Positions 1-64,000 of a DNA stretch of 64,000 nucleotides are shown here, in pieces. The DNA is taken from the NCBI GenBank assembly GCA_041937175.2, contig CP166615.1:4384001-4448000 (forward strand). Direction: 5' to 3'. Source of the DNA: Limnothrix sp. BL-A-16 (GTDB lineage Bacteria > Cyanobacteriota > Cyanobacteriia > CACIAM-69d). The first letter of the stretch is position 1, and each line of letters begins with the position of its first letter. Below the pieces are notes generated by a model. That model made no database searches. It was not told where the DNA came from and worked only from the letters and a program-made list of their open reading frames with translations. The position numbers and the translations under genes were made by a program.

Positions 1-1020
1 GTGGTCAATCCCCAAGGAGATGTGACCCTCCGCACGGTGTCTGTGGCGGGCGACTCGGCCGAAGCCACCCTGGCCACCCAAATTCAAGAGCTGCGGCGAA
101 CCCTGCCCCAAGGGCAACTGTTGGCGGCAGAGTTGCGCCGTCAACTGAACGGGTTGCATCGGCAATTGATCGCCCCGATCGCGGACTTGTTGCCCACGGA
201 TCCCCAGGAACCGGTGGCGATCGTGCCCCAGGGGCTGCTGTTTTTAGTGCCCTTTGCCGCCCTGCAAGCGGACGATGGGCAGATGCTCATCGATCGCCAC
301 AGTTTGTTCCTCACCCCCGCGATTGATGTGTTGCGGTTGCAATTTGCGGAAAATCCGCCCGATCGCCCCCTAGTTTCCGATGTGGTGGTGGGGATCGATC
401 GCGCGGCCCTGGTGGTGGGCAATCCGGTGATGCCCGCCGTGCCCCCCGTTTGGGGAGCGGCCCCCAGCCCCCTGAGCAACTTACCCGGAGCCGAATCGGA
501 AGCGCGCCAAGTGGCCCAACTGCTTCAGGTCAAGCCGCTGTTGGGGGCCCAGGCCACCAAGGGCGAGATTCTGAATCGAATTACCCAGGCGCGTCGAATT
601 CACCTAGCCACCCATGGGTTATTAGATGACTTGGGTAATTCGGGAATGCCGGGGGCGATTGCCCTTGCACCGGCTGCCGGTGATGACGGCCTGCTCAGTG
701 CCGGTGAAATTATGGAATTGCGGTTGGCGGCGGAGCTGGTGGTGCTCAGTGCCTGTGATACGGGTCGCGGCCGGATTACCGGTGATGGGGTGTTGGGGTT
801 GTCCCGTTCTTTCTTGGCGGCGGGAGCCGATCGGGTGGTGGTGACCCTTTGGAAAATTCCTGATCAACCCACCGCGATCCTGATGGGCTATTTTTACGCA
901 GCCCTTCAGCAGGGTCGTTCGCCCGTGGCGGCCCTGCGCCAAGCCATGATCCAAACCCGCGATCGCTACCCCAACCCGTTCCAGTGGGCTGCTTTCACGG
1001 CCGTGGGTCGGCCCGACTGA
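1..1020 (+). CDS. CHAT (caspase HetF-associated) domain protein, C-terminal part; 5' end outside window
   Basis: Motifs IVPQGLLFLVPFAAL, IHLATHG (catalytic His), LVVLSACDTG (catalytic Cys), TLWKIPD and the C-terminal PFQWAAF. The frame is open at position 1. Confidence 0.9.
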   Translation: MVNPQGDVTLRTVSVAGDSAEATLATQIQELRRTLPQGQLLAAELRRQLNGLHRQLIAPIADLLPTDPQEPVAIVPQGLLFLVPFAALQADDGQMLIDRHSLFLTPAIDVLRLQFAENPPDRPLVSDVVVGIDRAALVVGNPVMPAVPPVWGAAPSPLSNLPGAESEARQVAQLLQVKPLLGAQATKGEILNRITQARRIHLATHGLLDDLGNSGMPGAIALAPAAGDDGLLSAGEIMELRLAAELVVLSACDTGRGRITGDGVLGLSRSFLAAGADRVVVTLWKIPDQPTAILMGYFYAALQQGRSPVAALRQAMIQTRDRYPNPFQWAAFTAVGRPD

Positions 1021-1040
1021 GGATTGAGAATGGGCCCGCC

Positions 1041-4000
1041 CTAGCCTTCCAGGTTGAGATTGACCGAGAAGGTCAACACCGTTTCATCAACGCCCTTCAG
1101 TTCCAGGGGCCCCACTTTTTCGATGTCATTTTCATCCAAATAGTCCGCCACGGCCGCCGACACCAAAACCGTGCCCGGCCGGGCCGCCTGCTGAATTCGG
1201 GAAGCGATGTTCACGCAGGGGCCAATGGCCGTGTAGTCCGATCGCTCCGCACTGCCGAACATGCCCACCACGGCCGTGCCCTGATGAATGCCGCAGCGGA
1301 ACCGGACGGGGGGAATGGCCTGCTCGCCCCAAACCTGGTTCAGTTGGTGCAGTCGTTCGGACATTTGACGCGCGGTGCGCACGGCCCGCTGTACCTGCTC
1401 GTTGGGGGTGGCTTCCTCGGGCGCACCGAACAGCACCAAAATCGCATCGCCCATGAACTTGTCGATCGTGCCGCCGTTGGCAAAGGCAATGTGGGTCATT
1501 TCCGACAGGTATTCATTCAGCAACTCGGCCACCTTGCGCGATCGCACCGTGTTCGAGAGCTGCGTGAAGCCCACAATATCGCTGAACAGCACCGTAATCA
1601 GCCGAGGCTCCGGTTGCAGATCCAACATCAACTCGCCCGCGGCCGCCTTGGTAACCAATGATCCCGGCAAAAAGCGCCGCAACACCGATTCGGTCAGGTA
1701 GGCGTTGAGTTCCGAAACCTTGCGCTCATTGGCCTTCAAGGCGATCAGATTATGGACTTCCGCCAACAATTCCCGATCGTCAAAGGGCTTGGCCAGATAA
1801 GCATCTGCGCCAATTTCCACCCCTTCAACCCGGGTGTCGGCATCGGCTTTGGCCGTCAACAAGATAATGGGCGTGCCTTGGAGGGCTTTGTCTTGGCGGA
1901 CTTGCCGAATTAGGTCTAACCCGGAAACCCCCGGCATCATCAGATCGGTCAGGATCAGATGGGGCTGGTATTGTTCGGCGGCGGCGATCCCTTCGGCTCC
2001 GTTGCGGGCCACAATCACCCCGTATTGATTCCGGCGCAAAATGCTGCTGACATAGCTCCGCAGGTCGGGGTTGTCGTCCACCACCAGCACCAACGGTCGA
2101 TCGCCCAAGTCCTGCGGTTCTGGATCCGGCAAGGGATCGTTGGCGTGGGTGGCGGCATCATGCTCCAGCAATTCGGCGGCCAGGTCTGCCAGCTCGATCG
2201 CGGCGCGGCTGCCTTCGATCGCCACCGGTTGCTCGATCGTTCGATCGGGCGGCAAGTGGGTGGAACCCCGGTCTAACCAAACGGAGAACGTTGCCCCCTG
2301 GCCATAGTCCGACTCCACCGTCACCCGCCCGCCATGGAGTTCCACCAACTCCTTCACCAGGGCCAGGCCCAGACCCGTGCCCTCGTAACCCCGACTCACG
2401 GAACCTTCGGCCTGGCGGAACCGTTCAAAGAGGTGGGGAATTTGGTCGGCCCGAATCCCGATCCCCGTGTCGCTCACTTGCAGCAGATAATGCTGCCCCG
2501 TGGCTTCCACCGTGACCGTGATTGTTCCGCCGCGCGGCGTGAACTTCATGGCATTGGAGAGCAGGTTATAGAGCACCTTATCGAAGCGCTCGCTGTCCAA
2601 ATAGGTATCGGGACAAGGGGTGAGGTTGGCCACCAGGGCGATCCCCTTGCGATCGCAGTAGGGGCGGAAGGATTCCAAAATGTAGCGGGCAAACTCCGCC
2701 AAATCGCAGGGGCGGAAGGTGGGCTGCATTCGGCCCGCATCCACCCGCTGCAAGTCCAGCAGTTGATTCACCAACCGCAACAGCCGCCGCGAGTTCCGTA
2801 GGGCCACATCGGCCTGCTCGTAGGGCAAGCCTTGTTTTTGATTCACCGCCGCTTCCAGGGGCCCGATCATCAGGGTCAGGGGCGTGCGGAACTCGTGGGA
2901 GATGTTTTGGAAAAATTCGGTCTTTTGCCGATCGAGTGCCAGCAGTTGTTCCGCCTGTTGGCGAGTGGTTTGGTATAGGCGCGACTGTTGCACCGCGATC
3001 GCCGCTTGGACGGCCACCGCCTGCACCAGCTTGATTTCCGTCCGTTTCCAGGGGCGGGGGCTGGCCTGGCGCAGGGAAATGCTGCCGATGATGTTCCCTT
3101 CTGAGAGCAGGGGAACCACCAACAGGGCCCGGGCCTGCTGCTTCAGGGGCAAGCTGGCGGAGAGGCTGCTTTCGTGCAGATCATCAAGGGCGATCGGCTG
3201 TTGGGTGTCGATCAGTTGTTGCAGAACGGGGTTGCTGACGATCGGGGCGATCGAGCGGGGCAGGGGTTCATGTTGCCGGGCCGCCGCCACCGGATCCACC
3301 TGCTGGGGACTCCAGGACCAATCGTGATGATCGCCGCCCAAGGGCGAGGCCTCATCAAACCCCACACACTGCACATACTCATCGTCCTTGGTCCAAAGGG
3401 AGAGGGCGCAACCGTCGGACTTCAGGGCCTGGCGTAGCTGCTGGGTGATGGTGGCAAAGATGGTTTTCGGCTCCAGGCTCGATCGAATGGCCGTGGCGAT
3501 CGCGTTCACCAGGGCTTCGCGATCGGCCAGGGCCCGCACCCGATCGTAGGCCCGCGCCTGGGCCAGGGCCAAAGCCGCCTGATCCGCCACGGCCACGGCC
3601 AATTGCAGATCTTCCTCGCTCCAGGGCTGCACCGTTTCGCAGCGATGGAGGGCCATGACCGCCAGGGCTTCCCCGCGATAGACCATGGGCACGATCGCGC
3701 TTGATCGAATGCCCAACCGCTCAAAGGCCGATTGCCGCCCTTGCCAAACCGGTTCCGGAGTTTGCAGCCGCTGATCCGTGGCCGCATCGTCCACCGACGT
3801 GGCCGACTCCACCAGCCAAACCGTTTCCCGCAAACTTTCAAAAATCGTTTCGATCGACTGCTGCGTCACCACCGTGGGATCGCTCGACCAATGGACAAAC
3901 TGTTCATGGGTCAGGTGGCCATCTTCCACGGGCCGCAACAAACAGCAGTTTGACTGCAAGGCCTGGCCCACCGCCTCCACGATCGTTTGCAGCATTGTGC

Positions 4001-4568
4001 GCGAGTCCAGGACACTGCGCACCGTGGTGGAGACCTCGTTCAGCAACGACTCCCGCCGCAGGGCCTGGCGCAACTCCCAAGTGCGCGATCGCAACACATT
4101 GTGGGTTTCCACCGCCTTGCGCACCGAGGCTTTCAAATCCTCGTCGTCCCAAGGCTTCGTCACATACTTGAACACCTTGCCGGAGTTGATGGCCTCCACC
4201 AGGTCATCCACATCCGTGTAGCCGGTGACAATAATCCGCATCACGTCCGGATATTGCTCGGCCGTCAAACTCAAAAATTCCGTCCCACTCATCAGCGGCA
4301 TTCGCTGATCCGAGATGATGACGGCCACGTTGGGATCTTTGGCTAAGATGTCCAGGGCTTCTGGGCCATTGTTGGCCCGCAAAACCTGGAACTCTCGATG
4401 CAGCGTTCGGTAGAGCAAATCGAGAATATCGGCTTCGTCGTCAATGACCAGAACTGTGGGCTTGGTCATCATGGGGCTTGCCCCCCAGCCCCGATCGGGT
4501 TGCAACCCAGGCTGTGGTGCTGGAGAAACTGCGGGCCAAGTTGCCGTTGGGAGTGAAGAAGCATCCAT
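1041..4568 (-). CDS. cyaC: Hybrid adenylate cyclase: REC-GAF-GAF-HisKA-HATPase-REC-class III cyclase
   Basis: REC (VLVIDDE...ISDQRMP...KPW), two GAF domains, H-box ISHEFRTPLT, NLLSNAMKF, DTGIGI, GTGLGL, second REC (LTDLMMP), cyclase motifs LFSDIVGFT, DKFMGDA and VNIASRIQ. This matches the cyanobacterial CyaC layout. Start uncertain: ATG 4568 or 4472; the track extends to 4637. Confidence 0.9.
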   Translation of the reverse strand: MDASSLPTATWPAVSPAPQPGLQPDRGWGASPMMTKPTVLVIDDEADILDLLYRTLHREFQVLRANNGPEALDILAKDPNVAVIISDQRMPLMSGTEFLSLTAEQYPDVMRIIVTGYTDVDDLVEAINSGKVFKYVTKPWDDEDLKASVRKAVETHNVLRSRTWELRQALRRESLLNEVSTTVRSVLDSRTMLQTIVEAVGQALQSNCCLLRPVEDGHLTHEQFVHWSSDPTVVTQQSIETIFESLRETVWLVESATSVDDAATDQRLQTPEPVWQGRQSAFERLGIRSSAIVPMVYRGEALAVMALHRCETVQPWSEEDLQLAVAVADQAALALAQARAYDRVRALADREALVNAIATAIRSSLEPKTIFATITQQLRQALKSDGCALSLWTKDDEYVQCVGFDEASPLGGDHHDWSWSPQQVDPVAAARQHEPLPRSIAPIVSNPVLQQLIDTQQPIALDDLHESSLSASLPLKQQARALLVVPLLSEGNIIGSISLRQASPRPWKRTEIKLVQAVAVQAAIAVQQSRLYQTTRQQAEQLLALDRQKTEFFQNISHEFRTPLTLMIGPLEAAVNQKQGLPYEQADVALRNSRRLLRLVNQLLDLQRVDAGRMQPTFRPCDLAEFARYILESFRPYCDRKGIALVANLTPCPDTYLDSERFDKVLYNLLSNAMKFTPRGGTITVTVEATGQHYLLQVSDTGIGIRADQIPHLFERFRQAEGSVSRGYEGTGLGLALVKELVELHGGRVTVESDYGQGATFSVWLDRGSTHLPPDRTIEQPVAIEGSRAAIELADLAAELLEHDAATHANDPLPDPEPQDLGDRPLVLVVDDNPDLRSYVSSILRRNQYGVIVARNGAEGIAAAEQYQPHLILTDLMMPGVSGLDLIRQVRQDKALQGTPIILLTAKADADTRVEGVEIGADAYLAKPFDDRELLAEVHNLIALKANERKVSELNAYLTESVLRRFLPGSLVTKAAAGELMLDLQPEPRLITVLFSDIVGFTQLSNTVRSRKVAELLNEYLSEMTHIAFANGGTIDKFMGDAILVLFGAPEEATPNEQVQRAVRTARQMSERLHQLNQVWGEQAIPPVRFRCGIHQGTAVVGMFGSAERSDYTAIGPCVNIASRIQQAARPGTVLVSAAVADYLDENDIEKVGPLELKGVDETVLTFSVNLNLEG

Positions 4569-5085
4569 TGTGGGAGCAAAGAGCCGGCCATAGCGCCCTA
4601 GCGCGGGATGATGGGGAGTTGAAATGCCAAAGGGCAACGAACAACTGGTCGATCGCTTCAGCCAACGAATGGTAAGGGTTTAGGGCATTGGCGACTGCGA
4701 ATTTTCAGAACAGGTTACCCAGGGACTGATGCCGGATGGAGTAGGACTCAGACCACCGATCAGGCCCTTGGCGAATTTTGATGACCTATTGTAGTTCGGA
4801 GCGCCGCTGACTGGCTTCCTTCCCACTCGGCCTCGATCGGCTTTGTTCCGTTACCCAGTAAGGACTCAATGTTCCTTACGCCCTTTGCGGAACGAACTCC
4901 GGATGCGACTGTGGGAGGTTCACCGGGCGCAGGGAGATGGTGAGTCCCGATCGCCCTTCAAAAGTCCCCGAAAACAGCCCTTAACCCCCACTGATCCGAA
5001 AGTTACGCCGGAATGCACCCTAAATTCTCAAGCTTTGAACCATCTTGCAAGGGGTTGGCTCCCATGGGGCCCCGGGTCGATCGCC

Positions 5086-6897
5086 CTATTCCCGATCGAT
5101 TTTTAACACGGCCATGAACGCCGACTGGGGCACATCCACCGTGCCGATCGCCTTCATCCGCTTTTTCCCTTCCGCTTGCTTCTTCAGCAATTTCTTCTTC
5201 CGGGAAATATCACCGCCATAGCACTTGGCCAACACATCCTTGCGCAGGGCAGGGATCGCTTCACTGGCCACGACCCGTGAGCCGATCGTAGCTTGAATCG
5301 GCACTTTGAACTGATGGCGCGGGATCAGCTCCTTCAGCTTTTCCACCAGGGCCCGGCCCACGTAGTAGGCCTTATCCCGGTGGACGATCGCGGAGAGGGA
5401 ATCCACCCGATCGCCATTAATCAGCACATCCAGCCGCACCAGCGGATTTTCCCGGTAGCCAATCAGCGAATATTCCATGCTGGCATAACCGCGCGATCGG
5501 GACTTCATTTGATCAAAAAAGTCTGTTACTACCTCCGCCAGTGGAATTTCATAGATCAACGTTGTCCGGCCCTGGGTCAGGTAGCGCATATCCACAAACA
5601 CCCCGCGCCGCGTTTGCGATAGCTCCATCAACGTCCCGACAAAGCTTTCGGGCGTGATCATCTCCACCTTTACGTAGGGTTCTTCGATGGTTTCGCGGTA
5701 TTGCGGTTCCGGCAGCTCGCTGGGATTGTCAATCATCACCACCTCACCATCAATCTTGGTGACGCGGTAAACCACCGAAGGCGCGGTGGCGATCAAGTCC
5801 AGGTTATATTCCCGCTCCAGCCGCTCTTGCACAATTTCCATGTGCAGCAGCCCCAGGAAGCCACAGCGGAAGCCAAACCCCATGGCGCTGGAGGTTTCTG
5901 GCTCGTAGCTGAGGGCCGCATCGTTCAAACGCAGGCGATCGAGCGCTTCCCGCAGTTCCCCAAACTGGTCGGAATCCGTCGGAAACAGCCCACAAAACAC
6001 CATCGGCTTGGCTTCCGTGTAGCCGGGCCAAGGTTCCGTCGCCGGTTTGCTGACCAGGGTGATCGTGTCGCCGACCCGCGCATCGCCCACGGCCTTAATC
6101 GAAGCGGCCAGGTAGCCCACTTCGCCCGCGTGCAGCTCACCGATCGGGCATTGATTCGGGGCCAACACGCCCAATTCATCAATTTCGTACTCTTTCCCGG
6201 AGGCCATTAGGCGCACCTTGTCGCCTTTTTTCACCCGGCCATCCATGACGCGGAAATACACAATCACACCCCGATAGCTGTCGTAATAGCTATCAAAAAT
6301 CAACGCCCGCAGGGGTTTGTCTACGGTGTCCGCTGGCGGGGGCACTTTTTGGACGATCGCTTCCAAAATCTCGCGGATGCCGATCCCTTCCTTGGCTGAA
6401 GCGTGAATCGCATCGCTGCAATCGAGGCCGATCGTGTCTTCAATTTCGCCGGCCACCCGATCGGGTTCTGCGCCGGGCAGGTCGATCTTGTTCAAGACCG
6501 GCACAATTTCCAAGTTATTTTCCAAGGCCAAATAAACGTTGGCCAAGGTTTGGGCTTCCACCCCCTGGGACGCATCCACCACCAGCAGGGCCCCTTCGCA
6601 AGCGGCCAAGCTGCGGGACACTTCATAGGAAAAGTCCACGTGACCGGGTGTATCAATCAGGTTGATCACGTAGTCGTTGCCGTCTTTGGCCCGGTAATTC
6701 ATCCGCGCCGCTTGCAATTTGATGGTGATTCCCCGTTCCCGTTCTAGTTCCATGTTGTCGAGGAACTGTTCTTTCATGTCGCGCGCGGCCACTGTGCCCG
6801 TATCTTGCAGCAGGCGATCGGCCAGGGTCGATTTACCGTGGTCGATGTGCGCCACGATCGAGAAGTTACGGATGCGCGAAACGGGAACGTCGGTCAT
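5086..6897 (-). CDS. lepA: Translation elongation factor 4 (LepA), 603 aa
   Basis: [58 protein letters not shown]. The real start is [11 protein letters not shown] (ATG at 6897). The track extension to 7266 runs through the CRISPR leader. Confidence 0.97.
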
Positions 6898-7099
6898 AGG
6901 AGCGGAACGGTAGGGCAAACGGGGAAAGGAAGCCAACCGCATTGTAACGAATTCCATAGCGCCTAATTCGCCTGGGTGCTCTGGATTGTTTGGGGCCAAT
7001 GGGGCGATCGCCTTTTGGGGATGGGTTGCGATCGGGTGGGGGCGTTGCCCAAAAACAAGCACCTGGGGCGGGGGCGGCGGGGCGAGGGTCTGCAAGGGC

Positions 7100-7302
7100 G
7101 AAAAGGCTGATGGGGGCTTGGTTTGGTGATTTTTGGGGGATTTGGAGATGCTTGTAAGTGGCTGAAAGGGAGATGGGGCAAGGGTTGGGCGATCGGCAAA
7201 CGGTCGATCGGGGGTGATTTTTTGGCAGATGCGGGGTGATCGGCTAAGATGCTTGTAAGGTTCCATTTCGGCGCTTGTCCCGTAAGGGTTTCAGGCGGCG
7301 GG
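7100..7302 (+). promoter_or_regulatory. Putative CRISPR leader, divergent from lepA
   Basis: Non-coding stretch directly before repeat 1, ending ...cccgtaagggtttcaggcggcggg, which resembles cyanobacterial leaders. A terminator lies at the opposite array end. Left boundary approximate. Confidence 0.6.
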
Positions 7303-10165
7303 GTGATCAAACCTCTGATGCCGTAAGGCGTTGAGCACCCCATCCTGGTCAACACCGCTCGCGAAGTGGACACCGGTGATCAAACCTCTGATGCCGTAAG
7401 GCGTTGAGCACTAAAAGTGCCAAAAGAGTACGTGCAATCGATTAAGTGATCAAACCTCTGATGCCGTAAGGCGTTGAGCACTAAAATTCCCGGCGTGGCT
7501 ATCAGCAACTCACAACCGTGATCAAACCTCTGATGCCGTAAGGCGTTGAGCACGTTAGTTGGGGTTGTCGGGTTGCGTGAGTTGCATCGGTGATCAAACC
7601 TCTGATGCCGTAAGGCGTTGAGCACCTGCACCCGATCGTCCTCCAACCCAAACCGCAAGGCGTGATCAAACCTCTGATGCCGTAAGGCGTTGAGCACCTG
7701 ATCAACGATTCCACGGGCGCGTTGGGGTCAGCCTTGTGATCAAACCTCTGATGCCGTAAGGCGTTGAGCACCGTCGCCAAATTGAGATCGCTGTGCGGGC
7801 CCTCCAGCGGGTGATCAAACCTCTGATGCCGTAAGGCGTTGAGCACCAAGACTCGATCAAATCAAGACGGGTATCAAGTCCAGTGATCAAACCTCTGATG
7901 CCGTAAGGCGTTGAGCACGGGCGGCTGGGCGATCGGGAAGTGGTTGGGATTTATGTGATCAAACCTCTGATGCCGTAAGGCGTTGAGCACACTTTGATCC
8001 TTTTGGGTGAGACTGAAGCGGCCCCTTGTGATCAAACCTCTGATGCCGTAAGGCGTTGAGCACGCAAACAAGGGCGGGCGATCCAAGAAAGGTTGTGAGT
8101 GTGATCAAACCTCTGATGCCGTAAGGCGTTGAGCACCAATTGCTCAACCATCTGCTTTTCCCAGTCCTGCCGTGATCAAACCTCTGATGCCGTAAGGCGT
8201 TGAGCACACCGACCACGGAAGGCCCGATCGCAAAACTTCACGAGTGATCAAACCTCTGATGCCGTAAGGCGTTGAGCACTTCTCAGGGGGACGGTTTGAT
8301 CAATTGACCTAGCGCAGTGATCAAACCTCTGATGCCGTAAGGCGTTGAGCACCTCATTTGCCTGGAAACATTTAGAGTTTTGCGAGAATTTGTGATCAAA
8401 CCTCTGATGCCGTAAGGCGTTGAGCACGCGACACGGTGCGAATCACCAACGGGCAGACCACGTGATCAAACCTCTGATGCCGTAAGGCGTTGAGCACATG
8501 ATCCGCCGCTTGCGCTCTTGAGGTACACCAAGTGATCAAACCTCTGATGCCGTAAGGCGTTGAGCACTGCCCAAGGTCGAGGGCGGAGCCTACGGACTGC
8601 CGCCGGTGATCAAACCTCTGATGCCGTAAGGCGTTGAGCACCTCCCAATAAGTGGGAGCGTCTTGCTTTCTGAGGATCGTGATCAAACCTCTGATGCCGT
8701 AAGGCGTTGAGCACTGAGCTGAAACCCTTTAGCTGTAAGGACTCTAGGGTGATCAAACCTCTGATGCCGTAAGGCGTTGAGCACTTCGGGCGTTAAACTT
8801 TCCCCGATCGGCTTGGGTTCGTGATCAAACCTCTGATGCCGTAAGGCGTTGAGCACTAACTAATCACTCAACCTTAGATCGGCGGGACTCAGCGTGATCA
8901 AACCTCTGATGCCGTAAGGCGTTGAGCACTCAATAGGTGATGCAAACAAAAATAACTTGTATCTCGGTGATCAAACCTCTGATGCCGTAAGGCGTTGAGC
9001 ACCGTCCCTCCTGGAGGAATCTGGGCTGAAAAATCGGCTGTGATCAAACCTCTGATGCCGTAAGGCGTTGAGCACCCCCAAGTAGGGGTTCCGCCAACAA
9101 TTTGGAGCGCCTGGTGATCAAACCTCTGATGCCGTAAGGCGTTGAGCACCTTTGAACCGGCTTCAGTTCGAGCGGAATCAGATCCGCCGTGATCAAACCT
9201 CTGATGCCGTAAGGCGTTGAGCACATGCCCGCGTCCTCCTTAACGGTCAGCCCCCTGGCTTGTGATCAAACCTCTGATGCCGTAAGGCGTTGAGCACGCA
9301 GCATTCGCGATGTGCTAGGCGATTTCTACCGAAGTGATCAAACCTCTGATGCCGTAAGGCGTTGAGCACGTCGTTTTTTCCTTCGGAAAAATTTTCTGCA
9401 ACTGGGGTGATCAAACCTCTGATGCCGTAAGGCGTTGAGCACACAGAATTAAGGTCGTCAACGAAACTCCAGACCGTGATCAAACCTCTGATGCCGTAAG
9501 GCGTTGAGCACACTTTCTTTCGCAATAATCCAGACTACGACAGTTTGGAGTGATCAAACCTCTGATGCCGTAAGGCGTTGAGCACCCCAAAGCATCTGGT
9601 CGGTCACAGCATCCCAGCCGATCGTGATCAAACCTCTGATGCCGTAAGGCGTTGAGCACGGGATAAAGTTCATGAATTGGGAACCCCCCGGTAACTGTGA
9701 TCAAACCTCTGATGCCGTAAGGCGTTGAGCACATCTAACCCAGTAACTAACTAAGTAAGGCAGTTAGTGATCAAACCTCTGATGCCGTAAGGCGTTGAGC
9801 ACTCTACTACCTGGACAACAGGCGAGATCCCTACCCTCAGTGATCAAACCTCTGATGCCGTAAGGCGTTGAGCACTGGTCATCGATCTGAAAGCTGACCA
9901 CGTATCCCGCGTGTGATCAAACCTCTGATGCCGTAAGGCGTTGAGCACAACCAAGGCATCCTCGGGCAAGCACCGCCGAATGTTGGTGATCAAACCTCTG
10001 ATGCCGTAAGGCGTTGAGCACATTTTGTCCGTGGCTGCGGTGGCGAGGGCCACCGTGTGATCAAACCTCTGATGCCGTAAGGCGTTGAGCACCCTCCGTC
10101 CGCCGAAGACTACGAGCGCCGAATGGCTGGTGATCAAACCTCTGATGCCGTAAGGCGTTGAGCAC
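7303..10165 (+). CRISPR. CRISPR array: 40 repeats of GTGATCAAACCTCTGATGCCGTAAGGCGTTGAGCAC (36 bp) and 39 spacers of ~33-39 bp; type I-B (cyanobacterial/MYXAN-like) repeat
   Basis: Repeats counted by eye from 7303 to 10130, apparently all identical. There is an internal hairpin GATGCC-GTAA-GGCGTT (two G-U pairs) and a 3' end TTGAGCAC, as in cyanobacterial I-B repeats. No cas genes are adjacent. Confidence 0.97.
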
Positions 10166-10210
10166 ATCGCCAGCACAGCAAAACACTCGTTCCAGTCCTG
10201 TTCCAATCCC

Positions 10211-10254
10211 GTGAGGTGGTGAGTCTGTCATCAGATTCGCCACCTCACCTTTTT
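10211..10254 (+). terminator. Rho-independent terminator at the array trailer
   Basis: GTGAGGTGGTGAGTCTG-tcat-CAGATTCGCCACCTCAC-cTTTTT: a 17-bp stem whose two mismatches are G-U pairs on the + strand, followed by a T tract. Confidence 0.8.
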
Positions 10255-10923
10255 AATTGCCTCCACCTCCTTCAAATCCTTTTGCATCAGTAGAAACCCG
10301 TACTCCCCAAAATCGGAGCTTTAACCCGCCGATTCATACCTGGCTTACTCTCCGCCGCTCTCCGCCTCCGCTTCGTCACCCCCCGATCGCCTGTGATCTG
10401 TCACCACGTCACCAATTGATTCAGAAAACGCCCATCTTTCGCGTTCATTAGAGAGCGGAAATCAGCCGAAAGATAATCTTTGCATTTTTGTCTATTCCTC
10501 AATTCTGAAGCCTATTCCGTAACCTTCATCTGGAAAGCCTTGTCCCAATCGATCGACGGCGGTTGGCTGTCTCTTGGGTTTAATGAAACTAATTAGGAAA
10601 GCTTGCGACAATCATAGGTTGCTGAAATATTTGATTGCTTTGCATTCATATTGTTTTTATGTGCTTAACGATACCTAAAGGCAGGAAAATCGAGATTTTT
10701 CAAGTATAAAAACATTCATCAAACGCTAAGAACGATCAAATGTGCAAAGACTGAAAAATTGTATATTTGAATACGGTTTAAGATAAAATTAAAGAATTTC
10801 AAAAACTTGTAAAAAAATAATTCATGGTGACTTTTCCAAAAAAATTGGAGTACACTACCTGGGGAGTGCAGGCGTGCAAATACAGAGCGTCGCCGACCGT
10901 TAGCAACGTAAACAGTGACAGTC

Positions 10924-11130
10924 ATGGGAAATAGCACAAAGTCCTCGAAATTTCCGATTGTTATTGAAATGGAGCCACAGGCAAACTCTGACATCGAAGA
11001 ATTGGTGAACTCCGGCAAAGGTCTCATTTGTGACAACGTGTCCGTTGCCCTAGAACAACTGAAAGCCCAAGGAATTTTGCCCGAAAGCGTCATCCCCGTA
11101 TTTGTTGTTGTTGCATCCTCCGACGACTAG
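10924..11130 (+). CDS. Small 68-aa protein, paralogous to the C-terminal domain of the LamG protein at 13212
   Basis: FPIVIEME...IEELVNSGKGLICDNV...LKAQG...PVFVVV aligns with FPIIVELE...FEELLTKGNGVIYNGV...MREQG...PVFVII. The internal homology supports it being coding. ATG 10924; the track starts at GTG 10915. Confidence 0.75.
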   Translation: MGNSTKSSKFPIVIEMEPQANSDIEELVNSGKGLICDNVSVALEQLKAQGILPESVIPVFVVVASSDD

Positions 11131-11246
11131 TGAAGAACTGATGTGCAATCATCCCCAAAGGCCGCTGAGCTGAAGCTTGAGCTGAAGTTTTGGGGACAGA
11201 TTTCGCAAGTGTCCGATCGTCCCGTGTAAGCATCAGCACAAATTTA

Positions 11247-12971
11247 ATGATTCAGCCCGATCTGATCCCGATCCCACTGGAATTGCCGCCAGAGCAAAGA
11301 TTGCTCCCGGTTAATGACTTAAGCTTCCTGAAGAACCGAATCGTTTTGGTGTTGTACGAGGTTTCTCGGCTGACCCTCAAGTACTCCCTCAAGAATGCGA
11401 TGGGTGCAGCCAACCTCAAAGCAGAGCTGGCTCGGGATATTCGGTTCTCCATCGAAAAGCTGGGGGGATTGCTGATTAAGGTGGGTCAGCTCCTGTCGCT
11501 TCGTCTGGATCTCTTCCCCGCCGAAATTTGCCAAGAACTCTCCAAGCTTCAGGATCGATCCTATGGGTTTTCCCTGGACTATGTTCGGCAAATTATCCAA
11601 GAGGAATTAGGTCTCCCTCTGGAAAGGATATTCGTTGAGTTTGAAGAGCGGCCCTTTGCGGCTGCGTCAATCTCGCAAGTCCACAGGGCCCGAATCCCGT
11701 CCTTTCCTGGTGTGGTTGCCGTTAAGGTTCAGCGCCCAGATGTCGAAGAAAAGTTTAGCCAAGATCTACAGCTCATCCGCTTCCTGCTCTCCCTCATCAA
11801 AAAGCTGAAGCTACAGAGCTATGTGGATTGGGACAGCATCAGCCTAGAGCTGGATCAAATGATTCAGGAGGAAATTGATTATCGCTACGAAGCATCCAAT
11901 CTAGAGCAGATGGCAGCAACGCTCAGGGAACATAACATCTATGTTCCTGCTTTGATTGCTGACTACAGCACCAAAAAAGTCCTGACCACGGAATATATTC
12001 CCGGCATTTTGATGTCAGATTATATCCGCGCCGCCAGCACTGATCCCGAATATCTAGAAAAGATTCTTCGACTCAATAATATTGACCCGGAGTTGGTGGG
12101 CAAGCGTCTTTTTGAAAGTTTCTTCCGTCAAATGCTGGAAGATAACCTATTCCATGGGGACTTGCATCCTGGCAACATCATGCTGCTGCGGGATAGTCAC
12201 ATTTGCCTCATTGATTTGGGGGCGATCGGCAGTCTCGATTCCCACTTTCTGCGCTACTACCGGCGCAGTATGCAGGCCCTTGGAGAACGGGACTACGATC
12301 GAGCACTGGATTACAGTTTGATGTTGTGCGATTCCCTACCCGCAGGAGACATTGAAAACGTCAAAACGCAGCTCACCCAGTGCTATCGTCAGTGGGATGC
12401 CAAAATGAACATCCGCAGTCTTTCATACAATGAGAAGTCGATCGGCTCGATCGGTGTTCAAATTGGAACAGTCATGCGCAAGAACCGCATTTCCTCCAGT
12501 TGGCAATTGCTGCGAGTCTTCCGCACCTGGGGATTGATGGATGCTTCCTTGAACTATCTAATTCCCAACGCAGATTACATGAGTCTCGTTGGCGGATATT
12601 TTCGAGGTGCCGTTAAGCGCAGTCAGCTTCAGCTTAAGCAACTTGGCATCAATGGCATTGTGATGCAACTCACAGAAAAAGTTGCCGAACTTTCCGATCT
12701 GACAACGATCGAGCTTCGTAGTAAAGCAGTTCGCAAAAAAACAGTTGTTGATCAGAAAACCTCGTCAAAGCTCGCTGACAAAGCTAAAAAACTAATCTGG
12801 CTAGCGATCATCGTTCTGGCTTGGGTTTTCCTGCACCAACACCTCGAAATAGCCGTGAACTGGCTACCACCTAATCAATACTCGGCTTGGGCTGAAAGCA
12901 TCCCAGATCTCGCTATTGAAGTTTGGGTTGGGATCCTAATCTTCTGGGTCTACCTACTCAAAATTCTCTAG
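11247..12971 (+). CDS. ABC1/AarF/UbiB-family atypical kinase with C-terminal transmembrane helices
   Basis: IKVGQLLSLR (KxGQ), AAASISQVHRA (A-rich loop), VAVKVQRP, EIDYRYEA, FHGDLHPGNI, IDLG, and a hydrophobic C-terminus. Probable ATG 11247. Confidence 0.92.
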   Translation: MIQPDLIPIPLELPPEQRLLPVNDLSFLKNRIVLVLYEVSRLTLKYSLKNAMGAANLKAELARDIRFSIEKLGGLLIKVGQLLSLRLDLFPAEICQELSKLQDRSYGFSLDYVRQIIQEELGLPLERIFVEFEERPFAAASISQVHRARIPSFPGVVAVKVQRPDVEEKFSQDLQLIRFLLSLIKKLKLQSYVDWDSISLELDQMIQEEIDYRYEASNLEQMAATLREHNIYVPALIADYSTKKVLTTEYIPGILMSDYIRAASTDPEYLEKILRLNNIDPELVGKRLFESFFRQMLEDNLFHGDLHPGNIMLLRDSHICLIDLGAIGSLDSHFLRYYRRSMQALGERDYDRALDYSLMLCDSLPAGDIENVKTQLTQCYRQWDAKMNIRSLSYNEKSIGSIGVQIGTVMRKNRISSSWQLLRVFRTWGLMDASLNYLIPNADYMSLVGGYFRGAVKRSQLQLKQLGINGIVMQLTEKVAELSDLTTIELRSKAVRKKTVVDQKTSSKLADKAKKLIWLAIIVLAWVFLHQHLEIAVNWLPPNQYSAWAESIPDLAIEVWVGILIFWVYLLKIL

Positions 12972-13211
12972 TTTTGATGACATTTTTTCTTGGAGGTCAA
13001 TCCGATTCATGTAGAATATTAAGAAAGTCGAACATGCTTATTCGGCTATCAGGAAATATTCTAAAATTCGCGAGAGATGGTTGTTTTGTGAATTAAATTC
13101 AGGTCAGCATTAATACTTCAGTATTTAACACTCCAGTATTAATGAGCATGTCTGTTTTTATTCAATAGTTTGGTTTGGAAATGACACCAATCATCCAAGG
13201 TTCTAATCGCC

Positions 13212-14150
13212 ATGACTTCAGTACTGCATTTTGATGGTCAGTCGAATTACATCCGAATTCCCCATCAAGAGTCTCTCTCCCCCGTTAATAACTTCACCTT
13301 CGAAGCTTGGCTGAACGCTGGGCAAATTGGCGGTTACCTACGCTTATTCTCTAAATTTCCAGGCTTTGGCTTTGGCCTCATCAACGAAGCACTACTTTTT
13401 ACGGAATATTGGATTGTTGACTATGCAGCCCCCGTCGCGATCGAAGCGGGCACTTGGTATCACGTCGCCATCGTCTTCAACGCTGACAACGATGTGCTCT
13501 TCTATCTCGATGGAGAGCTAATCCAGACCATCCTAGGCGACACCCCCGCCTCCGCCACCCAAAGCCCCCTCGAAATTGGCCGCAAAGCAGAGGGCCACGG
13601 CGAATATTTCCAAGGCGATTTGACCGAAGTTCGGTTCTGGGGCACTGCTCGCACTCAAGAGCAAATCCAAGCCTATAAGTCCTATCGATTGCTCGGATCT
13701 GAGGAAAATCTATTGGGCTATTGGCCTTTAAACGAAGGCAGCGGAGATGTCATCCACGACAAGAGCACCGCTGCTAACCACGGCACTTTGCAAGGCTCCC
13801 CCATTTGGAAGAGTGCTGCACTGGAACTCCCAGAAATTCTTCCTCACATCCCGCTGCCCGCTGAGGTTCAAGAAGCCGAAGCCGCTGCCGCCGAAGCCGC
13901 TGCCGCAACCGACACCATCCCTAGCCCTGGTTCCTTCCCCATCATTGTTGAACTGGAATCCGATGAAGCAACGCCCGATCGGTGCTTCGAAGAGTTGCTG
14001 ACCAAAGGAAATGGTGTGATTTACAACGGAGTCACCCAAACCCTCGTCGCCATGCGGGAGCAAGGACAAATCACCAAAGCAACAACCCCCGTTTTTGTCA
14101 TTATTCGGCGCACTCCTGAAGCCAAGAGCCTACTGCCATTTTCTCTGTAG
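13212..14150 (+). CDS. LamG/concanavalin-A-like jelly-roll domain, Ala/Glu linker, and a C-terminal copy of the 68-aa domain
   Basis: LHFDGQSNYI, FTFEAWL, WYHVAIVF, FYLDG, YFQGDLTEVRFWGTART, LLGYWPLNEGSG...DKS...NHGTL form the typical cyanobacterial LamG signature. Confidence 0.88.
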   Translation: MTSVLHFDGQSNYIRIPHQESLSPVNNFTFEAWLNAGQIGGYLRLFSKFPGFGFGLINEALLFTEYWIVDYAAPVAIEAGTWYHVAIVFNADNDVLFYLDGELIQTILGDTPASATQSPLEIGRKAEGHGEYFQGDLTEVRFWGTARTQEQIQAYKSYRLLGSEENLLGYWPLNEGSGDVIHDKSTAANHGTLQGSPIWKSAALELPEILPHIPLPAEVQEAEAAAAEAAAATDTIPSPGSFPIIVELESDEATPDRCFEELLTKGNGVIYNGVTQTLVAMREQGQITKATTPVFVIIRRTPEAKSLLPFSL

Positions 14151-14316
14151 CATCCCCGAGAGCCAAGGCTAGTTGTCCAAGCCAAGGGTTGGAAAATTCA
14201 ACAACCCTGAGCCTAAGCTTCTATGCCCCTCACCGCCTCGCCTCAGAGCGTTTCAGAACGAGTTTCACAGGTCAATCAATTCTAGTTACGAGTTCTAGTT
14301 ACAAGGAGTTTGATTC

Positions 14317-15213
14317 ATGAGCAGCGGTAACTACAAAAACCTGGCACTGCAAGCAGGAGGCGTGTTAGGAACAGCCTACGTAGGGGTTGTGCAAGCCCTG
14401 AGTGAGCGCGGTCTTCTCTCCAAATTTGAGCGAGTTGCCGGGGCCTCCGCAGGAGCCATTATGGGAACCTTAATTGCCCTGAGGTTCTCGGCAGCAGAGA
14501 TCGAAGAAATTATGGTGAACCTGAACCTATCAGAGTTCACCGATCCCACCAGCCCGATTAATCTCGTCCAGAATTATGGTTACTACGCCGGGGATGTTTT
14601 CTATAAGTGGATTCAAGACATCATCGCGCGCAAACTAACAACAACCGCCACCTTTGCAGATCTCGTAGATGCTGGATTTGCCGATCTGTATATCTTCGGC
14701 ACAGACTTGACCGCTCGAGGATTGCGGGAGTTTTCCTGCCGCTCCACTCCTGACGCACAAGTTGCGGGCGCAGTGCGCGCTTCCATGTCTATTCCCTTCT
14801 TTTTCCAAGCTTGGCAATTTCCTGGTGGCATTCCCGATAACCACTACTATGTCGATGGTGGCTTGATCTTGCCCTACCCCCTGTGGACATTTGATTATCC
14901 GCCCTTCATCAGCGAAGATGGCTACAACGAAGAAACCTTGGGCGTGAGCTTAAGAACCGGCTTCAGCCCCTCCGGTCTAGAAAAAAGCTTTGACCTGAAG
15001 GAGTATTTTGAAAGCCTATTTGAGGCTGCATCCTCCATCCGAATCAGCTCTAGGAACCAAGAGCGGACGATCACCGTTGACACCTTGAATCTCTCGCCCA
15101 CTGATTTCAACATGAGCGACGAGAATAAGATGCGGCTAGTGAAAAGTGGTTATGATGCCACCGTAGAATTCTTCAAACTCAAGGATGAACTGGCAGTGCT
15201 CTCTGCTGCTTAA
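14317..15213 (+). CDS. Patatin-like phospholipase/esterase
   Basis: Oxyanion motif AGGVLG, nucleophile GASAG, ASMSIPFFF and catalytic DGG. RBS AAGGAG upstream. Confidence 0.92.
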   Translation: MSSGNYKNLALQAGGVLGTAYVGVVQALSERGLLSKFERVAGASAGAIMGTLIALRFSAAEIEEIMVNLNLSEFTDPTSPINLVQNYGYYAGDVFYKWIQDIIARKLTTTATFADLVDAGFADLYIFGTDLTARGLREFSCRSTPDAQVAGAVRASMSIPFFFQAWQFPGGIPDNHYYVDGGLILPYPLWTFDYPPFISEDGYNEETLGVSLRTGFSPSGLEKSFDLKEYFESLFEAASSIRISSRNQERTITVDTLNLSPTDFNMSDENKMRLVKSGYDATVEFFKLKDELAVLSAA

Positions 15214-15403
15214 GTGAGTGATGAATTCATGGGAGCAATGTCATTTCCCCATCTAAATTGGTCATGATATCGCGTTGACTAACTTGGGTATCTGTTCCCA
15301 ATCTGACAAGCATAATCAGTGCTAGCAAAGGCACTTTATGCAAAATTTTCTTAATTGGTCAGTTAGCTTCTCTCTGTCCTGCCACAAAGGGATGATTGCT
15401 CCC

Positions 15404-16678
15404 ATGAAATTTGGAATTGTCTGCCCACCTGTTCCAGGACATCTCTACGGGATGATGACCATTGGGCGGGAGCTAGAAAGGCGTGGGCACTCCGTTTACT
15501 TATTAGGAATCGGAGATGTTGAACCCTACGCTCGAAAGGGAGGGGTTGGTTTTGTTGAAATTGGAAAAGAGGAGTTTCCACCTGGAGCCTTAGACCAATA
15601 CCTCGACCTCATTCGTAATGTGACAATTTCCACAATTCGTAAGGGCGTTGCCTGGGCAGAGGTCATGTGTCAAGCCCTCTGCCGTGACGGGGCAACGGCT
15701 GCTCGTGAACTTGGTTTAGATGGTCTGTTGGTCGATCAAAGCCAAACGGAGGGAAAGACCATTTCCGACTTAACAGGGATTCCCTTCCTATCCATTTGCA
15801 ATGCTCTCAATCTGGAGGGCGATGCTTCTGGTGAGGCTCCGCCGCCCTTTGTTTCTTGGTATCCTGCACAAGGAAAAGCCCTATTTCGCCTCAGAAACCG
15901 TCTGGGCAATTGGGCTTTTTCTGCTGTTTTGAATCCCATCATCGCCACCACTAATAAGCTCAGAAAAGCTCACAGTTTGCCGTTACTTCAAAATTGGGAA
16001 AATTGTATTTCGCCCTTGGGTGTCATTAGTAATTTTCCATCGAAGCTAGATTTTTCCAGGGGCTTGAATCAGCGTCCCATTTTTTATACGGGGCCCTACC
16101 TGGATGAGCGGCCTAATGATGTGGCCTTTGATTGGAGCCTGTTAGATGGACGGCCTTTGGTCTATGCATCCATGGGCACGTTGCACACAGCTAAAAAGGA
16201 GATTTTGAGCGCCATTGTGGCTGCCTGCTCCACATTGCCTGTGCAGTTGGTTCTGAGTTTGGGGCAATGGACTTTGGAACAAGCTGATCAGTCTTTTCCT
16301 GCTGGCACGATCGCCGTACCCTATGCGCCTCAGCTTGCTCTGCTCCGGCGAGCATCCTTGGCAATCACGCATGGGGGTGCGAATACGGTTTTGGAAGCGC
16401 TTTCTTTTGGCTGTCCCTTGATTACGATTCCGCTGGCTAGCGATCAGCCTGCTGTTTCTGCTCGTGTCACTTGGGCGGGTGCAGGGACAACCATCGCTCA
16501 AAAGCAAGTGGATGCAGTACGGCTACGTCAATTGATTGTTCAGGTTTTGGAGAACCCCGATTTCAAAAATTGTGCTGGAGTTATGAAGACAGAAATTGAG
16601 AATTCCGGAGGTGTGAAAGCAGCGGTCAATGTAATTGAATCAGTCTTTAGTTCTGCTACTATTTCTGCTGCCCGTTAG
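15404..16678 (+). CDS. GT1-family (MGT/UDP-glycosyltransferase) glycosyltransferase
   Basis: N-terminal PPVPGH, VYASMGT, and the C-terminal signature PYAPQLALL...ITHGGANTVLEAL...IPLASDQP. Start may be 15338, 15392 or 15404. Confidence 0.92.
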   Translation: MKFGIVCPPVPGHLYGMMTIGRELERRGHSVYLLGIGDVEPYARKGGVGFVEIGKEEFPPGALDQYLDLIRNVTISTIRKGVAWAEVMCQALCRDGATAARELGLDGLLVDQSQTEGKTISDLTGIPFLSICNALNLEGDASGEAPPPFVSWYPAQGKALFRLRNRLGNWAFSAVLNPIIATTNKLRKAHSLPLLQNWENCISPLGVISNFPSKLDFSRGLNQRPIFYTGPYLDERPNDVAFDWSLLDGRPLVYASMGTLHTAKKEILSAIVAACSTLPVQLVLSLGQWTLEQADQSFPAGTIAVPYAPQLALLRRASLAITHGGANTVLEALSFGCPLITIPLASDQPAVSARVTWAGAGTTIAQKQVDAVRLRQLIVQVLENPDFKNCAGVMKTEIENSGGVKAAVNVIESVFSSATISAAR

Positions 16679-17271
16679 GCAATAAAAATCTGAAATAATT
16701 GAAACAATAAACAAAATTGATCAATAAAAAGCAACTAAATTAAACCAAATTCAAGCTCAAATTACAGTCATGCCGTAATTCAATATTAGTAATTCAATAT
16801 TGATGAACTAGCGAAAGTCTTGCAATGTCAGCAATTAGTCACCACAAATCATTACCTCATAAATATAGCCTTTACCTCAAACGATTGGTACGTCAGATCG
16901 CAGATGATTACGAAGCTGTTAGTCGGTGGGTATTGCTCACCCTACAGTTCGCTGTACTTATTAAGTGAGGTAAGGACTGTATCACCTAAATTGTTTTGTT
17001 GATTATTTCAATATTATTTTTCAAGTATGATTTGAAAATTTCCATATCTACTCAATTAAATTTTTCGCCACGGGGTTGTGCTCAAAGTGCCCTGCTCAAA
17101 CTTCATTGCTAGGAAATTGTTGTTTAAAAAAGGACGATTTTTTGGCAACTGAAATTGATTTCTGCGTTTTTAAGAAATGATTTTTAAAAATCTACTTGAT
17201 ATTCTGATTTGGCTTGACATTTAATGAGGATATAAATTAATCTGGATGAGGATTGAGTTTGATTTTGAGGA

Positions 17272-17589
17272 ATGCCAGAAGCCATGCGAACTCCCATTCA
17301 GGTTGGATCAGAAATCAAGCGAATCATCACATTTGAGGTTAACTCAATTGGTGAAGCCATGCCGGTTGTGATTTATAAAAAGAAGGTCGTTGACCCTGCT
17401 GCCCAACCAGGTGCGATCGAGGTTGCTCCAGTTTCTGCTAAGGGAATTTTGGAAAAGATTGTCGATTCGCAAATTCAGGCTGCCAGTGAGTTCAAAGTTC
17501 TCAATGAGCAATCAGGGGAGAAGTGGCTTAAAGACCTGGCCAAGAACATCTCACTCGCCATTGTTAAAGGCGGAGATGCACTTGCTTAA
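17272..17589 (+). CDS. Hypothetical ~105-aa protein
   Basis: GAGGA directly upstream of ATG 17272 (alternative ATG 17284), protein-like composition, and a strong hairpin after the stop. It is an isolated ORF in an AT-rich stretch. Confidence 0.7.
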   Translation: MPEAMRTPIQVGSEIKRIITFEVNSIGEAMPVVIYKKKVVDPAAQPGAIEVAPVSAKGILEKIVDSQIQAASEFKVLNEQSGEKWLKDLAKNISLAIVKGGDALA

Positions 17590-17611
17590 ATGGCGAGTTT
17601 TTCAGTCGGAC

Positions 17612-17648
17612 TAAACAAGGATGCTGGCTTGTTTGGCATCCTTGTTTA
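17612..17648. terminator. Inverted repeat / probable terminator
   Basis: TAAACAAGGATGC-11 nt-GCATCCTTGTTTA, a perfect 13-bp stem 22 bp after the stop codon. Confidence 0.7.
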
Positions 17649-17929
17649 ATTATGATCTCAATCTGCAAAAAGTTCAAATCGGTGAAAACTTAGACATCAT
17701 ACTAAATATCATCAACTTTTTTGCCTTGAGTATAGAGTTCCTCTGAGAGATTTTAATTGAAAGCTTTTAATAGAAGGCTTTTGATTGAAAGCTTTCTTCA
17801 GAAATTGATGATATCTTTGTCGAGAATTTTTCAAAAAGATTGTCGAAAAATTGTTTATCAACAAACACTAAAAATTTCCAGGGCCAACAGTAGCTATAAT
17901 TTGCCCTTGAAGCGATAAAGGATAAAAGC

Positions 17930-19228
17930 ATGTTTTCGTCTTCAGAATTTCCTGCTTCAGCGCAAGATAAAATTCAATACATCAGTTTGGCAACTTGCAA
18001 TGGCATTATCCAATGCATTTTTGCGCTAGATAGTTGTCTTAATGAGGAGCTTTTTTTCAAGAGCTTTGACTTGGTTTTAGAGTCAGAAGTGATTCTGCAA
18101 TGCCAGTGGGTAAACAATAGCGTATCACCCTACTGGTCGTTACCTGAAGAAAAACACAAAGACCGATTTAAACTACTTCAAGTGGTTGATGTGCAACAGG
18201 CGGTTGAAGAGTTTATATCTTGTTCGATCGATCCAACAACAGATAGTTTAGTTCAATTGAGAATTTTTCGACATCAAGACGAAAACGCGTTTCAAGATAC
18301 GTTTTGCCTCAAGATGTCACACATTGTTTCTGATCTCAGTGGACTCCGGTTTTTTCTTCAGTCCCTTGCTGAAACTTACGGGGTACTGCAAACCGGCCAA
18401 GAATGTGCCCCGAGTCCTGTGACCATTCGGCGCGATGGATGGCAAGTTTTTAGCAAGCTACCTCCAAAAAAAAGATGGCAATTGCTGCAAAAGGGTAAGA
18501 AAAACTTCTTAAAGCCAGGGCAATGGAAAATCCCATTTGATAACTATAATTACGAGGCTCCGACTTATACCACCTACCAATTGGGTCAGGAACAAATTGA
18601 AAGGCTGACTGAGTATGCCAAAGGGCGCGGGGCTACCTTGAATCAAGTTATGTTGACAGGTTTTTTGCGTGCCCTGCATCGATTCACGGACGCAGAACCC
18701 GATTCGTCGCTTCCGATTATCAACACCCTCGACCTTCGCCATTATCTCCGGCATGGGGATCTGCCTAAAATTTGCAATCTTTCGGTTCCGTTAGTTTCCA
18801 ACATTGATTTCAATCGAAAAGACTCTTTTGAAGACACATTATCTGGAATCAAATCAGATCTCATGAGTCAAAAAAGAACAATGCCTGGCATTTTGCCAGC
18901 AGTTTCGATGGAAGTTTTATTTCTTGCTCCGTTTTCGTGGATTAGTTGGTTATTTAATCAGGCATTTTCTCAGTTTGCTGAATCAGGAATTTGCACACCC
19001 TTATTTTCAGATGGTGGCAATGCTGACATCAGTATTCCAGGGCATCAAGTGGTTTATGCCTACGGTTTGGGGCCCATTGCTTATGCTCCAGCTTTTATGA
19101 TGACGGCTTCTACCTTTAGAAGTACTGTCACGTTTGCTGTGGGCTTCTGCGAATCTTCCATTAGTCGCAGTAATATGAACAAAATATTTGACTTGATGGC
19201 GGAGGAGTTTGCAAGCTGCACTGTCTGA
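17930..19228 (+). CDS. Stand-alone condensation-domain / CoA-dependent O-acyltransferase-like protein
   Basis: Active-site-like LKMSHIVSDLSG (HxxxD) preceded by LVQLRIF, plus GATLNQVML, TLDLRHYL and ICNLS. This is the pattern of the C-domain/PapA5/AATase superfamily. Confidence 0.75.
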   Translation: MFSSSEFPASAQDKIQYISLATCNGIIQCIFALDSCLNEELFFKSFDLVLESEVILQCQWVNNSVSPYWSLPEEKHKDRFKLLQVVDVQQAVEEFISCSIDPTTDSLVQLRIFRHQDENAFQDTFCLKMSHIVSDLSGLRFFLQSLAETYGVLQTGQECAPSPVTIRRDGWQVFSKLPPKKRWQLLQKGKKNFLKPGQWKIPFDNYNYEAPTYTTYQLGQEQIERLTEYAKGRGATLNQVMLTGFLRALHRFTDAEPDSSLPIINTLDLRHYLRHGDLPKICNLSVPLVSNIDFNRKDSFEDTLSGIKSDLMSQKRTMPGILPAVSMEVLFLAPFSWISWLFNQAFSQFAESGICTPLFSDGGNADISIPGHQVVYAYGLGPIAYAPAFMMTASTFRSTVTFAVGFCESSISRSNMNKIFDLMAEEFASCTV

Positions 19229-19453
19229 TTTAAACCTTTAATTTCAAGAGTTGGAATTTTTGAATTAGAGCTGTTAATGATTAGCTTGGGTCTTAATTTT
19301 ATGAATTTGACAAAATAAGAATTGTTGAGCTTTTTTAGATTCCTAATTTTAGAAATCTGTCGCTACGGACTTGTTTCTCAGATTGCTGAACTTGCTTCGT
19401 TGAACTTCCTCCATGTTACCTAAACGTCCTGATTGGCACACTGAAGGAGCGGC

Positions 19454-20326
19454 ATGATGAATTTAAATGTTGTTCTCTTTCCGGGTCAAGGATCCCAATT
19501 TTGTGGAATGGGGAGTGAACTATTTCCTCATTATCCGCAGCTTTTGCAGCAGGCAGACAATGTTCTTGGCTTTTCAGTGAAAGAGTTGTGCTTGCATGAT
19601 CCCAATGGTGATTTGAGCCGGACGGAATTTACCCAAATTGCCTTATTTGTTGTGAATGCATTGGCTTGGCAGTTCCATATTGATTCGGGTGAATTTTGGC
19701 CTAGCGCGGCTTGCGGGCATTCTTTGGGCGAATATAATGCATTATTTGCAGCGGGAGTGTTTGATTTTGAAACGGGGCTAAATTTAATTCGATATCGAGG
19801 GCAATTGATGGGCCGTCAGCAGGGCGGTGGCATGGCGGCAGTGATTGGCAGCAATGCGGAGAAAATTCGCAAAATTCTAGATGATTTTGCATTTGATACA
19901 GTTGATATTGCGAACTATAATTCGCCTCGGCAAGTGGTCATTTCAGGGCCCAAGCGCGATATTGATGATTTGGCGGCTGTGTTTGAGGAAATCCCAGACA
20001 CGAGATATGTGGTGTTGAATGTTAGCGGGGCTTTTCACTCGCGTTACATGCAAGAAGCGGCGCGGGAGTTTGGAGAATTTATCCGAACCATGAATTTTCG
20101 TGCTCCGCGATTTTCGGTGATTGCTAACACTTCAGCGCAGCCGTATACGCTGGAGAATGTGGTTGAGAATTTAACGCAACAAATTGCAAGTCCGGTGCGC
20201 TGGACAGAGACGATCGCCCATTTGTGCGATCGGGGAAAATGCACGTTTCAAGAATTAGGAGTGGGCAACACACTAACCCGATTGCTATATCAAATCTCTC
20301 CAGATTTGGTTCCCGAAAAGGTTTAA
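19454..20326 (+). CDS. Trans-acting malonyl-CoA:ACP acyltransferase (PksC/BaeC-like)
   Basis: FPGQGSQ, TQIALF, GHSLGEY, conserved Arg in RYRG, ANYNSPRQVVISG and malonyl-type GAFHSRYM. RBS AAGGAG. Confidence 0.93.
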   Translation: MMNLNVVLFPGQGSQFCGMGSELFPHYPQLLQQADNVLGFSVKELCLHDPNGDLSRTEFTQIALFVVNALAWQFHIDSGEFWPSAACGHSLGEYNALFAAGVFDFETGLNLIRYRGQLMGRQQGGGMAAVIGSNAEKIRKILDDFAFDTVDIANYNSPRQVVISGPKRDIDDLAAVFEEIPDTRYVVLNVSGAFHSRYMQEAAREFGEFIRTMNFRAPRFSVIANTSAQPYTLENVVENLTQQIASPVRWTETIAHLCDRGKCTFQELGVGNTLTRLLYQISPDLVPEKV

Positions 20327-20380
20327 GAGAAATTTAAAAGCGCAAGTTGCAAGCTCAGTTGAAGACTAGGAGTTGAAGCC

Positions 20381-21370
20381 ATGGCTGCGAAGGTTGTCTT
20401 CATGTTTCCTGGTCAGGGATCGCAGTATATGGAAATGGGACAGGAGCTATATCGCTGTAATCCTGTTTTCCAGAACTGCATGAATGAATTTTCTGAAGCA
20501 GCGTTGCCGCTTTTGGGCATTCATTTGGCCGCTGAGCTGTTTGCTGACTCGCAAACGGCGCTGACAGAAGATTCAAAACTACTTTTGTATACGCGATACA
20601 GTAATCCGCTGCTATTTACGTTTAACTATGCGGTGGCAGCGACGATCGAGTCGATGGGTGTTATTCCTGACTTGGTTTTGGGATATAGCCTCGGAGAGTT
20701 GACGGCAGCAGCCTACAGCGGTGTGGTGGATCGCTTTCAATTGCTGGTTACTTTAATTCGCGCGTCCTTCGCCTTTGAATCCTACACACCGGTTGGGGGA
20801 ATGCTAGCCATTTTGGATGGGTTAAATCTCTGGCATCAACATCCCGATTGGTTTCAAGATACTGCTTTGGCTAGTATTAATTGCAGCCAAAGTTTTGTGG
20901 TCAGTGGTCGATCGAGCAGCCTCGATCGGCTAGAGCAAATTTTGCAGAGTCAATCGGTGTTGTTTCAGCGCTTGCCGGTGATCCAAGCATTTCATTCCCC
21001 TTGGATTGATTCAGCCCAAGAGATTATTTCTCGAGAATTCGATCGCTTACCCCAGCTCCAAACCGGTCGCTTTTGGCGTTATGGGTGTGGCGATCGCGCT
21101 GATGATCCGCAACCAGCTCAGTCGGTGCGTACTTTCTGGGAGGCATTCCGTAATCCCATTAACTTTGAAAAGGCGTTGCGAGGCTTGGAATCAATGGGAA
21201 CCAATCTTTATCTAGATGTGGGATCAAATGGCACTTTGGCTGGGTTTGTGCGGGTAATTTTGAACTCATCTTCTCCCTCAAAAGGTGTTGCAGTGATGGA
21301 TCGCTTTGGACAAAATGTGCAATCGCTTGAGCGAGCCATAAATTTAGCGAAAAAATGGCATTCAGATTAA
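20381..21370 (+). CDS. AT-like acyl hydrolase (proofreading; PedC/PksD/BaeD-like)
   Basis: FMFPGQGSQY, GYSLGE and AFHSPWID, but it lacks the malonyl-binding Arg context. It sits next to the true AT, as in trans-AT clusters. Confidence 0.75.
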   Translation: MAAKVVFMFPGQGSQYMEMGQELYRCNPVFQNCMNEFSEAALPLLGIHLAAELFADSQTALTEDSKLLLYTRYSNPLLFTFNYAVAATIESMGVIPDLVLGYSLGELTAAAYSGVVDRFQLLVTLIRASFAFESYTPVGGMLAILDGLNLWHQHPDWFQDTALASINCSQSFVVSGRSSSLDRLEQILQSQSVLFQRLPVIQAFHSPWIDSAQEIISREFDRLPQLQTGRFWRYGCGDRADDPQPAQSVRTFWEAFRNPINFEKALRGLESMGTNLYLDVGSNGTLAGFVRVILNSSSPSKGVAVMDRFGQNVQSLERAINLAKKWHSD

Positions 21371-21623
21371 GTGCTCAATTGGTCTTTAATTAGGCTTTGA
21401 AATTCAGGACTCTAAATCCAACATCAAATTCAGCACCTCGATCAAGCTCTCCGGTTCAATCAAATTCTCAAGTTGATTGTTCTAAGTTAAGCTTCCAAGT
21501 TGAACTACCAAATTAGGTTTCTAGTTTCAGATTAAATCAATGAGCAAACGGAATCTAGAAATTAGGTTAGAGAATGTCTAAAAAGCGAGAACTACTACCT
21601 TTTGGGTTACACCGATCGACAAA

Positions 21624-21783
21624 GACAAGGGGCTTAGGGCTTGTCGTCGTTGAACCCGAAACCCTAGATCTGCCGTGGATCGTGGGGGACAAGGGGCTTG
21701 AGCATCTTGTTACGACGATTAGGGTACGGAAGATCAGCCGTTTCAGTATCACCTCGAAAAATGACGACACCCCCTAAGCCCCT
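21624..21783. repeat. ~160-bp element with imperfect 24-bp terminal inverted repeats (REP/MITE-like)
   Basis: The left arm 21628-21651 AGGGGCTTAGGGCTTGTCGTCGTT matches the reverse complement of 21760-21783 (AGGGGCTTAGGGGGTGTCGTCATT) with 3 mismatches. A second GACAAGGGGCTT copy lies at 21688. Confidence 0.55.
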
Positions 21784-21938
21784 CGCCCCTAAGGCTACTA
21801 GCACCTTTTCAACTAGCCCAAGTTACTTTTCAAGCATCTTCTTAGGTCAATCAAATTAGATCAATCGAAATAATTTCATGAAAATTCTGGGCAAACGAAA
21901 CGCTGAATCAAAGCCGAATTAAAACAGGGGCTGGCACC

Positions 21939-22688
21939 ATGCGATCGATTACTTGCCGATTTGAGTGTGTGAACATTGCCAACTACGTTGACGTTGCACC
22001 CTATCGATCGCAACTGCTCTCGCCTGCGGAGTTGGACTATTTTGAAAAGCTGCCTGTTTTGAGGCGGCGGATGTCGTACTTGATGGGGCGAATGGCGGCC
22101 AAAGGGGCTTTGGTTCAATTAATTGGGGATTGTGACTATCGATCGATCTCCATCGAACCAGGTAGCTTTGGGCAGCCGGTGGTGCGGTATGGAGGGCAGG
22201 AGCCGTTTGAAGTGAGCATCGCCCACGATTCTGGCCAGGCCGTCGCGGTGGCTTTTGAGGCGGGCTACCCCGTGGGCATTGATGTGGAGACCTTTAATCC
22301 CGCGCTTTATCAAACTTTGATTGATGCGGTTCCAGATTCCGAAAAAAGCTGGTGTGACAGAACCTTTCATCAATATCCTCAATATCCCCAGCGGCTATTG
22401 GCCCTTTGGACTTTAAAAGAAGCCCTATCAAAAGTGTTGCGCTGCGGCATGACTGTGCCGATGGAGCTGTTGTCGATCGCGGATTTGCAATGCATTTTCC
22501 CCAATCACTATCGAGCCAGCTTTCGGCACTTTGCCCAATATCAAGCTCACCTGTGGATTGCTGATCAAACCGTGCTTTCGGTGGTCTTTCCGCGACAAAC
22601 GGAAATTAATTTCGATCCTTTTCAACAATCATGGTTTAGCCAAAATGCTCTCCATCCAATGGTTGACTCATTCGACTTGGCGGGATGA
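21939..22688 (+). CDS. Sfp-type 4'-phosphopantetheinyl transferase
   Basis: LSPAELDYF, SYLMGRMAAKGAL, GSFGQP, VSIAH, PVGIDVE and WTLKEALSK. Confidence 0.9.
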   Translation: MRSITCRFECVNIANYVDVAPYRSQLLSPAELDYFEKLPVLRRRMSYLMGRMAAKGALVQLIGDCDYRSISIEPGSFGQPVVRYGGQEPFEVSIAHDSGQAVAVAFEAGYPVGIDVETFNPALYQTLIDAVPDSEKSWCDRTFHQYPQYPQRLLALWTLKEALSKVLRCGMTVPMELLSIADLQCIFPNHYRASFRHFAQYQAHLWIADQTVLSVVFPRQTEINFDPFQQSWFSQNALHPMVDSFDLAG

Positions 22689-22772
22689 GTTGGCAGCCTC
22701 ATCCCAATCGCCCTAATCGCTTCAGTAATGACTGCCTCACGAAAAATTAAAGCTGATTTGAGATACCCCACC

Positions 22773-25700
22773 ATGACTCAAGATATCGCTGTAATTGGTT
22801 TGGCTGGTCGCTTTCCTGGGGCGGCGGATATTGATGAATTTTGGGGCAATTTGGCGGCAGGGGTGAACTCGATCGGGGAAATTCCGCCCGATCGCTGGGA
22901 TCACCAAGCCTACCGCGAACAAACGGGCAATAAATGGGGCGGTTTCCTAAAGGATTGGCGATCGTTTGATGCGGGATTTTTTGCCATTTCCCCCCGAGAA
23001 GCCAAGTACATGGATCCTCAACAGCGGTTGCTATTGGAGGTGGCTTGGCATTGCGTGGAAGAAGCCGGCCTGTCCTTAGCCTCGCTCCGTCAGCAGCCAA
23101 CAGGGGTCTATCTGGGTGCGATGACCATGGACTATTGGCAAGTCACGACGGATCCTCAGGTGGAAATTGATGGGTTTTCGGGGCTAGGCAGCTACAGTTG
23201 CATTCTGTCGAATCGGCTGTCCCATGTGTTGGGTCTCAGCGGCCCGAGCTTGACCCTGGACACGGCCTGCTCTTCGTCTTTGGTGGCCATCCATTTGGCT
23301 CGGCAGGCGTTGCTATCGGGTGAATGTGAATTGGCCTTTGCGGGTGGGGTGACCCTCAACCATCGTCCTTGGAAGCATCTGTCATTTTCCCGCGCAAGGA
23401 TGCTGAGTCCAACGGGTCAATGCCGCACGTTTGATGCTCAGGCCGATGGCTATGTGCCCGGCGAAGGCTGTGGGGTGCTGTTGCTTCAGCCCCTGGAACG
23501 GGCGATCGCCCAGAATCGCCGGATCTTTGGGGTGATTCGGGGCAGCGCCGTGAACCATTCGGCGGTGGGTGAGTCGATCACAGCCCCCAACGTGGGACGA
23601 CAGGCCCGACTGTTGAAGGCGGCCTACGCCGATGCCCAAGTGGATCCGGCCACGGTGACCTATGTGGAAGCCCATGGCACGGGAACTTCCCTGGGTGACC
23701 CGATCGAGATGGAGGCCCTTTCCCAGGCCTTCCGCACCACGGCCAAGGCGATCGGCTATTGCCAGGTGGGTTCCGTGAAAACCAACATCGGCCATTTGGA
23801 AGCGGCGGCGGGAATTGCCGGGGTGATCAAGGTCTTGATGATGTTGCAGCATCGCCAGATTCCCGCCAGCTTGAACTTAACGACTCCCAACCCGCTCATC
23901 GACTTCACCACCTCTCCCTTTGTGCCAGCGGTGGCGCTTGGTTCCTGGGAACCGGCGGCGGTGGATTTGCCGTTGCGAGCGGGGGTGAGTTCCTTCGGCT
24001 TTGGGGGCAGCAATGCCCACTTGGTGTTGGAAGAGCCGCCCCGGTTGCCCGTTGTGGCCGAGGGCGCTGGATCGCCGTTGGCGTTGGCGACAGGGGATCC
24101 GGGCCAAGGGGCCCCGGAGATGGGCGATCGGGCAACGGCCGTGATTCCCTTCCTGTTGTCTGCCAAATCAGCACGTAGCTTGGCCGCCTTGGTGGCTCAG
24201 TGGGGCCAGGAAGGGGCGCAACGGGTGGCCGCAGCCGACTTGGGGACGATCGCGGCGAACCTGGCCCTGGGGCGCGAGAGTTTGCCTTGGCGATTTGGTT
24301 GTTTGGCCAGCAGTTGGGCCGATGTGCAGCGGGCGTTGGCGCAATTTGAGCTGCCGTCTCAACCCGTGGCGGCGACGGTGGAAACGCCTTCGGAGGCGCG
24401 ATCGACCTTGGGCCGGCTGGTGCAAGATCCCGAGGCGTTCAAGGCCCTTTGGGCATCGGTGGCGTTGCCGGAGGCCGATTGGGAATCGGTGTTGCAGGTG
24501 GCCCGCACCCTGTGGCGACGGCAAATGACCTTTACGCGCTTTGTGGAAACCTGGCGGCAACCGTTGGCGCAGGCGGGCATTGACCTTGATTCAGTGTTGC
24601 AAGCTCCATTGCAATCAGAATCCTCATCCCCATTGCGATCGGCGGTACTGCAATCGGACTCACTGCGATCGAACGCACCTCACCCAGAGCATCGAATTTT
24701 GGTGTTTGTGGCAATTCGCAGCAGCTTGGCTCGCCTGTGCCAAAAGTGGGATTTGACCGATCGCTATCCCACGGGGTCGGCGGCCTTGGCGGAATTGGCG
24801 CGGGCCTTCACGGTGGGGGTGCTGGATCCGGCCATGGATTGGCCGGTTTTGCTGTCGGGATTGCTGCCCGATCGCCCGCGATCGGTGGCAGAGTTGCCCG
24901 AGGCGCTGGCTCCCGAGGATGGGGGAAGTTCGGTGCAGTCGGCCCTGGCGGCCTGGCTGGCGGGCCGCCCGGTGGATTGGTCAGCCCATTTCCCGGCCAC
25001 CTATCCCAAATTGTCCCTGCCGCGCTATCCCTTCGATCGCCAGTTGTATTGGCTCTTTCCCAAAACATCCGAGGGCGATCGGCCGGCTCCGTTGCCCGCT
25101 GCCACGGCGGCCCGTGAGGTGCTGCCCTCCTCCGGGGCCTCGTCGGAGCGCTGGGAACAGGTGTTTCCCGAAACAGATTTGGTGCTGCGATCGCACTTTT
25201 TAAATGGGCGCTGGATTTTGCCCGCCGCCAGCTTCATTGGCTTGGCCTGGGATGCGGTGACCCGATCGCTGGGGCGATCGCCCGGATTGCTAACAGAGAT
25301 TACCTTGCACCAGGCCGTGGCCTTGGGGGTGGGGGATGCGGAGGCCGTGACCTTGGGGGCCCAGGTGGAGTTGCCGAATCGGGTTCAGGTTTGGCAGCGC
25401 GATCGCCTGATTTTGAGCGCCACCTTTACGGATTCATCCTCAGAGTTGCCCCTCGATCAAGTGGCCGGGCGATCGCCGGATTCCCACGCGGTGGGCCGTG
25501 ATGGGGTGGGCGAGATTTCGGGAACGGCCATTTATGCCGCCTTGCGATCGCGCGGCTATCAGTATGGAAGAGCCTTGCAGGTGATCCATCAGGCCCAAAT
25601 CACCGATGAAGTAGCTACCTTCCAACTGCAAGCCCCCAATCGCACCGCCTTCTTGGATGGGATTTTGCAAGCGGCCGTGTATTTACACCAGCAATGGTTT

Positions 25701-28700
25701 GCGGAACGGGGCGGCGATCCTCGAGATTTTGTTGTGCCGGGGCAAGTGGTGGGCTGTTGGTGGGGATCCCAGTTGCAAGCCCAGTGGGAATCGTCATCCG
25801 CTTCAGCAATTTCCCCCACAGCATCGCCCGATCGATCCGCCGATCTGGAGACTGGCGAGCCTTCATCCTGGGTCACCGTGCGGTTTGAGCGCCAACAATG
25901 CCGGGCCCAGGCCACCGAAAGCCAGTTTTCGGCGATCGCGATCGGGACGGATGGCCGCCCCCTGGCCATGATTCGGGAGTTAACCCTGGCGGCGGCCCCC
26001 TTGCTTGCGCCGGAGGTGTCCTACTTTGAAACCGACTGGACTGTTTTGCCCGCCGCCACTGCATCCCCAACTCAGGCCACTGCCGCGCCGACGATCATCT
26101 TTGCCCAGGGGGCTGCTTGGGGCTTGGCCTTACGCCAACGGCTGCGATCGCAGGGAATTGAGGCTCAGTTGTGCCTAGCCGGTTCAACCTTTGAGGTTTT
26201 GGGCGATCGGGTTTGCCAGTGGGATTGGACAGATCCAGACCAAGTGCGCCAGGGCCTGACGCATCTGTTGGCTCCCGAGCAATTCCGGGCGATCGCAGGG
26301 GCCGACGCGATCGACTCGCCTCTTTCTCCAACCCTGGTCTATTGGGTCACGGCTCCCCCGGCGGCGGGGTCAGGTCATGGACTCCGGGGCGATCGGGATT
26401 GGGTCACCCAAGCCGAAGCCGATTTGAACCAGGGCGTGCGTGGTTGTTTTCTGTTCTTGCAGCGGTGGGCGAAAGTGCGCCCCGCCGATCCGCTCCAGCT
26501 TTTGGCCGTGACCTTTGATGCCCAAGCTGTGACCCCGAGCGATCGGGTTTTGGGGTTTGCCACGGCGGGGATTGATGCCTTGGGGCGCACGGTGGCCCTG
26601 GAGTTGCCCCAAATCCGCCTGAAATCCCTGGACTTGGCGTTGGGACTAACCGTTGGGGAAGCCAGCGCCATGATCGCGGCGGAAGCGGCGACCCCTTGGG
26701 AGCATGATCGCGTGGCCTATCGCGGGGGCGATCGCTATGGGGCCGAGTTGCGGGCAGTGGCCCCCGGATCTGCGCCTCCCTTGCCGGTTTCAGTCCTGGA
26801 GCCGGGATCTTGCATTTTAATCACCGGTGGGAGTGGGGCCTTGGCCGCAGAGGTGGCCGAGGCGATCGCGCTGCAAACGGCCGTTCATTTTCTGCTGGTG
26901 GGTCGATCACCCCGCCGGGCCCAAACTGACCAACTGATCGCCCTGCTGGAATCCTTGGGATCCACGGCGGATTATTTGCAAGTAGACCTGTGCCAAGAAG
27001 CCGACCTCGATCGACTCACAGAGACCCTGAAAACCACCCACCGCGCCATTCACGGCGTGATTCATACGGCTGGGCAATTAGACGATCGGCTGTTCCATGC
27101 CCAAACCCTCGCCTCCCTCGATCGGCTGATTGCTCCCAAGTTCCTTGGGGCCTTGCGCTTGGAACAACGGTTGCAGGATCAGCCCGTGGCCTTTTGGTTG
27201 GGATTTTCCTCAATCACCGTGGCGGCCGGCAACCCTGGACAGGCGAACTACGTGGTGGCGAATCGGCTGCTGGAAGCCTTTTGTGCTTACCGCGATCGCC
27301 ATTGGCCCGGACGCGCCGGGGCGATTCAGTGGGGCCTGTGGCGATCGCGCGGCATGGGAGCCACCGACATGCTGGCCGAGCGGTTCCAGCGATCGGGCAT
27401 GGAACCCTTTAGCGCGGCAGCCGGTCGGTTTGCCTTCCTTGATGTGCTGACCAGCGATCGCCCTCAGCCCGTCCTGGTCACCGGTAAAGGCACGGACGCA
27501 ACCATCTTTGAGCGCTTCTCCCGATCGCGCCCCGCTCCGAATGTGGCCCCAGCCTTGCCTGCTCCCCTGACCCCGGCGGCGATCGCCCCATCTGCTCCGC
27601 CGCCCCAGCCCACCCCCTCGATCGCCACCATCGAGCAAGAATTGGCCGCCCTGGTTGCCCGCACCCTGAACACCGATCCCCAATCCGTGCCCCGTCAGGA
27701 AGGGTTTTTCAGCCTGGGTCTGGAGTCCTTGATGATTGAGGAAATTGTGGCAACCCTCGAAAAGCAATATTCCGGCCTGCGGCCCACCGTCCTGTTTGAC
27801 TATCCGAACATCAAAGTGCTGGCCACCCACCTGGCCCAGCTAACCGCGCCCGCTGGATCCACCACCGCGCCGGCCACTCCATCTCCGGCGGCCCCCTCTC
27901 CATTGGCCTCAGTTCCTAGCCCGGTCGCGCCAGCCCCAACCCAGGTCACCCGATCGCCCAATCCTGTACCCTTCCTGGGGCCGCAAGCTTTGGCCGCCAA
28001 AGCTCCCGATCTCAAGACTTCCGATATTCAAGCTCCTGAGGTGAAGGCCCCTGAGGCGAAGGTTCCTGACACCGGAGCCACCAACACTCAGGCCCCCATC
28101 CCCCAAACCCAGAGCCTGGAGTTGCCCGATCGGCAGCGGCCCCCCGGTGGCTATGACATCGCGATTATTGGGATCGATGGTTGCTATCCCCAGTCTCCTG
28201 ACCTGGAGACCTTTTGGCAAAACCTGTATCAAGGGCGATCGTGCGTCACGGAAGTGCCCGCCAACCGTTGGGATTACCAGCCGTACTTTGCGGAAACCAA
28301 ACAGCCCAATCGCACCTATGGCAAGTGGGGCGGCTTTATCCCGGGGGTTGAAGAATTTGACCCGCTGTTTTTTAACATTGCGCCCAAGGAAGCCAAGCAA
28401 ATTGACCCCCAAGCGCGGCTGTTTCTCCAGTCGGTTTGGCACACGATGGAAAATGCGGGCTATGGCAGCCGTCAATCGCGCCGGGGAGAACGGGTTGGCC
28501 TCTTTGTTGGGGCCATGTGGCACGACTATTCCCACGTGGCGCGGGATTTAAGTTGGAGTGCCGATCAGCCCAGTGGCGCTGGGGCCTTGTTTTGGATTAT
28601 TGCCAACCGGGTTTCCCATTTCCTGGATTTCACGGGGCCCAGTTTGGCGATCGATACCGCTTGTTCTTCGTCCCTGACGGCGATTCACTTGGCTTGCCAG

Positions 28701-31418
28701 AGTTTGCTGGCCGGCGACTGCACGATGGCGGTGGCCGGGGGCGTGAGCCTCACCTTGCACCCATTCCGCTATCTCTACCTCAGTCAATGGGGCTTTTTAT
28801 CCCGCGATGGCCGTTGCCGCAGTTTTGGGGAGGGAGGCGATGGCTATGTGCCGGGCGAGGGCGTGGGGGCCGTGTTGCTCAAGCCCTTGGCCCAGGCCCG
28901 GGCAGATGGTGACTTCATTTGGGGCGTAATCCGGGGCAGTGGCATTAACCACGGCGGCCGGGTGAATGGCTTTACGGTTCCCAGCGGGCCGGCCCAAACG
29001 GAGTCGATCGAGCGATCGCTGGCGGCGGCGGGCATCCAGTTTGGAGACTTGCAGTATGTGGAATGTCACGGCACGGGCACGGCCCTGGGCGATCCGATCG
29101 AAGTGGGTGGGCTGGCCACCGTGGCCCAACGGCAGGGATATCAGGGCGATCAAATTCCCCTGGGTTCCGTCAAGTCCAACATTGGGCATTTGGAAGCCGC
29201 GTCGGGTATCGCGGGCCTAACCAAGGTTTTGCTGGCCATGCGCCATGACACCATCCCCGGCACGCTGCATTGCAACCCGCCGAATCCCAATATTGCCTTT
29301 TCGGAACTGCCTTTTCGGGTTCTGGCCCAAGCGCAACCTTGGCCCAAGGGCGATCGCCCCCGGTTTTCCTGCGTGAATAGCTTTGGAGCCGGTGGATCCA
29401 ATGCCCATTTAATTGTGGAAGATTGGCCAACCCTACAGCCAAAACCCAGCAGCGCCGGCCCCTGGTTAATTGTCCTGAGTGCCCGCACGGTCAATCAACT
29501 CACGCAACAGGCCAGCCAACTGCATCGCCATCTGCGCACCGAGCGGCCGAACCTGGATGATGTGGCTTGGACGCTGCAAGGGGGGCGCGAACCCCTCGCG
29601 GAACGCCTGGCCCTGGTGGCCGATCGGCTGGACACCCTGTTAGAGCAGCTTGCAACGTTTCGCCAAGGCCAGCTCCCCGCTGGCGGATGGCGAGGCCAGG
29701 TGCTGGCGGGGGCCGACCCCATTCCCGCGCCCGTCCTGCCCGAATCTGGGATGCCCACGGCTGCCACGCTGGCATTGCTCGCCCAGGCCTGGACTCAGGG
29801 GGCTGAAATTGACTGGCAACGGCTGCGATCGCCCGGGAGTCAACGGATTCCCCTGCCGGGCTATCCCTTTGCCAAGGATGCCTATTGGCTCACCAGCGCC
29901 GCGCCGCCGCCGTTCCCCCCGCAAGGGTCATCCCCAGTTCAAGCCCAAGTTCAAGCCCAAACTGCGTCTCCAACCAACTCGCAGCCCATGCCCCCAGCGG
30001 CAGCGCCTTCGCCTACTGGGCGATCGACCGTTTCCGGCGATGACGGGGCGATCGCGATTATTGGCATGGGCTGCCACTTTCCCAACGCCCACAACCCCGC
30101 CGAATTTTGGGCCAACCTGCTAGCGGGCCGCAGCAGCATTGAGGAATTGCCGCCCGATTTTTGGCATCGGCCCGCATCATCGGAAATGTCATCGTTTTCT
30201 GACTTGCAAGGCGCGATCGATCCCAACGCCACCGGCACGCCCCCGCGCTGGGCTGGCCGGATCACCCCCCGTTCCCTTTCTCAGTTTTCGGATCTCTGGC
30301 CCGATGGTATGACCCAGACTTTGGATCCGGGCAGCGCGGAACTGCTCAGTATTTTTGCGGAGACGCTCCAGGATGCTGGCTATGGCGTGGGAGATTGGCG
30401 GGGCGAGTCCGTGGGTTTATTTGTGAGCACAGGGGTCACTTTTGCTCCCGGTTTGACCGCCCAATTGTTGGGTTGGCGCGGCCCCAGTCTGGTATTGAAC
30501 GCTACGGATTCCGCATCCCTTGGGGCCTTGCATCTCGCCTGTCAAAGCCTGCGCAGCGGAGAATGCCACGTTGCCATGGTGGCCGGTTTGCATCTGCTGG
30601 AATCGGGCCAGCTCCCTGCCAGTTGGGCGGCGGCCAAGCTTCTGTCCCTTGACGGCCAACATCGGGCCTTTGATGCAGCGGCCAAGGGCGCGGTGCTCGG
30701 AGAAGGAGGCGGGGCCCTGTTGCTCCGGCCCCTGAGCCAGGCGATCGCGGAGGGCGATCGAATCTATGCGGTCATTGAAAGTTCTGCGATCGCCCAAGAT
30801 AGCCCTCCCTTTGGACTGCCCCTGCCCACCGTCACCGGCCAGCAACGGGTGATTGAACAGGCTTGGGCCCGATCGGGTCTGGATCCAGCCGCCTTGGGCT
30901 ACCTCGAAGCGCACGGTTTAGCCACCCCCCTAAGCGACCCCGTGGAACTGAAGGCCCTTTCCCAGGCTATTCGCCAACACACCGCCGCTACCCAGTTCTG
31001 TGCGATCGGCTGCGTGAAAAGCAATATTGGCCACCTGCTCAGCGCGGCGGGTATTGCCAGCCTGATCAAAACCGCCCTGATTTTGCATCACGGCCAAATT
31101 CCACCCACCTTGCACTGTGACCAACCTCACCCGCGCCTGAACCTGGAACAATCTCCATTCTTTTTGGCGCGTCAGGCTCAGCCCTGGCCATCTCAGCACC
31201 CCATCCGTCGAGCAGCGGTTAGCTCCTTTGGCCTGGATGGCAGCAATAGCCACGCGATCCTGCGGGACTTTTCCCCCATGGCCGCCATGGCTTCCGAATT
31301 CCGAACTCCCCAGGAATCCCAGTCCCGATCGGCCCCAGTGGCCGCCGGGCGATCGGCCGCCTCGCCTTCCTATCCTGCCCTGCTGAGTTTTCAGGAACTA
31401 ACCGTCAGCAAGGCTTGA
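22773..31418 (+). CDS. Trans-AT PKS 1: KS1-(AT relic)-DH-KR-ACP-KS2-KS3(0)
   Basis: KS1 and KS2 each have DTACSSSL/HGTGT/NIGH. DH: HFLNGRWILP...DGILQ. KR: GGSGAL, LDD, GQANY. ACP: GLESL. KS3 has NATDSASL (no Cys), HGLAT and KSNIGH. No intact AT. Probable ATG 22773; the track uses 22728. Confidence 0.93.
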   Translation: MTQDIAVIGLAGRFPGAADIDEFWGNLAAGVNSIGEIPPDRWDHQAYREQTGNKWGGFLKDWRSFDAGFFAISPREAKYMDPQQRLLLEVAWHCVEEAGLSLASLRQQPTGVYLGAMTMDYWQVTTDPQVEIDGFSGLGSYSCILSNRLSHVLGLSGPSLTLDTACSSSLVAIHLARQALLSGECELAFAGGVTLNHRPWKHLSFSRARMLSPTGQCRTFDAQADGYVPGEGCGVLLLQPLERAIAQNRRIFGVIRGSAVNHSAVGESITAPNVGRQARLLKAAYADAQVDPATVTYVEAHGTGTSLGDPIEMEALSQAFRTTAKAIGYCQVGSVKTNIGHLEAAAGIAGVIKVLMMLQHRQIPASLNLTTPNPLIDFTTSPFVPAVALGSWEPAAVDLPLRAGVSSFGFGGSNAHLVLEEPPRLPVVAEGAGSPLALATGDPGQGAPEMGDRATAVIPFLLSAKSARSLAALVAQWGQEGAQRVAAADLGTIAANLALGRESLPWRFGCLASSWADVQRALAQFELPSQPVAATVETPSEARSTLGRLVQDPEAFKALWASVALPEADWESVLQVARTLWRRQMTFTRFVETWRQPLAQAGIDLDSVLQAPLQSESSSPLRSAVLQSDSLRSNAPHPEHRILVFVAIRSSLARLCQKWDLTDRYPTGSAALAELARAFTVGVLDPAMDWPVLLSGLLPDRPRSVAELPEALAPEDGGSSVQSALAAWLAGRPVDWSAHFPATYPKLSLPRYPFDRQLYWLFPKTSEGDRPAPLPAATAAREVLPSSGASSERWEQVFPETDLVLRSHFLNGRWILPAASFIGLAWDAVTRSLGRSPGLLTEITLHQAVALGVGDAEAVTLGAQVELPNRVQVWQRDRLILSATFTDSSSELPLDQVAGRSPDSHAVGRDGVGEISGTAIYAALRSRGYQYGRALQVIHQAQITDEVATFQLQAPNRTAFLDGILQAAVYLHQQWFAERGGDPRDFVVPGQVVGCWWGSQLQAQWESSSASAISPTASPDRSADLETGEPSSWVTVRFERQQCRAQATESQFSAIAIGTDGRPLAMIRELTLAAAPLLAPEVSYFETDWTVLPAATASPTQATAAPTIIFAQGAAWGLALRQRLRSQGIEAQLCLAGSTFEVLGDRVCQWDWTDPDQVRQGLTHLLAPEQFRAIAGADAIDSPLSPTLVYWVTAPPAAGSGHGLRGDRDWVTQAEADLNQGVRGCFLFLQRWAKVRPADPLQLLAVTFDAQAVTPSDRVLGFATAGIDALGRTVALELPQIRLKSLDLALGLTVGEASAMIAAEAATPWEHDRVAYRGGDRYGAELRAVAPGSAPPLPVSVLEPGSCILITGGSGALAAEVAEAIALQTAVHFLLVGRSPRRAQTDQLIALLESLGSTADYLQVDLCQEADLDRLTETLKTTHRAIHGVIHTAGQLDDRLFHAQTLASLDRLIAPKFLGALRLEQRLQDQPVAFWLGFSSITVAAGNPGQANYVVANRLLEAFCAYRDRHWPGRAGAIQWGLWRSRGMGATDMLAERFQRSGMEPFSAAAGRFAFLDVLTSDRPQPVLVTGKGTDATIFERFSRSRPAPNVAPALPAPLTPAAIAPSAPPPQPTPSIATIEQELAALVARTLNTDPQSVPRQEGFFSLGLESLMIEEIVATLEKQYSGLRPTVLFDYPNIKVLATHLAQLTAPAGSTTAPATPSPAAPSPLASVPSPVAPAPTQVTRSPNPVPFLGPQALAAKAPDLKTSDIQAPEVKAPEAKVPDTGATNTQAPIPQTQSLELPDRQRPPGGYDIAIIGIDGCYPQSPDLETFWQNLYQGRSCVTEVPANRWDYQPYFAETKQPNRTYGKWGGFIPGVEEFDPLFFNIAPKEAKQIDPQARLFLQSVWHTMENAGYGSRQSRRGERVGLFVGAMWHDYSHVARDLSWSADQPSGAGALFWIIANRVSHFLDFTGPSLAIDTACSSSLTAIHLACQSLLAGDCTMAVAGGVSLTLHPFRYLYLSQWGFLSRDGRCRSFGEGGDGYVPGEGVGAVLLKPLAQARADGDFIWGVIRGSGINHGGRVNGFTVPSGPAQTESIERSLAAAGIQFGDLQYVECHGTGTALGDPIEVGGLATVAQRQGYQGDQIPLGSVKSNIGHLEAASGIAGLTKVLLAMRHDTIPGTLHCNPPNPNIAFSELPFRVLAQAQPWPKGDRPRFSCVNSFGAGGSNAHLIVEDWPTLQPKPSSAGPWLIVLSARTVNQLTQQASQLHRHLRTERPNLDDVAWTLQGGREPLAERLALVADRLDTLLEQLATFRQGQLPAGGWRGQVLAGADPIPAPVLPESGMPTAATLALLAQAWTQGAEIDWQRLRSPGSQRIPLPGYPFAKDAYWLTSAAPPPFPPQGSSPVQAQVQAQTASPTNSQPMPPAAAPSPTGRSTVSGDDGAIAIIGMGCHFPNAHNPAEFWANLLAGRSSIEELPPDFWHRPASSEMSSFSDLQGAIDPNATGTPPRWAGRITPRSLSQFSDLWPDGMTQTLDPGSAELLSIFAETLQDAGYGVGDWRGESVGLFVSTGVTFAPGLTAQLLGWRGPSLVLNATDSASLGALHLACQSLRSGECHVAMVAGLHLLESGQLPASWAAAKLLSLDGQHRAFDAAAKGAVLGEGGGALLLRPLSQAIAEGDRIYAVIESSAIAQDSPPFGLPLPTVTGQQRVIEQAWARSGLDPAALGYLEAHGLATPLSDPVELKALSQAIRQHTAATQFCAIGCVKSNIGHLLSAAGIASLIKTALILHHGQIPPTLHCDQPHPRLNLEQSPFFLARQAQPWPSQHPIRRAAVSSFGLDGSNSHAILRDFSPMAAMASEFRTPQESQSRSAPVAAGRSAASPSYPALLSFQELTVSKA

Positions 31419-32651
31419 GCGATCGGGACAGCAGCCAGTGGCCTTGGTTCGATCGTGGGGCGATGTTTAACCGCAGATCGCTAGGGGCCAGAATTCGCCA
31501 GCAGCGGGCCCGCATCTCCGGCCATGCCGATCCGATCGTGCTCGCCAGGCCGCAGCCATTCAAGTTGGGGCTTGGAAGATGGCTATTCAGACCCTCCAAA
31601 GGTCTCCATTCAAACAGGATCACAAATAGCCCTCCACTTTTTCCTCCTTTAAACATTCTTGCGATCGCAAAATTAGGCCCCAAGAAATCCGGTGAGCCTC
31701 CCTTGAACCTCCTTGCCATCTTGGAGCCATCCAGATTCTGAAGGAGATTGTATTGAAATTAACAAATCAAGGAACCCCAACGCCCAATGAAAATATTTGA
31801 GACTCATCCTATGTAACTTTCAATACTTGCTATTTCCTTGGAGTTGCTCTTTAAAAATTCAAGTTAAGAACCGTAAACAAAACTAAGTTTTAGAGATGCT
31901 GAAATCCTGTAAAGCGAGCAATGCTTAGGTTTTGTCCTTTACTTCCGCATAGTCAACCAAGGAGTATCATCTCCATAAACCGATCCATAAACATAATTTT
32001 ATTATTGGATATTTTGTTGCCAGGATTTCCTTGGCAACCCTATCATCGGAATTAGGGGCTGATGATATACTCGACAAAGGGGGTAACCACAGGTTAACGT
32101 TTGAAGTGCCACCAAGCTTTTACCGAAATTTCGTCCGATAGGTTCCTCATCGAAAATTTCGGTTATAGAACGTCTTAACCTTTTGTGGAAAATGCCTTTT
32201 GGTTCTCAGGTGAACTAATTTGGTATTCACTACTAATGACCAATCAAGGGCAATCAATCTTGATCCAGAAAAGTTCGCTGCCGAAAAACTGTATAACATC
32301 GAACCAAATTCAAAAATTCTACCCAAAGAATCAAAATTGCTTTTGCTTATCTGTCAAAAACTAACATCAATTAAGTTTTGATTGATTTGCTCTTTTTCTC
32401 AAAAATTAATAATCTTTCATCGTTTTCAGGCGTTTTTCGTGCTTTCAAGCTCTGCTTTTGGCAGGATGAGTTTGCTTTAACTTGATTTTGACTAGCGAAT
32501 TGATTCCGAATTGGCACAATTTCCGCTACTTGTACGATTGCCGATCAATTGTGACCCAGTTGTTAAAACTAGCCGATGTCAGAGCTTCTATAACGATCTT
32601 GGGCCTGGTCAATATTCCTGAAAGATTGAGATTCAAAATCCTTCATGACCA

Positions 32652-35600
32652 ATGAATGACCTTAATCAAAGTGCTGAACAAAGTTATCAAGTTGATGTTC
32701 AGCTCCAAGACCCTGTTATTCGTGACTATTGCGTTTTTGAGCAACCAACACTGCCGTTTAGTTGCTTACTAGATCTGATCCTTCGGATTGCAATGAGTCG
32801 CAATGCAAGACTAAACGAGGATCAAACAGAATTAGTCATTAATCATTTGCACTATATTCGTCCAATCGTTTTCAGGGGGTCTCAGAAGCATCATTTACGA
32901 GTGGTATTTCAGCCCATGGAATCGGAGGCGCGAATTACCAGAACTCGAATCACAGTGGCAGGCGCTGAGGCGGCTCAAGGTTCGGAAGACCAAGGCCACT
33001 GGCAACTTTATTTGCATTGCCAACTTGAAACAAAAAAGTTAGCAACAGAGGGGCCTGCTCGATCGCCTCTGCCTCTATCTTTGCTGCGTCATTTAGATAG
33101 CCATGAGCCTAGTGATAGTTGGCCACATCGGATCGCAGAATTGCAAGAATTGGGCTTGCAGTTAGGCGAGTTTTATCAAGGCCAAGGTGCTTTGTGGCGA
33201 ACTGAAGAATGGCTTGTGACCCGGTGGCAACTCAGCTCACTGGCAGCGGGATATGGTCACAGTTTTCTGCTGCACCCGGCTTGGCTCACGGCGGCGTTGC
33301 TGATGCCGGTAGGCGAGGCGGCGATGGTGCAGCGCGGGATTCCGCTGGTGTCGGAGGTGGCTTCCTGTCGGGTTTGGCGGCCGGGGGTGGCGATCGACTA
33401 TGCGGCAATACCGTTGCCCGGGTCGCAAGACCGTTTCGATCTGCTGTTGTTGGCGGCTGATGGTCAATTGGTGGCATCGCTGGAGGGGTGTGTTGTGTCT
33501 TGGGTGCAGAATGGGGCTGATTTCCTGGGCCGATCGGGGCCGGCGGCGGTGGGGCCCGGCCTCGATCGGCTGTCTGACTCACTGGGGGCTGGCTTCTCGC
33601 GGCCGGTCACCTTCACTTCGGCGGATCCGATGCTGCGAGATCATCGGGTGCGATCGCTTGGGGTGGTTCCGGGGGGCTATTTCTTAACGATGTTGTTGGC
33701 GGCTGGGGCCGCCGGAGCGCCTGCCAGATCCCGATCGCAGTGGCGCGATGTGCGGTTTTTGGCCCCGGCGGTGGTCGATCGCGACCCACTGACCGTAATG
33801 TTGCAGACCGGCGGCCAAGGGGCCGAAGGGGAAATTTTCCAAATTGTGGACTCGGCGGGACAGGTGTTTTGTCGGGCCACCCACGGTGGCCCGGCCAAGC
33901 CAGCCCCGGCCCTGTTGGAGCAAGCACCGGAGTTAACCGCCCAGACAATGGCGGCGGCAACGGTTTACGACGCGATCGCCCTGCGGCAATTTTTCTTGGC
34001 CCGGGGTTTGGACTATGGCTTCAGTTGCCAATGCCTAACCCAAGTGACGGTTTTGCAGGACTGGGCTTGGGGAGAGGTTCGGGAAACGGGGGGCGAAGAC
34101 TGGGCGATCGTGGATGCGGCATTTCAGGTGGCGGCCGCGTTGCTGGCGAATGGGGCTAACCCGGTGGGTGCATTACCCCAACCGGCCGATTCCTTGAATT
34201 CCCGTGACCTCCAACGGGAACCAAAACCCGCGCCGCCCTTGGAGCCGTTATTAGTGCCCTACGGCATTGATGCCTGCTGGTTAGATGGCTCGCTGGTGGA
34301 TGTGCGGCGGATTGGGGTGCGCTGTACCCATCGCCGATCGCGCGGTGGGCAATTTGATCTGATGGGCTTGGATCGCCACGGCAATCGAGTGTTTCTGATT
34401 CAAGGGGGGCGGTTGCAAATGGCCCAATGGCAACCCGCGCAAGGGCAGCAATCGGCTGCACCCGAGCCTCCTAGGCCCGATCGGGAACCCCCCTCAGAGC
34501 CGATCGACCAGGAGCCGTTGCGATGGTTCCAGCCCCAATGGCGACCTTGCCCCGCCCCGAACCTGGCCAGCGAAACGGTGTTGGAAGAGGCGGGTTGGGG
34601 GTTGCTTTGCTCCGCTCAGGGGCCGGTTCCGGCGGTGATTCACGAGGCGGCGATGCTGGCCCACCGGGGACAGGTGCTTGAGCAATGGCCCGATCGCCCT
34701 GACTCTGCCCCAACCATCACCACGGTTTGGTATTGGCCCGCGATCGGGGAGGAAGGGCCGATCTTGCTATGGCGGTTCCTGAAGACGCTTCAGGAGCGAT
34801 TCCCCTCCCCAACGCCCTTAGCGCTACGGGTGATCACAATGGGGGCGGCGGCGGTGGAACCCACCGAAACCCCGCAACCGGATGCGGCGGCGATCGTGGG
34901 CTTGCTGCACAGTTTGGCGGCGGAGTCTCCCCATTGGCAGATGGGCCATGTGGATGTGAATGAGACCTGGCTGGCTAACGGCCAAGCGTCCTCCCTGCTA
35001 GCAGCTTTGACGATTAATCTGTCGGCGACTTCCCAGCGCTGTGAGCTGGCGCTGCGATCGAGCGGTCTCTATCGGCGTGACCTGGTTGCCATCCCAGTTC
35101 CCCCCACGCCTGCAACCCCATCGCCCTTGCCCCTCAGACCCGGCGGGGTTTACGTCATTGCGGGTGGCGCAGGAGGCATTGGAGCCGCCCTGGCCCAGCG
35201 ATGGGCCGCCAGGATCCCGGGGCTGCGGCTGGCGTTGTTGGGGCGGCGGCCGTTGGATGCAGCGATTCAAGAACTCCTGCAAGCCTTGATCACCGCCGGA
35301 GCCACGGCCATCTATGAGGCGGTGGATATTACAGATGCGGCCGCGATCGAGTCCCTGTTTGCCACCCTGCGATCGCGCTATGGCGCAATCCACGGCGTGA
35401 TTCATTCCGCCCTGGTGCTGCGGGATGGCCTGTTGGCACAAATGAGCGAGACCGACTTTCAGGTCGCTTTTGGGGTCAAGGCCGCGGGCATCCGGGCCTT
35501 GGCCCAGGCCACGGTTCTTGATCGGCTGGACTTTTTCGCTTGTTTTTCGTCCTTGAATTCCTTCCTTGGCAATGCGGGCCAGGGGAATTACGTGGCCGGC

Positions 35601-38600
35601 TGTGCCTACCAAGATGCCTACATGACCCAGATGCAGCGGCAACGCCCGGCGGTTCACTGGGTGGTCTGTAACTGGGGCTACTGGGGCGAAAGCGGCCGAG
35701 TCACTGCGCCCATGTATCGCAAACGACTTCAGCGGCTAGGGATTGGGGCCATTGGCACGGAAGAAGGCCTGGCCGCCTTTGAACAACTCCTGGCCAGCCA
35801 TGCGACCCAAGTGGCCATCTTCCGAGGCACTGATGCCCTTTGCGATCGGCTCGGTTGTGTTGCCCGATCGCCTGAGGTCAGCGAGCCAGACCCGATCGCA
35901 AAGGGCCGCTCGTCACCGGCTGAGGTCACCACCGCCGCTGCCATTGAGGCCTTTTTGCAAGGGTTTGCGGCGCTGGATCAGTTGGCGATTGCGGGGCTGA
36001 GGCAAATTGCAACCCGCTTACCTGCTCAGGCGGTGATCCCTTCCCTCCAGCGTCTTTATGAGCATCTGGGAACCCTGCCGCCCACGGCCTGGGAAGCGCA
36101 AGATCCAGCGGCTCAAAGCTATCGGTTACGTCAGCAGGCCCAACAGGCTCCGGGGGTTGGCCCTTGGTTGGCCCTGCTCGATCGCTGTCTTCAGCACTAT
36201 GAATCGGTGCTGCGAGGCGAGGCGATCGCGCCAGAGGTGCTCTTTCCCGGTGGATCCTCAGCCCTAGTGGAAGCGGTCTATCAAGGCAATCCGCCGGCTG
36301 ATCACTTCAGTTACCAGATGGCCACCCGCATTCAGCAGCGAATGCAGCAGCAGGATGGCCCCTTACGCGTTTTGGAAGTGGGCGCGGGAACAGGCGCTTC
36401 AACCACAGCCATTTTGCGGCAGCTTCAGGGCCAGACTGATCGCCTGGATTACTGGTTCACCGACATTTCCCCCACCCTAGTGCGGAGTGCAGCCAAACGC
36501 CTGGGACCCACCTATCCCCCGCTGCAGTTTCACACCCTTGATCTTGAGCAGCCGATCGACCCGGATTTGCTGAACGCCTTCGATGTGGTGGCCGCTACCA
36601 ACGTGATTCACGCCACCCGCAACATTCACCATTCCCTCACCCAGTTGGGGCAATTACTACGGCCCGGGGGCTTGTTGCTTCTGAATGAGCTGACCCAAAG
36701 CTCGCCCCTGTTGACTGCCACCTTTGGCCTGATGCCCGGTTGGTGGTTGTTTGTGGATGAAACCGAACGGATTGCCGGGTCTCCGCTGCTGACGGCCGAT
36801 CGATGGCAACTGTATCTGACGGCCACCGGTTTCGGGGCGGTGGAAATCAGTCAACTCCCCGCCAACCCGGTTTATGGCCAAGCCTTGCTCAGTGCTGAGA
36901 AGTCCCCGTCAGCTCTTCCAACCTCACCTCCTGTCACCATGGCAGCACCCCCAGCTCCCGATCGCCCGGAGATTGCTAGCGCCTTGAGTTCCCCGATCGC
37001 ACCATCCACCGCCAATCCCGTCACCCAACCCGCTGTCAACATCAGCGCTTTGGAAGTCCAAATTCGGGGTCTGGTGGCGGATTGTTTGGAAGTTGCCCCC
37101 GAGGAAATTGAAGCGGAAGGGCGGTTTGCGGACTATGGCTTGGACTCGATCAGCGCTGTGGATCTGATTCGATCGGTCAATCAAGCCTTTGGGTTAGAGT
37201 TGCGCACCACCGTGCTGTTTGACTATCCCACGGCCCGCAGCTTGGCCCAGCACTTGCAAACCCTGCCCAACTTGCAGGCTCCGTTGGAGTCGATTCCCGC
37301 CGCCGTTGCGCCACCGAATTTGGCAATCTCCAACCCCCTCGCCGCTCCCACGGCTTCGGTTTCCCCTGTGGCCCCCACTCTCCCCAGCCTGGATGGGTTG
37401 GAAACCCAGGTGCGGGGCTTGGTGGCGGATTGTTTGGAAATTGCCCCCGAGGAAATTGAAGCGGAGGGGCGGTTTGCGGACTATGGACTGGACTCGATCA
37501 GCGCTGTGGATCTGATTCGATCGGTCAATCAAGCCTTTGGGTTAGAGTTGCGCACCACCGTGCTGTTTGACTATCCCACGGTGCGCAGCTTAGCCCAGCA
37601 CTTGCAAGCGTTGCTGCCAATGGCTGTTGCGCCAACGGCTGATCCGGTTGCTAGTCAGTCCAATTTCACGCAGCCTAATCCAGAGACTCGCCCGGCCGCT
37701 GGTTCCCCGATCGCCCCGCCCCGCCCTGACAACGGCCCGCCGGTCAGCGTTCCCAGCCCCACCCCCGATCGGCCCCGAACTGCCCGATCGACCGCAGCAG
37801 CCATTCCCGACGTTGATTTCTCATCCCTGACCTTCCCCAGAGCCGTTTGGTTAACGCAACCCGGCTCCGTTGCCCAAGTGCAGTGGCGATCGCAGCCCAT
37901 CACCCCTCCGGCGGCGGATCAGGTGCAAATTGCCGTGCGCGCCGCCGCCCTCAACTTTGGCGATCTGCTTTGCATCAAAGGTCTCTATCCCACGATGCCG
38001 TCCTATCCCATGACTCCGGGGTTTGAGGTGTCGGGGGAAATCATTGCCCTGGGGGCCAATGTCCAAAACTTCCAAGTGGGCGACCAGGTGATGGCGCTAC
38101 TGGGGGAATCCTTGGGCGGACTGGCGGAAATTGTGAACGCCGATGCGGTACTGGCGGTGCGCAAACCCGCCACCGTCAGCCACGAAACCGCTGCGGCCTT
38201 CCCCGTCACTTGGCTGACGGCCCACCAAGCCATTGAGCGGGCCCGACTGCAACCGGGAGAGCGCATTTTGATCCAAACGGCGGCGGGGGCCACGGGGCTT
38301 CATGCGGTGCGTATGGCCTTGGCGATCGGGGCGGAAGTGTTTGCCACCGCCGGCAGTGCCCATAAGCTGGACTATTTGCGCCAAGTCGGGGTGCATCACG
38401 CCATTGCCTATCGGGAATTGGACTTTCAGACGGAAGTCATGCGCCTGAGCGAAGGGCGCGGGGTGGATGTGGTGATTAACACCCTGGCGGGGGATGCGAT
38501 TCCCAAGGGCTTGCGGTGTTTGGCTCCCGGTGGGCGCTATGTGGAATTGGCCATGACGGCCTGGAAAACGTCGGCCGCCCTGGATCTGTCCACCTTGGTG

Positions 38601-38798
38601 GATAACCAATCGGTTTTGAGCTTGGACTTGCGGCGGTGGTTCCTGCGCCGATCGCCCGAAGTGCCCTTGGCTTTGGAGGACATGGCTGGGCCTGGCCTAG
38701 AGGCCGGCGAAGGCATGGTCGATCGCACCTTTTCGCTGGCGGAGGTGCGATCGGCCTGGCCTACCTGGAAAGTCGGCAAAGCATCGGCAAGGTGGTGA
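32652..38798 (+). CDS. Trans-AT PKS 2, 5' part: DH(0)-DH-KR-cMT-ACP-ACP-ER; probably continuous with 38636-47842 across a frameshift
   Basis: First DH lacks the His (RDYCVFEQPTLP). Second DH: RDHRVRSLGVVPG. KR: GGAGGIG/GQGNY. cMT: LEVGAGTG/NVIHAT. Two GLDS ACPs. MDR-type ER: ALNFGDL, TPGFEVSG, LIQTAAGATG. Confidence 0.9.
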   Translation: MNDLNQSAEQSYQVDVQLQDPVIRDYCVFEQPTLPFSCLLDLILRIAMSRNARLNEDQTELVINHLHYIRPIVFRGSQKHHLRVVFQPMESEARITRTRITVAGAEAAQGSEDQGHWQLYLHCQLETKKLATEGPARSPLPLSLLRHLDSHEPSDSWPHRIAELQELGLQLGEFYQGQGALWRTEEWLVTRWQLSSLAAGYGHSFLLHPAWLTAALLMPVGEAAMVQRGIPLVSEVASCRVWRPGVAIDYAAIPLPGSQDRFDLLLLAADGQLVASLEGCVVSWVQNGADFLGRSGPAAVGPGLDRLSDSLGAGFSRPVTFTSADPMLRDHRVRSLGVVPGGYFLTMLLAAGAAGAPARSRSQWRDVRFLAPAVVDRDPLTVMLQTGGQGAEGEIFQIVDSAGQVFCRATHGGPAKPAPALLEQAPELTAQTMAAATVYDAIALRQFFLARGLDYGFSCQCLTQVTVLQDWAWGEVRETGGEDWAIVDAAFQVAAALLANGANPVGALPQPADSLNSRDLQREPKPAPPLEPLLVPYGIDACWLDGSLVDVRRIGVRCTHRRSRGGQFDLMGLDRHGNRVFLIQGGRLQMAQWQPAQGQQSAAPEPPRPDREPPSEPIDQEPLRWFQPQWRPCPAPNLASETVLEEAGWGLLCSAQGPVPAVIHEAAMLAHRGQVLEQWPDRPDSAPTITTVWYWPAIGEEGPILLWRFLKTLQERFPSPTPLALRVITMGAAAVEPTETPQPDAAAIVGLLHSLAAESPHWQMGHVDVNETWLANGQASSLLAALTINLSATSQRCELALRSSGLYRRDLVAIPVPPTPATPSPLPLRPGGVYVIAGGAGGIGAALAQRWAARIPGLRLALLGRRPLDAAIQELLQALITAGATAIYEAVDITDAAAIESLFATLRSRYGAIHGVIHSALVLRDGLLAQMSETDFQVAFGVKAAGIRALAQATVLDRLDFFACFSSLNSFLGNAGQGNYVAGCAYQDAYMTQMQRQRPAVHWVVCNWGYWGESGRVTAPMYRKRLQRLGIGAIGTEEGLAAFEQLLASHATQVAIFRGTDALCDRLGCVARSPEVSEPDPIAKGRSSPAEVTTAAAIEAFLQGFAALDQLAIAGLRQIATRLPAQAVIPSLQRLYEHLGTLPPTAWEAQDPAAQSYRLRQQAQQAPGVGPWLALLDRCLQHYESVLRGEAIAPEVLFPGGSSALVEAVYQGNPPADHFSYQMATRIQQRMQQQDGPLRVLEVGAGTGASTTAILRQLQGQTDRLDYWFTDISPTLVRSAAKRLGPTYPPLQFHTLDLEQPIDPDLLNAFDVVAATNVIHATRNIHHSLTQLGQLLRPGGLLLLNELTQSSPLLTATFGLMPGWWLFVDETERIAGSPLLTADRWQLYLTATGFGAVEISQLPANPVYGQALLSAEKSPSALPTSPPVTMAAPPAPDRPEIASALSSPIAPSTANPVTQPAVNISALEVQIRGLVADCLEVAPEEIEAEGRFADYGLDSISAVDLIRSVNQAFGLELRTTVLFDYPTARSLAQHLQTLPNLQAPLESIPAAVAPPNLAISNPLAAPTASVSPVAPTLPSLDGLETQVRGLVADCLEIAPEEIEAEGRFADYGLDSISAVDLIRSVNQAFGLELRTTVLFDYPTVRSLAQHLQALLPMAVAPTADPVASQSNFTQPNPETRPAAGSPIAPPRPDNGPPVSVPSPTPDRPRTARSTAAAIPDVDFSSLTFPRAVWLTQPGSVAQVQWRSQPITPPAADQVQIAVRAAALNFGDLLCIKGLYPTMPSYPMTPGFEVSGEIIALGANVQNFQVGDQVMALLGESLGGLAEIVNADAVLAVRKPATVSHETAAAFPVTWLTAHQAIERARLQPGERILIQTAAGATGLHAVRMALAIGAEVFATAGSAHKLDYLRQVGVHHAIAYRELDFQTEVMRLSEGRGVDVVINTLAGDAIPKGLRCLAPGGRYVELAMTAWKTSAALDLSTLVDNQSVLSLDLRRWFLRRSPEVPLALEDMAGPGLEAGEGMVDRTFSLAEVRSAWPTWKVGKASARW
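37053..37608 (+). repeat. Near-identical direct repeat (~205 bp, offset 348 bp) encoding tandem ACPs
   Basis: ~37053-37260 and ~37401-37608 differ at only a few positions. Both encode ...FADYGLDSISAVDLIRSVNQAFGLELRTTVLFDYPT. Confidence 0.9.
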
Positions 38799-41700
38799 TT
38801 ACGATGCCAACACCCCCGGCCCCCAGCACCCGCAACCCGCGCCGAGGTGCTGAAAGTGCCGTCCTGGCAGGGGTGATTGAGGGGGCCGATCGCGCTATTC
38901 CCGAGCCGATCGCGATCGTGGGCATGAGCGGCCGTTTTCCCGATGCGCCGACCCTCAACGACTTTTGGCAAAACCTGCAACGGGGGGTTGGATCCTGCGG
39001 CCCGGTTCCGCCCGATCGTTGGGATCCCGAAGCCTTAGCCACCCAAACGGGCGATCCGGACTACCGGCACTATTGCCGATTCGGAGCCTTCTTGGATCGG
39101 GTTCACGATTGGGATCCGCTCTTTTTCCGGATCACCGGGGTGGAAGCACAACTCATGAGTCCCGAGCAGCGGTTGTTCTTGACCGAAGCTTGGCAGGCCT
39201 TGGAGGATGCGGGCATTCCCGATCGACAGCTCAACGGCACTGATTGTGGCATTTTTGTGGCCGCCGGAGCCGGGGACTACGGCCGCTGGTTGGAACAGGG
39301 GGGCGTGAACCCCGATGGCCATGTGTTGATTGGCAACAATGTGGCCATTTTGGGCGCTCGACTCGCCTACTTCCTGAACTTGCAGGGGCCCTGCTTAACG
39401 GTGAATACGGCCTGCTCCTCGTCCTTGGTGGCGATCGACCTAGCCTGTCAGTCCCTGCGATCGGGGCGCTGTCAAACCGCGATCGCCGGAGGAACCTTCA
39501 TCATGCACACCCCCCAATTCCATTTGCTGTGTGGTAAGGCGGGAATGGTATCGCCCTCGGGGCAGTTGCGGGCCTTTGCGGCCGGAGCCGATGGCTTTGT
39601 GCCCGGTGAAGGAATTGCCGTGGTGGTGCTGAAACGATTGCGGGATGCCTTGGCCGAGGGCGATCGAATTCATGGGGTGATTCGGAGTATTAGTGTCAAC
39701 CAAGATGGCTTAAGCAATGGCATTACCGCCCCCAACAGCCAAAGCCAAAGCGCCTTGCAACGTCGGGTCTATGCGGAAGCCGACATTGACCCGGCCACCA
39801 TTACCTATGTGGAAGCCCATGGCACGGGCACAGCCCTCGGGGATCCCATTGAGTTTGAAGCAATCACGCGCGTCTTTCGGGAAAAGACGGAAGCCAACGA
39901 GTTTTGTGCCCTTGGCTCCGTCAAAACCAATATCGGTCACACCGTCTATACCGCCGGTCTCGCGGGCTTGCTGAAAGTGCTGTTGGCCTTTAAGCACCAG
40001 CAAATTCCCCCGTCCTTAAACTTCGAGACCCCCAACCTGGATATTTGCTTGGCGGACAGTCCGTTCTATGTGAATCGGGAACTGCTCCCCTGGCAACCGC
40101 CGGCCGGAATCCCACGCCGGGCCACGGTCAGTTCCTTTGGCTTCAGTGGCACGAATTGCCATCTGGTGTTGGATGAGCCACCGGCCGTGAACTCGGCCCG
40201 CCTCAATCCGGCTGGTCATGCCCCGATCGCGGAGTTGTTTCTGGTTTCGGCCAAGTCAGAAGCTGCCCTGCAACGGCGGTGTCAGGACTTGGCGGATTTC
40301 CTGACGGCTAACCCGCAATTGTCGCTCCGGCGGTTGGCGGCCAATTTGGCCACGCGCCGCAGCCACTTCCGCTACCGCGTGGCTTGGGTTGCCGATCAAC
40401 CGGCCACGCTTCAGACCTATCTTCTGGCCCAGGCGACGGCCCCTTGCGCAGACATTGAAGTGTTGGCGGCCCCCAGCACGGCGGCGAGCCTGTTGGCAGG
40501 AGCCGCGATCGCCACGGGAGCCGGCCGCTGGCAAGTGTTGGAGTCCTTGGGCGAACTCTATCGATCGGGCCATGACCTGGATTGGGAACGGCTCTATTCC
40601 AAGGCGGTGGCCTATCCCCTGGATTTGCCAGCCTATCCCTGGCTACCGGTGCGCTGTTCGCCGCAATTGGCCCAGGCCAGTTCCTTGCCAGTGGCCCCTG
40701 GGGCTGAGGATGGGACAAGCGATCGATCACCCGATCGCCCTGTTGATCCGCCGGTTAATCCAGCCGCCCATCAGGCTGTCGATCGCCCCGTCGATCCGCC
40801 AATTAATCCAGCGGTTCATCAACCAGTTGCTCAACTCGTCGATCCGCCAGCGAATTCGCCCACCAATTCGCCAGTCGATCGCCCATCCCCAGAACAAGAC
40901 ACCGACTACATTGCATCCCTGGCTCAAGTGCGGCAATTGCTCGCCACAACCTTGGCTATTCCTCCCGATCGCCTCACCCGCTTTGAGCCTTGGAATCGCT
41001 TCGGTCTGGACTCGCTGCTGATCAAAAAACTCAACGCCCGGTTGAGCCAAGTCTTTGGCCCAGTGCCCCCGAGCCTGTTTTTTGAGCAGCGGAATCTGCA
41101 CGAACTCACCCTGTTTTTGCAGCAGACCTATCCTGAACACTTTGCCGAATCCGTGGCCGAGTCTGGGTTGCCCGATTTAACTGAATCATCGGAACTGCCC
41201 AAGAACCAGGAACCCCCGAACCCGCCCCAGGCGACCCAAGGCATGGGAATGCAGACCAATGGGGCGCAGGAGGCCAATGGAACCCATACCAACGGACTGC
41301 CCGAGACCAACGGAACCCATACCAACGGAATCCATGAAACCAATGGGACTCACGCCCCGGCGATCGATCCCACCGGAATCAAACCCCAAGCGGAACCCGC
41401 CCCCCGATCGCTAGAGATTGCTGTGATTGGCATGGCGGGGCGCTATCCCGGCGCGTCAACGATCCAGGATTTTTGGCAACAGTTGGCGGCGGGCCAAGAA
41501 GCGATCCAAGAAGTGCCGTCCGATCGCTGGAACCATGACCTCATTTACGACCCGGATCCCCACAACCCCACCACCAGCTACACCCGTTGGGGCGGTTTTT
41601 TGGATCAGGTCGATCGCTTCGATGCCCTGTTCTTCGGCATTTCTCCCAAGGAGGCCGAGGTCATGGATCCCCAAGAGCGGCTGTTTCTGGAAGTCTGTTG

Positions 41701-44700
41701 GCATGCCTTGGAGGATGCGGCCTACGCGCCCTCTCGGTTAATGGACAGCCAAGGCCAGGGGCCCAAGGGCGGGGTCTTTGCGGGTGTGACTTGGGGTAGC
41801 TATCAATTGCTGGCCGCAGAAGCTTGGGCCCAAGGGCAAGTGGTTGCCGTTGGCCCTTCCCACTGGGGCGTGGCCAATCGTGTTTCCCATGTGCTGAATT
41901 GGCACGGCCCGAGCTTGACCGTCGATACGGCTTGTTCGTCGTCCTTGGTGGCGGTGTATTTGGCCTGTGAAGCCATCCGGCGCGGGGAATGCGACTTGGC
42001 CTTGGCGGGGGGCGTGAATCTTTATTTGCACCCTTCCAAGTTTGTGGCCATGAGCCAACAGCAGTTTGCCTCCCGGGATGGCCGTTGCCACAGCTTTGGA
42101 GCCGGGGGTGATGGCTACGGGGCCGGCGAAGGGGTCGGGGCGGTGGTTTTGAAGCCGTTGGCCCAAGCGCGAGCGGATGGCGATCGAATCTACGGCATTA
42201 TTCAGGGTTCTAGCGTCACCCACGGGGGGCGCACCCATGGCTACACCGTGCCCAACCCGCTGGCCCAGTCAGCGGCGATCGCCCAAGCGCTGGATCAATC
42301 GGGATTTGCGCCCGAAACCGTCAGCTACATCGAGGCCCATGGCACGGGCACGGAGTTAGGCGATCCGGTGGAGATGGCGGCCCTCAGTCGCGTGTTGGGG
42401 GGCAACCGACCCACCCCCTGCGCGATCGGCTCTGTGAAGTCCAACATTGGCCATTCGGAATCCGCTGCGGGCATTGCGGGTCTGATCAAGGTGCTGTTGC
42501 AGATGCAGCATGGGCAGTTGGTTCCGTCCCTCCATGCGGATCCTCCCAATCCCGCGATCGCCTTTGCGGAGATGGGTTTTCGGGTGCAGCGGCAACTTGC
42601 GCCTTGGGTTCCCGTGGCCGGTGTGCGGCGGGCGGGCGTGAGTTCTTTTGGCGCAGGTGGAGTCAATGCCCATCTGCTCTTGGAATCGGTGACGGATGTC
42701 CAAGGCCAGCCCTCGGGCCCAGCCCCGACGGATCAGACTGCCCCAGTGCTAATTCCCCTGTCGGCGGCTAATCCTGATCGATTGCGAGTTTTGGTGGCGG
42801 ATCTGGAAGCGGACTTGGCGGCCCATCCCGATCGACCCTTGGGGGCGATCGCGGCCACCCTGCAACGGGGTCGTGAACCCTTGGGAACGCGCTTGGCCGT
42901 TGTGGCCGATTCCGTCGAACGGTTACGGCAATCCCTGCGATCGTGGTTAGCTGGTCAACCCGATCAATGGACGTTTAGCGGACAACTGCCCAGTCAGCGG
43001 ATTCAGGCTCCTCCCGCTTTGATGCACGATCGCTGTTCCGTGACGCAAACGTTGCTGGAGCAGGGGAATTGGCTGGCCGTTGCGCCCCGATGGGTGGCCG
43101 GAAACGAGGTGTCCTGGCCGGCCATGGGCGAAATCATTTCCCTCCCTGGTTACCCATTTGCCCCGGAGCGGCACTGGTTGTCCGCCGGGGAGCCAATGCG
43201 CCGCTCCCAACGCCCGGAGTCACCGCCCGTGGAAGGGGCTGTCCTGGCCCAACGGGTTTGGCGCAATGATGTTGATGCTCTAGGGAGCGCTGGCCGAGGG
43301 GCGATCGTCCCCTCCGGGCCGATTACCTTGGTGCTGAGTTGCCCCGAGGAGCAGGCGGTGGCTTGGGCCCAAACCCTGCGGCAGCGGTATCCCGCCGCCA
43401 CCGTCATCCAAAATCCAGCGCCCAGCCAGCCCTTGCCCCCGGGCCCCCTCCAGGGCTGGTATGTGGGGAATGGTGATGAAACCGAGAGCCTGTTGGGCCT
43501 CCTGCGGTTCAGCCAGACCTTCAGCCAAAAATTAATGGACGATCACCCCTTGACTCTGGTGGCGATCGCCCCTAACCCCACCGCCGCTATGCAGGCCGCC
43601 TTCTTGCGCACCCTGGTGGCGGAATATCCCCACTGGGCTGCGGTCTCCCTGGCGATCGCGCAACTGCCCAGCGAGCTGGCCTTGGCTTGGCCCCTGGAAG
43701 TTGCCTTGCCCCTGCCCCATCCCGGCCAGGCGCGGGAACTGGCTTTGCGCAACGGTCACTGGCAAGAATGCCGGCTGGTGGAAATTACCCTTGATCCTTC
43801 GGCCCCATCGGACAGCCGATCGCCCGGGCCCGGTTGGCGCAAAGGGGGTGTTTATCTGATTACCGGAGGCTTTGGCGGCCTGGGTCAGCTCCTGGCGCGA
43901 TATTTGGCTCGGGAGTTTCAAGCTCACTTGATCCTGCTGGGTCGCCATCGGCTCGATCGGGAACGGGTGCGCTTCATCCAAGAAATCCAATCCTTGGGGG
44001 GCGAGGCCATTTACCTGAGTGCTGACCTCACCTGTTCCGAGTCCCTGGGCGAAGCCCTGCGCCGGGCCCGCCAACGCTTTGGCCCTCTCCAAGGGGTGAT
44101 TCATGGAGCCGGGGTTTTGGCCGATCAGGCCATTGCCCTGAAGGATGAAGCCTCATTCCGACAGGTGTTGGCTCCCAAGGTGACGGGAACGCGGCTGTTG
44201 GCGGCGGCTACCGCCACGGATCCCCTGGACTTTTTCTTACTGTTTTCATCGTTGGTCAGCGCCTTGGGCAACCCCGGCCAGGGAGACTATGCCGCGGCCA
44301 ATGCATTTTTGAATGAGTTTGCGGCCCAGGATCCGCGCCGCTGGGTGATTGGGTTGCCCCTGTGGCAGGACGGCGGAATGCAGATTCCCGCCGAGCACCT
44401 GCATCACCTGCGGCAAACCACGGGGCTGGCTCCGATGCCGACGGAGGCGGGGTTGGCGCTGTTGACGGACTGGCTGGCGGCGGGCCCAGCGGCGTTGGTG
44501 GCGGCCTGGGGCGATCGGGCGCTGTTGCGCCGGTTTTTGGGTCTGGAATCGCAACCGGAATCGCCATCAACACTGCAATCCACGGCTCGATCGGGTCTGG
44601 CAGCCAGCCCTCAGCCAGTCCAAACCCCAAATCATGCCCCAAACCATAGCTTGGGATCTCACCCGGCGGCGGCGGCGGCCCAGGAGCAATTGCAAACGGA

Positions 44701-47700
44701 GTTACGAACCCTGTTTGGTCGAGAGCTGAAAATCGCCCCCGATCGGCTGGATCCGGAAGCGGGGTTGGATATCTACGGGCTGGATTCCGTGGCGGTGCGG
44801 CGATTAACGGCGCAGCTTGAAACGCGCTTTGGCCCCCTGCCCAAAACCTTGCTCTTTCATCACAGAACCCTCCGATCGCTGGCGGAACACCTACAAACCC
44901 GATCGCCCCAACCCGCGATCGCCCCGGCGGACTCCAGTGCCAACCCCGACCCGCTGACCTTGGCGGCCGCTCCCGTTGATCGGGAAGCCACCCCGGAGCC
45001 GATCGCCATCATTGGTTGCCATGGCCGTTTTCCCGGTGCAGAAACCCTCGATCACCTTTGGACATTGCTGGCCCAAGGGGGCGAGTCCATCACGGATGTG
45101 CCGCCCGATCGCTGGGATCACGCCCTGTTTTATGACCCCCAACCGGGACAACTGGGCAAAACCTATGCCCGCTGGGGAGGCTTTTTGGAGCAGGTGGATC
45201 AGTTTGACCCGCTCTTTTTTGGCATCACCCCTAAGGATGCTGAGCTGATCGATCCCCAGGAGCGACTGTTCCTCGAATCCGCCTGGTTAGCCCTCGAAAA
45301 TGCCGGTTATCGCCCGGATGCCCTCGATTCGGACGATCCCGATCGCCCCCATGCCACAGGCGTTTTTGCCGGGGTGACCTGGGGCAGCTATCACCTGTTG
45401 GCCTTGGATGCTTGGCGGGCGGGGGTGCCCAGTTTCCCCAACTCATCCTTTTGGTCGGTGGCGAATCGGGTGTCCTATACCCTGAACCTGCAAGGGCCCA
45501 GTATGCCCGTGGATACCGCTTGCTCTGCGTCCCTCAGCGCGATTCATTTGGCCTGTGAAAGCTTGCGGCGGGGGGAATGTCAACTGGCGATCGCTGGAGG
45601 CGTGAATCTCTATCTCCACCCCGTGAAATATGTGCAAATGGCCCATCTGCGGTTTGCCTCCACCGATGGGAAATGCCGCAGCTTTGGGGCCGGTGGCGAT
45701 GGCTATGTGCCCGGCGAAGGGGTGGGCACGGTGATTCTGAAGCCTTTGGCGGCGGCCCTGCGCGATCGAGACCCGATCCAAGCCGTGATTCGGGGCAGCG
45801 CCATGAATCACGGGGGCAAAACCAACGGCTACACCGTTCCCAATCCCCAAGCCCAAGCCCAAGTGGTGCGCCTGGCGTTGGAGCGGGCCCAGCTCGCGGC
45901 CCATGACCTGTCCTACCTGGAAGCCCATGGCACAGGCACTTCCCTGGGCGACCCAATTGAAATGGACGGCTTGCAACTGACCTTTGCGCGGGATCCCCAG
46001 GTGCAGCCCGGCCATTGCGCGATCGGGTCGATCAAATCCAACATTGGCCACCTGGAATCGGCGGCGGGCATTGCGGGGCTGTGCAAAATCCTGCTGCAAC
46101 TGAAGCATCGCCAATTGGTGCCCAGTTTGCATTCCGATCGGCCCAATCCGGCGATCGACCTTGAGCACAGTGCTTTCCGGTTACAGAGAACCCGATCGCC
46201 TTGGGCAGGGCCCGCCCCGCTTCGTGCGGGTCTCAGCAGCTTTGGTGCAGGTGGAAGCAATGCCCATGTGATTGTGGAGGAAGCCCCCGCCCATGTTCGA
46301 TCGGGGCCAGAGTTGCCGCGATCGACACAGCCGGAACTGATCATTCTGTCGGCCCGCACGCCGCAACTGTTGCGGATCACGGCCCGGGACCTTGCGAACT
46401 TCCTCCAGAACGATTCCACGGCCAACCTGGCCGATCTGGCCTTCACCTTACAGGTGGGCCGGCGACCCGCGGCCCAGCGGTTGGCGGTCGTGGTTGATTC
46501 GATCGCCCAATTGCAGCGGGTTTTAACAGCCTATGGTCAAGGTCAAAACCCGGGCGATGGGACAAGCAACCTGTGGTTGGGTGAAGTGCAGCCCGGTCAA
46601 CCCGTTCCGCCCCCGCTAGCTGCCGCTGATCTCGCGGATCAATCCGCCCTATCCGCCCTTGCCCAGCATTGGATCCAAGGCGGCTCCGTGGATTGGACTG
46701 CCCTGCCGCGGCCCGTTCCGCCTGCGCGTCTGGCCCTGCCTGGATCGCCGTTCGATCGACGGCGCTGCTGGATTCCCCTCCCCGAGACGGTTGCGCCGCC
46801 ATTGGCCCCCGAGTCGCTCCCGGTGTCGTCCGCGAATGGGGAAACAGCCCCCGCGCCCGATCGCCCCTGGGGCGTGAGCTACACCATTGACTCCCATAAC
46901 CCGATCGCCCAAGAGCACCAGGTGAGCGGCCGCCCCACCTTGCCGGGATCTGCCTTGCTGGATCTGGTGGCCGAGACCATTCGCCAAGGGAACGGATCCG
47001 CCACTTGGGGAACCGTCGGCGGGTTTGCGGAGGTTACCTGGATGCGCCGGGCCGAAGTGCCAGACCAGGGCCTGACGCTGCGAGTTGCCTTGACCGCCAG
47101 CGCCGACCGGATCCGCTTCACCGTGGAGAATGCCCAAGGAATCGCCTATGCCTCGGGTCAGGCCCTCCGGGTGATCGAGCGGCCCCCTGCCCTCCCCGCC
47201 GAGTTTGTGGATTTGTTGGGAGCCAAGGGGCAACCGCTATCGATTCAGGCGTTTTACGAAATCTTTGACCAAACGGGTGTGGCCTATGGGGCCAACTTCC
47301 GGGGCGTTCAGCAAGTTGAGTGGCTCCCGGGCGGCACGCGGGCCCAACTGGCGATCCCGCCGCTGACCGCGCCGGTTTTCAGCCCCATGGGTCAACGGCT
47401 GGACATGGTTTGGCAAACGGTACAGGCGGAACTGCAACGCCAGACCGCTCACCATCAGCTCTGGCTGCCGTTCATGGTCGAGTCGGTGCAGTGGTTTGGC
47501 CCTTGGCCCGCTGCGGGCACGGTGTTGGTTCGATCGAGTCCCCTCGGCTCAGCTTCGGCCACGGCGGCCGATGACCTGGCCCTGCGGCGATTCCACTTGG
47601 CCCTGCTGGATCCCCAAGGGCAGTTAGTGGCGATCATCCGCAACTTCTGTGTCAAGGCCGTGAAAGCCAGCAGTGCCGTTCAACCGGTGCAAGCGGTGGT

Positions 47701-47842
47701 TCCGTCGGCCCTGCCACCCCCCAACCTGGAGCGGGAATTGCTCACGGTGCTAGCGGAACTGGCCCAAGGAGAGCAATCCCTAGAAGAAACCGATCGCCAA
47801 CTGGCAACCCTTTTGAGTCGTGCAGTCAAGATAGAGCCGTAA
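38636..47842 (+). CDS. Trans-AT PKS 2, 3' part: (ER C-terminus)-KS4-ACP-KS5-KR-ACP-KS6-DH-docking helix
   Basis: Three KS domains with intact TACS/HGTGT/NIGH. ACPs: FGLDSL and YGLDSV. KR: GGFGGLG, VLAD, GQGDYAAAN. DH: EHQVSGRPTLPG...LDMVWQ. The frame becomes meaningful only from ~38757 (AYLESRQSIGKVVIT). Confidence 0.92.
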   Translation: MVPAPIARSALGFGGHGWAWPRGRRRHGRSHLFAGGGAIGLAYLESRQSIGKVVITMPTPPAPSTRNPRRGAESAVLAGVIEGADRAIPEPIAIVGMSGRFPDAPTLNDFWQNLQRGVGSCGPVPPDRWDPEALATQTGDPDYRHYCRFGAFLDRVHDWDPLFFRITGVEAQLMSPEQRLFLTEAWQALEDAGIPDRQLNGTDCGIFVAAGAGDYGRWLEQGGVNPDGHVLIGNNVAILGARLAYFLNLQGPCLTVNTACSSSLVAIDLACQSLRSGRCQTAIAGGTFIMHTPQFHLLCGKAGMVSPSGQLRAFAAGADGFVPGEGIAVVVLKRLRDALAEGDRIHGVIRSISVNQDGLSNGITAPNSQSQSALQRRVYAEADIDPATITYVEAHGTGTALGDPIEFEAITRVFREKTEANEFCALGSVKTNIGHTVYTAGLAGLLKVLLAFKHQQIPPSLNFETPNLDICLADSPFYVNRELLPWQPPAGIPRRATVSSFGFSGTNCHLVLDEPPAVNSARLNPAGHAPIAELFLVSAKSEAALQRRCQDLADFLTANPQLSLRRLAANLATRRSHFRYRVAWVADQPATLQTYLLAQATAPCADIEVLAAPSTAASLLAGAAIATGAGRWQVLESLGELYRSGHDLDWERLYSKAVAYPLDLPAYPWLPVRCSPQLAQASSLPVAPGAEDGTSDRSPDRPVDPPVNPAAHQAVDRPVDPPINPAVHQPVAQLVDPPANSPTNSPVDRPSPEQDTDYIASLAQVRQLLATTLAIPPDRLTRFEPWNRFGLDSLLIKKLNARLSQVFGPVPPSLFFEQRNLHELTLFLQQTYPEHFAESVAESGLPDLTESSELPKNQEPPNPPQATQGMGMQTNGAQEANGTHTNGLPETNGTHTNGIHETNGTHAPAIDPTGIKPQAEPAPRSLEIAVIGMAGRYPGASTIQDFWQQLAAGQEAIQEVPSDRWNHDLIYDPDPHNPTTSYTRWGGFLDQVDRFDALFFGISPKEAEVMDPQERLFLEVCWHALEDAAYAPSRLMDSQGQGPKGGVFAGVTWGSYQLLAAEAWAQGQVVAVGPSHWGVANRVSHVLNWHGPSLTVDTACSSSLVAVYLACEAIRRGECDLALAGGVNLYLHPSKFVAMSQQQFASRDGRCHSFGAGGDGYGAGEGVGAVVLKPLAQARADGDRIYGIIQGSSVTHGGRTHGYTVPNPLAQSAAIAQALDQSGFAPETVSYIEAHGTGTELGDPVEMAALSRVLGGNRPTPCAIGSVKSNIGHSESAAGIAGLIKVLLQMQHGQLVPSLHADPPNPAIAFAEMGFRVQRQLAPWVPVAGVRRAGVSSFGAGGVNAHLLLESVTDVQGQPSGPAPTDQTAPVLIPLSAANPDRLRVLVADLEADLAAHPDRPLGAIAATLQRGREPLGTRLAVVADSVERLRQSLRSWLAGQPDQWTFSGQLPSQRIQAPPALMHDRCSVTQTLLEQGNWLAVAPRWVAGNEVSWPAMGEIISLPGYPFAPERHWLSAGEPMRRSQRPESPPVEGAVLAQRVWRNDVDALGSAGRGAIVPSGPITLVLSCPEEQAVAWAQTLRQRYPAATVIQNPAPSQPLPPGPLQGWYVGNGDETESLLGLLRFSQTFSQKLMDDHPLTLVAIAPNPTAAMQAAFLRTLVAEYPHWAAVSLAIAQLPSELALAWPLEVALPLPHPGQARELALRNGHWQECRLVEITLDPSAPSDSRSPGPGWRKGGVYLITGGFGGLGQLLARYLAREFQAHLILLGRHRLDRERVRFIQEIQSLGGEAIYLSADLTCSESLGEALRRARQRFGPLQGVIHGAGVLADQAIALKDEASFRQVLAPKVTGTRLLAAATATDPLDFFLLFSSLVSALGNPGQGDYAAANAFLNEFAAQDPRRWVIGLPLWQDGGMQIPAEHLHHLRQTTGLAPMPTEAGLALLTDWLAAGPAALVAAWGDRALLRRFLGLESQPESPSTLQSTARSGLAASPQPVQTPNHAPNHSLGSHPAAAAAQEQLQTELRTLFGRELKIAPDRLDPEAGLDIYGLDSVAVRRLTAQLETRFGPLPKTLLFHHRTLRSLAEHLQTRSPQPAIAPADSSANPDPLTLAAAPVDREATPEPIAIIGCHGRFPGAETLDHLWTLLAQGGESITDVPPDRWDHALFYDPQPGQLGKTYARWGGFLEQVDQFDPLFFGITPKDAELIDPQERLFLESAWLALENAGYRPDALDSDDPDRPHATGVFAGVTWGSYHLLALDAWRAGVPSFPNSSFWSVANRVSYTLNLQGPSMPVDTACSASLSAIHLACESLRRGECQLAIAGGVNLYLHPVKYVQMAHLRFASTDGKCRSFGAGGDGYVPGEGVGTVILKPLAAALRDRDPIQAVIRGSAMNHGGKTNGYTVPNPQAQAQVVRLALERAQLAAHDLSYLEAHGTGTSLGDPIEMDGLQLTFARDPQVQPGHCAIGSIKSNIGHLESAAGIAGLCKILLQLKHRQLVPSLHSDRPNPAIDLEHSAFRLQRTRSPWAGPAPLRAGLSSFGAGGSNAHVIVEEAPAHVRSGPELPRSTQPELIILSARTPQLLRITARDLANFLQNDSTANLADLAFTLQVGRRPAAQRLAVVVDSIAQLQRVLTAYGQGQNPGDGTSNLWLGEVQPGQPVPPPLAAADLADQSALSALAQHWIQGGSVDWTALPRPVPPARLALPGSPFDRRRCWIPLPETVAPPLAPESLPVSSANGETAPAPDRPWGVSYTIDSHNPIAQEHQVSGRPTLPGSALLDLVAETIRQGNGSATWGTVGGFAEVTWMRRAEVPDQGLTLRVALTASADRIRFTVENAQGIAYASGQALRVIERPPALPAEFVDLLGAKGQPLSIQAFYEIFDQTGVAYGANFRGVQQVEWLPGGTRAQLAIPPLTAPVFSPMGQRLDMVWQTVQAELQRQTAHHQLWLPFMVESVQWFGPWPAAGTVLVRSSPLGSASATAADDLALRRFHLALLDPQGQLVAIIRNFCVKAVKASSAVQPVQAVVPSALPPPNLERELLTVLAELAQGEQSLEETDRQLATLLSRAVKIEP

Positions 47843-47844
47843 CC

Positions 47845-50800
47845 ATGAACCGGGTTGAGATTTTAAGACAAGTCCAAATGGGACAACTGTCCCCCCAGGA
47901 GGCAGCTCGTCGCCTGGCTGTTGGGGAGACGCAGGCTGAGGTTCAACCCCAGGGTGCTCCGCAATTACCCTTGACGGATTCTGATCTAACCGGTGTGCTC
48001 TATCGTCCGGCTTGGCATTTGCTCCCGGCTCCGACGATGCCGCCGGCCACCACAACGGCCGCCCCGGTTTGGATCTATGGAACGACGGTTGAGGCGGCTC
48101 AGGGGATTCCGGGCGATCGCCCCTCGATCAACGGGGCCAAGCCGGATGCCCAGCGCTCCGACCCCAATTCCCGCGACCTACAGCACCAATGGATTCAGCA
48201 ACTCGCGACGGTGCTGGGCCCCTCAGCTCAGTTGCGATCGTGGGCCACTGATTCAGCGTCAGAAGCGGCCTTGATGGCGGATCTGCAAGGGGCGATCGAG
48301 CCGCTCACCATTCTTTGGGTCGATCGTGAGCCGAGCACCGATTGGCAGTCACCCGCTCCGGCTTTGGCAACCCTCCAAACGGAAACCATTCCCGCCCTGC
48401 TGCGCCTCATTCGGGCCATCCATCACCAGGGCAAAGCCGCCAACCTCACCCTGAAGCTGATCACCTTCAATACCCACCGGGTGCTGGATTCGGAACAGGC
48501 CTCGCCCCCCACCTTGCCCATGGGAGCCGTCTTGGCGGGGATCGTCAAAGTCCTGCGGCGGGAATATCCCAAACTGCGGGTCACCGGTTTTGACCTTGAT
48601 CTTCACGATCCCCATTGGCAGGATGCCACCACGGCCGCCGCTGGCTTCCAGCAACTGCTGGCGGATCCGGGGGATCCCTGGGGCCGTGCGATCGCCTGGC
48701 GACGGGGCCGGCGGTTTGTGCAAACTCTGATCCAACTCGCTGGCCCCAGCCCCACCCAGGACGGCTCCCAGCCCAGCCCCATGCTGATTCCTCGGGGGGT
48801 GGTGGTCATTGCGGGCGGCACGGGCGGCATTGGTCGCACTGTGGGCCACTGGTTGGCGGAACAGTGCCAATCCCGGTTGGTGTTGCTGGGACGGCGGGCC
48901 CCGGACGAGGCTATTCAACAGCAACTCACCCAAATTCAACAGGCGGGCGGCGAGGCGATCTATCTCCAGGCGGATATGACCGATCCGCAGCAACTGCATC
49001 AGGCTTTTCAAACTGCGTTCGATCGCTTTGGCCAAATCGATGCGGTCATCCACTCAGCTCTGATTTTGGAAGATAGCGCCCTCCATCGGTTGACGGAGGC
49101 GGCTATGGCCCGTGTGTTGGCTCCCAAGGTGGCGGGATCCCTGTATTTGTCTCAGGCGGCGATCGCCTTCGGGGCCAAGCTGTTGGTTTTCTTCTCCTCG
49201 GCCAATGTGTTCTATGGCACGCCGGGCCAAGCCAACTATGTGGCCGGTGGCACGTTCAAGGATGCCTGGGTGGGTCAGTTGGCCGGCTCCGGTTTGATTC
49301 AAGTGCAGTGCCTGAATTGGGGGTTTTGGGAAGAGGTGGGCATTGTGGCCTCCCCCGACTACCGGGCCCGGATGGCGCAACTGGAAGTGGCAGGCATTGA
49401 CTGCGCCCTCGGGTTAGCGGGGTTTGCTTGGATGCTGGGCAGCGGTCTGCGTCAGGCCCTGGTCTTGCGCTGTGGGGCGGCGATGCAACGGGAGTTGGGG
49501 TTAACGGGCGATCGCCCTGTGCAATGTCAACTGCCCGGTGAAGGAGCTTACCTGTCGGCGGCCTTGGCCCGCATGGGCGATCGGGCGGATCCGGTGGTGG
49601 ATCAGTCCCTGGCCGAATCCTTGGCGGTTTTGGAGGAAGTGAGTCAGTTGGCGTTGTTGGCGGCTTTTCCCCAGCGCTCTGACCTGGCCACCACCCACGA
49701 AGGGGCCCGGGCCCTCAGCTTGGCCCTGTTTCCCCTGTGGGAAGCGGCGGCGGCCCGACCCGGGTGGCGCGAACGGGCCTCGCAGTGGGAATCGGTGCGC
49801 GATCGGGTGGCCCAGCAGTTCCCTGAACTGACTCCCCATCTCCAGTTGCTGTCCGCCTGTGTGGCGCAATATCCCCGCCTGTGGCGGGGTGAAGTGGCGG
49901 GCCATGAAATTCTGTTTCCCCAGGGTTCCAGTGAGCTGGTAGCTCCGGTCTATGCCAGTGGGTCTTTGGCCGAGCGAATGAATGCCACGGTGGTGGCGGT
50001 GTTGGCGGCCTGGCAAGCGGAACGGGGCCCCGATCGCCCCCTGCGGATTCTGGAAATTGGAGCAGGCACGGGAGCCACGGCCGCCGTCGTGTTGGCGGCC
50101 CTGCAAGATCACCCGCAACTCAGCTACGTTTTCACCGATATTTCTCCCGCCTTGGTGCGCCGAGCCACCGATCGCCTGGGTCACTATCGCGGCTGCCAGT
50201 TCCAAACCTTGAACATTGAACAGGATCTGATCGCCCAGGGATTCACCCCGGGGAGTTTCGATGTGGTCTTGGCGGCCAATGTGCTCCATGCCACGGCCAA
50301 TATGGATGCCACCCTGAGTCGGGCGAAGTTGCTGCTGGGCAGCCATGGCCTGCTGATCTTGGCGGAAGCCACCTCCAGCCAGCTTTTCTCCACCATGACC
50401 TTTGGGGTCACCAAGGGCTGGTGGGCCCATGACCCAGACCAACAACGCCTGCCCGGGGGGCCCCTGTTGGATCCCCAAGGTTGGGAAGCCCATTTGGTTA
50501 GCACAGGGTTTCAGGGGGTTCGAGCGATCGCCCTCGGATCCCCGGCGGCCAGCGCGATCGGCCCGGTCAGTGCGCCCTATCACGTGATTGTGGCGGAAAG
50601 TGACGGTTGGATCCCCGAAACGGCCTTGCTCCCGATCGCCCCCGGGGTGACTGCCCATCGGGGGGCAAACTCGCGCAGCCATGCAGAGAGCGCCAGCACC
50701 AACACAGATGCCCCCTCTGGCCCAGGACCCGGGCGATCGCCCCAACCGGTCACCAGCCATCGGGCAACCCTGAAGGGAATTTTTGCCCAAGTTTTGAAAA

Positions 50801-53800
50801 TGGATCCCGCCGAGCTGGCCACTGAGGCCACCTTTGAGGCGATGGGGGTGGATTCGCTGACGGTGTTGCAGTTAACCGAAGCCCTGGAGCGTCACTACGG
50901 GGCCCTGTCCAAAACCTTGCTCTATGAATACCCCACCCTCAGCCGCTTAGGGGCTTATTTCGATCAAAACCATGCCAGTTCCTTGCCCCCGGCCCCCAGT
51001 CCCGCGTTAACAAGTCCAACGCACCCTCACTCACCGTCCAGCCATTCAGTGCCAACCCCTTCGATCGTGATCGACTCCCCGGCGACTGGTTTCCCGGTGT
51101 CCGAAACGCCCGCGATCGACCCGGTGATTCCCGCTGCTCCCGCTGCTCCCAGCGCGGTCCCCTTCACCCCTGAGGAACCCGATCGCCCTCCGGTGGCCCC
51201 CGAGGCGGCGGCCCTTTTGGCGATGGACTCCCTACCCGCCGACGGTGACCAGCCCTTGGCGATCGTGGGGCTGGCGGGTCGCTATCCCCAGGGTGAAACC
51301 TTGGCAGCCTTTTGGCAAACCCTGGCCGAAGGTCGCAGCGCCATTCAAGAGGTGCCCGCCGATCGCTTCGATTGGCAGCAGATTTTCGACCCCGAGGGGG
51401 GCGATCGCCAGAGCTACAGCCGCTGGGGGGGGTTCATTCAGGATGCGGATAAATTTGACGCGGCCTTCTTTGGCATCTCCCCCCGGGAAGCGCGGGATAT
51501 GGATCCCCAAGAACGGGTGTTTTTGGAAACCGTTTGGGCCTGTTTGGAAGATGCGGGCTATCCGCCCCAGCGCCTGAAAGCGGCTGTTCGCCGGGCCAAG
51601 GCCGAGGGCGATCGGGCGGCGGGTCGGCGGTTGCCGGGGAATCGCAATGATGTGGGGGTTTTTGCGGGAATTACCTACAGCAACTACCAGCTCTACGCGA
51701 TCGAGCAGTGGCAACGGGGGCAACGGGCTGGGGCCCATGCGGCCTTTTGGTCTGTTGCCAATCGCACCTCCTGGCTGTTTGACTTTCAAGGGCCCAGCGT
51801 GAGTGTGGATACGGCCTGCTCTTCCTCGTTGGCGGCGATTCACTTGGCCTGTGAAAGCATTCGGCGGGGGGAATGTCGAGCCGCGATCGCGGGAGGGGTG
51901 AACCTAATTTTGCATCCCCTGCATCTGGTGAACCTTAGCCAGTTGCGAATGCTGTCGCCCGATGACCAATGCCGGGCCTTTGGGGCGGGGGCTAACGGGT
52001 TTGTGGATGGTGAAGGGGCGGGGGCAATTCTGATTCGTCCCCTGGCCGATGCCCTGGCGGCGGGCGATCGAATCCGGGGCGTAATTTTGGGATCGGCCAT
52101 GAACTCCGCCGGCCGCACCCAGGGCTATACCGTGCCCAATCCCCTGGCCCAAGCAGATTTGATTTTGGATGCCTTGGAACGGGCGAAGGTTGATCCCGCC
52201 ACGATTCAATATGTGGAAGCCCATGGCACAGGAACCGCCCTTGGGGATCCGATCGAGATTCGGGGCCTAACGGAGGCTTGGCGCAAACACACCGCCGCCA
52301 ACCAAATTTGTGCGATCGGCTCTGTCAAGTCCAACATTGGCCACCTGGAATCGGCGGCGGGCATTGCCGGTTTAACCAAAATTCTCTTGCAGTTCCAGCA
52401 CCGCGAACTGGTGCCTTCTCGCCACAGCGAAACGCCGAACCCACTGATTCCGTTTGCGGAAACTCCGTTTTATTTGCAAACCGATCGCAGCCCTTGGCCC
52501 ACTGAAACTCACCGCCCAAGGCGGGCGGCCCTCAGCAGCTTTGGAGCTGGGGGAGCCAATGTGCATCTGATTGTGCAAGAGGGGCCGGAGTCTGTCCGGT
52601 GGGAGTTGTCGCCGGCCACCGGTTCAGCAGCTCCTATCCCCGCAGGCGATCGAGCCGTTGACGGGGCAACCGATGCCGGAACTGGCGAAACCAAAACAAC
52701 CGAGGAAATCGCTGAGGAAATCATCGTTGTTTCAGCCAAATCCGCCGCCGCCTTGCGGGCCCAAGTGGAGCAATTGCTGCAATATCTGCGGGACTTATCC
52801 CCCGATGGCGATGCTTGGCGCGATTTTGCTTGGACGTTGCAGGTGGGCCGGGCCGCCATGCCCCATCGCTTGGCCCTGGTGGCGGCCTCGGCGGCGGACT
52901 GCTGTGAACAGTGGCGGGCCTTTTTAGCCGAAGCGGCCCTGCCTCAGGGGTGGGTGAACCGTGTCACGCCCCAAAGCCAGGAGGCCGCCGAGGCCGAGGC
53001 TCCCACCTTGCCCGACCTTTGGGCCGCGCGGCGCTACGCCAAAATTGCCCAGTGGTGGGTTCAAGGGGGAGATCCCGATTGGGAAGCCTTGCCCCGATCT
53101 CAGCCCCGCCGTCTGTTGACCCTGCCCACCTATCCCTTTGAACGAGTGCGCTACTGGCCCGTGGAGGCGGATGAAGAGTTGATGTTTTCTCCCTCTGGAT
53201 CGTCTGCTGGATCGTCCGCTGCCCCTCAGCCGATCGATCAGTTTATTGAACAGCCCACAGATCAAGAAGACTTTCGCCTGTTGGTGCCGCGTTGGTTTGC
53301 GGCTCCTCTTCCCGTGGCCCCGTCCCAACGCTCAGGGCTGCATTTGATTGTTCAGCGATCGCCCTCCCCTTGGGCAGAAGCCCTAGCCCAGCACTATCGC
53401 AGCTTGGGGGAAACCAGCCAGGTGCTGACCCTCAATCCCTTGGCGGGAGAAACCCTGTGGCGCAATTGGCTGGCCCAGACGACCCCGATCGCCAGCATTG
53501 ACTTTTTGGGGATGATTGATGCCTGCGACTGGCAGGACGCGGTGGATGATTCCTGGGCGTTCTTGCAAGGCATTCAAGTCTTGGCTCACCGCCACGATCC
53601 GCTGCCCCTGTTGCGAATTGTGACCCAAAGGGCCCAATCGGTGGTTCCGGGCGATCGACTCATGCAGCCTTGGGCCGCACCGGCGATCGGCTTGGGCCGG
53701 GCCTGCCGCGCTGAATGTCCCAGCCTGCCCGTGGTTTGCGTTGATTTAGAGGCAACGGATCCCGCCCAAGCGGCGGCCCAAATTGTCGGGGAACTGGGGA

Positions 53801-56800
53801 GCGATGGGGCCCTGGAGGTGGCCTGGCGATCGGGTGAGCGTTGGGTGCGAGGCATGGCCGAGGCGGAACCGACCCCGGCAACTGCGAATCCCGAGCCGAC
53901 CCTGCGGGATCGGGGTGTTTACCTGATTGTGGGCGGTGCGTCCGGGGTGGGGCTGGAGGTGGCCCAATGGCTGGCGGATCAGGTACGGGCCCGGTTGGTG
54001 TTGCTTGGGCGATCGCCCCAAGGAGAGCGCCAAACCCAGGCGATCGCCCAAATTCGCCAACGGGGCGGCGATGCCCTGTATCTACAGGCGGATGTGAGCG
54101 ATCGGGCGGCGTTGCGGGCGGCCCTGACCCAGGCCCGACAACAGTTTGGCCCCATCACCGGGGCGATCCATTCCGCCATGGTTTTGGATAATCATCCCCT
54201 GACCGCCATGCCGGCCAAGGCCTATCGCACTGTGCTCGCCCCCAAGGTGGCCGGCAGCGTGGCCCTGATCGAAGCCCTGCGCGAAGATCCCCTCGACTTT
54301 GTTCTATTCTTCTCCTCCCTGGCTTCCTTTGCGCCCACGCCGGGCAGCGCCAACTATGTGGCCGCCTGTGCCTTTGAAGATGCCTTTGCAACCTATCTCC
54401 AAGACGTGCAAGGCCTATCCTCCTCGGTAATCAATTGGGGATTTTGGGGAGATGTGGGCCAATTGTCCACGGAAGTCGGCCGGGCCCGCCTCGCCCAATG
54501 GGGGGTGCAGGCCATGGGGCGCGCCCTGGGCCTGCGATCGTTCGCCATGGTTTGGCAACGGGGCCTGCGTCAGGCCCTTCCCCTGCGGGCTTCCGCCAAG
54601 GTGCTGGATCTGCTGGGATTCCGCCCGGTGGATGTTTTGGCGGCCGCCGGGGCCGACTCGGGGCCGACGGCGGCCGATCCGGGCCGATCGGCCTGGGTGG
54701 CGGCCCAGGACTACGCGGCGCGATCGACCCTGGATGTGCCCCGCTATATCCAATCCCTTGAGGAACTCGACGACCTCAGCCGCTGGTATCTGATTCGGGT
54801 TTGGGTGGAGTTTGATCTGTTTCCGGCCCCGGGAGAGTGGCGGACGCTGGAGCAGTTGCGACAACGGCTCTATCGATCGCCCAAATACGATCGCCTTCTG
54901 AAGGCCCACTGCAACTTGCTAGCGGCCCAGCAAGTGCTGGAAATGCGGAGCGATGGGGAAGCGGTTCGATCGGGCCCAGCCCTGCCGGCCATCCGGGCCG
55001 CCCTCACGACCTTGACCGATCGCCACCGGGAGTTTGTGCAGCGCTACCCGGATATGGTGGGCTTCACTCGGGTGCTGGAGGCCTGTTTGACCGTGGCGGA
55101 CTACGGGGCCGTTTTGCAGGGGCAGAAATTGGCCACGGAAGTCCTGTTCCCAGGCTCATCTCTGGATTTGGTGACGGGGATGTATCGCAATAATCCCTGG
55201 GTGGATCACTTTAACCAGGTGCTGGCGGCGGCCTTGGGCGGCGGGCTGGCGGCCCAACCGGGGCGGCCCCTGCGGGTCTTGGAAGTGGGCGCGGGAACCG
55301 GTTCCACCACGCAATTTACGCTACCGGCCGTGGCCGCCTTGGCCGATCGGCTGGTGTATGACTTCACCGACGTATCCCAAAGCTTTTTGCAAGCGGGTAA
55401 GGCGGCCTTTGGCCAGACCTATCCTTTCATGCAGTTCCGGCTGTTTGATCTCGATCAGCCCCCCGAAACCCAAGGCTTTGAATTGGGGGTCTACGATGCG
55501 ATCGTTGCGACCAATGTGGTTCATGCCACATGCCAAATTCAGCGATCGCTCAGTCACCTGGCCAAATTGCTCAAACCCGGTGGCCTGCTGCTGCTGAATG
55601 AGTTAACCCGCAAATCGGACTGCCAAACCATCACCGTTGCGCTGCTGGATGGGTGGTGGGCTTTTGAGGATCCGGCGGTGCGTTGGGAACATTCCCCCCT
55701 GCTGCCTCCCCAAAACTGGGTGCAACTGCTGGCGGCGGCCGGACTAGTGGTTGGCTCCTCATCCGGCGCACCGGCAGCATCGGGACTGGGCAATGCCTAT
55801 CAACAGCTCTTCATTGCGGCCCGAACTGCGGCGGCCAGCCCTCCGGCGGCGGCTCCTGTCCCGGTTGGCCCCGCCGCCGATTCCCCTGCCCCGATCGCCC
55901 CTGCCCCGATCGCCCCTGCCCCGATCGCCCCTGACGATCGCCCCTCTCCCGCGCGCATTTTGGCCATTAGTCAGGAGTTGGGGCAAATGATCGCGGCGGT
56001 GCTGGAGATGGATCGCCAGCCGGATCCTGAGCAAACGTTTTCGGACTTGGGGGTGGACTCGATCCTGTCTTCCCAAATTGCCCGGCGCATCAATGCCCGG
56101 TTTGGCAGCGAGATCGCCCCCACGGATTTTTATCGCTATGCCACGCCCCTGGAGATGGCCACCTATTTGGAATCCCAGGGGGCGGCAACCCCGGCCCCGA
56201 CAGCACCGGCCCCGCCGCCAGTGGTGGATCCGGTGATCAGTCCAGCCCGGATCAATCCATCGCTGGGTTCAGGGGCGGCGGCGGAACTGACTTCAGGCGC
56301 TCCGGTGAGTATGGCTTCCGGGACTCCCCAGGTCGCCACGCCGCAAACCCCGGCCGGAACCGCTCCCGATCGCACCGGGACGGAGGCGATCGCCGTGATT
56401 GGCCTCTCCTGCCGGTTCCCCGGGGCCCGCAATGCGGATGAATTTTGGGACGTGCTGCGATCGGGACAAACTCCCTTCTCAGATCTGGCCGAGCGGTGGG
56501 GAACTGTGAGCGATCGGCCCCTGCAAGGGGGTTTACTGCCCGATGCCCTGGCCTTTGATCCGCTCTTTTTCCGGCTGTCCCCTCGGGAAGCGGCCCAAAT
56601 GGATCCCCAACAGCGGGTGTTCCTAGAAGAGGCTTGGAAGGCGATCGAGGATGCCGGGTATGCTCCCGAATCCCTCGCAGACACACGCTGTGGCGTTTAC
56701 GTGGGGGCCGCCCACAACTTCTATGGCCTCGATAGCCAGGACACCAGCGACCAGCATGGCTCCGCCAACCACCAACCCAACGCCATGGCCGCCTTGGGGG

Positions 56801-59800
56801 CATCCATGGCCATCTTGCCTGCGCGGATTGCCTATCACCTGAACCTCAAGGGCCCGGCGATTCCCGTTGATACCGCCTGTTCTTCCTCCCTGGTGGCCTT
56901 GCATTTGGCCTGTCAGGGATTGCTGCAAGGGGATTGTGATTTGGCCCTGGCGGGCGGTGTGGCCCTGCTGTTGCTCTCGCCCAGGGTGCATCAATTTTTG
57001 GACTACAGCGGCATGTTGTCGGCCACGAATCAATGTCGGCCCTTTGACCAGTCTGCCAATGGGTTTGTGCCGGCCGAAGGTTGCGGGGTGGTGATGTTGA
57101 AGCGCCTCAGCGAGGCCCAACGGGACGGCGACGCAATCTATGGGGTAATTCGGGCTTCGGGCATGAACCAGGATGGGCGCTCCAATGGGATTACGGCTCC
57201 CAATGTCCAAGCCCAATCCGAACTGGAACAGGCCCTTTACACCAAGGGGCAAATTGACCCCAGCACCCTGAGCTATGTGGAAGCCCATGGCACGGGCACA
57301 AAACTGGGCGACCCGATCGAGCTGCAAGCCCTGACGAAGGCGTTTCGGCATTGGACCGATGCTAAGCAGTTCTGTGCGATCGGCTCGGTGAAGGGCAACA
57401 TTGGCCATGCCATGGCGGCGGCAGGGATGGCGGGCTTCATCAAAGTGCTCCTCAGCTTGAAGCATGAGGCCTTGCCCGCTTCGTTACATGTGCAAACACC
57501 CAATCCGGCCTTTGATTGGGATCAATCTCCGTTTTATGTGCCCACGCAGCCTCAGCCCTGGCCGCGCCAGGGGGATCGTCCCCGGCGGGCGGCCTTGAGT
57601 GCCTTTGGCTTCAGCGGCACGAATGCCCATCTGGTGATTGAAGAGGGCCCCGCCCGGGAACCCTTGCCCACCAGCTCGTTTAGCTTGCCTTGGCGGGTGA
57701 TTCCGGTGTCGGCCCAATCTCGATCGGCCCTGGAGCGTAATTTGGCCCAGTTGGCCGCCTGGGCCGATCGCCATTCGGCTGCTTCCTTGGCGGATGTGGC
57801 CTGGACGTTGACCTTTGGCCGGCAGCATTTCGACTGTCGGGCGGTGTTGGTGGTGCAGTGGACGGCGGATTTGGTGACGGCCTCGCCCCTGCGGGATCCG
57901 GCCGCCGTGCCCGCGTCCTTGCCCCATGCGACCCAGATCCGGGAGTTTCTGTCGGGGGCGGCGATCGCCTGGTCTGAGGTTTGGGAGGGGCCGCCCGGTC
58001 GGCGGATTTCCTTGCCGGCCTATGCCTTTGAGCGAGATATTTGCGCCCTCACGCCCCCGGTGGCTCCGGCCCTGGCCACCCCAGTAACCCCAGCGGCCCC
58101 GATCGAACCCACGCAGCCAGCCCCCCTTGCGCCAGCGCCACCGATTGAGGATTGGCTCGATCGCACCTTGCACCGGGTGGAGGCCCAAGCCAGCCAGCAG
58201 GGAGACCCGCTCGCCGGTTGGGAAATGGTGTTTGAGCGCCTGGATAATTTGGGTGCGTTGGGGGTGTTGGCCACCTTCCAACGGGCGGGGGCCCTGCGAG
58301 AAGCCCACCGCCCGATCGCCCCCGCCGCTTTGCAGGCCTTGATTCAGCTTTCCCCAGACCATCAAGCGCTGTTTGCGGGCCTGTTGGCGATTCTCCAAAA
58401 CACCGGATGGCTGGTGGCGGTGGCGGGGGAACTGGCGCTGAATCCCGATCGCCCCGAAGGCGGCGCTTCCCAGTTGGCCGCCACGCGATCGCGCATGGAA
58501 GCGGAACTGCGCAGCCAATGCCCCGCCTGCCGCCCCTATCTTGATTTGTTGCAACTGTGCCTGAATCATTACCCGGATTTGTTGGCCGGGCGCTTGGCCG
58601 TCACGGATTTGCTCTACACCCCCGAGGTTTTGCCCTGGGTGGAAGCGATTAACCGTGAAACCCCCCTCGCGACTCACTTCAATGGATTGGTGGCCACCGC
58701 CGTGGCCACGGCCGTGCGCGATCGGGTGGCCCAGCCCGGCTCAGCACCGATCCAAATTCTGGAAATTGGTGCGGGAACCGGAGCCACCACCGCTGCGGTG
58801 TTGCAAGCCTTGGCTCCCCTTGGCTCCCAGGTGACCTATCACTTTACGGATTTGTCGCCGGCCTTTGTCCAACGGGGGCGCAATCGCTGGGGCGAGCAGT
58901 TTCCCTTCACCCGCTATGCTCCGCTGGACATTGAAGCGGATTTGGCCAGCCAAGGGTTTGCCCCCGGTCAATTTGCCATTATTTGCGCGGCCAATGTGCT
59001 CCATGCCACACGCCGCATTGATCACACCCTGGCCCAAGTGCATCAGCTCCTGGCCCCTGGCGGGTTGGTGATTCTCAGTGAAGTTTGTCACTTCGAGGTT
59101 TTTGCGACCCTCACCTTTGGCTTAACCCGGGGCTGGTGGTTGTTTGAGGATGCCCCCAACCGCATTCCCCACTCGCCGTTGCTGACCCCGTTGAATTGGC
59201 GGCGTTGCCTGGCGGCCCAGGGGTTTCCCCGGGTGCGCACCTTGGGGGTGCGCCATCCCCAATCGCCCGAGACTTACCTGCAAAGTTTGATTGTGGCTCA
59301 ACGTAGTCCGCAGTCTGCGGCCCATGCGGTTTCCCCTTCGCCCGATCGAGTGACTCATCAGGTGTCGGATCCATTACCTAGCCCAGCACCTGACCAACTT
59401 CCCAATCAATTGCCTCAGCCATCCTTCCAGCCCGTGCCCGCCGTGCCTGTTTCGGCCCAGGGTGGCCCTGATCGCTGTGAGCAACGGGTTGTGGCATTGT
59501 TGGCAAATTATTTGAACGTGCCAGCCGATCGCCTGGATCCCAAGCGCCCCTTTTCCGATTTGGGGGTTGATTCGATCGTGGCGATCGAGCTAGCCAAGTT
59601 GCTCAATGCTGAACTGGCCATTGAGTTGCGATCGACGGATTTGTTCAACTACTCAACCGGGCAGCAATTGGCCCGCCACATTGAGCAAGCCTTTCCCCAT
59701 TGGCGACGGCCCGCCGCACCGCCGATCGTGACGGCTCCCGCTCCGGAGGCCGCGCCCTTGCCCCAAGCGGCCGCGCCTCCGGTGTCGTCACCTGTGACCA

Positions 59801-62800
59801 AGCCCCCCGGTCGTCAAATCGCGATCATTGGCATGGCCGGCCAGTTCCCCGGGGCCCGGAATTTGGCGGAATTTTGGCAGGTGATCCAGCGAGGCCAGCC
59901 GGTGGTGAGCGAAGTGCCGCCCGATCGCTGGGATTGGCGGGCCATCTATGACCCCGATCGACTGGCTCCCCACAAAACTCCCAGCCGCCACGGGGGCTTC
60001 CTCGACGATGTGGGGGCGTTTGATCCGGCCCTGTTCCAAATTTCGCCCCGGGAAGCGGAGTTCATGGATCCGCAGCAGCGCCTGTTGCTGATGGAAACCT
60101 GGGCCGCCCTGGAGGATGCGGGCTATCCGCAGCAGCGCTTGGATGGCAGCCGCACGGGCGTGTTCGTGGGCGCATCGAGCGGCGACTATTGGGAACTGTT
60201 GCTGGAATCAGGGCTGCCGGTGGATGGCTATACCTTCACGGGTAACGCGGGGGCCATGTTGCCAGCACGCATTGCCTACTGGTTGAACCTGAAGGGGCCC
60301 ACCCTGGCGATCGACTCGGCCTGTTCTTCGTCCCTGATTGCGGTGCATACCGCCTGCGAAAGTATCGAGCAGGGCCATTGCGACTTGGCGATCGCGGGCG
60401 GGGTGAGCGTGTTGGCCACACCTCGGCTGCACCTGCTGCTGGGCAAGGTGGGAATGCTGTCGCCCACGGGAACCTGCAAACCCTTTGACCACAGCGCCGA
60501 TGGCATTGTGATCAGCGAAGGGGTGGGGGTTGTGATTTTGAAGCCCTTGGATCGAGCCTTAGCCGATGGCGATCGGATCCATGCGGTGATTCAAGGATCA
60601 GGCACCAATCAGGACGGCAAAACCAGCAGCCTCACGGCCCCCAGCGGCCCGGCCCAAACCACCCTCATTCAGGAGGTCTATCAGCGGTTTGGCCTGGATC
60701 CCCGATCGATCGGCTATGTGGAAACCCATGGCACGGGCACGCCCCTGGGCGATCCGATCGAACTCCATGCCCTGAGCGATGCCCTCCGCGCCGCTGCCCT
60801 GCCCCCCGCTTCAATCCCGATCGGCTCCGTGAAAGGGGTGATTGGTCATTCCCTGACCGCCGCTGGGATTGCTTCCCTGTTGAAGGTGGTGTTGGCCCTG
60901 AAGCATCGATCGCTACCCCCTTGCCCCCTCTCCACCGGTCTGAATGGCCATATTCAACTGGATGCCAGCCCCCTGCGCTTGGATCCCTACGGCAGCCCTT
61001 GGACTCAGACCCCGCGCCTAGCCGCCATCAGTTCCTTTGGGGCGAATGGGGCGAACTGCCACATGGTTTTGGCGGCGGCTCCCGAGGTGGCCGCGCCGGC
61101 CCTGCCCGCCCGCCCGGAATATCTGTTGGTGCTGTCGGCGCGCGATCGGGCCCAATTGCGACAACGGGTGGCGGATTTGCTCCAGCACCTGACCAGCCAA
61201 GCGCCGCTGCCCCTGGCTGATTTGGCCGTGACCCTGGCCACCAAACGCAGCCATTTGGCGGTGCGGGCGGCTTGGGTGGCCAGCAGTTGGGATGAACAAC
61301 TGGCCAACCTGCGGCAGATTCACCAGTCCCTGTTGGTGATCACGCCTCGGGCGATCGCCCCGGAAGCCACCCCGGCTCAGTCCTGGTTGATCACCCCGTC
61401 GGACGATCCGATCCTCACCCCCGATGGTGCAATGGGCGACACCCAGCGGGCCCAGGTGGCTCAACTGCTCCAAAGTGGCCGGAGCGATCGCCCCTTCCTG
61501 TTGTCTTTGGCGGCGGATTTTGTGGCGGGAACCCTGTCGGATTTGACGGCGCTTTACCCGGAACCGGGCCGGTTGGTGGATCTGCCGCGCTATCCGTTCG
61601 ATCGCACCCGCTATTGGGTGCAACGGTCGCCCCAGCTCACACCCCCGCCCCTATCCCCCACCCCCGCCCGAGATCTCACCTTTTGGATGAGTCAGCATCA
61701 TGTGCAGGGCACAGCCGTCTTACCCGGTGCGGCGATTTTGCAACAGATGCTGGAAGCCGGCCAGGCGGCGGGCCACCCGATCGGGGAACTGCGAGATATC
61801 GGTTGGTTGCACCCGGTGCAGACGGGCATGGCCTTGGTTCCCCAATGGCAAACCCAGGATTCGCGGTTGCTGCTGCAATTGCAAGCCAGGGTGGAGCCGG
61901 ATCCCAGCGGGGCCACGGCATCGCTCGATCGCCCCTGTGCCACCGCCGTTTGGATCTCTACCCCCAGCGCTCGATCGTCCTCGGAAACTCCCAACTTCGA
62001 TCCGGTCGCCGTGCAACGACGCTGTGGCAGCACCTGGACGCAAAAGGCGTTCTACGACCTGGTGGATGGCCGCGATGTGGTTCATGGCCCGCTGTATCGC
62101 ACCGTTGAGCAATTGTGGGCCGGCCCCTTTGAGGCCCTGGGCAAGCTGAAAGCGCCCGCCTCAGAATTGGCCTGGCTGCCTCGGATGGCGCTGCACCCCT
62201 CGTTGCTGGATGGGGCTTTGCAATGCGTGATGGGCCTGCTGGCTCCTCGGGCGGCCGATTTGCCCCTGCTGCTGCCGGCCTCGATCGCCACCTTGCAGAT
62301 CCTGCAACCCCTCACGGAGGATTGCTGGGTTTATGTGCGGCCTTCGCAAGCGCCGATCTCGGAATATTCCTTTGATTTGCGGATCACGAACCTGGCGGGC
62401 GAGGACTTGATCCGCATCAACACCTTTACCCTCCGCCCCTTGCGTACGGAAGGCAGTCTGCTGGGCACGTCGCCCAATGGCCATCCTGGAATTCCGCCTT
62501 TGGTTCCGGGGGGCAATGGTCAGGGCCTGTCCCGATCGGGGCTACCCGTGGGGGCTGGGCCGGTTCCTGCCCACAACGGCGCACCTGTGGCCCTCGGCTC
62601 AGAGGGGGCGATCGCCCCGACCGGTTCTTCGGCGGCGGCCCCAGCCAGTGCCGTTGAAGCCGTGCCCTGCTACCGGCCCGTTTGGCAAGAAACCCCTTGG
62701 CCAGAGCCGATCGCTCCCGAATCCGGGGCGGTGTTAATGGTTTATGCACCGGGCGATCGGCCCTTAGCAGCGGCCCTGCAAGCACAGCACCCCTCGGCTC

Positions 62801-64000: not shown

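Follow-up and report, generated by a model that had tools for sequence, protein, structure and literature searches.

A DUF6200, DUF6312 and ABC1/UbiB gene set that accompanies PKS/NRPS clusters in cyanobacteria and other bacteria

A strictly co-occurring set is made up of DUF6200, DUF6312 and a separate clade of ABC1/UbiB ATPase/kinases, which are membrane-anchored and have two C-terminal membrane helices. The cassette described here, from Limnothrix sp. BL-A-16, is a local copy of this conserved three-part accessory set, which accompanies chemically unlike PKS/NRPS clusters. It lies in a stretch of 64,000 nucleotides of contig CP166615.1 (the window), and its genes, all on the plus strand, precede two trans-ATs, a PPTase and a megasynthase. 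Neither the name DUF6200 nor the name DUF6312 was found in the literature searched, and a DUF6200-DUF6312-ABC1 gene set travelling with PKS/NRPS clusters, in cyanobacteria as well as in other bacteria, is undescribed. The three-part set may offer a handle on what ABC1/UbiB proteins do.

DUF6200 is present twice in the window. The first copy is a free-standing protein of 68 aa (10924..11130, + strand) that begins with the ATG at 10924, the ORF list opening earlier, at GTG 10915. The second (13923-14123, + strand) belongs to the C-terminal part, aa 238-304, of a LamG fusion protein. The two had been claimed to be paralogues, with their significant alignment as a test set beforehand, and they do align: 21 of 57 residues (37%) are identical between the free protein and residues 242-298 of the LamG protein, with an E value of 8e-11 in a single BLASTP comparison. 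The family, tentatively named DUF6200 in the original prediction, is identified as such by Pfam PF19702, which gives the free copy 29.5 bits in the window and 28.3 bits in the genome scan (cut-off 26.9) and the LamG C-terminus 22.8-25.8 bits, slightly below the cut-off. An independent profile of 143 sequences, none from the window, was searched against 1178 stop-to-stop frames and matches exactly two of them, the free copy (E 4.6e-14) and the LamG C-terminus (E 4.5e-10); the third-ranked frame has an E value of 1. These two are also the only DUF6200 matches in the whole 4.56-Mb genome.

As the original prediction held, the two copies bracket an ABC1 protein and a patatin comes after them. The former, 574 aa long (11247..12971, + strand), is an ATPase/kinase of the ABC1/UbiB family and belongs to the DUF6200-linked clade; a PF03109 score of 207.8 bits against a cut-off of 22.9 places it in the superfamily. 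Its gene probably starts at ATG 11247 and not at the listed TTG 11190, judging from an alignment with eight orthologues. The protein retains the motifs KxGQ, Ala-rich loop, VKVQRP, HGDLHPGN and IDxG, which are conserved across nine clade members, and it has two hydrophobic segments at the C-terminus (515-537 and 552-574). End-to-end matches (residues 16-588, 34-37% identity, 339-402 bits) are obtained only to the cluster-linked copies of three other genomes (G160, G274 and G344), whereas housekeeping ABC1 paralogues match in the core alone, with 113-159 bits. In a tree, the nine DUF6200-linked proteins are split from 17 housekeeping paralogues with an SH-aLRT of 100; the same genome has four housekeeping ABC1 genes, and the window protein falls in the separate clade. 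Two narrower identities were rejected. The protein is below both equivalog cut-offs of UbiB proper (257.2 against 487.55 bits for TIGR01982, 202.2 against 667 bits for PRK04750), and it scores 124.2 against 800 bits for the macrolide-binding ATPase MABP-1 (NF050082), its two C-terminal hydrophobic segments being present.

Linkage of the homologues was the other test set beforehand, and they prove to be tied to this special ABC1 clade and to PKS/NRPS clusters. The phylum sample comprised 401 genomes, in which DUF6200 was counted above its cut-off and a cluster-type ABC1 was accepted at E<=1e-65 among the three best candidates per genome. DUF6200 occurs in four of the 401, and the cluster-type ABC1 occurs in the same four and in none of the other 397. 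DUF6312 is found in three of the four, while the fourth, the genome studied here, has a divergent copy. Five further DUF6200 genomes carry one cluster-type ABC1 each (5/5), and the clade is present in all ten DUF6200-bearing cyanobacterial genomes examined. In five genomes with fragmented assemblies, ABC1 and DUF6200 fall on separate contigs, so that these genomes bear on co-occurrence and not on adjacency. Elsewhere the order DUF6200, ABC1, LamG-tag is common to the window and a Roseofilum locus, and the three partners stand side by side on a metagenome contig (L079). The triad is also found on non-cyanobacterial metagenome contigs of 54-66% GC and in distant cyanobacteria, with varying neighbours and gene orders. 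The synthases adjoining it include trans-AT and cis-AT types, the latter with a reductase end, as well as those with a sulfotransferase-thioesterase end or an AprA-type starter, and NRPS.

The third member, DUF6312, is a lysine-rich protein of roughly 95 residues. In the window, a 105-aa ORF (17272..17589, + strand) is the sole match of a 14-sequence DUF6312 profile among the 1178 frames (E 4.8e-5, 19.6 bits, profile positions 4-91), the runner-up having an E value of 3.8. By hhalign, it is related to seven cyanobacterial DUF6312 sequences with a probability of 58% (E 9.7e-5). Pfam's own DUF6312 model (PF19831) finds no match in the genome at E<=1 and none on this ORF at 0.1; its identity as a divergent DUF6312 is therefore likely rather than certain.

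The LamG-DUF6200 fusion (312 aa, 13212..14150, + strand; Laminin_G_3 88.3 bits, DUF6200 22.8 bits) is followed by a patatin-like phospholipase/acyl hydrolase of 298 aa (14317..15213, + strand; PF01734, 101.5 bits), which has the G-x-S-x-G and D-G-G motifs of its family. A GT1-family glycosyltransferase comes next (15338..16678, + strand; UDPGT 59 bits, EryCIII-like_C 51.8 bits). It is nearest to macrolide glycosyltransferases and belongs to the wider GT1/UDPGT group only, with 128.3 bits against a cut-off of 260 for the NCBIfam macrolide glycosyltransferase family MGT (TIGR01426) and 74.6 against 700 for the self-immunity glycosyltransferase OleI (NF000362). A condensation/WS-DGAT/PapA5-like acyltransferase (17930..19228, + strand) scores 34.9 bits for Condensation, and 20.2 and 19.4 bits for WS_DGAT_C and PapA_C, each below its cut-off; between it and the PapA-like gene at the Roseofilum locus there is no detectable similarity. 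Two free-standing acyltransferases (19454-20326 and 20381-21370, + strand; Acyl_transf_1 123.7 and 104.6 bits) and a PPTase (21939-22688, + strand; ACPS 47.9 bits), with which the low-GC accessory block ends, precede the trans-AT type PKS megasynthase genes (22728..63999, + strand). These encode multiple KS, KR, DH, MT, ER and ACP domains and are KS-rich, with KS-AT-linker remnants and no integrated AT domains. The glycosyltransferase is GT1 in the window and GT4 in other cyanobacterial loci, and the acyltransferases are not homologous; true conservation is therefore confined to the triad.

Each of the small domains exists both as a free protein and at the extreme C-terminus of larger ones, which are lectin-like (LamG, beta-trefoil) or lipase proteins and have no signal peptide. 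Among the best 150 DUF6200 matches, the domain is at the extreme C-terminus in all nine that exceed 180 aa. The cargo is one to eight LamG domains, beta-trefoil/DUF7910 or Lipase_3, and low-complexity linkers precede the tag in the fusion ends inspected. The window fusion has this layout: a Laminin_G_3 domain (13233-13670, + strand; PF13385, residues 8-153, 88.3 bits against 27.6), an Ala/Glu/Pro linker, DUF6200 and a tail that contains basic residues and is hydrophobic at its end. Across the family, at least three K/R follow the second strand in 97 of 145 DUF6200 sequences, and at least three hydrophobic residues stand within the last six in 107 of 145.

The best reading, which is held tentatively, is that the two domains serve as address or assembly tags and bring lectin and lipase cargo to a membrane site at which the ABC1 ATPase handles the lipophilic product. 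The ABC1 protein, seated in the membrane, would use ATP to bind or extract the product; free copies of DUF6200 and DUF6312, together with the tagged lectin-like and lipase proteins, would collect at this membrane or lipid site, and their basic-plus-hydrophobic tails would probably assist. In the window, such a station would bring together a macrolide-type glycosyltransferase, an O-acyltransferase, a sugar-binding LamG domain and a patatin esterase; between them these could mask and hold the trans-AT polyketide and, at a later stage, unmask or release it. The architecture, with DUF6200 C-terminal on LamG, beta-trefoil and lipase proteins, fits the tag-on-cargo part of the original prediction, whereas recruitment to the kinase and a part in polyketide trafficking, storage or resistance go beyond the architecture and are kept here as conjecture. 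Two features of the window count against a tag station: its patatin has no DUF6200 tag, and its free DUF6200 protein is without the basic/hydrophobic tail frequent elsewhere in the family. The lipid hydrolase of other genomes is fused to the tag, as Lipase_3-DUF6200.

ABC1 ATPases working with accessory proteins are known from UbiB with UbiJ/UbiK in E. coli and from COQ8 with the CoQ synthome, and COQ8/UbiB are thought to bind or extract quinone intermediates. The present set likewise has a membrane-associated KxGQ-domain ATPase encoded with small non-enzymatic partners and a lipophilic product. It differs in that the ABC1 protein is below the UbiB equivalog cut-off and apart from the housekeeping clade, in that the partners are DUF6200 and DUF6312 instead of SCP2 or coiled-coil proteins, and in that these also serve to tag lectins and lipases at the C-terminus, in a PKS/NRPS and not a quinone context. 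In plant plastoglobules, ABC1 kinases occur on a lipid body with fibrillins, which are lipid-binding proteins, and with lipases and acyltransferases. Here too ABC1 stands alongside esterases/lipases and acyltransferases, with lipocalin-like genes in two cyanobacterial loci; however, the present set has no known lipid body, plastoglobules offer no counterpart to the tags and the lectin cargo, and the likeness is an analogy only. Macrolide glycosylation self-immunity is represented by OleI/OleD-OleR. The window glycosyltransferase is nearest to macrolide enzymes including the OleI type and has a hydrolase encoded nearby, but a glycosidase is absent, both family cut-offs are missed and other loci use GT4. 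MABP-1 (Rv3197)/MSMEG_1954 belongs to the same superfamily and is the best solved-structure match (7cy2, E 5e-30; 5yjz, E 5e-29), and no DUF6200/DUF6312 partners are described for MABP-1. As a precedent for the tag-station reading, ABC1-family ATPases bind erythromycin and confer macrolide resistance, MABP-1/MSMEG_1954 bind the macrolide polyketide and protect the cell, and MABP-1 is without membrane helices (PMC8696161), unlike the window protein with its two C-terminal segments. A housekeeping paralogue is just as similar to MABP-1 (108.3 bits) as the cluster clade (107.9 bits), so that macrolide binding by the clade is an analogy only.

It is rather unlikely that the tags belong to an unrecognised ABC1/UbiB-dependent targeting or export system, whose dedicated membrane ABC1 ATPase recognises them and assembles the lectin and lipase cargo, along with free tag proteins, into a station for lipophilic PKS/NRPS products. 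If true, this would be a bacterial counterpart of the lipid-body proteome and the first defined client-protein set for a UbiB-family member. A plain export signal is unlikely: DUF6200 and DUF6312 would be uncleaved C-terminal secretion or sorting domains with which the tagged lectins and lipases, like the free small proteins, exit the cell along a type-I-like or other route, and the ABC1 protein would serve the product only, or energise or gate export. Type I secretion substrates are characterised by a C-terminal signal and no N-terminal signal peptide, with a cognate ABC/MFP/OMF system encoded nearby. The tags stand strictly at the C-terminus, no N-terminal signal peptide is seen, and the scans found neither a signal peptide nor a hydrophobic segment in the window fusion and no hydrophobic segment in the three cargo proteins scanned. 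The cargo includes LamG repeats of up to 1916 aa and class-3 lipases, domains that are more usual extracellularly, which favours export. Membrane-fusion, outer-membrane-factor or MacB-type genes are present in three of ten metagenome loci (L076, L087 and L088), and a C39-peptidase ABC transporter adjoins DUF6200 in another (L092). However, such efflux genes are ordinary product exporters of biosynthetic clusters, and transporter genes are absent from the accessory block of the window and from the 20-kb Roseofilum locus. Moreover, the strict partner is an ABC1 protein, a type not known to move proteins, and RTX-type repeats were not noticed. Like type I signals and cohesin-dockerin tags, DUF6200 is a short C-terminal module reused on varied cargo, and like type I substrates the cargo includes lipases and giant repeat proteins without signal peptides. 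Unlike those signals and tags, it is a conserved domain, folded in its model and also found as a free protein, and the window encodes neither a dedicated transporter nor a receptor scaffold; DUF6200 was found to be related to neither system in sequence or fold.

Direct product binding is improbable. A DUF6200 oligomer would form a small hydrophobic pocket that carries or sequesters the polyketide received from ABC1, as a self-resistance sponge or chaperone, and in the fusions lectin or lipase activity would be directed at the bound product. The AF2 model of the free protein (145-row alignment, pLDDT 82.9) suggests a beta-alpha-alpha-beta domain of roughly 60 residues (strand 15-18, helix 24-33, helix 37-51, strand 62-65). 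Both modelled strands are hydrophobic on both faces, as judged from the sequences, and the sole recurrent fold resemblance, a weak one (Z 2.2-2.9), is to 4-oxalocrotonate-tautomerase-type beta-alpha-beta units, which oligomerise into pockets. The fold search with the model gave no known fold match, its best Z of 3.2 being at noise level. Near-invariance is limited to G, G and P, an odd pattern if the domain formed a ligand pocket, and the same domain stands alongside very different products. The sponge model put forward for MABP-1 (PMC8696161) counts for product binding.

Equally improbable is that DUF6312, DUF6200 or both are phosphorylated by ABC1, or act as a switch on it, to control cluster output; the fusions would then be regulated enzymes. 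Phosphorylation of partner proteins is reported for the ABC1 kinases of plant plastoglobules. The protein-kinase activity of COQ8 is disputed. Every catalytic motif is kept in the ABC1 clade, and the seven cyanobacterial DUF6312 sequences have invariant Ser, Tyr and His positions; in DUF6200, by contrast, none of Ser, Thr and Tyr is invariant. For MABP-1/MSMEG_1954, no protein-kinase activity was found (PMC8696161), and this speaks against phosphorylation.

The accessory block is of foreign base composition, with GC3 of 0.41-0.57 in all ten accessory genes against 0.66-0.75 in the flank and PKS genes. That the genes merely hitch-hike in a mobile low-GC block, without joint function, is suggested by this composition but is highly improbable, as the triad recurs in distant cyanobacteria and on the 54-66% GC contigs with other neighbours and orders, and co-occurrence is all-or-none across the 401 genomes. 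The foreign composition of the whole block and the third partner, DUF6312, are both additions to the original prediction.

DUF6200 (PF19702), DUF6312 (PF19831) and a special membrane clade of ABC1/UbiB proteins are inherited as one set of three families, which accompanies chemically varied thiotemplate clusters. DUF6200 and DUF6312 also occur as C-terminal domains fused to lipases and lectin-like proteins. The original prediction of two paralogous segments holds in the window. The 68-aa ORF (10924-11130) is a paralogue of the C-terminal ~70 residues of the 312-aa protein encoded at 13212-14150 (BLASTP, 21/57 identical, E 8e-11). The family name DUF6200, which the original prediction had suggested as a possibility, is also correct, because the Pfam assignment and an independent profile agree on both copies. 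Against the Pfam model the 68-aa ORF reaches 29.5 bits (cut-off 26.9) and the C-terminus of the LamG protein 22.8 bits, slightly below cut-off. The independent profile, built from 143 family members of which none comes from the window, was run on all 1178 stop-to-stop frames and matches just these two, at E 4.6e-14 for the first and 4.5e-10 for the second; the third-best frame has E 1. They are the only DUF6200 copies in the 4.56-Mb genome.

Both copies belong to an accessory block of ten plus-strand genes that starts at ~10.4 kb. Genes for a CHAT protein, a hybrid sensor kinase-cyclase and LepA lie upstream of the cassette, and a plus-strand CRISPR array (7303-10165; 40 identical 36-nt repeats, spacers of ~34-39 nt) immediately precedes it. 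The array is followed by a terminator-like hairpin with a 17-bp stem (10211-10248), and no cas genes were seen within the window. In the block, the free DUF6200 protein is followed by an ABC1/UbiB protein with two C-terminal hydrophobic segments, whose start is placed by orthologue alignment probably at 11247, by the LamG-linker-DUF6200 protein, by a patatin, by a GT1 glycosyltransferase closest to macrolide GTs, and by a 105-aa ORF at 17272-17589. A condensation/WS-DGAT/PapA5-like acyltransferase, two free acyltransferases (trans-ATs) and a PPTase complete the ten, and megasynthase genes of the trans-AT type begin at 22728.

The second gene encodes a member of the ABC1/UbiB superfamily, with all the catalytic motifs and membrane helices. 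It matches the cluster-linked copies over residues 16-588 with 339-402 bits, whereas the match with housekeeping paralogues is confined to the kinase core, with 113-159 bits. In a tree of 26 proteins, nine DUF6200-linked ABC1 proteins are split from 17 housekeeping ones (SH-aLRT 100); the placement of the window protein within the clade is unsure because of its long branch. UbiB proper and MABP-1 were both rejected as its identity, the scores being below the curated cut-offs. The clade has no particular affinity to MABP-1 either, as a housekeeping paralogue scores equally.

Co-occurrence was assessed in a sample of 401 genomes from a single phylum and, beyond it, in opportunistic metagenome contigs. 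DUF6200 scores above cut-off in 4 of the 401 genomes, and 14 more contain only partial matches of 19-22 bits. The same four genomes, and 0 of the 397 others, contain a full-length relative of the window ABC1 (E<=1e-65), in a census limited to the three best-ranked candidates of each genome. Three of the four have DUF6312, and the Pfam model for this family has no match in the Limnothrix genome. A 14-sequence DUF6312 profile, which includes non-cyanobacterial members, matches the 105-aa ORF at near full length (E 4.8e-5, unique among the 1178 frames). Since hhalign likewise supports this match, the window probably holds the complete triad. Kinship between DUF6200 and DUF6312 themselves was rejected (hhalign probability 0.06%). 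Five further DUF6200 genomes, all fragmented, have one cluster-type ABC1 gene each (5/5), located on a different contig from the DUF6200 locus and in one case split across two contig ends.

An exhaustive HMM search with an 11-sequence DUF6200 alignment against 1.84 billion representative proteins gave 597 matches at E<=1e-3 and 99 at E<=1e-10, mostly free proteins of 70-110 aa. Among the best 150 of the 597, DUF6200 forms the extreme C-terminus in all nine matches longer than 180 aa. The fusions inspected are class-3 lipases, beta-trefoil/DUF7910 proteins or the LamG protein, and low-complexity linkers come before the domain in the fusion ends viewed. With a word-indexed protein search the window protein matched only itself, and the only longer proteins were lipase fusions. 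The ESM Atlas yielded DUF6200 clusters only, with Cyanobacteriota and Acidobacteriota as the commonest phyla, and nothing for DUF6312.

A one-genome-per-species scan gave 11 DUF6200 loci, every one cyanobacterial, from Roseofilum, Symploca, Okeania (two), Dapis, Anabaena, Trichodesmium erythraeum (three), a Trichodesmium MAG and a Cyanobacteriota MAG. Three of them coincide with the loci of the sampled genomes G160, G274 and G344, giving ten DUF6200-bearing genomes including Limnothrix BL-A-16. As annotated by Pfam, the recurring neighbourhood comprises one or two free DUF6200 genes, a free DUF6312, an ABC1 protein of ~595 aa, proteins with one to eight LamG domains, or with Lipase_3, that terminate in DUF6200 or DUF6312, a glycosyltransferase, and a PKS or PKS/NRPS. 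The glycosyltransferase is GT4 wherever it is seen in the other loci (7/9 other genomes) and GT1 in the window. The linked synthases are diverse, being reductase-terminated, sulfotransferase-thioesterase-terminated, equipped with an AprA-type starter or mixed with NRPS modules, and of the trans-AT type in the window. In Dapis (L047:12599-16288) a DUF6312-DUF6200-DUF6200-GT4 head is paired with an AprA-type (tert-butyl-forming) loading module, which adds to the variety of linked chemistry. The gene order DUF6200, ABC1, LamG-tag is common to the window and the Roseofilum locus; the condensation-like gene of the window was rejected on comparison as a counterpart of the Roseofilum PapA-like gene.

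Some loci present features of their own. The second DUF6200 locus of Trichodesmium (L036, G274:C1:2636001-2656000) contains two DUF6200 genes, a GT4 and a weak DUF6312 match; it adjoins a Psb27-family gene and has no PKS within 10 kb. A marine metagenome contig, L095, has a nearly identical layout. Lipocalin_5 genes occur within two linked clusters (L040:14843-15868 and L038:14768-15253) and not in the window; they recall the plastoglobule fibrillins, which are lipocalin-like. DUF6208 (PF19713, ~315 aa) adjoins the cluster-type ABC1 at the cyanobacterial locus L042:7003-7959 and DUF6312 at the metagenome locus L079:3805-4743, and may be an optional fourth member of the set. It was not found in the Limnothrix genome, by a search that had no match in any control genome either. 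For T. erythraeum, PMC12090762 describes a cryptic PKS cluster, Tery_3819-3822, which is induced at low iron and may correspond to one of the DUF6200 loci.

Outside the cyanobacteria, 20 loci were retrieved from metagenomes with the basic DUF6200 form of ~85 aa as query. Ten distinct ones of at least 3.7 kb were annotated, with a GC content of 0.53-0.66 save for L095, which is Trichodesmium-like and has 0.34; two loci whose ORF layout nearly duplicates that of another (L080 that of L079, L084 that of L083) and eight shorter loci were left out. ABC1 of the same clade is found in 4/10, DUF6312 in 5/10, and PKS, NRPS or FAS-type genes in 7/10. In L092 and L095 no ABC1, DUF6312 or PKS/NRPS/FAS-type genes and no membrane-fusion, outer-membrane or MacB-type efflux genes were found, and such absences carry little meaning because many contigs are short. 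On L081, a contig of 66% GC, two large ORFs at 4734-9524 (1597 aa) and 2976-4625 (550 aa) stand beside DUF6312 and DUF6200, and neither matches a Pfam family at E<=1e-5.

Structurally, AlphaFold2 with a 145-row alignment models DUF6200 as a strand-helix-helix-strand unit (pLDDT 82.9); with 11 rows the strands are absent and the pLDDT is 73. Conservation is near-complete at three positions only, two glycines in the turn between the helices and a proline preceding strand 2. A ribbon-helix-helix DNA-binder was rejected, as no match to such a fold appeared, strand 1 pairs with the C-terminal strand in the model, and DNA binding would make no sense of the lectin and lipase fusions. Past strand 2, at least three Lys/Arg are present in 97/145 sequences, and the terminal hexapeptide is mostly hydrophobic in 107/145. 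DUF6312 is lysine-rich too and has a conserved C-terminal helix motif containing Trp. Peripheral membrane anchors typically consist of basic residues and then a hydrophobic end. Such a tail is kept in the LamG copy of the window, and the free copy is without it.

It is quite conceivable, though tentative, that a membrane is where the ABC1 ATPase acts on the lipophilic product, and that DUF6200 and DUF6312 would carry their cargo to this site. The first step is suggested by analogy with COQ8/UbiB and with MABP-1/MSMEG_1954; in PMC8696161 the latter, ATPases of the ABC1 family, are described as erythromycin binders that confer macrolide resistance. A cycle in which the product is masked, held and unmasked would accommodate the macrolide-type glycosyltransferase, acyltransferase, LamG domain and patatin of the window. 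The two tags could instead be export signals, which is rather unlikely; membrane-fusion, outer-membrane or MacB-type efflux genes are present in 3/10 annotated metagenome loci, and a hydropathy scan revealed no hydrophobic segments in three cargo proteins or the patatin (the N-termini of six further fusions were judged by eye only). That DUF6200 itself is a product-binding sponge or carrier is improbable. For the model of pLDDT 82.9, Foldseek found no match in the PDB at E<=0.001, and VIA-align against 48,161 chains gave a top Z of 3.2 and no convincing likeness. Equally improbable is a role of the small proteins as kinase substrates or regulators. A complex prediction that paired residues 20-530 of ABC1 (alignment of 9 rows) and the free DUF6200 protein (145 rows) scored 0.00 in two runs without controls, and counts neither for nor against contact. 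Mere hitch-hiking of the genes, set beside their co-occurrence, is very hard to credit. What probability remains belongs to an explanation so far unimagined.

The closest precedents are UbiB with UbiJ/UbiK and the plastoglobule ABC1 kinases with lipid-body proteins. The triad likewise joins an ABC1/UbiB protein to accessory partners, and is rated as a new form of a known arrangement; to our knowledge, nothing similar to its reusable C-terminal tags on lectins and lipases exists in either system. There is a real chance that the set of DUF6200, DUF6312 and ABC1 is a new targeting system. A full-text literature search for "DUF6200" and "DUF6312" found no paper, though both exist in Pfam, and in a term search of a Roseofilum paper kinase, lipase and lectin were unmentioned. 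The function of ABC1/UbiB proteins is a long-standing open question, and two dedicated small partners and obvious tagged clients make binding, localisation and ATPase tests straightforward. The triad also marks a portable accessory block that recurs with dissimilar polyketide and peptide clusters, both of marine cyanobacteria (Trichodesmium, Okeania, Dapis, Symploca, Roseofilum, Anabaena) and of other phyla. This block may control how lipophilic and often toxic products are stored or released, or how the producer protects itself from them; such functions are usually absent from cluster models.

The base composition of the window is uneven. GC3 is 0.41-0.57 in all ten accessory genes (10900-22700), including both trans-ATs and the PPTase, and 0.66-0.75 in the left flank (1-7300) and the PKS genes (22728-64000). 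The cluster is therefore a compositional mosaic, and the whole accessory block is compositionally foreign, including the trans-ATs which the PKS needs. A donor of lower GC may be its source, for example one of the filamentous marine cyanobacteria with the same triad. Between the first and second megasynthase genes, a 1.2-kb gap without convincing ORF (31419-32651) is followed by a stretch of ~400 bases at the start of the second gene (32652-33050) with a GC of 0.44, against at least 0.6 beyond; this is possibly a recombination scar. With GTG 38636 as its listed start, the third megasynthase ORF shares 163 bases (38636-38798) with the end of the second, and its true start is probably further downstream.
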